A stretch of 32,290 bases of DNA from an uncultured Bacteroidales bacterium. GTDB lineage: Bacteria > Bacteroidota > Bacteroidia > Bacteroidales > FEN-979. The notes below the pieces were generated by a model. That model was not told where the DNA came from. It saw only the letters and a program-made list of their open reading frames with translations, and made no database searches. The number at the start of each line of letters is the position of its first letter. Position 1 is the first letter of the stretch. Positions 1 through 32,290 of the stretch are shown one piece after another. The DNA lies in assembly GCA_903928285.1 (NCBI GenBank), contig CAIYQH010000620.1:1-32290 (forward strand), written 5' to 3'. A program made the position numbers and the translations under genes.

Positions 1-1
1 C

Positions 2-64
2 AATGCAGGCAATGCAGGCAATGCAAACAATGCAAAGAATACTGACAGTGCAGGCAATTTAAAT
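2..64 (+). repeat. Degenerate 9-bp in-frame tandem repeat (about 7 units, AATGCAGGC-like), encoding an N-A-G type low-complexity linker
   Basis: Units are 2-10 and 11-19 aatgcaggc (identical), 20-28 aatgcaaac, 29-37 aatgcaaag, 38-46 aatactgac, 47-55 agtgcaggc and 56-64 aatttaaat. The array is in frame with the downstream propeller ORF and may continue upstream of the window. Confidence 0.7.
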
Positions 65-1300
65 AGTATGGCAGTGCAGGCGAAGGGGGCTGATACGGTC
101 AGTCAGACTGTGGGAAAGGTGGTGGATATGGATGGTTATCCGTCGGAGAAGGAACTGGCGGCCAATTTTCCCTCCTTTCGGGGACCGGGGGGCAATGGTG
201 TTGCTTTCCGGAAAAATATTCCTGCCGTTTGGGACGGTAAAAGTGGTAAAAACATCAGGTGGAAAACAGCAATCCCATTGCAGGGCTACAATTCACCCAT
301 TATCTGGAACGACCGGGTATTTATTACCGGGGCCAGTGAGACCAGCCGGGAAGTATACTGTGTTGACCTGAATTCAGGGAAAATCTTATGGAATACCCCG
401 GTGAAGGAGATCCCTGGCTCGCCTGAAAAGGCACCTTCGGTAAACAGGGAAACCGGCCAGAGCGCCCCGACCATGACCACCGACGGCCGGAGGGTTTATG
501 CCATTTTTGCCAACGGAGATCTTATAGCCCTCGGTTTTGACGGTAAAAAAATATGGGCAAAAAATCTGGGGCTTCCCGCCAACCACTATGGCCATTCATC
601 GTCGCTCATTATGTACCACGACCGGCTGATTATCCAGTACGACCAGCGGGGCTCGGGCAGCGTGATGGCCCTGGCCGGCAAGACCGGCGAGGTGGTATGG
701 AAATCCAGCAGGAGTGTCAAAATCTCGTGGGCATCCCCTGTACTGGTCAATACCGGCAAGCGGATGGAACTGATCCTGGCAGCTGATCCGTTGGTGGCTT
801 CCTACAACCCGGCCGATGGGAAAGAGCTGTGGAAGATGGAATGTATCTCGGGCGAGGTCGGACCCTCTGTAGCCTATGCCGACGGGGTGGTGTTTTCGGT
901 TAATGACTATGCCAAACTGGCTGCCGTGGAGATAGGAGAGAGTCCTAAACTGCTGTGGGAGGATAATGAATACCTGTCGGATATCCCCAGCCCGCTTGCT
1001 ACAGGGAAATACCTCTTTATGGCGACAAGCTATGGTACCGTGGTGTGTTACGATGCACGGAAGGGAACAAAATACTGGACCCATGAATACGACACCCCCA
1101 TTTATGCCTCGCCGATGCTGGCCGATGGAAAGGTATTCCTGCTCGATAAAAAGGGGAACATGCATATTATTAAACCGGATCAGACCTTTGCCGTTGTCGG
1201 TGAATGCCCGCTGGGCGAAGGATCCGTTTGTACACCCGCCTTTGCCGATGGTAAAATCGTGATCAGGGGGGACAAGAATTTGTATTGCATAGGGAAGTGA
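2..1300 (+). CDS. PQQ-like / BamB-like beta-propeller repeat protein, probably 5'-truncated by the window edge
   Basis: The frame of the 68..1300 ORF stays open back to nt 2 with no stop (N-A-G-N-A-G-N-A-N-N-A-K...). From the Met at 68 there is no signal peptide, which argues for an upstream start. Repeated ...G(K/E)xxW... blades (SGKILWNT, GKKIWAKN, GEVVWKSS, GKELWKME, TKYWTHE) and a PSFRG motif are shared with the second propeller at 7819. Confidence 0.75.
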   Translation, partial: NAGNAGNANNAKNTDSAGNLNSMAVQAKGADTVSQTVGKVVDMDGYPSEKELAANFPSFRGPGGNGVAFRKNIPAVWDGKSGKNIRWKTAIPLQGYNSPIIWNDRVFITGASETSREVYCVDLNSGKILWNTPVKEIPGSPEKAPSVNRETGQSAPTMTTDGRRVYAIFANGDLIALGFDGKKIWAKNLGLPANHYGHSSSLIMYHDRLIIQYDQRGSGSVMALAGKTGEVVWKSSRSVKISWASPVLVNTGKRMELILAADPLVASYNPADGKELWKMECISGEVGPSVAYADGVVFSVNDYAKLAAVEIGESPKLLWEDNEYLSDIPSPLATGKYLFMATSYGTVVCYDARKGTKYWTHEYDTPIYASPMLADGKVFLLDKKGNMHIIKPDQTFAVVGECPLGEGSVCTPAFADGKIVIRGDKNLYCIGK

Positions 1301-1326
1301 AGCAGGCCTAAATGGCGGTAAAAGCA

Positions 1327-1334
1327 TAGATTTG
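1327..1334 (+). promoter_or_regulatory. Candidate Bacteroidota-type -7 promoter box (TAGATTTG = TAnnTTTG)
   Basis: Exact match to TAnnTTTG in the 148-nt gap between the propeller and MaoC genes. There is no clear TTTG -33 element, and the leader would be long (115-142 nt). Confidence 0.3.
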
Positions 1335-1448
1335 CAAAAAAATCACGATGTCATAGTAACATTGGCAGCAGTGATGATCTGAAAAGCATGCCGGCACTGT
1401 CATTAGAGAATTTAAGGTTGTTTCCTTTCATGGGATTCATTCTAGTAA

Positions 1449-1940
1449 TTGATGGTTGAAACAAAATACAGAGAGATGAGTAAGTTGATAATTAACAGTT
1501 TCGCAGAGTTTGAACAATTCATCGGCAAGGAATTGGGCATATCCGGTTACCTTAAGATAACCCAGGAACAGATCAATAAATTTGCGGAGGCAACCATGGA
1601 TCATCAGTGGATTCATGTGGATACGGAACGGGCTAAGACTGAAAGCCCCTATAAAACCACCATCGCACATGGCTACCTGAATCTGTCGGTATTGCCATTT
1701 TTATGGGACCAGATCATCGAGGTAAACAACATCAGGATGCTGGTGAACTACGGGATCGAAAAACTCCGGTTTAACCAGCCCGTGCTGGTCGACAGTGAAG
1801 TCAGGGTCAGGGCGAAACTGGCCTCGATCATCAACCTCAGGGGAATCGCCAAGGCAGAGGTCAATGTTTCCCTTGAGATCAAAGACAACCGGAAAACCGC
1901 CTTTGATGCGACTGTGGTTTTTCTGTATCACTTTATCTGA
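1449..1940 (+). CDS. MaoC-like (R)-specific enoyl-CoA hydratase / hotdog-fold dehydratase
   Basis: Motif run ITQEQINKFAEATMDHQWIHVDTERA...TIAHGYL is typical of MaoC dehydratase domains, and the size is about 155-163 aa. An alternative start is the Met at 1476 (MSKLII...). Confidence 0.8.
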   Translation: MMVETKYREMSKLIINSFAEFEQFIGKELGISGYLKITQEQINKFAEATMDHQWIHVDTERAKTESPYKTTIAHGYLNLSVLPFLWDQIIEVNNIRMLVNYGIEKLRFNQPVLVDSEVRVRAKLASIINLRGIAKAEVNVSLEIKDNRKTAFDATVVFLYHFI

Positions 1941-2029
1941 CAGCGGAATTAAACCCGGGAACATGGTTTTTTCTTTCCGTGGATGATCATGATCGATAAC
2001 CGGGATAACCGGGAAAATAAATAGTAACC

Positions 2030-3811
2030 ATGAAAACAAACGGCAGGGTTGGATTCTGGCGTCGCCTAGCGGCGTTCTGGATCGATCTATTCGTTATCTA
2101 CTCGCTGGCAAAGGGGGGCATCGTATTGCTGTCGCTGATGGCCTACCGGATTCCCTTTGAAGCCCTGTTTATTGTCTCCGGAGCCATTTATTCGGTAACC
2201 ATGCTTTCATGGTACCGGCAAACAGCAGGCAAGATGCTCCTGAAAATGGCGGTAACCGAAAAAAAGGACGAACCGGTTCATTTCAGGGATATCCTGCTGC
2301 GAGAGGTTTTCGGCAAATGGGGAACAACCCTGTTGCTACCGGTCCTCCTGGGAATGCTTTTTATGAAGGGCCGCTGGCTCCCTACGGTTTCCGCCCTCGA
2401 AGTCATGGTGCCGGTGGCATTGGTAAATTTAATTTACTACCTGTTTGCCAAACGAACCTGGTATGATGTTCTGGCAGGGATGACCATGAAAAGGGATCCG
2501 GAGCTGAAAAAGGTTAAAACCGGTTTTATTATCCTGGTCGCTTCCGCCCTCCTGGGAATAGGTACAACCTCGGCCGAGTTCCTGGTAACGGGCCGCATTC
2601 CCTGCCGTATGGCTGCTTTCCAGAGTTTCACCTCTGCAAAACCCTATGTGAGGTTTCTGAAAAAACAAAAGGCAACTCCCGTTGATTACGTGATGGGACT
2701 CTTTGAGAATCATGACGTGGTGGTGCTGTGCGAACGGGCTCACCCGGAGATGACACAGTGGGACTTTATCTTTGATGTTGTTAAGGATCCCCGTTTTATC
2801 GAAAAGGTGGGGCATGTTTTCACCGAATATGGCCAGACGGGCATCCAGGAGGATCTCGATAAATTCATGATGACCGACAGCCTGAACGATACGGAGGTGA
2901 AGGCCAATGTGCTGCACCTGATGCGCAACCTGGGCGTCTGGCCATCATGGACCAATAATAACTTCAACCTTTACCTGAACCGGCTCTATCACCTGAACCA
3001 GACCCTGTCGCCCGAAAACCGTATACAGCATCACTTTTCCGACGGGGCCGTCGACTGGTCAGCCATCAGGAGGGTGAGTGATTATAAAAAATACCAGAAG
3101 AATATTGTCTGGAACCGCGACAGTATCATGGCCGGAACGGTCATCACGGGAATGAAAAACATTGCCGAAACCTCCGGGAAACCAGCGAAATGCCTTGTTA
3201 TCATGAATTACCGCCATGGTATGGATCTGACCGACCGGCTGCCCTACGTACCCAGGGTAAACGCCTATGAATTCATGGAAGACAGTTTTGGCAACCGTGC
3301 AGCCAATGTGCTGATCAATACCAGGTTCCTCCTGTCGGTTCCCCTGGCGGGCGGCGTTTGGGATGCCGCCTTTGAGCAAAACGGTAACAGGGCGGTGGGC
3401 TTTGATTTCAGGGGATCGCCCTTTGGAATTTGCGGTTTTGACCTGTTTCCGTTTAACAACCTGCTCAAACCGGGCCATACCCCTTCGTCGAACGGCTCGC
3501 TGCGGTACAGGGATGTATTTACAGGCTTTGTATTTACCCACCCAGTGAAGGATCAATACCTTCAATCCAATATTGCCGGTTATTTTGACGGTTTTGAAAC
3601 TGAATATATCCGCAGGATGGCATGCCTGGATCCCGGCTATAAGCAGGCAGCCGAAGAGGAGATGAAAGATCTCCGTAACCGGGATGCCGACGGGATCAGG
3701 AAGCATGTGGAATTCACCATAGAAACAATGGTTGAGCTCTGTTTTTATGGTTTTGCCGCAATTGGCCTGCTGATCGGCCTGGGGGTGTTTCCCTTCAGGA
3801 GGTTTATATAA
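2030..3811 (+). CDS. RDD-family membrane protein fused to a large (about 400 aa) uncharacterised domain with a C-terminal TM anchor
   Basis: The N-terminus has RRLAAFWIDLFVIY, TAGKMLLKMAV and KRTWYDVLAGMTM, which is the RDD pattern with 3-4 TM helices. The C-terminal domain contains HDVVVLCERAHPE and CLVIMNYRHGM motifs. The final hydrophobic helix is ELCFYGFAAIGLLIGLGVF. Confidence 0.7.
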   Translation: MKTNGRVGFWRRLAAFWIDLFVIYSLAKGGIVLLSLMAYRIPFEALFIVSGAIYSVTMLSWYRQTAGKMLLKMAVTEKKDEPVHFRDILLREVFGKWGTTLLLPVLLGMLFMKGRWLPTVSALEVMVPVALVNLIYYLFAKRTWYDVLAGMTMKRDPELKKVKTGFIILVASALLGIGTTSAEFLVTGRIPCRMAAFQSFTSAKPYVRFLKKQKATPVDYVMGLFENHDVVVLCERAHPEMTQWDFIFDVVKDPRFIEKVGHVFTEYGQTGIQEDLDKFMMTDSLNDTEVKANVLHLMRNLGVWPSWTNNNFNLYLNRLYHLNQTLSPENRIQHHFSDGAVDWSAIRRVSDYKKYQKNIVWNRDSIMAGTVITGMKNIAETSGKPAKCLVIMNYRHGMDLTDRLPYVPRVNAYEFMEDSFGNRAANVLINTRFLLSVPLAGGVWDAAFEQNGNRAVGFDFRGSPFGICGFDLFPFNNLLKPGHTPSSNGSLRYRDVFTGFVFTHPVKDQYLQSNIAGYFDGFETEYIRRMACLDPGYKQAAEEEMKDLRNRDADGIRKHVEFTIETMVELCFYGFAAIGLLIGLGVFPFRRFI

Positions 3812-3828
3812 TATCTGGAATTGGAAGG

Positions 3829-6186
3829 ATGATGATTACCGCACAGCATATTACCGAAAAAGTTGACCAGATCGTCGCCCGGCACGGGGTGGCGGCGGAT
3901 GCCGTGATTCCCATCCTGCAGGATATCCAGCAGGCATTCAACTATCTGCCGGCAGAAGCGCTGAAACGGGTTTGTGAAACAACCGATATAACCCCATCGC
4001 GCATCTCAGGGATCTCCACCTTTTACAACCAGTTCCGTCACCAGCCGGCAGGGGTGCACCGCATCCAGGTATGTACAGGGACCGCCTGCCATGTGAAGGG
4101 AGCCCAGTTTGTCTATGAGGCCTTCAGGCGGGAGCTAAAGCTGAAGGACCACGAAGATACCGATGCCGCGATGCTCTTCACCATCGAAAAGGTAGCCTGC
4201 CTGGGCTGCTGTACCCTGGCTCCTGCCATCAGGGTCGATGAGGTTACCTATGGCCATGTTGAACCTGAAAAAGTTGGGGAGATCCTGAAGGATTTCCTTA
4301 CGAAAAACCAGACGGGGAGCGATACCGGCTTTGAGGTTAGAGGAAACAGAAAAGACTACCAGGGAGAAATACGCATCGGTCTCGGCTCATGCTGCGTGGC
4401 AAGCGGCAGCGCCGAGGTGAAGTCGGAACTCGAAAAAACCCTCTCAAGGGCGAACATCAGGGCCAATGTGCAGCAGGTTGGCTGCGTGGGAATCTGTAAC
4501 CAGGTACCCATTATGGAGATCATCAAACCCGGCGAATTACCTGCCTTTTATGCGAAGATAAAACCGGAGGAGGTCAGGGAGGTGCTGCTCAGCCATTTTA
4601 AACCGGAGGGTTATTATAACCGCATGCGCAACGGCTTCTTTAATATTTTTGATAACCTGCTGGCCGATGGCGCCCCGAAATCGTTCAGGAAATATATGGG
4701 CGAACAGCGCGACAGTCCGCTTTCAAAATTCCTGGGTCCACAGGTCAACATCGCCACAGAGAACAGGGGAGTGACCAACCCTGTTGATCTTCAGGGGTAC
4801 CGCGCAACAGGCGGGTTTGAATCCCTGATGAAATGCCTTAACACGATGTCACCGCAACAGGTGGTGGAGAAGATCGGCAGCAGCGGATTACGCGGACGCG
4901 GGGGCGCGGGATTCCCGACAGGCCTGAAATGGCAGATGGTCAGGGATGCGGGGGCACCTGAAAAATTTGTGATCTGTAACGGCGACGAGGGCGACCCGGG
5001 TGCCTTTATGGACCGTGTGCTGCTCGAATCCTATCCTTTCCGCATTATCGAAGGGATGCTGATTGCCGCCTATGCCACCGGGGCGACCCATGGCCTCTTT
5101 TACATCCGGGCTGAGTACCCGCTGGCCGTGATGCGGATCACAGAAGCCCTCGATACCTGCAGGAAAAACGGGATTGTCGGAGCCAATATCCTGGGGTCGG
5201 GATTTTCTTTTGAGATAAGGGTCTTTGGCGGAGCCGGAGCCTTCGTTTGCGGGGAGGAGACCGCCCTGATCGCCTCAGTCGAAGGAAACCGGGGACTTCC
5301 GCGGATGCGGCCGCCCTATCCCGTTGAAAAGGGATTGTGGGGCAAACCCACCCTGATCAACAATACCGAAACCCTGTCGATGGTTCCCTGGATCATTCAT
5401 CACGGGGCACCCGCCTTTGCTGCGATCGGAACAGCCGGCAGCAAGGGGACAAAGGTCTTTGCCCTTGCCGGGAAAGTCAAGCGGGGCGGCCTGATCGAGA
5501 TCCCGATGGGGATCACCATCCGGCAGATTGTGGAGGAGATTGGCGGGGGCATTGCCGGGGATAAACAATTCAAGGCCGTTCAGATCGGCGGCCCATCGGG
5601 AGGTTGTCTGCCCGCCTCATCCGCCGGGATGCCGATCGATTTTGAAGCGCTGAAACAGGCCGGAACCATGATGGGCTCCGGGGGACTGATTGTGCTGGAC
5701 GAGTCGGACTGCATGGTCGACATGGCCCACTACTTCCTCTCCTTTACCCAGAACCAGTCGTGCGGAAGATGTACCTTCTGCCGGATCGGGACCCGCAGGA
5801 TGCTCGAACTGCTCGACAAAATCAGGAACGGTCACGGCACAATGGATGACCTGAAAAATCTGGAAAAACTTGCTGTAAGCATAAGCCGCGGAAGCATCTG
5901 CGGCCTCGGCAAGACAGCCCCCAACCCGGTACTCACCACGCTTCATTATTTCCGCGATGAATATGAAGCCCATCTCGAGGGACATTGTCCTTCGGGCAGG
6001 TGCCTGCCGCTGATTCATTACGAGGTTGACAAAAGCTGCATCGGCTGCACCAAGTGTGCACAACGCTGTCCCTCAGATGCAATTGCCTTTAAACCTTATG
6101 AAGTTCACGCGATTGACCTTGAGAAATGTATAAAATGCGATATATGCAGGCAGATTTGCCCGGTAAATGCCATCACAGTTCACTGA
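3829..6186 (+). CDS. Fused NuoE-like [2Fe-2S] / thioredoxin-like ferredoxin / NuoF-like NADH- and FMN-binding / 2x[4Fe-4S] ferredoxin protein (HydB/HndC-type, 51-kDa-subunit family)
   Basis: NuoE-type cysteines are VCTGTACHV and VACLGCCTLAP. A second Cys-bearing Trx-like segment has GSCCVASGS and VGCVGICNQVP. NuoF signatures are GLRGRGGAGFPTGLKW, CNGDEGDPGAFMDR, and CGRCTFCRIG plus ICGLGK. The C-terminus has CIGCTKCAQRCP and CIKCDICRQICP. Confidence 0.9.
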   Translation: MMITAQHITEKVDQIVARHGVAADAVIPILQDIQQAFNYLPAEALKRVCETTDITPSRISGISTFYNQFRHQPAGVHRIQVCTGTACHVKGAQFVYEAFRRELKLKDHEDTDAAMLFTIEKVACLGCCTLAPAIRVDEVTYGHVEPEKVGEILKDFLTKNQTGSDTGFEVRGNRKDYQGEIRIGLGSCCVASGSAEVKSELEKTLSRANIRANVQQVGCVGICNQVPIMEIIKPGELPAFYAKIKPEEVREVLLSHFKPEGYYNRMRNGFFNIFDNLLADGAPKSFRKYMGEQRDSPLSKFLGPQVNIATENRGVTNPVDLQGYRATGGFESLMKCLNTMSPQQVVEKIGSSGLRGRGGAGFPTGLKWQMVRDAGAPEKFVICNGDEGDPGAFMDRVLLESYPFRIIEGMLIAAYATGATHGLFYIRAEYPLAVMRITEALDTCRKNGIVGANILGSGFSFEIRVFGGAGAFVCGEETALIASVEGNRGLPRMRPPYPVEKGLWGKPTLINNTETLSMVPWIIHHGAPAFAAIGTAGSKGTKVFALAGKVKRGGLIEIPMGITIRQIVEEIGGGIAGDKQFKAVQIGGPSGGCLPASSAGMPIDFEALKQAGTMMGSGGLIVLDESDCMVDMAHYFLSFTQNQSCGRCTFCRIGTRRMLELLDKIRNGHGTMDDLKNLEKLAVSISRGSICGLGKTAPNPVLTTLHYFRDEYEAHLEGHCPSGRCLPLIHYEVDKSCIGCTKCAQRCPSDAIAFKPYEVHAIDLEKCIKCDICRQICPVNAITVH

Positions 6187-6187
6187 T

Positions 6188-7819
6188 ATGGTAAAATTAA
6201 CCATCGATCAGGTTCCTGTTGAGACCCTGGAAGGGGTAACCATCATGGAAGCAGCTGCCTCCGTAGGAATCTCCATTCCCTCCATGTGCTATAAACCGGG
6301 ATTTTCAAATCATCCCTCCTGCATGGTATGCATGGTGAAGGAGGTGAACCGCGACCAGTTCCTTCCCTCCTGTGCCATGCCGGTTTCGGAGGGGATGAAC
6401 ATCCTTACCGCGAGTGCAGAGGTAGCGGAGGCCCGCAAAGAGGCGCTGGAACTGCTGCTCAGCGACCATATCGGCGATTGTGAAGCCCCGTGCCGGCTCA
6501 CCTGCCCGGCCTTTATGGATATTCCGTTGATGAACCGCCTGATAGCCGGCGGCGATTTTTCAAGGGCGCTGAAAATCGTCAGGGAGGAGATCGCCCTGCC
6601 GCTGATCCTGGGATTTATCTGCCCGGCGCCATGCGAAAAGGCCTGCAAAAGAAAGACCATCGATTCGGCAGTCTCCATCTGCCTGTTAAAACGTTCAACC
6701 GTTCAGCAGGATGAACAGGCCGGTAACACTTTTCCTGCTCCGGCTGCAACCAATGGGAAACAGGTTGCCATTATCGGCACCGGGCCCGCCGGTCTTGCAG
6801 CAGCTTTTTACCTGCTCCGGTCGGGCCATGGCTGTGTATTGTTTGACAAGACTGAGAAGGCCGGCGGCACCATGCGGTATGGGATTCCCGCTGAACACCT
6901 CCCGGAAGAGGTCCTGGATGCCGAAATTGGCATTATCAACCATATGGGGGCTGAATTCCGATTAAATACCACTGTTGACGCAGAGTACTTCAATGCCGCG
7001 GTTTTACCCGTATTCGATGCGGTCATCCTGGCCAGCGGGCGCCAGGATTCAACGCTGGCTGAGCTCTTTGGCATCCAGCCAGATGCGGCGGGCTCTTTTA
7101 TCGATAAAAAACAGTTCACCACCAGCCTCCCCGGTGTGTTCGCCTGTGGCAATGTTATCAGGGAACAGCGAATGGCGGTTCAATCGGTTGCCCAGGGGAA
7201 GATGGCGGCCCTGGAGGTTGAAAAGTACCTGGGGACACATCATCAACAACCGATGAATGAAAAGCCGGGAAATACGGCATTAACTCGGGGCGACATGGCA
7301 CCACACAAGAGAAGTTCCGTGTCGGTAACCGGCCACCTGTTTGAAACGGAATGGCAGGAATATTTGAAGGAAAGTACAAGAGACGACTGGGTAATCCCTA
7401 CCGGGGATGTAATGGGCAGCTTCACCAGGGAAGAGGCCATCAGTGAAGCAAAGCGATGCCTGCATTGCGATTGCCGCAAACCGGCGAGCTGCAAACTGAG
7501 GCATTATTCCGACGAATACGGGGCCAGTCGGAAGCGGTATGCCGGGCCCGACAGGAAAGGGATCACCCGGTCGATCGAGCACGAAACGGTAGTCTATGAA
7601 AAGGAGAAGTGTATTCGTTGCGGGTTGTGTGTTGAATTCGCGGAGGCGAAAGGGGAACCGATTGGGCTTACCTTTGCCGGAAGAGGTTTTGACGTGCATA
7701 TAACGGTACCCTTCGGCGAAACCATTCGCGAAGCGCTAACCGTTGCAGCGACAGTATGCGTGGAGGCGTGCCCTACGGGTGCCCTGGCATTCAGAAACCA
7801 AGAGGAAAGAGACATCTGA
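6188..7819 (+). CDS. Fe-S flavoprotein: NuoG-like N-terminal [2Fe-2S] + GltD-like (glutamate synthase small-subunit-like) Fe-S/FAD domain + C-terminal Cys clusters
   Basis: I chose the start at ATG 6188 (MVKLTIDQ...), 1 nt after the upstream TGA; the ORF-track start at 6167 would overlap by 20 nt. The 2Fe-2S motif is an exact C-x10-C-x2-C-x13-C (C34, C45, C48, C62). The GltD N-terminal pattern is CEAPCRLTCP...ICPAPCEKAC. There is a single dinucleotide fold, VAIIGTGPAGLAAAFYL...AGGTMRYGIP, and a C-terminal FAD motif, LPGVFACGNV. Late clusters are CLHCDCRKPASC and CIRCGLCVEF...CVEACPTG. Confidence 0.8.
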   Translation: MVKLTIDQVPVETLEGVTIMEAAASVGISIPSMCYKPGFSNHPSCMVCMVKEVNRDQFLPSCAMPVSEGMNILTASAEVAEARKEALELLLSDHIGDCEAPCRLTCPAFMDIPLMNRLIAGGDFSRALKIVREEIALPLILGFICPAPCEKACKRKTIDSAVSICLLKRSTVQQDEQAGNTFPAPAATNGKQVAIIGTGPAGLAAAFYLLRSGHGCVLFDKTEKAGGTMRYGIPAEHLPEEVLDAEIGIINHMGAEFRLNTTVDAEYFNAAVLPVFDAVILASGRQDSTLAELFGIQPDAAGSFIDKKQFTTSLPGVFACGNVIREQRMAVQSVAQGKMAALEVEKYLGTHHQQPMNEKPGNTALTRGDMAPHKRSSVSVTGHLFETEWQEYLKESTRDDWVIPTGDVMGSFTREEAISEAKRCLHCDCRKPASCKLRHYSDEYGASRKRYAGPDRKGITRSIEHETVVYEKEKCIRCGLCVEFAEAKGEPIGLTFAGRGFDVHITVPFGETIREALTVAATVCVEACPTGALAFRNQEERDI

Positions 7820-8949
7820 TGATTTTAAAAACTAATTACCGCTACCACTTATCCCTATTCTTCTGCCTGTTCGGATGGATCCTCGCCAACGGGCAGCCGC
7901 AGGGCCCCGACTGCTGGCCCTCATTCCGCGGCAATGCACGGCTGACGGGAAATGCACCTGTAGTCCTGAAACCGCCATTCCGCCTCCTGTGGACCTTTAA
8001 AACGGGCGATGCCATTAAATCCTCGCCGGTAATCTGCAACGGCACGGTCTATATCGGGTCCAATGATGGTTTTCTCTATGCCCTGACCTCCGCGGGGAGC
8101 CTGAAATGGAAGTTCAATGCCTCAACCGCCATAGAATCACCCCCGCTGATCGTTGAAAATACCATCTATGTCGGATCCCTTGAGGGCATCCTCTTTGCCC
8201 TTGATGCCAATACCGGTATCCTGAAATGGAAATATAAAACCGACGGCCAGATCTCGGGATCGGCAAGCCAGGCCATCAGGATGAGCACTAAAAAGAGTTG
8301 TATCCTGGTAGGAAGTTATGACTTCAGTCTCCATTGTGTTGATGCAGCCTCAGGGAAGGGAATCTGGAAATATGAATCAGGGAATTATATCAACGGGGCC
8401 CCTGCCGTTAGCGGCAACCTCGTTGTTTTCGGAGGATGCGACGGGTTGCTGCATTTGCTGGGGGTGGAGGATGGAAAACAGATCGATCAGGTTGATGTTG
8501 GCACCTATATCCCTGCTTCAGCTGCAATCCCGGTCGACAAGGCTTTTTTTGGAAATTACGACGGGGTATTCTATTGTGTGGATATCCGGCTGAAAAAAAT
8601 CATCTGGCAAACCGAAGGTGGTGGCCCTTTCCTTGCCTCGCCGGCGGTATCGGCAGGGAAGGTCGTTACCGGATCGCAAAACCGCTGTATTTATTGTTTT
8701 GATGCTGCAAGCGGGAAGGAGTTATGGAAATTTAAAACGAACGGGAAGGTTGATGCCTCCCCGGTCATTGCCGGGGATCATGTGGTCGCCGCATCGGCCG
8801 ATGGCAGGATCCATCTGCTGGATATCAGCAACGGAACCGAGAAATGGAGTTATGAAATCGGCAGCCCTGTTTTCAGCACGCCGGCCGTAACCGCAAAAAT
8901 GATCGCTGTTGGCGCCGGCGACGGGAAGGTATATGTTTTCGGGCAATAG
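7819..8949 (+). CDS. Secreted PQQ-like / BamB-like beta-propeller repeat protein
   Basis: I chose the start at ATG 7819 (MILKTNYRYHLSLFFCLFGWILANG), which gives a signal peptide and overlaps the upstream stop (ATCTGATG). Repeated blades are GSLKWKF, GILKWKY, GKGIWKY, KKIIWQT, GKELWKF and TEKWSY. Confidence 0.8.
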   Translation: MILKTNYRYHLSLFFCLFGWILANGQPQGPDCWPSFRGNARLTGNAPVVLKPPFRLLWTFKTGDAIKSSPVICNGTVYIGSNDGFLYALTSAGSLKWKFNASTAIESPPLIVENTIYVGSLEGILFALDANTGILKWKYKTDGQISGSASQAIRMSTKKSCILVGSYDFSLHCVDAASGKGIWKYESGNYINGAPAVSGNLVVFGGCDGLLHLLGVEDGKQIDQVDVGTYIPASAAIPVDKAFFGNYDGVFYCVDIRLKKIIWQTEGGGPFLASPAVSAGKVVTGSQNRCIYCFDAASGKELWKFKTNGKVDASPVIAGDHVVAASADGRIHLLDISNGTEKWSYEIGSPVFSTPAVTAKMIAVGAGDGKVYVFGQ

Positions 8950-9014
8950 AGGAACTTGCCGTTCACAGAAAGGATCGATCTCATTTTACCAAATAAGGAA
9001 TAAAGAAGGAAAGT

Positions 9015-10304
9015 ATGAAAATCGTCAGCATCGTCCCGGGTTTCGGAGGTACCTTTTATTGTGGCAACTGTCTGCGTGACAGCGCCTACGTGCAGTCGTT
9101 ACGGGATGCAGGACATGATGCCATGATATTGCCCATGTACCTCCCGCTGACCGCCGGCCTGGAGCCGAAGGATGACGGGTTGCCGGTGTTTTACGGGGCC
9201 GTCAACATTTACCTGAGACAGCAGTTCCCCCTGTTCCGCCATATGCCGGGATGGATGGAGCGTTTTTTTGATTCAACGCCGTTATTGAAATTTGCCGCAG
9301 GGAAATCGGGTTCAACCCGCGCCAAAGGACTGGAAAAGCTCACCGAATCGATGTTGATGGGCGAGAAGGGGTTTCAGCACAAAGAGCTGGATCACCTGGT
9401 CGAATTCCTAAAGCACCATCAGAAACCTGATATTGTCCATTTTTCAAATGCGCTGCTGCTGGGTATGGCCCGGAGGATCAGGGAGGAGGTTGGCGTGCCG
9501 GTTATCTGTTCGCTGCAGGATGAGGATGTGTGGGTTGATGCCATGGAGGCGAGCTGGGTTGACAGGATCTGGCAGCTGATGGCTGAAAAGGGAAGGGATG
9601 TGGATGCTTTTGTGGCGGTAAGTTCCTGGTTTGCCTCCATAATGCAGGACAAGATGAACATCCCGCAGGACAAGATGCATGTAATCCCTATCGGTGTTGT
9701 TCCGGAACAATATATAGTTACGTCGCCCGCTGCCTCGCCGCAGGCCATCGGATATTTGTCGAGGATCAGTGAAGAAAATGGCTTTGAAGTGCTGATGGAT
9801 GCCTTTATCCTGCTGAAACGACAGCCACGGTTCAGCGACCTGGTTTTGATCGCCACGGGCGGGATGACGGGCGACGACAAGCCTTTCCTGAACCGCCAGC
9901 TGCAGAAGCTCGACAAGATGAATCTTCGTCATTTTTTTACTATCCTGCCCGATTTCAACACAGGAAACCTGCCGGAATTTTTCAGGAACCTGTCGGTACT
10001 GACGGTCCCTGTGTTGAAGGGGGAGGCCTTCGGACTGTACCAGCTTGAAGCGCTGGCATCAGGGGTCCCGCTGGTGCAGCCCCAACTGGGGGCATTCCCC
10101 GAAGTGATCGGTTTGACAGGAGGTGGGGTAATTTATCATCCAAATACAGCGGAAATGCTGGCATCCAAACTGGCGGAGGTGCTTTCCAATCCTGACCGGC
10201 TCAGCCAAATGGGCCTGGCAGGAAGGAGATCGGTGGAAGACCATTTCGACAGCAGAAAGCTCACAAAAAGAATGCTGGAGCTTTACCTCCAGGTTGCCCT
10301 GTAA
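9015..10304 (+). CDS. Glycosyltransferase, GT4 (GT-B fold, group 1) family
   Basis: The C-terminal EX7E-type region GEAFGLYQLEALASGVPLVQP is present, and the length (429 aa) and layout fit. The N-terminus carries an unusual FYCGNCLRD motif. Confidence 0.8.
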   Translation: MKIVSIVPGFGGTFYCGNCLRDSAYVQSLRDAGHDAMILPMYLPLTAGLEPKDDGLPVFYGAVNIYLRQQFPLFRHMPGWMERFFDSTPLLKFAAGKSGSTRAKGLEKLTESMLMGEKGFQHKELDHLVEFLKHHQKPDIVHFSNALLLGMARRIREEVGVPVICSLQDEDVWVDAMEASWVDRIWQLMAEKGRDVDAFVAVSSWFASIMQDKMNIPQDKMHVIPIGVVPEQYIVTSPAASPQAIGYLSRISEENGFEVLMDAFILLKRQPRFSDLVLIATGGMTGDDKPFLNRQLQKLDKMNLRHFFTILPDFNTGNLPEFFRNLSVLTVPVLKGEAFGLYQLEALASGVPLVQPQLGAFPEVIGLTGGGVIYHPNTAEMLASKLAEVLSNPDRLSQMGLAGRRSVEDHFDSRKLTKRMLELYLQVAL

Positions 10305-10324
10305 TTATTGAGAGAATAACACGA

Positions 10325-11032
10325 TTGTTAATCCATTTATTCATGATGCTTGCAGAACTCCGGAATATTTCCAAATCATATGGCACCCAGGGAAAGGGCA
10401 ATCTGGTACTGGACCAGGTTTCCCTGGCGATCGGGGAGAACGAGTCGCTGGCCATCACAGGCCCGTCTGGCTCGGGAAAAAGCACATTGCTGAATATCCT
10501 GGGAACGCTCGATTCGCCGGGTTCCGGGGAGGTTATCCTGAATGGAACCAATGTCAGCCTGTTTACCGCGAACGGACTGGCCGCAATCCGCAACCGGTTC
10601 ATCGGCTTTGTTTTTCAGCAGCATCACCTGTTGCCACAACTCACGCTGATCGAAAATGTGCTGTTGCCTTTGATGCCGGTCAGAGACAGGGTAAACCGCA
10701 AAGATGGCGAGGAACGTGCCCGTCGTCTGCTCGACAGGGTCGGGCTTGCCGGAATGATCCATCGCCGGCCTGCGAATTTGTCGGTGGGCGAATGTCAGCG
10801 GGCAGCGGTGGTAAGGGCGATGGTTAACCAGCCGAAGCTGCTGCTGGCGGATGAACCAACGGGTTCGCTCGATGCCGGCAATGCCATGCAACTTGGGAAA
10901 TTGCTGGCAGAGCTGAATCTTGAACAAAAACTTGCCGTGGTGGTGGTAACGCATTCGATGGAGATTGCCATGCGGATGGGGAAAATCTATCAGCTTGCCT
11001 CCGGGAAAATTACCTTGCTGGAAAAATCATGA
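10325..11032 (+). CDS. ABC transporter ATP-binding protein (MacB/LolD/FtsE-like family) with non-canonical signature motif
   Basis: Walker A is GPSGSGKST, Q-loop FVFQQHHL, Walker B LLLADEPTGSLD and H-loop VVVTHS. The signature reads LSVGECQR instead of LSGGQ. Likely true starts are Met 10343 or 10346 (MMLAELRNISKSY). The stop overlaps the next start (ATGA at 11029). Confidence 0.9.
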   Translation: MLIHLFMMLAELRNISKSYGTQGKGNLVLDQVSLAIGENESLAITGPSGSGKSTLLNILGTLDSPGSGEVILNGTNVSLFTANGLAAIRNRFIGFVFQQHHLLPQLTLIENVLLPLMPVRDRVNRKDGEERARRLLDRVGLAGMIHRRPANLSVGECQRAAVVRAMVNQPKLLLADEPTGSLDAGNAMQLGKLLAELNLEQKLAVVVVTHSMEIAMRMGKIYQLASGKITLLEKS

Positions 11033-14000
11033 GCAGGATCCGATTTTTACTCCGCAACCTTTGGTTCTACCGTAAACCCTACCTGGCTGTTGCGGCCGGT
11101 GTGATGGTAAGTACCGCGGTACTCACCGGTGCCCTGATCGTCGGCGATTCGGTAACATTCAGCATGCGGCGTTATACCGATGTCAGGCTGGGATCCATTC
11201 GGTACTCCTTGCCGCAGGGGGAGCGGTTTTTCAGGCAGGAACTGGCGCATGAAATATCTTCGGAAACCCATATCCCGGTTGCCCCTGCCATCCGGTGCGG
11301 GGCCATTGCCATCAACAGTGATAAGAATCAGAGGATCAACCAGGTTGAAGTAATTGGGATCGACAGCCGGTTTACCGGCTTCTGGGACCGGTTGCTGCCG
11401 GTGCCAAAAGAGGACGAAGCCATCATCAGCAGTAATGCGGCAGAGAAACTGGGAGTGAAAACCGGCGAAGAGATGCTGCTTCGTATTCAGAAGGTGGGGA
11501 AGACCCCTGCCAACGCCCCATTTTCAGCGGAAAAGGAGGCTTCCGTATCGGTGCGGCTGAAAGTTGCCGGCATCGCCCGTGAAGAGCAAATGGGCCGATT
11601 CAGCCTGAGAAGCAATCAAACGGCTCCTTACAACATTTTCATCTCTTTGCCGCAGATAACCTCCATGTTGGGAATGACCGGGTATGCCAACCTGCTCGTT
11701 ACAGGCGATAATGGAGGAAAGAAAGCCGATCTGGTCACTTGTGGCAATGCGCTCCGGGCCTGCTGGAAACCTGAGGATGCCGGACTGCATTTCACCGCCC
11801 TGACCGGTTCAGACAGCTTATGGGAAATTACCAGCGACCGCATCTTTTTTGATGACTCCACGGCCGGTGCTATTGAATCTGCCATCCCGCAATGCGGTGC
11901 TGTATTGACCTACCTCGTAAATGCCATCTCCGCCAACGGAAAAGTTACCCCCTATTCGTTCGTAACGGCTGCCAATGAAGCCTTTCTGCATGAAACTCCC
12001 GGTCCCGGGGAGATCCTCGTCAATGAGTGGCTGGCGCAGGACCTGGGAATCGGTAGCGGCGACAGGGTATCCCTGCGTTATTTTATCATGGGACCGTTGC
12101 GGACGATGAAGGAGGACAGTACGTTTTTTCAAGTCAGAAGAGTCATTCCTGGCAAAACTCCCCCGGGAGATCCTCAGCTGATGCCCGGTTTCCCGGGAAT
12201 GTCGGACGCCGGGAACTGCCGTGACTGGGAAACCGGCGCGCCAATTGATCTGAAAAAGATACGGGATAAGGATGAACGCTATTGGAAAAATTTCAGGGGA
12301 ACGCCGAAAGCCTTTATTTCTCTAGAAACCGGGAAAAAAATCTGGAATAACAGGTTTGGACACCATACTGCATTCAGGTTTCATGCAACCCAAAAGGAGC
12401 TTGCCGGGATAAAATCCCGGATAATGGAAAAACTCCGGCCGGAACATTTTGGACTCACCTTTCAGCCGGTATACCAGGAGGGACAAGCGGCGGCAGGCCA
12501 TTCAACAGATTTCGGCCAGTTGTTCCTCAGCCTGAGCTTTTTTATCATCCTGAGCGCGTTACTGCTGACAGCCATGCTGTTTGCCATGCTTGCACGCTCG
12601 CGTTTGGCTGAAACAGCGATCCTTGCCACTACCGGTTTCCGCAGGCAGCAGATCTTCGGTATGCTTGCAGCAGAGTCGTCGCTGGTAGCCGTTGCCGGCG
12701 CCATCCCGGGTGTCATTGCCGGGATCCTCTACAACAAAATGGTGATTTTCGGATTAAATACCCTCTGGTACGATGCGGTAAACACCTCCATGGTGGTGAT
12801 GGATATCGAACCGGTTACGCTGTTATACGGGATATTATCAGGATTGGGCATTTCCCTGCTGGTTTTGATCGCCGTGCTGGCGATAAATCTCCGCAACCCA
12901 CTGGCATCGATGGTAAAAGGGACCTATGGTATACAGGATGTTGCCGGTTCCCGTAACGCCAGGTTGTGGACCTTTATTACAGGCCTGGTTTCCATTGCCG
13001 GTGCCCTGGCCCTTATCCTGCTACTGTTGATCCATAGACAAACCATGGATGTTGCCCTGTTCCTCACCGCCGGGGCATTACTCCTGATGGGGCTGCTGTG
13101 CCTGCTGGATTTCTTGCTGATCCGGGAAACCATGAAAGAAACGGATACCATCAATAGGTTCCCGGAACTGGTTGTAAAAAATCTCGTGTTGAACCGGAAA
13201 AGAACCATGGCAGTCGTTACGTTGCTGGCGCTGGGAACCTTTACCATTGTGATCACCGGGGCAAACAGGAGGACCTTTTACGGGACCGAATCAAGCCGCA
13301 GTTCGGGAACGGGTGGGTTCCTGTTCTGGACTGCGACAACGATTCCCATCCTGAATGACCTGAATACGCCTGCCGGGGCCAAACGCTACGGGTTGGAGGA
13401 TGAACCGCTGCTGCGGCATGTACGGTTCATCGAGCTGACCCGCATGGATGGCGATGATGCCAGCTGCCTGAATCTGAACCAGGTTTCCCGGCCTGCCCTG
13501 CTTGGCGTGCCACCGCAGTATTTTAACAAAGTACATGCCTTCAGCTTCAACAGTCTGCTGCCAGCAGCCAACCATCAATCACCCTGGAAAACCCTGCAGA
13601 ATCCCCTTGCGCCGGATATGATCGCGGGGTTTGCCGACCAGACCGTAATCACCTGGGGATTACAGAAAAAAACCGGGGATACCCTCTTTTACAGGGATGA
13701 ATCGGGAAAAGTATTAAAAGTCAAGTTGATAGGAGGATTGGACAATTCTGTTTTCCAGGGAAACATCCTGGTTTCCGACAGCCTTCTGCGCCTGTTTTAT
13801 CCTTCCGCAGGGGGTTCGCGCGTCATGCTGGTCGATGGCCCCGCATTCCTGAAAGATACCCTTGCCTTACGGCTCGAGTCGCTCTTCCGCGACCAGGGAA
13901 TGATGATCACCACCACCGCGGCAAGGCTCGCCACCTTTAATTCGGTGGAGAACACCTACCTGTCGGTATTTATGTTGTTGGGAGGATTGGGGGTGATTAT

Positions 14001-14334
14001 CGGTACCATTGGGCTGGGGATCGTGATTATGCAGGCAATCCGGCAGCGGAAACGGGAATTTGCCATCTACCTTGCATTAGGATTTACAGGTAAATTTATC
14101 TTCAGGCTGATCGTGGCGGAACATGTTGCCATGGTGTTGTCTGCCATATTCATCGGGGGAGTCGCTGCCCTGGCAGGCATCCTCCCCTCACTCATTTCAC
14201 AGGGTTATTATTTGCCAGGATTTTTCCTCACCGGGATCCTCCTGGTGTTGATTGGAAACGGGCTGCTGTGGATCATCCTTGCAGGCAGGGCCGTGATGAA
14301 AACCGATCTCCTTCAGGGTTTAAGGGAGGAATAA
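11029..14334 (+). CDS. Large FtsX-family ABC permease with two FtsX/MacB-type modules (YbbP-like architecture)
   Basis: The protein is 1101 aa. It has an N-terminal TM (LAVAAGVMVSTAVLTGALIVGD), a long extracytoplasmic segment, a TM cluster around residues 495-620, a second extracytoplasmic segment, and a C-terminal TM cluster (LSVFMLLGGLGVIIGTIGLGIV...). It is translationally coupled to the ATPase. Confidence 0.85.
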   Translation: MSRIRFLLRNLWFYRKPYLAVAAGVMVSTAVLTGALIVGDSVTFSMRRYTDVRLGSIRYSLPQGERFFRQELAHEISSETHIPVAPAIRCGAIAINSDKNQRINQVEVIGIDSRFTGFWDRLLPVPKEDEAIISSNAAEKLGVKTGEEMLLRIQKVGKTPANAPFSAEKEASVSVRLKVAGIAREEQMGRFSLRSNQTAPYNIFISLPQITSMLGMTGYANLLVTGDNGGKKADLVTCGNALRACWKPEDAGLHFTALTGSDSLWEITSDRIFFDDSTAGAIESAIPQCGAVLTYLVNAISANGKVTPYSFVTAANEAFLHETPGPGEILVNEWLAQDLGIGSGDRVSLRYFIMGPLRTMKEDSTFFQVRRVIPGKTPPGDPQLMPGFPGMSDAGNCRDWETGAPIDLKKIRDKDERYWKNFRGTPKAFISLETGKKIWNNRFGHHTAFRFHATQKELAGIKSRIMEKLRPEHFGLTFQPVYQEGQAAAGHSTDFGQLFLSLSFFIILSALLLTAMLFAMLARSRLAETAILATTGFRRQQIFGMLAAESSLVAVAGAIPGVIAGILYNKMVIFGLNTLWYDAVNTSMVVMDIEPVTLLYGILSGLGISLLVLIAVLAINLRNPLASMVKGTYGIQDVAGSRNARLWTFITGLVSIAGALALILLLLIHRQTMDVALFLTAGALLLMGLLCLLDFLLIRETMKETDTINRFPELVVKNLVLNRKRTMAVVTLLALGTFTIVITGANRRTFYGTESSRSSGTGGFLFWTATTIPILNDLNTPAGAKRYGLEDEPLLRHVRFIELTRMDGDDASCLNLNQVSRPALLGVPPQYFNKVHAFSFNSLLPAANHQSPWKTLQNPLAPDMIAGFADQTVITWGLQKKTGDTLFYRDESGKVLKVKLIGGLDNSVFQGNILVSDSLLRLFYPSAGGSRVMLVDGPAFLKDTLALRLESLFRDQGMMITTTAARLATFNSVENTYLSVFMLLGGLGVIIGTIGLGIVIMQAIRQRKREFAIYLALGFTGKFIFRLIVAEHVAMVLSAIFIGGVAALAGILPSLISQGYYLPGFFLTGILLVLIGNGLLWIILAGRAVMKTDLLQGLREE

Positions 14335-14785
14335 AAAAATTCATATGCGAAATCTTGAATTTCAACAGTTTTTACCTGTCACGCCTGCGGAGGCCTGGAA
14401 GTTTTTCAGCAATCCCGCCAATCTTGGCAGGATCACCCCCAAAGCGATGAACTTTATGATATGGTCGAAAATGCCCGAAAATATCTACCCGGGACTGATT
14501 ATCAGGTACACCGTTTCACCCATGTTCCATATTCCCCTGAACTGGGTCACCGAGATAACCCATGTACGGGAACCCTTTTGCTTTGTAGATGAACAGCGTT
14601 CGGGACCCTATGCGATATGGCATCATGAGCATCATTTTGAAGAGGTGCCCGGCGGGGTGATGATGACCGACAAATTGTTCTATAAGGTCCCCTTCGGGCC
14701 GATCGGCAAACTGGCCGACCTGTTGTTCGTACACCGGAAGGTGGAGGGGATTTTCAGTTACCGCAGCCGTATTCTGGAAAACGGG

Positions 14786-17068
<2,283 letters not shown>

Positions 17069-18085
17069 CGTCGTTGGGTCTTGAAAATTGATTGTTGATA
17101 TATTCAGCGCATTTTTGAGGATGTCCGGTCCAGTCTATATCGTCTATTTTCCATCGGGTTGTGATCCCGTCGGAATACATACAGGTGATGTCGCCGGGTT
17201 TGAAATCAAATTCAAAGACCCTTGGCGTACGCATATTATGGCCCATGATACCTCCGAACGACATCAGGTTTTTTTTGCCATCCGGCGAGAAGATAAACCC
17301 TTCGATGTTACCGATGCCCGACCAGGTAAGCTTCCGGCCCTCAGTATCGATACGCATCAGTCCGATGGTCGAACCCCGGGTGCCCTGAAGCGAGTTGTGC
17401 ACGTGATGCATCAGGGTGCCTACAGGAAGTTCCGACTTCAGGATGATTTGTTCACGGGCCAGTTGTGATGCCAGGTTTGCCTCACCGCCGTGACCAAGGC
17501 CGTCGATAACGGCTGCAACGCTCAGATCCGGCCCTAGGTGTGTCACCACATAGCTGTCGCCGTTCAGTATCTCTCCTGGTTTGCTTCGTGAAACTGCACC
17601 GATTTCCAGCCGTTTATTTGTCCCCAACCAGTATTTGTTCGGCAGATATTTCAAGGTGCGGACACAGTTTTTGAAATGGGGATACCCTGAGAAAAAGGCA
17701 GTTTTGAAATCGTGGGTCATTGATGGATTGATCTCCATCTCATCCGAGAACCGGCGAATGGAGCCCATCCCGATACCCAGGGATGCTTTCCCGGTATATC
17801 CGTCCTTTAAAACCTTCTGGAAATCACCGATTCCTTCACCCGAGTCGCAACACCAGACCTCTATCCCCTTATGGTTTTGTCCGTCTGTAAAATGACAGAT
17901 CACCAGGAAGCCTGTACCCCCGCCATGTCGGATAACGTTAGTTACCAGTTCAGTAACCATGATGGCAACCTCCCCGGTTTTCACATCGTCGAACCCCATC
18001 TGGGCAGCGAGACTCACGGCTTTTCTCCGGCAGATGCCTACATCGGAATCGTTTTCAATCTGCAGGCTGAGGATATTTTTGCGGG

Positions 18086-18511
18086 TTATTTCCATTTCAT
18101 GATTCGTACAGCCGTCCCTTCATTCACCGTTGACAGAATTTCAAACCGGTCGACCAGCCTTTTGGCGCCGGGCAAACCGTATCCCATCCCCATCCCTGAA
18201 GTATAACCATCACTCATGGCCTGATCCAGGTCTTCGATCCCCGGACCACTATCGGTACATGTAACGATCAGTGCCTCATGGTTCTCAACTTCGCCACGTT
18301 CAATGACAACCTCTCCCCCTCCCGCGTAGCTGTACATGTTGCGGAATAATTCACTGACAGCTGTGGTAATGCGGGTTTGATCCACAATTCCCATGCCGGC
18401 TTCCTTGGCGTACTGCCTGATCATCTGCCTTACCGTAACAATGTCATACTCGGTATCAATTTTAAATTTTCCAAGCAGTTCACTCTTTATATCGGAGGCA
18501 AATTCCAGCAT
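18086..18511 (-). CDS. Stand-alone RsbT-like anti-sigma-regulatory-factor-type Ser/Thr kinase
   Basis: The protein is 141 aa. Motifs are TAVSELFRNMYSYAGGG, CTDSGPGIEDL and GMGMGYGLPGAKRL. It sits immediately after the RsbS-like gene, as in rsbR-rsbS-rsbT modules. Confidence 0.85.
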   Translation of the reverse strand: MLEFASDIKSELLGKFKIDTEYDIVTVRQMIRQYAKEAGMGIVDQTRITTAVSELFRNMYSYAGGGEVVIERGEVENHEALIVTCTDSGPGIEDLDQAMSDGYTSGMGMGYGLPGAKRLVDRFEILSTVNEGTAVRIMKWK

Positions 18512-18521
18512 CGGAATTGTA

Positions 18522-18911
18522 TTAATTGGCGTCGTTTTTTCTGTTTTTCAGCCTTCTTTCGAGCATCTCCATCCCTTTTTCCATATTCAGGGCAGTATCG
18601 ACTCCGGGCATCTCAAGGCCCAGCTCCACCAGTGTTATGGCAACCGCCGGCTGCATGCCGACGATAACCACCGAAGTATCCATGATGGCCGCCATGGAGG
18701 CCATGCCCGAAAGCATACGGCCGATGAACGAATCAACCATCTCGAGTACTGAAATATCAATCAAAACCCCCTTTGCCCTCGTCTTTGCAATCTCTTCAAG
18801 AATCTGTGACTGGAGCTGGATAGCCAGTTTGTCGTGCATGTCCACCTGGATAGGCACGATCAAATAATCATGGATCTTGATTATCGGAATTCTCTTCTCG
18901 TGTAAGTTCAT
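18522..18911 (-). CDS. RsbS-like single-domain STAS protein
   Basis: The protein is 129 aa. The STAS pattern is IPIIKIHDYLIVPIQVDM...GVLIDISVLEMVDSFIGRML, with a Ser in the conserved phospho-acceptor DS position. Confidence 0.85.
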   Translation of the reverse strand: MNLHEKRIPIIKIHDYLIVPIQVDMHDKLAIQLQSQILEEIAKTRAKGVLIDISVLEMVDSFIGRMLSGMASMAAIMDTSVVIVGMQPAVAITLVELGLEMPGVDTALNMEKGMEMLERRLKNRKNDAN

Positions 18912-18926
18912 GATTTTCAGGTATTC

Positions 18927-19607
18927 TTAGTCGTTTGGGAGAGCAATGGCACCCAAGGCCCTGATCTCGTCGTCGCGTTTGTTTTGCTTCATGGCAAAGA
19001 TCATGGCATCCTGCAGCGTGGCTTTCGTCCTGATGGCCGATAAATCAATACCCAGATGAACGATGGTTTGTGCAATGGCAGGGCTTATCCCTGAAATGAT
19101 ACACTCTGCCCCAAGCAGCCGTGCCGCAGTGACGGTTTTTAACAGGTGGTTGGCCACCTGGGTATCGACCGTCGGAACGCCGGTAATGTCAAGGATGGAG
19201 ATCGTACAACCGGTTTCCACGATTTTTTGCAGGAGGTTTTCCATCATTACCTGTGTACGCTGGCTGTCGAGGGTCCCGATTACAGGAAGGATCAGGATAT
19301 TGTCCCAGACTTTACTGACAGGGCTCGACAGTTCAAGCAGGTCTTCCTGTTGCTGCAAAATGGTCTTTTGCTGCTCCTGGATCTTCGACAACTTGCTTTC
19401 CAGCTCTTGCTGCATCTTTTCGCGCTTACGTAATTCATCGGTCAGGTCATTGATAAGCAGGTCAATGGCAGCCTCAATTCCGCTGAAATCATCTTCAGTT
19501 TCAGAACCGATGCGGGCATCCATATCGCCGGCGGCTACCGAAGCAAGAATGTCCTCAACCCGGGTGATCCGGTCTTTCATGTTTGTGATGTTGAATAGTT
19601 CGCTCAT
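18927..19607 (-). CDS. RsbR-like protein: short coiled-coil N-terminal region + C-terminal STAS domain
   Basis: The C-terminus has ILILPVIGTLDSQR...ISILDITGVPTVDTQVANHL, with a Thr in the conserved VDT phospho-acceptor position. The N-terminal 100 aa or so are charged and heptad-like (ELRKREKMQQELESKLSKIQEQQKTILQQQEDL). Confidence 0.8.
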   Translation of the reverse strand: MSELFNITNMKDRITRVEDILASVAAGDMDARIGSETEDDFSGIEAAIDLLINDLTDELRKREKMQQELESKLSKIQEQQKTILQQQEDLLELSSPVSKVWDNILILPVIGTLDSQRTQVMMENLLQKIVETGCTISILDITGVPTVDTQVANHLLKTVTAARLLGAECIISGISPAIAQTIVHLGIDLSAIRTKATLQDAMIFAMKQNKRDDEIRALGAIALPND

Positions 19608-19609
19608 GG

Positions 19610-19975
19610 TTATTTTCTCCTTTTTTCAATCCATTGGTACGCTTCATCGAAATCTTTGAAAAAATCTGATTCGGCCTTCAGTGAACCGAGTTTCATCAAT
19701 ACCTTCGCGATCATCCGCCCGGCAGCATTGGCACCGACATAGGCCACATCGGTAATCCGGGCCTGGTTCAGCATGTCGTTTGATATCGTACGTGTTTCGC
19801 GGCTTTCCATATTTCTCCCTTCGCGAAGATCGACAACGATTTGCCGGTAAGGTTTTCCTTCCAGCATCTCGATGTATTTTTTACCGAAATAGAGCGTTTC
19901 CGCTGTCGAAAAATCTCCTTTGATTTGCAGATGAAGAAGCTGATGTTCTTCATCATACCAGATTTTATGTTCCAT
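19610..19975 (-). CDS. Small SpoIIAA/STAS-like protein (tentative)
   Basis: The protein is 121 aa and lies 2 nt upstream of the RsbR-like gene. The pattern HLQIKGDFS...RQIVVDLREG...VAYVGANAAGRMI...FFKDFDEAYQWI resembles STAS/SpoIIAA-like small proteins. The assignment is from pattern only. Confidence 0.5.
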   Translation of the reverse strand: MEHKIWYDEEHQLLHLQIKGDFSTAETLYFGKKYIEMLEGKPYRQIVVDLREGRNMESRETRTISNDMLNQARITDVAYVGANAAGRMIAKVLMKLGSLKAESDFFKDFDEAYQWIEKRRK

Positions 19976-20041
19976 TCCAATTGCTTTTTATAATGACATT
20001 ACTCCGTAAAGGTATGAATTTATAAGGCAAGAACAAGACAC

Positions 20042-20061
20042 CCCGGAATAAATCATCCGGG
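20042..20061 (-). terminator. Weak candidate hairpin downstream of the prolyl oligopeptidase gene
   Basis: cccgga (20042-20047) pairs with tccggg (20056-20061) as a 6-bp stem with an 8-nt loop. It lies about 60 nt past the stop at 20119. The trailing sequence on the minus strand is only moderately U-rich. Confidence 0.3.
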
Positions 20062-20118
20062 TCCAGCTAAGTCAGAACATTGACTGTTCATCCAGGCATC
20101 ATGGAAGAGCAGGGGCAA

Positions 20119-22254
20119 TTACTTCCCGTATTCCTTTGGCGTTATCCCCATGTTATAGAACATAAAGGCCCATTTATCCGTTTCGCCTTCAATGATCTTG
20201 GACAATGAGGAGCCCGATGCCCCGTGCCCCTGGTTGATCTCAATGCGGATCAGGACGGGATTGGGCCCCTTCTGCCTGGCCTGCAGGGTCGAGATGAATT
20301 TGAAGGAATGGGCAGGTACCACGCGGTCGTCGTGATCGGCAGTGACCACCAGTGTCGCAGGATAGGCTACGCTGTCTTTGATGTTGTGCAGGGGCGAATA
20401 TTTGTAAAGCACGGGGAAATATTTCGCACTGTCGCTAGATCCATATTCCACCGACCAGCCCCAGCCGACGGTAAACTTCTGAAAACGCAGCATATCCATC
20501 ACACCCACCTCCGGAATGGCAACCTTGAAAAGGTCGGGACGCTGGGTCATCACGGCGCCGATCAGCAACCCGCCGTTGGAACCGCCATTGATCGCCAGCT
20601 TTTCCCGGGAGGTGTATTTGTGATCGATCAGGTACTCTGCTGCGGCGATAAAGTCGTCGAAACCATTTTGTTTGTTCAGCAGGTTTCCCCCTTTATGCCA
20701 CTTCTCACCATATTCCCCGCCTCCGCGGATATTGGGCATGGCAAAGACTCCGTCATTTTCATACAGGATGATCTTGGAGTTGGAGAAATAGGGGGTCGAA
20801 CTTACGCTAAAACCGCCGTAAGCGTAAAGCAAGGCCGGGTGGGAGCCGTCGAGTTTGATCCCTTTTTTATGCACCAGGAACATCGGGACCTTCGTACCGT
20901 CTTTGCTGGTATAAAAAACCTGTTCCGTTTCGAAATCATCAATTTTTGCGTTGGGGGTCGAATTCTTGAAAACCTCCGACTTTCCTGTCGCCAGGTCATA
21001 GCGGTAAACGCAGGGGGCATAGGTAAAGGAGGAGAAATCATAAAAGGCATAGGTCTCATTGTTCAGTCCGCCGATTCCCGATGCCGAGCCAAGTGCCGGA
21101 AGTGGCATCTCATGCTCAAAGACGCCTTCATACGAATACTGGTAAATCCGCGTGCTGGCATCTTTCAGGTAGCTGACAAACAGTTTTCCACCCAGTGTGG
21201 ATGCCGATTCCAGCTTTTCGGGTTTCTCCGGGATGATCTCCTTCCACAATTTCTTTTGCGGGTTGGCGGGATCCACCAGTACCACCCGGTAGTTGCCAGC
21301 CCCGTCGTTGGTGTTGACCAGCAGCTTGTCGCCGGTATTATTTACGACTGAATAGTTGAATTCAAAACCCTTGAAGAGAAGTTTGAAATCTTTCTGACCA
21401 TTGGTGAGGTTCCTGTAAATGACTTCGGTTCCGTCGGTGCCGGGCGATTTATAAACGAAAAGGTAGCGTTCATCCTCTGTGACCTGCGGGTAATAGTACA
21501 TCTGCGGGTGTGTCTTGTCCTCGAAAATCAGCACATCCTGTTCCTGCTTATCCCCAAGCTTGTGATAATAGATCTTCTGGTACTCGCTTTTTGCCGAGAG
21601 TTCGGTACCCGGGGCGGGTTTGTCATAGCGGCTGTAATAGAACCCGGAACCATGCCAGGCAGCGCCGCCGAATTTCAGCCAGTCGAGCTGGTCATCCAGC
21701 TTCTTTTGGGTCGCAATCTCCATAATGAACAGGGTTTGCCAGTCGCTGCCGCTTTTGTTCACATGGTAGGCGATGTACTTTTTATCGTTTGAAACGCCGT
21801 CGAGCGCCACCGAAACCGAGCCGTCATCCGAAAGCTTGTTGGGATCGATCAGCACGACAGGCGTTCCTGTAAGCCCTTTCTGGATATAATAGACCGCCTG
21901 ATTGCGGATGCCTTCCTGTTTTGAATAGATGATGTAGTCGCCTGCTTTAAAGGCACTGAAATACTTGTCATAATTCAGCAGGTCTTTATACCGGCTGCGG
22001 ATCTGCTCCCTGAAGGGGATTTTCGAAAGATAACCCTCGGTAAAGGCCTGCTCGTTTTTAACCCACGCCTTTGTTTCAGCGCTGGTATCGTTCTCCAGCC
22101 AGCGGTAAGGATCGGCGACAACCGTTCCAAAGTAGTTGTCGGTTTGTGTCCCCTTTTTGGTCTCCGGATAGTTCAATTTTGCCGTAGGGTTTTTACATTG
22201 TGAAAAAAAAAGGATGAATGAAAACAGTACTAAAATCAATGGATTTATACGCAT
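20119..22254 (-). CDS. Prolyl oligopeptidase (prolyl endopeptidase), peptidase family S9A, lipoprotein/secreted
   Basis: The N-terminal signal is MRINPLILVLFSFILFFSQC. The S9A N-terminal motif is DPYRWLEN. The catalytic Ser is in INGGSNGGLLIGAV, the Asp in ADHDDRV and the His in NQGHGA. The length is 711 aa. Confidence 0.92.
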   Translation of the reverse strand: MRINPLILVLFSFILFFSQCKNPTAKLNYPETKKGTQTDNYFGTVVADPYRWLENDTSAETKAWVKNEQAFTEGYLSKIPFREQIRSRYKDLLNYDKYFSAFKAGDYIIYSKQEGIRNQAVYYIQKGLTGTPVVLIDPNKLSDDGSVSVALDGVSNDKKYIAYHVNKSGSDWQTLFIMEIATQKKLDDQLDWLKFGGAAWHGSGFYYSRYDKPAPGTELSAKSEYQKIYYHKLGDKQEQDVLIFEDKTHPQMYYYPQVTEDERYLFVYKSPGTDGTEVIYRNLTNGQKDFKLLFKGFEFNYSVVNNTGDKLLVNTNDGAGNYRVVLVDPANPQKKLWKEIIPEKPEKLESASTLGGKLFVSYLKDASTRIYQYSYEGVFEHEMPLPALGSASGIGGLNNETYAFYDFSSFTYAPCVYRYDLATGKSEVFKNSTPNAKIDDFETEQVFYTSKDGTKVPMFLVHKKGIKLDGSHPALLYAYGGFSVSSTPYFSNSKIILYENDGVFAMPNIRGGGEYGEKWHKGGNLLNKQNGFDDFIAAAEYLIDHKYTSREKLAINGGSNGGLLIGAVMTQRPDLFKVAIPEVGVMDMLRFQKFTVGWGWSVEYGSSDSAKYFPVLYKYSPLHNIKDSVAYPATLVVTADHDDRVVPAHSFKFISTLQARQKGPNPVLIRIEINQGHGASGSSLSKIIEGETDKWAFMFYNMGITPKEYGK

Positions 22255-22399
22255 GGGATATGATTTTACGGATGAATAAAAGTGTGAATTTGCCGGTAAA
22301 TAAGTTAAAGCGCCTGCATCGCGCTACCTAAAAACAAGATGTAAAAGTCCTTAAAATCCGTGGGTTTTGCAAGTATTCGGAAAAAAATATCAGTCCCGG

Positions 22400-23653
22400 T
22401 TAAAAAGACCCCTTCAGCCTTAGAAAAACGGAGGTTTGCGACAGGCCCGCCGCACCCTGCGCATAGGGTTGAAACGACTGTGCAATAAGCGAAAGGTCGA
22501 GGTTGTTCATGAGCGAAAAGGTAAAGGTGGGAATGATGAATACCATGCGATTGGAGGGATTGTAAATACCTGCCAGCGAAAGGTTGATCAGCGGGGTTGC
22601 GGGCCAGGAGAGGGATCCGTACATGGAAAACCCTGTCAGGAAGGGGTTTTTGGCATTCAGCAGCCCGGGGTTGTACTGGCTGATCAGGATATTGGCCGAG
22701 TTGGCAGTATTCGAATTGTAAAAGCCTTCAAACTGGATCATCATGGAATTCCGGAAGGTGTAATCATATTCCACGGAAGACAGGATCACCCCGGTGGTGT
22801 CGCCGAAATTCCTGACCGGCCTGAACCAGCTCAACTCTCCTTTAAAGCCGCCTTTGGCGATCTGCCCGGCCCAGCCCATCCCCAATACCAGGTCGCTCTG
22901 GGTATAAACCCCTGCCAGCGCCTGGAAGTCATACCGCCAGAGGTTCAAACGATACAACCCCGCCGCGGTGACCTTCCGGTCTTTGCCGGCCTTTACCGCG
23001 ATCTCGGCCCGGGAGGAGGCGCTGGTGAAGTATTGCAGCCTGACGGCATCACTGCCCGGTTTTTCTTCATAATCGATGTCGAAATAGGAATAGGTGTTGA
23101 AAATATCGTTTGGGTTCCATACAAAGGTCTGGCTCCAGTTTATCCGCTGGCGCCCGACGGTTACCTGGAAGCTGTTCAGACTGTAATCAAGCCATACGCG
23201 GTCGATATTGGCGTTGAGTATGAAGGATTTACCTGTGGCAATGTTTTGCGAAAGGTACAGCAATCCATTATCTGCGGCGACGAAATCCTGGTAATGAGGG
23301 CTTAACCCGGCTATTTCACCCCAATATAATCTGTTTCTCTCTTCCAGGCAAAAGGTAAAACTGCGGTTGATGTTCCATCTGAAGTTAAGCCTGTTGTGGA
23401 TCAGATTGCTGGTAATCCAGCTTTGACCGGGGGTGTGGACGATCGCGGTCTGCATATCCTTCACATAACCGTTCAGTGACCAGTTGCGTTCCTTTGTTCC
23501 GGCAACCGTATCCTGCGAAAAGGCGTGCATATAAAACAACAGAGAGAGGATAGCCGGCAGCGATATATTCAGGATAAAGTGCAGGCAGGAACGTTCCCTC
23601 CTCCCTGTAATCCCTTGGTTGGTCTTGTTTTTGTTTTGTACCGGATTATTCAT
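22400..23653 (-). CDS. Uncharacterised outer-membrane beta-barrel protein
   Basis: A hydrophobic signal-like segment (LHFILNISLPAILSLLFYMHAFSQ) follows a basic N-terminal extension. The sequence has alternating beta-strand patterns rich in Y/W/G/N. The C-terminus is ...VFLRLKGSF, with the terminal Phe typical of OMPs. It is the last gene of the TetR/LolA-like/ABC cluster. Confidence 0.6.
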   Translation of the reverse strand: MNNPVQNKNKTNQGITGRRERSCLHFILNISLPAILSLLFYMHAFSQDTVAGTKERNWSLNGYVKDMQTAIVHTPGQSWITSNLIHNRLNFRWNINRSFTFCLEERNRLYWGEIAGLSPHYQDFVAADNGLLYLSQNIATGKSFILNANIDRVWLDYSLNSFQVTVGRQRINWSQTFVWNPNDIFNTYSYFDIDYEEKPGSDAVRLQYFTSASSRAEIAVKAGKDRKVTAAGLYRLNLWRYDFQALAGVYTQSDLVLGMGWAGQIAKGGFKGELSWFRPVRNFGDTTGVILSSVEYDYTFRNSMMIQFEGFYNSNTANSANILISQYNPGLLNAKNPFLTGFSMYGSLSWPATPLINLSLAGIYNPSNRMVFIIPTFTFSLMNNLDLSLIAQSFQPYAQGAAGLSQTSVFLRLKGSF

Positions 23654-23707
23654 GGCCCTTTATCTCTTTTTTGCCTCCCATGCCAGGGGCAGTTTTATCA
23701 TCAGGTC

Positions 23708-24394
23708 TCATCCCTTTACAACATCCCCCGAAATTTTCCCGTCCTCCAGGGTGATCACCCGCCTGGCTTTCGCAACCACCCTTGAATCGTGGGTGGAAAA
23801 AATAAAGGTGATGTTCTCCTCCCGGTTGAGCTTCTCCATGATCTCCAGCAGGTTTTCGGCCGATTTTGAATCCAGGTTGGCAGTGGGCTCATCGGCCAGG
23901 ATAAACTTGGGTTTTGAAGCCAGCGCCCGCGCCACGGCAACCCGTTGCTGCTGGCCTCCCGACAGTTTATTCGGACGGGTGTTGATCTTTTCGCCCAAAC
24001 CTACCGATCTCAGCAGTTCGAGGGTTCGCAGGTCGCGCTGTACTTTGCCCACTCCCTGCAGCTGCATGATGAATTCCACGTTCTCCTTTGCCGTCAGTAC
24101 GGGGATAAGGTTGAAGGATTGGAATACAAAGCCGATGTTCCTCATCCTGAAATCGATCATCTGTCTCGATTTTAACCGGGTAATGTCGATGTTGTCGATC
24201 ACGATCTCACCTGAGGTTGGCGTATCAAGGCCGCCTATCAGGTTCAGCAGTGTCGTTTTTCCCGATCCCGAAGGGCCGACAATGCTGGTGAATTCGCCCT
24301 GGCTGAAGGCCAGATTTATCCCGTTCAGCGCGACAACCGGGATGGTTTTGACATCATATACCTTGCTCAGGTTCCGGATTTCAATAATGTTCAT
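23708..24394 (-). CDS. ABC transporter ATP-binding protein (LolD/MacB-like)
   Basis: Walker A is GPSGSGKTT, Q-loop FVFQSFNL, canonical signature LSGGQQQRVAVARAL, Walker B FILADEPTANLD and H-loop FIFSTHD. Confidence 0.92.
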   Translation of the reverse strand: MNIIEIRNLSKVYDVKTIPVVALNGINLAFSQGEFTSIVGPSGSGKTTLLNLIGGLDTPTSGEIVIDNIDITRLKSRQMIDFRMRNIGFVFQSFNLIPVLTAKENVEFIMQLQGVGKVQRDLRTLELLRSVGLGEKINTRPNKLSGGQQQRVAVARALASKPKFILADEPTANLDSKSAENLLEIMEKLNREENITFIFSTHDSRVVAKARRVITLEDGKISGDVVKG

Positions 24395-24436
24395 AGGTTC
24401 GTTGTTATGTTTTTCTTTATTCCGCTGGACTTTTTC

Positions 24437-25657
24437 TTAGTCCACCCTGATCGCCTCCACAGGGTTTAGTTTCAGCGCTTTTCGCGCCGGCATCACGGCC
24501 GAGAGGATCCCGGTGAAGAAGATCATCCCGGTGAGGTTGACATAAAATTCACGGCTGATGAAGGGGTATATCTTCGGATCAAAGCCGAAGGCTCCCAGCC
24601 CTTTGGAAAAGGATGACATGTCGATTCCCCGCTGGTGGAAAAAGCTGACCAGGGCAAAACTGACCGCCATCCCGACCATCCCCCCGAAACCGGTGAGGAA
24701 TAGGGTTTCCATCATGATCATCCGGAATACCCGTGATTTGCTCATCCCCACGGCCATCAGCATGCCCAGTTCATGCGTGCGTTCAAAAACGATCATCAGC
24801 ATGGTGTTGACAATGCCGAACGCGAGTGCAAACAGAATGATTCCCAGGATGATGTAAACCTCGATGGCAATGGCCGAGGTAATCATCCCCATGTCGGGCC
24901 GGAGTTCCATCCAGTTTTGGACGAGCAGGCCGGGCAACTGTTTTTTCATGGATGCCTCTGACGCGGGGATATTTTCAATTTCCCGCAGCATCAACGCGAT
25001 CTCCTGGATGCCGTTGTCGCCGCCGGTAACCAGGTCAAGATCGCTTTTTTTTACGAAGAGATTTGTTTCGTCAAAAACGGTATTGGCTGTCTGGAAGATG
25101 CCGTTTACCGAAAATGCCGCCTCGGTCAGGTTCCCGTCGGTGTTCTGAAAACGGAGCACCACCTTCGACTTCAGCCTGACCTTGAGTTTGTCGGCCAGTT
25201 TCCGGCCGATCACCAGCTGGTTCCTGCGGCTGCCGGTGAAATACCCGCCACTGCTGTCGGGAATGGTTGAAAAGAGAGAACTTACCTGCTTCTCCCGTTC
25301 CGGATCAACCCCGATGATCTGGATCCCGGCGGCTGAATTGGGGGAGGCTGCCATGCCGGTGATCCGGGTCCTCAGACACACCGCCTTCACTGCGGGCATC
25401 TTCGCGATGTTTTCTGCTACAGTGCCGGCATCCGGGATGACAAAGCGGGATTCGAAATTCCTCAGGAATCCGGGATGATGGAGCTGGATATGGGAAACTT
25501 CGTTGTTGATGCCGGTCCGGATCTTCTGTTCAACCATCCCGGTGATGATGGAGGCGGTGAAGATCCCCCCGGCCAGTCCCAGCGTTATCGCGGTAATCAC
25601 GATAAGGCTCCGGACCTTGTTTCTCCACACATTCTTAAAAGCAATTTTAAAGAGCAT
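24437..25657 (-). CDS. FtsX-family ABC permease (LolC/LolE-like), paralog 2
   Basis: The protein is 406 aa. It has an N-terminal TM (RSLIVITAITLGLAGGIF), a periplasmic domain of about 220 aa, and three C-terminal TMs with the FtsX-style motif LMAVGMSKSRVFRMIMMETLFL. Confidence 0.85.
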   Translation of the reverse strand: MLFKIAFKNVWRNKVRSLIVITAITLGLAGGIFTASIITGMVEQKIRTGINNEVSHIQLHHPGFLRNFESRFVIPDAGTVAENIAKMPAVKAVCLRTRITGMAASPNSAAGIQIIGVDPEREKQVSSLFSTIPDSSGGYFTGSRRNQLVIGRKLADKLKVRLKSKVVLRFQNTDGNLTEAAFSVNGIFQTANTVFDETNLFVKKSDLDLVTGGDNGIQEIALMLREIENIPASEASMKKQLPGLLVQNWMELRPDMGMITSAIAIEVYIILGIILFALAFGIVNTMLMIVFERTHELGMLMAVGMSKSRVFRMIMMETLFLTGFGGMVGMAVSFALVSFFHQRGIDMSSFSKGLGAFGFDPKIYPFISREFYVNLTGMIFFTGILSAVMPARKALKLNPVEAIRVD

Positions 25658-25680
25658 GATGATCGCGGTTAAGTTGTTTA

Positions 25681-26901
25681 TTATTTATGCAACGCCTCAG
25701 CCACCCTGAGTTTGAAGATCCTCCGTACAGGGTAGATACAGGTAACGGCGACAATCGCCAGGACGATTACCACGTTCGACAGGATAAATCCCGGTTTCAG
25801 GGCAAGCGGCATCAGGGGCTCGATGCCGTAACTGATAAAGGCCTGGGCCATGTTGCCCCACAGGCGGAGGGGGTTGAGGTAAAAGTAGATCATGATGGGT
25901 AAGGCGACAGCTACTCCTGAAATGATGCCTGTAAGGCCGATGAACAGCATTTCAAGCGTCAGGATGGTGGCCAGCCTGCTTTTCTGCATCCCTACCGATA
26001 CAATCACACCGAACTCCCGGGATCGTTCGTTGGTCATCATGATAACCGTGCCAAAGATCCCGAAACCGACGATCATGTATAGGATGGCAATGATGATCAT
26101 CCCGCCTGCCGTTTTAACCTTCAACTGCTGCATGATCTCCACCATCATCTCATCCCAGCGCATGATCTCATAATTCCCGCCGGGGGTTTTAGCCTTTAAT
26201 TCGGCCTGGGTGTTATCGATTTCGTCAGGGTTTTTCAGGGTGACAGAGAGGGAGGTTATCCGGTTTCCGGCGCTGAAAAAATCCTGGGCGGTCGCCAGGT
26301 TCATATAGACCATCTGGTTGTTGAGCTGGGGAGAAGGGAAATGGAGGATCCCCGATACGGGGAACTTACCGGCGGCGCTTTGCCCGTGAAACCCTTGTCC
26401 CAGCAGCACCAGGCTGTCGCCGGTCTTCAACTCTAAAAACGATGCAAGCCCTTCGGCTACCAGGATCCCGTTTCCGGCATGATCGAGATATTTGCCGTTG
26501 ACTACCTTGGCGGAAAGATGGGTAAGGGCATCCTCCTGCGACGGGTCGGTCCCTGAAAGCAATACACCTTTGGTCTGTTTGCCGAAGGAAGAGAGAGCAA
26601 AATATTCCAGCCGCGGTACGGTTTTATCGACATTCTTCGCGGTATTGACCAGGCTGGTCAGGGAGTCGTTGAATTCGATGGAGTTATTGATATCGCGGTC
26701 GTCCCAGTATCCCTTTTTATGGATCTGGATATGGCCGGAATAGGACTGTACCACGATATTGGTGAGGTTGTCGAACCACCCGATCTGCAGCGATCTTACG
26801 ATCAGCGCCAGAAAGATGGCCAGGAAAATGGATGCCGCAGTGAGCAGGGTCCTGCGTTTGTTCCGCCAGATATTGCGCCATGCAAGCCTGATATCATTCA
26901 T
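25681..26901 (-). CDS. FtsX-family ABC permease (LolC/LolE-like), paralog 1
   Basis: The protein is 406 aa, the same length and layout as the neighbouring permease. Motifs are RRTLLTAASIFLAIFLALIV and VSVGMQKSRLATILTLEMLFI. Confidence 0.85.
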   Translation of the reverse strand: MNDIRLAWRNIWRNKRRTLLTAASIFLAIFLALIVRSLQIGWFDNLTNIVVQSYSGHIQIHKKGYWDDRDINNSIEFNDSLTSLVNTAKNVDKTVPRLEYFALSSFGKQTKGVLLSGTDPSQEDALTHLSAKVVNGKYLDHAGNGILVAEGLASFLELKTGDSLVLLGQGFHGQSAAGKFPVSGILHFPSPQLNNQMVYMNLATAQDFFSAGNRITSLSVTLKNPDEIDNTQAELKAKTPGGNYEIMRWDEMMVEIMQQLKVKTAGGMIIIAILYMIVGFGIFGTVIMMTNERSREFGVIVSVGMQKSRLATILTLEMLFIGLTGIISGVAVALPIMIYFYLNPLRLWGNMAQAFISYGIEPLMPLALKPGFILSNVVIVLAIVAVTCIYPVRRIFKLRVAEALHK

Positions 26902-26906
26902 CGTAT

Positions 26907-27656
26907 TTATCTTATTTTTTTCATGTTCTGCTGGGAGAAGAAGCTTTCGTTCAGGGAGGTATTGAACTTCATATCATCAATATGCATGATCGTTTTTTGG
27001 CCCTTTTTGTTCTTGGGTTCCATTTCGATCCGGGTGGGGATGTCACGGTCGCCCATCTTCCTGATATCATAACTGTTGGATACATTTACCAGGGTGTTGT
27101 CCTCGTCGTAATATTCCGATTTCCACTGGTCGAATCCCTTCACCGTGATCCACATGATCACCTTTCCCCAAACCACGGCGGCATCGGGCAGGGGAACCAT
27201 CTCAATTTTGTAGCAATCCATCTCCCTGACCATCTCCCTTCCCAGCAATTTGTGGGTATAATCGACCACGATTGAAGATTGTCTGACCAGGTCGTCGTTG
27301 GTAAAATCGGAACCCATCCACGACTGGAGCATCATCGAAGGGGGGATTTTAATGGTTTTATCGATGGAGGGAACCCAGTTCCACATCTCGGTCTTTATTT
27401 TCAGGAAGACCTCTCCTTTGTCTTTTGCAGGTGCGGTGATCAAAACAAGAGAATATTCCCTGCTTTTCGACCAGGTTTTCATGGTGATTGTTCTCGACCA
27501 GTCGGGCCTGACCACGGTCATGGTCATGGTTCCCTGGCTGGTCAGGCCCCCGGTCTTGTCGTCGGCGCGGCGGATGATCTCCTTTGCGCCCAGATCCTGT
27601 GCCTGCACCGAGGGCAGTCCTACCAGCATCAGGAATGAAATGAGTAGCTTTTTCAT
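26907..27656 (-). CDS. LolA-like outer-membrane lipoprotein-sorting/carrier family protein (periplasmic)
   Basis: The signal peptide is MKKLLISFLMLVGLPSVQAQ. The body (MTVVRPDWSRTITMKTWSK...SLVLITAPAKDKGEVFLK...MWNWVPS...SWMGSDFTNDDL) matches the LolA_like 'outer membrane lipoprotein-sorting protein' family as I remember it. Confidence 0.72.
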   Translation of the reverse strand: MKKLLISFLMLVGLPSVQAQDLGAKEIIRRADDKTGGLTSQGTMTMTVVRPDWSRTITMKTWSKSREYSLVLITAPAKDKGEVFLKIKTEMWNWVPSIDKTIKIPPSMMLQSWMGSDFTNDDLVRQSSIVVDYTHKLLGREMVREMDCYKIEMVPLPDAAVVWGKVIMWITVKGFDQWKSEYYDEDNTLVNVSNSYDIRKMGDRDIPTRIEMEPKNKKGQKTIMHIDDMKFNTSLNESFFSQQNMKKIR

Positions 27657-27692
27657 GTGATAATTTTTATTTTTTTCGGGCTACATGGGATA

Positions 27693-27738
27693 GCCATAAT
27701 TGATCATTCACGGTTTCCATGGACGTTGTGATTATGGC
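27693..27738. repeat. 8-bp perfect inverted repeat GCCATAAT-N30-ATTATGGC with a central TCCATGGA palindrome, between the tetR-like stop and the LolA-like start
   Basis: gccataat is at 27693-27700, attatggc at 27731-27738 and tccatgga at 27716-27723. It lies within the 86-nt intergenic spacer. Confidence 0.5.
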
Positions 27739-27742
27739 AATT

Positions 27743-28339
27743 TCATGATTTTTCTGTCGGGTATAACTGGTAAAGGTTGATAATTCTTTCCTTGATCCGG
27801 TCGAGCGGGTAATGTTCAGGGTCGGCGATATATTCATAGGTAATCCCACTGATCAGAGTACTGATAAAGGCTACTTCAAGGTCGGGCTCTTTGAAATGGT
27901 GGGTTTTAAAATAACGCTCAACCATTTCCAGCGTGCTTTTTGAGGCATCCTGGATTTCAACCGCCAGGATCTGTTGCACCGCCGGCTGACTGAAAATAGC
28001 CATATACAACTTCCACAACATCAGGTTTGATTTCAGGTGAGCGATGAGTTTTTCGAAATATTGCAGCAGGCTTTGCCTGTCGATCTCCCCGGCCTGACCG
28101 GGATCAATCAGCTGCATCATCTCGGTCATGACCTCCCTGAAGATGCATTTCAGCAACGCATCCTTGCTTTCAAAATAATTATACATGAGTCCCTTTGAAA
28201 TACCGGCATGTTTGGCCAGCTCGCTGATGGTAACTGCATGGAATCCTGTCGTGGCAAAACAGGCTATCGCTGCATCGAGTATCTGCCTGCGTTTTACCTC
28301 CCGGATCCCCTCAAATTGTTCGCTTGTTCTTGGGCTCAT
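27743..28339 (-). CDS. TetR/AcrR-family transcriptional regulator
   Basis: The N-terminal HTH is ILDAAIACFATTGFHAVTISELAKHAGISKGLMYNYFESKDALL. The length is 198 aa. It is the first gene of the co-directional transporter cluster. Confidence 0.9.
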   Translation of the reverse strand: MSPRTSEQFEGIREVKRRQILDAAIACFATTGFHAVTISELAKHAGISKGLMYNYFESKDALLKCIFREVMTEMMQLIDPGQAGEIDRQSLLQYFEKLIAHLKSNLMLWKLYMAIFSQPAVQQILAVEIQDASKSTLEMVERYFKTHHFKEPDLEVAFISTLISGITYEYIADPEHYPLDRIKERIINLYQLYPTEKS

Positions 28340-28348
28340 ATTTTATGA

Positions 28349-28369
28349 TTGAACGGTCGGTCAAAAATA
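28349..28369 (-). promoter_or_regulatory. Candidate tetR-cluster promoter -7 box (TATTTTTG on minus strand, plus-strand 28362-28369) overlapping an imperfect palindrome TTGA-N8-TCAA (28349-28364)
   Basis: The reverse complement of caaaaata is TAttTTTG, an exact TAnnTTTG match, 23-30 nt upstream of the ATG at 28339. The palindromic half-sites ttga and tcaa flank acggtcgg. This is a plausible autoregulatory operator, with no experimental support. Confidence 0.4.
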
Positions 28370-28372
28370 TAT

Positions 28373-28412
28373 AAAAAAATAATCCCGGCAACATTCCGGG
28401 ATTATTTTTTTT
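28373..28412 (-). terminator. Rho-independent terminator (symmetric A/T flanks) ending the lipoprotein/Pat transcription unit
   Basis: The 10-bp stem is ataatcccgg (28379-28388) paired with ccgggattat (28396-28405), with a 7-nt loop caacatt. It is flanked by A7 on one side and T8 on the other, so a U-run follows the stem on the minus strand. It lies about 120 nt downstream of the stop at 28532. Confidence 0.75.
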
Positions 28413-28531
28413 CATAGGATGAAATCACCTGATAAGCTTGAAATCTTTTGCCGTCGCCCCACCTCATGGCTCTAAGATGGAACCGGTGCGATGCAGGTTG
28501 CCGGAGGTTATTCAGGCCATATTTTCAGATG

Positions 28532-29056
28532 CTACTTCTGTCGTTCGTAAGTAACCCTTACATCTACCGACTGGGCATGTTCCATGATCACCATCCGGTC
28601 CTGGCTGATCTCTTCGATTTCAATCACAAATTTTGTTTTATTGGCCAGGTTCTTGGCAACGATCCGCGTTCCATTGCCCTTCATTTTCCAGGTGGCGTTC
28701 AGGGGTTTTGCCGGGTAATGCTTGATGGCGGTTTTATTGGCGAAAATTTCAAGGGTGGCCCGCATTTCAATCTGCTGAAGGCGTTCCAGGTTTGCCCCTC
28801 TTCTGGCGTCTTCACCTGCTTCGCCTGTTTTGCCGGGTACACCGGGTTTGCCCGGTTTCGCAACTTTTGCAGTGGTATCTCCGGCATGCGGATGAGCCGC
28901 CAGCAGGGCGGAGGAGTCGACAACCCGTTCAACTTTCACGGGTCTCCACAGGCCAACGATTATTTTTTCATTCGGATGCGGTACAACAGCACAGGCGGTC
29001 ATCAAAAAGAGCGCAATGGCAACGAGAGATAATGCAAGGGTTTTGTTTCTGTTCAT
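28532..29056 (-). CDS. Small hypothetical lipoprotein with short collagen-like Gly-X-Y insert
   Basis: The signal/lipobox-like N-terminus is MNRNKTLALSLVAIALFLMTAC. The protein is 174 aa and contains the GKPGVPGKTGEAGED stretch. I recognise no enzymatic motif. Confidence 0.6.
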   Translation of the reverse strand: MNRNKTLALSLVAIALFLMTACAVVPHPNEKIIVGLWRPVKVERVVDSSALLAAHPHAGDTTAKVAKPGKPGVPGKTGEAGEDARRGANLERLQQIEMRATLEIFANKTAIKHYPAKPLNATWKMKGNGTRIVAKNLANKTKFVIEIEEISQDRMVIMEHAQSVDVRVTYERQK

Positions 29057-29096
29057 GTTTGATATTTTTTTTTAAAACGGGATTTATGAATTTTTA

Positions 29097-31781
29097 TTAT
29101 AAAGTTTTTACAACATCCACAGTTGAATCGTGGTTGTTGATCTTTACATCGAAGCCCCGCTTCTGGAAAACGGAGATCATCCGCTTGTTATCGGTGGTGG
29201 TCTGGGCGACAATTTTCTTCAGTTTTCCTCCTTCCGCCACTTCGAGACAAAAATCGGTAAGGATGTTCCCGAGATCTTTTTGCTGCCAGGCATCCACGAT
29301 CAATACGGCATATTCAACGGTTTCATGGTCAGGATCCGCCACCAGGCGGCCTACCCCGATCAGCTTTTTTTCACCGTTTTCGACGATCTCGGCAACGATG
29401 GCAATTTCGCGGTCATAATCGATATAGCAATAACGGGTGGCCACCTCATGGGTTTCCCAGTGGAAGAAATAGCGAAACCGGCTGTACAGCGATTCTTTGG
29501 AACAGGATCCCAGCATTTCGAGCCACATAGGCTCATCCTCCGGTTTGATCGGCCTGAGAAGCACCTCGGTTCCATCCTGCAAAATCTTTGATTTTACATA
29601 TTTTTCAGGATAGGGATGCAGGGCGAGATGATTGTAGGGATCCTCCTCGCGCCAATGGATGGCCGGATCGATGACAATCCGGGCATCCAGCGCCACAGCG
29701 TCATCCTGTGTAACCAGCAGCGGGTTGATATCGAGTTCGGTGATTTCGGGGTAATCCGCTGCCAGGTAGGATAGCCGGATCAACACCTGGATAAGCTTGT
29801 CGGTATTCTTGGGCGGGGTGCCGCGATAACCCTTCAGAAGGGGATAGATCTTCAGCGACTCGATCATGTGGCGGGCCAGTCGTTCGTTCAGGGGAGGGAA
29901 TCCCAGCGCCTTGTCGCCAAAGAGCTCGGCCGTCAAACCGCCCATTCCCACCATCAGTACTGTTCCGAAGACACTGTCTTTTTTAATGCCCAGGATCATC
30001 TCCACCGCCTCTTTCGGATGGACCATCTTCTGCACGGTCAGCCCTTCGATGCGGGCCCCGGGTTGCCTGGCCGAAACCGACTCCATGATCCGTTCCCAGG
30101 CCGCCCGCACCATCTTTTCCGTACCCAGGTTCAGCTGCACGCCACCCACATCCGACTTATGGGTGATATCGGGCGAATGGATTTTCAGCACCACCGGGTA
30201 GCCGATCCTGCCGGCGATCGTTACCGCATCATCAGCGCTGGTAGCCAGGAAGGGCTTTGTGGTGGATATCCCGAAGTTCTCGAGCATCGATTTGGAGATG
30301 TCTTCCGGGAGGATGGTTCCCTGCCCGGCGATCATCCGGCCGAAGGCCTCGCGCAATTGCCGCCGGTTCAGGTTAAACTCCACAGGGATATCCTTCGGGG
30401 TTTCATAAAGGGTGGCCAGGTTGCGGTTATAGGCCACCATGGTCATAAAGGCACGGATGGCCTGTTCCGGGGTCTTATAGGAGGGGATGCCGCTTTCGAC
30501 GAGGATATCATCCGCCTCATGCATGCTTTGTCCACCCAGCCAGGCGGCCAGGATCGGTTTTTTTGTGGTGGTTACCAGAGCGCTGATCTCCCTGGCCGTG
30601 GCATCCGGGTTGGTCATGGCCTGGGGCGTAAGGATCACCAGCACGGCATCAACGCCCTTATCCCCTAACACGATCTGGGTGGCCTTTGCAATGCGTTTGG
30701 CCCTCGCGTCGCCCAGCACATCCACGGGGTTGCCGTGCGACCAGAACTGCGGCAGGTTTTCGTTCAGCAGGGTCATGGTCTCTTCGGAAAGTTCAGCCAG
30801 GTGACCATTTGCGGCGATCAGGGCATCGGTGGCCATCACTCCCGGGCCACCGGCATTGGTGACGATTCCCAGCCGCGGACCCTGTGGAAAGCGGCCCCGG
30901 CCGATCAGCTCGGCAACGCTGAAAATATCCCCGATCTCATATACCCGGGCCAGACCGGCCCGCTGAAAGGCGGCGTCATACACGGCATCTTCCGAGGCCA
31001 TCGCCCCGGTATGTGAAGCGGCAACCTGGGCCGACTCGGGGAAACGTCCTGCCTTATATACGATAATGGGTTTCTTTCTTGCAAAAGCCCTGGCGGCGGT
31101 CATGAAATTCCGCGGATTCTGTATTGATTCGATATAGAGGATGATACAATGGGTGTTCTCATCCTCCCCGAAATAGTCGATCAGGTCGCCAAATCCCACA
31201 TCAATGCTGTTCCCGATGGAGACAAACTGCGAAAAGCCGATCTTCCCCTCCATGGCCCAGTCGAGCACCGAGGTGCACAACGCCCCTGACTGCGAAATGA
31301 AGGCGATATTGCCGGGTTTTGGCATGTCGGAGGCAAAGGAGGCGTTGAGTTTCAACCCGGGAACGATGATACCCAGGCAATTCGGCCCGATCACGCGCAT
31401 CCCTTCAAATTTGCGGATTTCCGACTTAATCGCCTCTTCCAGCTTTTTACCCTCATCGCCGATCTCTTTGAAACCGGCCGAAATGATTATGATCCCCCTG
31501 ATCCCTAACTCCCCGCATTCCCTGATCACTGCCGGCACCTTTTCGGCAGGGGAACAGATAATCGCCAGGTCGGGAACCTTTGGCAGGGACTGAATGCCCG
31601 GATAACAGGGAATCCCCATCACCGCTTCGTGGTCGGGATTCACCGGATAAACCACCCCGCGGAAACCTCCGCTGACAAGGTTGATAAGAACCTTTCCGCT
31701 TACACTGTTGGGATTGGTGGTTACGCCTACAAGAACAATCCGCTGCGGATTGAAGATGTTGTTGAGTTTGTGGATATTCAT
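29097..31781 (-). CDS. Pat-type bifunctional protein: ADP-forming acyl-CoA synthetase-like (CoA-binding + succinyl-CoA-synthetase-like + ATP-grasp) region fused to a C-terminal GNAT acetyltransferase
   Basis: The N-terminal CoA-binding region is PQRIVLVGVT...VYPVNP, and ISQSGAL is also present. The ATP-grasp segment is GYPVVLKIHSPDITHKSDVGGV. The C-terminal GNAT-like segment is ...IAIVAEIVENGEKKLIGVGRL...WQQKDLGNIL. The length (894 aa) is typical of Pat/PatZ-like lysine acetyltransferases. Confidence 0.88.
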   Translation of the reverse strand: MNIHKLNNIFNPQRIVLVGVTTNPNSVSGKVLINLVSGGFRGVVYPVNPDHEAVMGIPCYPGIQSLPKVPDLAIICSPAEKVPAVIRECGELGIRGIIIISAGFKEIGDEGKKLEEAIKSEIRKFEGMRVIGPNCLGIIVPGLKLNASFASDMPKPGNIAFISQSGALCTSVLDWAMEGKIGFSQFVSIGNSIDVGFGDLIDYFGEDENTHCIILYIESIQNPRNFMTAARAFARKKPIIVYKAGRFPESAQVAASHTGAMASEDAVYDAAFQRAGLARVYEIGDIFSVAELIGRGRFPQGPRLGIVTNAGGPGVMATDALIAANGHLAELSEETMTLLNENLPQFWSHGNPVDVLGDARAKRIAKATQIVLGDKGVDAVLVILTPQAMTNPDATAREISALVTTTKKPILAAWLGGQSMHEADDILVESGIPSYKTPEQAIRAFMTMVAYNRNLATLYETPKDIPVEFNLNRRQLREAFGRMIAGQGTILPEDISKSMLENFGISTTKPFLATSADDAVTIAGRIGYPVVLKIHSPDITHKSDVGGVQLNLGTEKMVRAAWERIMESVSARQPGARIEGLTVQKMVHPKEAVEMILGIKKDSVFGTVLMVGMGGLTAELFGDKALGFPPLNERLARHMIESLKIYPLLKGYRGTPPKNTDKLIQVLIRLSYLAADYPEITELDINPLLVTQDDAVALDARIVIDPAIHWREEDPYNHLALHPYPEKYVKSKILQDGTEVLLRPIKPEDEPMWLEMLGSCSKESLYSRFRYFFHWETHEVATRYCYIDYDREIAIVAEIVENGEKKLIGVGRLVADPDHETVEYAVLIVDAWQQKDLGNILTDFCLEVAEGGKLKKIVAQTTTDNKRMISVFQKRGFDVKINNHDSTVDVVKTL

Positions 31782-31818
31782 GGCAGATACCGGGATGGAA
31801 AAATAGCGAAATGTTACG

Positions 31819-31826
31819 CAAAGTTA
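31819..31826 (-). promoter_or_regulatory. Candidate -7 promoter box for the Pat-like gene (TAACTTTG on minus strand)
   Basis: Plus-strand caaagtta reverse-complements to TAacTTTG, an exact TAnnTTTG match, about 38 nt upstream of the ATG at 31781. The -33 TTTG is not exact. Confidence 0.35.
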
Positions 31827-31895
31827 AGTTAAAATCGATTTTATAAACCCGGGAAATTTGGCTTATTTTGCAGTCTGTATCTTAACTTGCACCAA

Positions 31896-32290
31896 ATGAA
31901 AAAAAACCTACTGACTTCTCTCCTTTGCACGATGATGGTTGCCCATGTTGCCATTGCACAAACAAAAGAACCTGTTGCCAATTCCCCGGAGCCGAAACCC
32001 CCGGTTTTCGGGATCAATTTTTCAGGGTTCGTCAATACCGACATGTTTTACGATTCCCGTCAAACCGTGATGACCCGCGACGGCGACTGGCTGTTTTATC
32101 CCGACGTGGTAAAACCCGACGCCAATGGCAAGGATATCAATGCAAAGGGAACCTTTGACATACTCAGTATCCTCACGCGGCTTACCGGCACCATTACCGG
32201 GCCCGACATCTTCAAAGCAAAAACCTCCGGCGTCATCGAGGGGGAATTTTACGGTAATGTTGCCGCAAGCATCAACTCCTTCAGGTTGCG
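31896..32290 (+). CDS. Putative outer-membrane porin-like beta-barrel protein, 3'-partial (runs off window)
   Basis: This ORF is not in the supplied track because it has no stop in the window. My translation from ATG 31896 is MKKNLLTSLLCTMMVAHVAIAQTKEPVANSPEPKPPVFGINFSGFVNTDMFYDSRQTV...GEFYGNVAASINSFRL. It has a clear signal peptide with an AxA-like cleavage site and no stops to nt 32290. The listed 31925..32158 ORF is in another frame and looks spurious. Confidence 0.6.
   Translation, partial: MKKNLLTSLLCTMMVAHVAIAQTKEPVANSPEPKPPVFGINFSGFVNTDMFYDSRQTVMTRDGDWLFYPDVVKPDANGKDINAKGTFDILSILTRLTGTITGPDIFKAKTSGVIEGEFYGNVAASINSFRL

Follow-up and report, generated by a model that had tools for sequence, protein, structure and literature searches.

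A shortened Bfu-type flavo-iron-sulfur pair as the probable cytoplasmic electron-input arm of a conserved envelope redox operon

The two adjacent genes analyzed here, gene 1 (3829-6186, 785 aa) and gene 2 (6188-7819, 543 aa), lie in a window of 32,290 nucleotides from an uncultured Bacteroidales bacterium and, judged from their sequences, supply the cytoplasmic component of a gene cluster that is conserved among anaerobes from many phyla. We favor the view that the pair encodes a Bfu-type complex acting as the cytoplasmic electron-input arm of an envelope redox system specified by the same operon. The original prediction regarded the module as an orphan with no catalytic partner. This description has to be revised, as the pair is part of an operon that is strongly conserved and also encodes NapG-like and NapH-like Fe-S proteins and exported propellers. 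We found no published description of this operon. All features of the window discussed below are on the + strand.

Gene 1 is a fusion of BfuC (NuoE-like) and BfuB (NuoF-like), as indicated by Pfam, PDB sequence matches, and a phylogenetic tree. Pfam recognizes a NuoE-like [2Fe-2S] domain corresponding to C1 (2Fe-2S_thioredx, 3865-4293, residues 13-155), a second 2Fe-2S_thioredx stretch that forms the thioredoxin-like B5 domain (4369-4602), the FMN/NADH domain (Complex1_51K, 4879-5388, residues 351-520), an SLBB domain, the B1 [4Fe-4S] region (NADH_4Fe-4S, 5719-5973, residues 631-715), and a 2x[4Fe-4S] tail corresponding to B3/B4 (6031-6177, residues 735-783). This is the layout that had been proposed, i.e., a NuoE-like domain, a second thioredoxin-like domain, the NuoF core, and a 2x[4Fe-4S] tail. 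Residues 181-784 align over their full length with NfnB, StnB, and HydB, with E values for the PDB matches of 1e-170 to 2e-208 (NfnB 9n5u_B at 2e-208; also 9bov_B, StnB 8oh5_B, and HydB), and the core is about 60-65% identical to NfnB/StnB.

The Cys and His ligands of C1 and B1 to B5 are all conserved in 62 to 63 of the 63 family members. Those of C1 in the N-terminal NuoE-like domain (C82, C87, C124, and C128) and of B1 (C645, C648, C651, and C691) are found in 63/63 homologues, and those of the B2 3Cys-1His site (C628, H715, C720, and C725), of B3/B4 (C737-C747 and C767-C777), and of B5 (C188, C189, C219, and C223) in 62-63/63, with residues assigned to B2 to B5 by alignment and the sites defined as in PMC11829005 and PMC9304861. 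The extra sites B2, B3/B4, and B5 are absent from nonbifurcating NuoF homologues (PMC11829005, PMC9304861). Gene 1 carries the complete set of Bfu-type (HydB/NfnB) core cofactor sites, with the features that define the family: a BfuB with an NADH/FMN site and B1, the sites B2 to B5, and a BfuC with C1. In the tree, the operon-linked BfuB sequences form one clade (SH-aLRT, 100), which groups with NfnB/StnB (92) and is separate from the HydB sequences.

Gene 2 starts with an ATG at 6188, one nucleotide past the TGA of gene 1 (6184-6186), and this start Met is the same Met as in its homologues. Pfam, a phmmer alignment, and an AF2 model together identify the product as a truncated BfuA similar to NfnA and StnC. 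It comprises the A1 [2Fe-2S] domain (6188-6433), an NfnL/GltD-type 2x[4Fe-4S] domain with Lys168 (6470-6697), an FAD domain that lacks its NAD(P)H counterpart (6755-7237), a linker modeled with low confidence (7250-7306), and a NuoG-like 2x[4Fe-4S] domain (7430-7792), represented in Pfam by Fer2_4, Fer4_20, a single FAD Rossmann match (199-239), and Fer4_Nqo3 (475-540). As noted in the original prediction, the NuoG-type motif is exact (C34-x10-C45-x2-C48-x13-C62) and there is one FAD fold. The A1 ligands, as well as C424/C427/C429/C435 and C475/C478/C481/C528, are invariant in 80 sequences, and gene 2 carries the A1 and A2 clusters (plus A3) characteristic of BfuA in the Bfu family. Equally invariant in the 80 sequences is K168, which corresponds by alignment to StnC K170 (offset, +2); the Lys ligand of the flavin-proximal [4Fe-4S] cluster (StnC K170, NfnA K170) is strictly conserved in StnC (PMC10482914, PMC11829005).

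What sets gene 2 apart is what it lacks. Residues 2-290 match StnC 4-292 in the phmmer alignment, which then resumes with residues 273-534 against StnC 423-672, skipping StnC residues ~292-423 and ending at about residue 672 of 1172; the C terminus of gene 2 is equivalent to StnC ~680. Missing are thus an NAD(P)H Rossmann domain of ~130 residues, with the junction located at about 7037-7087, and an FdhF-like tail of ~500 residues. In line with this, gene 2 contains a single GxGxxG and no second one, and Pfam detects no Molybdopterin domain in it. When the AF2 model (pLDDT, 89.5) is superposed on NfnA/StnC, TMq is 0.77-0.79 and TMt is 0.38-0.47; the match spans the query (TMq, 0.78) but no more than 38-47% of the targets. 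More than 100 homologues have 503-602 aa and are 57-85% identical to gene 2, and a form of the same length was found in 80 genome loci from at least eight phyla, including Bacteroidota, Planctomycetota, Acidobacteriota, Latescibacterota, and KSB1. The best NCBIfam model scored 395 bits against a cutoff of 916. The short form, of ~520-550 aa, is a conserved family that has cleanly lost the NADPH-binding domain. We rejected gene 2 as a GltD/NfnL flavoprotein with two dinucleotide-binding domains, as the FAD domain stands alone, without the inserted NAD(P)H domain. Likewise, we rejected it as a transhydrogenase subunit, since it has neither this domain nor the FdhF-like tail. With the NAD(P)H domain gone, NADP(H) is not possible as a third substrate of the pair, which excludes the NADP-type chemistry implied by the original prediction.

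The genomic surroundings place this cytoplasmic pair next to an envelope module. Comparison of 81 sequences (80 loci plus the window) revealed upstream partners on the same strand, namely, an NHL propeller, a NapG-like ferredoxin that is Tat-exported and has four [4Fe-4S] motifs, a NapH-like Fe-S protein of the membrane, and a propeller anchored in the membrane. Where at least 7.5 kb of upstream sequence was available (54 loci), BfuCB was found in 53, the NapH-like gene in 49, the NapG-like gene in 48, and the NHL gene in 45, and all four occurred together in 10/10 non-Bacteroidota loci. Gene order and strand are conserved across loci, and the genes are joined by start/stop overlaps or 1-nt gaps, indicative of translational coupling. 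The NapG-like protein carries 16 Cys residues and a Tat motif, RR-x-F, that is invariant, and the NapH-like protein has two CxxxCP and two CxxCxxCxxxCP motifs. In this genome, contig C90 carries the NHL, NapG-like, and NapH-like genes and adjoins the window upstream. Its last 25 nt equal the window's first 25 nt, an in-frame identity located within a 9-bp repeat, and C90 also holds the N terminus, with three predicted TM helices, of the membrane-anchored PQQ_2/BamB-like beta-propeller (Pfam PQQ_2) whose C-terminal 432 of ~610 aa are encoded at 2-1300. In most loci, the matching gene lies between the NapH-like gene and gene 1.

The MaoC-like dehydratase (1449-1940) and the RDD-family membrane protein (2030-3811) that precede gene 1 in the window, both recognized by Pfam, are variable inserts (clusters c10 and c17, in 6/81 and 3/81 sequences, respectively) outside the conserved core. 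Downstream, the ATG of an exported PQQ_3/BamB-like beta-propeller of 376 aa (7819-8949) overlaps the gene 2 stop codon (TGATG), and such a propeller follows gene 2 in 36/48 loci with enough flank. The propellers look scaffold-like, being BamB-like and closest to designed consensus propellers. The next genes encode a GT4 glycosyltransferase (9015-10304), an ABC ATPase (10325-11032), and a double-FtsX permease of 1,101 aa (11029-14334), all assigned by Pfam and NCBIfam, and a small ORF (14345-14824). This 9015-14824 block is an add-on to the cluster that is almost confined to Bacteroidota, occurring in 32 to 34 of the 48 loci with enough downstream flank and in 1/9 non-Bacteroidota loci. No terminal reductase is evident in the cluster, and no fusion of the cytoplasmic pair with the membrane module was seen.

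The sequences point to NfnABC (Nfn-Bfu) of Caldicellulosiruptor saccharolyticus (PDB 9bov/9bp5) and Thermococcus sibiricus (9n5u/9n5v) and StnABC of Sporomusa ovata (8oh5/8oh9) as the closest characterized enzymes, consistent with the proposed kinship to bifurcating NADH/ferredoxin/NADP enzymes. Common to all are the BfuB core with FMN, B1, the B2 3Cys-1His site, B3/B4, and B5; C1 of BfuC; and, in BfuA, A1, the NfnL/GltD-type 4Fe-4S pair with its Lys ligand, the FAD domain, and the NuoG-like A2/A3, and the B subunits are sister clades. The pair clusters next to Nfn/Stn, whose domain composition is different, and not with a characterized enzyme of identical composition. In addition to the NAD(P)H domain, the pair lacks the FdhF-like domain, which in Stn carries A4/A5 and mediates tetramer formation, its BfuC is fused to BfuB, and its genes belong to an operon that also encodes NapGH-like proteins and exported propellers, whereas Nfn and Stn stand alone. 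That the pair might nevertheless be an ordinary NfnABC/Stn-type NADH-dependent ferredoxin:NADP+ transhydrogenase, as the best sequence and fold matches and the conserved hallmark Lys of StnC could suggest, seems extremely improbable given the family-wide absence of the NAD(P)H Rossmann domain. Furthermore, StnC R239, an Arg adjoining FAD that is required for activity (PMC10482914), corresponds to H237 in gene 2, with relatives having H, M, R, T, or K at this position, and published StnC homologues all have 955-1241 aa (PMC7483475).

The electron-bifurcating [FeFe]-hydrogenases HydABC and HndABCD share with the pair the HydB/HydC-type core and the NuoG-type N terminus of the A subunit, in agreement with the predicted pairing of a HydB/HndC-type NADH-FMN Fe-S core with a GltD-like subunit. 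In contrast, the pair has no H-cluster domain (Fe_hyd_lg_C is absent from gene 2 and the window), and its B subunit branches with Nfn/Stn rather than HydB. The NuoEFG N-module of complex I also has NuoE-like, NuoF-like, and NuoG-N-terminal-like domains, but the pair scores below the NuoF/NuoE equivalog cutoffs (TIGR01959, 463.7 versus 558.65) and has the extra B2 to B5 sites, a GltD-like insertion in the G-like subunit, and no nuo neighbors. No hydrogenase, formate dehydrogenase, or nuo genes are present anywhere in the window, and the original verdict that the pair represents neither complex I nor a hydrogenase stands; it is no formate dehydrogenase either. The pair could conceivably act in trans as a diaphorase or N-module for a hydrogenase, formate dehydrogenase, or Nuo complex specified elsewhere in the genome, which contains nuo genes, one NiFe hydrogenase, and seven H-cluster domain matches of the [FeFe]-hydrogenase type. 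This we consider very unlikely, because several hydrogenases have an adjacent NuoF/HydB-like gene of their own (at two loci on C431, on C35, and probably on C89), nuoH on C219 lies beside a separate NuoF-like gene, no molybdopterin enzyme was found in the genome (86.7% complete), and in none of the 80 loci do orthologues of the pair adjoin a gene for a hydrogenase, formate dehydrogenase, or Nuo subunit.

Two further explanations deserve more weight, although both appear unlikely to us. The complex might feed the NapH-like protein with electrons ending in the menaquinone pool. It would then serve as an alternative NADH (plus ferredoxin):menaquinone oxidoreductase akin to the "Nuo-Bfu" that has been predicted, and the NapG-like ferredoxin would carry menaquinol electrons to the periplasm as in NapGH. 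The annotation of the NapH/NapG family as quinol dehydrogenase, the menaquinone biosynthesis genes in 5/5 host genomes tested, and the quinone-linked Bfu enzymes predicted by Schut et al. 2022 (PMC9304861) would fit. On the other hand, NuoH is present in 5/5 carrier genomes tested and the nuo operon of this genome has its own NuoF, no quinone site is evident, and the conserved propellers are left unexplained. About equally doubtful is a free-standing soluble enzyme, either with a flavin, exposed through loss of the NAD(P)H domain, that reacts directly with a small acceptor (such as polysulfide, a quinone, O2, or a metal chelate) or a simple NADH:ferredoxin oxidoreductase, its envelope linkage reflecting co-regulation only. 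Retention of the FAD motifs (GxGxxG and GG, both invariant across gene 2 homologues) despite loss of the nicotinamide site speaks for it, as does the reduction of Fe(III) or sulfur by the homologues SfrAB and Nso (PMC7483475). Yet near-universal gene order and translational coupling with NapGH-like genes in at least eight phyla would be unusual for mere co-regulation.

Our preferred interpretation, an electron-input arm for the envelope system, may be pictured as follows. Genes 1 and 2 would form a cytoplasmic Bfu-type flavo-iron-sulfur complex in which gene 1 oxidizes NADH at FMN, with ferredoxin as a probable further substrate. Gene 1 keeps C1, B1, B2, B5, and B3/B4, the set on which NfnABC, Stn, and HydABC rely for bifurcation or confurcation with ferredoxin. 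Gene 2 would be a minimized BfuA in which neither the NAD(P)H domain nor the dead-end FdhF-like domain is left and which retains the complete wire, FAD-A7-A6-A3-A2-A1, leading to B1. By docking on the NapH-like protein, the pair could feed an envelope system composed of this membrane Fe-S protein, the Tat-exported NapG-like four-cluster ferredoxin, and the NHL and PQQ-type propellers. Electrons may flow outward from NADH, with or without reduced ferredoxin, through bifurcation or confurcation, the final acceptor presumably being a periplasmic target or menaquinone. The envelope partners resemble NapGH/NosGH/MauMN in combining a Tat-exported ferredoxin with four 4Fe-4S motifs and a polytopic membrane protein with two CxxxCP and two ferredoxin-type motifs, but they score below the NCBIfam cutoffs (NapH, 54.6 versus 213), have no NapA, NosZ, or MauAB in the cluster, and are coupled to a cytoplasmic NADH flavoprotein, an arrangement for which we know of no description in this family. 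Since, to our knowledge, no transmembrane cofactor chain is known for NapH-type proteins, electron export is a conjecture.

As a bolder proposal, which we put forward tentatively and with low confidence, the operon might constitute a cytochrome-free, all-iron-sulfur conduit. Its Bfu-type module would confurcate NADH and reduced ferredoxin into electrons of ~-400 mV. The FAD/Fe-S arm of gene 2, devoid of a nicotinamide site, would relay these electrons to the cytoplasmic clusters of the NapH-like protein, from which they would reach the Tat-exported periplasmic ferredoxin. If true, the NapH/NosR/RdhC class of membrane polyferredoxins would have its first identified electron donor that is dedicated and cytoplasmic, and low-potential reducing power would be exported by a new route.

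The two co-directional open reading frames of the pair carry the domains that the original prediction had assigned to them. By Pfam, gene 1 (3829-6186, forward strand, 785 residues) combines a NuoE-type thioredoxin-like [2Fe-2S] domain (residues 13-155), followed by a second thioredoxin-like stretch, with a Nuo51 FMN domain (351-520), an SLBB domain, a NuoF [4Fe-4S] region (631-715), and a C-terminal dicluster ferredoxin domain (735-783). In a PDB sequence search, residues 181-784 aligned end to end with B subunits of the Bfu family of electron-bifurcating flavoenzymes (BfuABC), the top match being Thermococcus sibiricus NfnB (9n5u_B; E 2e-208), followed in order by C. saccharolyticus NfnB (9bov_B), Sporomusa ovata StnB (8oh5_B), and NiFe-/FeFe-HydB. 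When 63 operon-linked homologues were aligned, each ligand set of the bifurcating core, with sites defined according to PMC11829005 and PMC9304861, proved to be kept in 62-63/63 sequences: C1 (C82, C87, C124, C128), B5 (C188, C189, C219, C223), B1 (C645, C648, C651, C691), the 3Cys-1His site B2 (C628, H715, C720, C725), and B3/B4 (C737-C747 and C767-C777). With all core ligand sets conserved, gene 1 is by sequence a bifurcating-type BfuC-BfuB fusion.

The comparison with HydB that had been suggested for gene 1 was addressed by a quick IQ-TREE analysis of 35 B-subunit cores (26 operon-linked, five PDB sequences, and paralogues from the same genome), with the nuo-linked NuoF-like gene of contig C219 of this genome as the outgroup. 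The operon-linked B subunits formed one clade (SH-aLRT 100; stem 0.42), which joined NfnB/StnB (SH-aLRT 92), apart from FeFe- and NiFe-HydB. Given that the node at 92 is without a star and that branches are long, a sister relation to NfnB/StnB is likely rather than settled. Contig C395 (2770 bp; locus L095) of the same genome carries another copy of gene 1, with 83% identity to the window copy. In the tree, this second copy is almost identical to the orthologue at locus L003, from a different Bacteroidales MAG. C395 is probably a co-binned contig of another population (MAG contamination, 5%), not the site of a true paralogue.

The most likely start of gene 2 is ATG 6188, the Met at which its homologues also begin; as originally noted, this is 1 base past the gene 1 stop codon (TGA, 6184-6186). 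The exact C-x10-C-x2-C-x13-C motif, the GltD-type Fe-S motifs, and the one FAD fold described for it are likewise in place: Pfam recognizes Fer2_4, Fer4_20 (the GltD/DPD Fe-S domain), a single FAD Rossmann fold (residues 199-239), and a NuoG-type ferredoxin-like domain (475-540). The best PDB matches are the A subunits 9bov_A, StnC (8oh5_C), and 9n5u_A. The alignment with StnC falls into two pieces, in which residues 2-290 and 273-534 of gene 2 correspond to StnC 4-292 and 423-672. The ~130 StnC residues without a counterpart constitute the second Rossmann fold, which in StnC and NfnA binds NADPH (PMC10482914), and gene 2 also ends ahead of the ~500-residue FdhF-like domain. The proposed relation to bifurcating NADH/ferredoxin/NADP enzymes therefore holds in part: the nearest matches are indeed NfnABC and StnABC, but the NADPH-binding domain is absent.

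The FAD motifs and the Fe-S ligands have been kept. Across 80 sequences of the gene 2 family, all Fe-S cysteines, the GxGxxG motif (G197, G199, G202), G226/G227, and K168 are invariant. K168 is the equivalent of StnC K170, the strictly conserved lysine ligand of the flavin-proximal cluster of StnC (PMC10482914). StnC R239, which is required for activity (PMC10482914), corresponds to H237 in gene 2, a position that varies across the family. An AlphaFold2 model built from the 80-sequence alignment (pLDDT, 89.5; pTM, 0.88), used after a model from a 24-sequence alignment (pLDDT, 58.9) was discarded, matched NfnA/StnC with query-normalized TM scores of 0.77 to 0.79 and target-normalized scores of 0.38 to 0.47; the next class of matches, NfnI-L and GltD, reached 0.39 to 0.42. 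On the basis of the alignments, the invariant residues, and the superposition of the model, gene 2 retains in full the FAD-A7-A6-A3-A2-A1 wire known from NfnA (PMC11829005), whereas the nicotinamide site and the dead-end A4/A5 domain are gone. The short form is common, with >100 database proteins of 503 to 602 residues showing 57 to 85% full-length identity to gene 2, and the same short A subunit is encoded at 80 genome loci. These occur in Bacteroidota, Planctomycetota, Acidobacteriota/Aminicenantes, Latescibacterota, KSB1, Lentisphaerota, Thermodesulfobacteriota, and Actinomycetota-labelled MAGs, where the taxon labels of MAGs are the depositors' own. Because of these many short homologues and loci and the invariant residues, loss of the NADPH domain is a family trait and not a local accident.

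The original prediction regarded the pair as an orphan without a catalytic partner. Instead, it is part of a conserved same-strand operon with NapGH-like genes and propellers, and the window evidently starts in the middle of it. Clustering of mechanically called ORFs from 80 loci revealed a shared order of [PQQ propeller], NHL propeller, poly-ferredoxin, and Fer4_5 membrane protein in the 5' half, followed by a ~610-residue membrane-anchored PQQ propeller, gene 1, gene 2, and a ~375-residue PQQ propeller. At Bacteroidota loci a GT4 protein, an ABC ATPase, and a double-FtsX permease come next, a block present at 32 to 34 of 48 loci overall and at 1/9 outside Bacteroidota. Where at least 7.5 kb of upstream sequence was available (54 loci), tblastn detected gene 1 in 53, the NapH-like gene in 49, the NapG-like gene in 48, and the NHL propeller in 45, the missing upstream genes being mostly those displaced beyond the fetched flank by inserted genes; all four occur together at 10/10 non-Bacteroidota loci. 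The stop codon of gene 2 and the start codon of the propeller gene that follows overlap (TGATG). In the genome itself, the upstream partner genes form the end of contig C90 (locus L085), whose last 25 nucleotides are the first 25 of the window and lie inside an in-frame 9-bp repeat. As judged from gene order and content, the genetic coupling of the pair to a NapGH-like module and exported propellers is tight and ancient. Carriers of the operon are widespread among sediment and gut-type anaerobes, and Marinifilum flexuosum and Labilibaculum euxinus are among those in culture.

The surroundings of the conserved genes vary. The assembly break falls in the 9-bp tandem repeat (N-A-G/N-A-N tripeptides; window 1-64 and C90 12850-12894), in the linker that joins the TM anchor of the ~610-residue PQQ protein to its propeller. 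Between that gene and gene 1, a MaoC-like dehydratase and an RDD-family membrane protein (1449-3811) are inserted only in the window and its closest relatives (L001, L004), and other loci carry different inserts there. In Marinifilaceae and a few others (L047, L034, L037, L042, L043, L075), the cluster is extended by a Fer4 protein, a radical SAM protein, and a DUF116-polyprenyl synthetase fusion (L047, 13077-16912). An ordinary MacB/LolCDE-like set on the reverse strand of the window (23708-27656), consisting of an ABC ATPase, two FtsX/MacB_PCD permeases, and a LolA-like protein and accompanied by a TetR regulator (27743-28339), has no relation to the cluster's giant double-FtsX permease.

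In the poly-ferredoxin, the RR-x-F twin-arginine motif is invariant and is accompanied by a hydrophobic stretch and by 16 conserved Cys, a number sufficient for four clusters. The Fer4_5 membrane protein contains CxxxCP twice and CxxCxxCxxxCP twice, and its scores against NapH/MauN and NosR fall under their cut-offs. A conserved GCxC and Cys191 lie on its predicted periplasmic face. The two proteins form a NapGH/NosGH-like pair. In NCBIfam no curated model scored above its cut-off for either protein or for gene 2. Just upstream of the NapG-like gene, C90 encodes a 61-residue ORF (10251-10433) with its own twin-arginine motif and a four-Cys motif (CRRSYACAGCGLSDRC), a segment fused to the NapG-like N terminus elsewhere (e.g., L008, L011, L018). 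The NHL propeller (C90, 9274-10239) has an F-x-G-C-C-N-P motif with a vicinal Cys pair, invariant in 38 homologues, for which no solved structure or curated family accounts. Ahead of it lie four consecutive PQQ_2/BamB-like propeller paralogues of 404 to 476 residues (C90, 3979-9190), which with the two in the window make six PQQ-type propellers in this cluster. Searched against PDB sequences, the NHL and PQQ propellers returned only generic or designed propellers and BamB, without a hint of chemistry. For the propeller translationally coupled to gene 2 (7819-8949), the designed consensus 'Cake' (E 1e-151) ranked ahead of BamB; its repeats are so regular that designed propellers match best, which suggests a scaffold rather than an enzyme.

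Could the pair serve an enzyme encoded elsewhere? As originally stated, no hydrogenase, formate dehydrogenase, or nuo gene is present, and this holds for the whole of the window. The MAG (620 contigs; 86.7% complete) contains seven [FeFe]-hydrogenase H-cluster domain matches, one NiFe hydrogenase, and six NuoF-type domains. At several hydrogenase loci, as at the nuo operon on C219, an adjacent NuoF/HydB-like gene is already present, and the window pair is therefore not needed there. A missing N-module of complex I is rejected, since nuoH of this genome adjoins its own NuoF. So is a diaphorase acting in trans for a hydrogenase or a formate dehydrogenase, since HydB is supplied at the hydrogenase loci themselves and the 86.7% complete MAG yielded no molybdopterin enzyme.

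Considering the complete core, the nicotinamide-less A subunit, and the tight operon coupling, we infer that the pair serves a NapGH-like envelope system as its cytoplasmic arm. NADH would exchange electrons at gene 1, as probably would ferredoxin, by analogy with all characterized Bfu enzymes. Electrons from gene 1 would run along the cluster chain of gene 2 to its FAD end, which may contact the cytoplasmic Fe-S domain of the NapH-like protein instead of NADP+. Conceivable end points are menaquinone or a periplasmic target reached via the Tat-exported ferredoxin. Men or Mqn genes are present in 5/5 carrier genomes tested, which is compatible with both quinone-linked and quinone-independent roles, and no terminal catalyst is evident among the operon genes.

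In summary, on all testable sequence criteria the pair belongs to the Bfu family, in which the bifurcating BfuBC core stays constant and BfuA varies, determining the third substrate. Compared with the Nfn/Stn transhydrogenases, however, it departs in three of four defining features, and whereas published StnC homologues have 955 to 1241 residues, the gene 2 family has 503 to 602. Schut et al. list 17 BfuB clades without an assigned function (PMC9304861), and our literature search found no description of the truncated A subunit or of the operon. Since cultured carriers exist, the question is accessible to bench work. The gene 2 family constitutes a clean natural experiment, in which an Nfn-type wire to the flavin is kept, the nicotinamide site is deleted, and a linkage to NapGH-like genes is found. 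If the physical link is real, it would offer a testable answer to an old question, namely, from where NapH, NosR, and RdhC-type proteins draw the electrons for their cytoplasmic Fe-S clusters.
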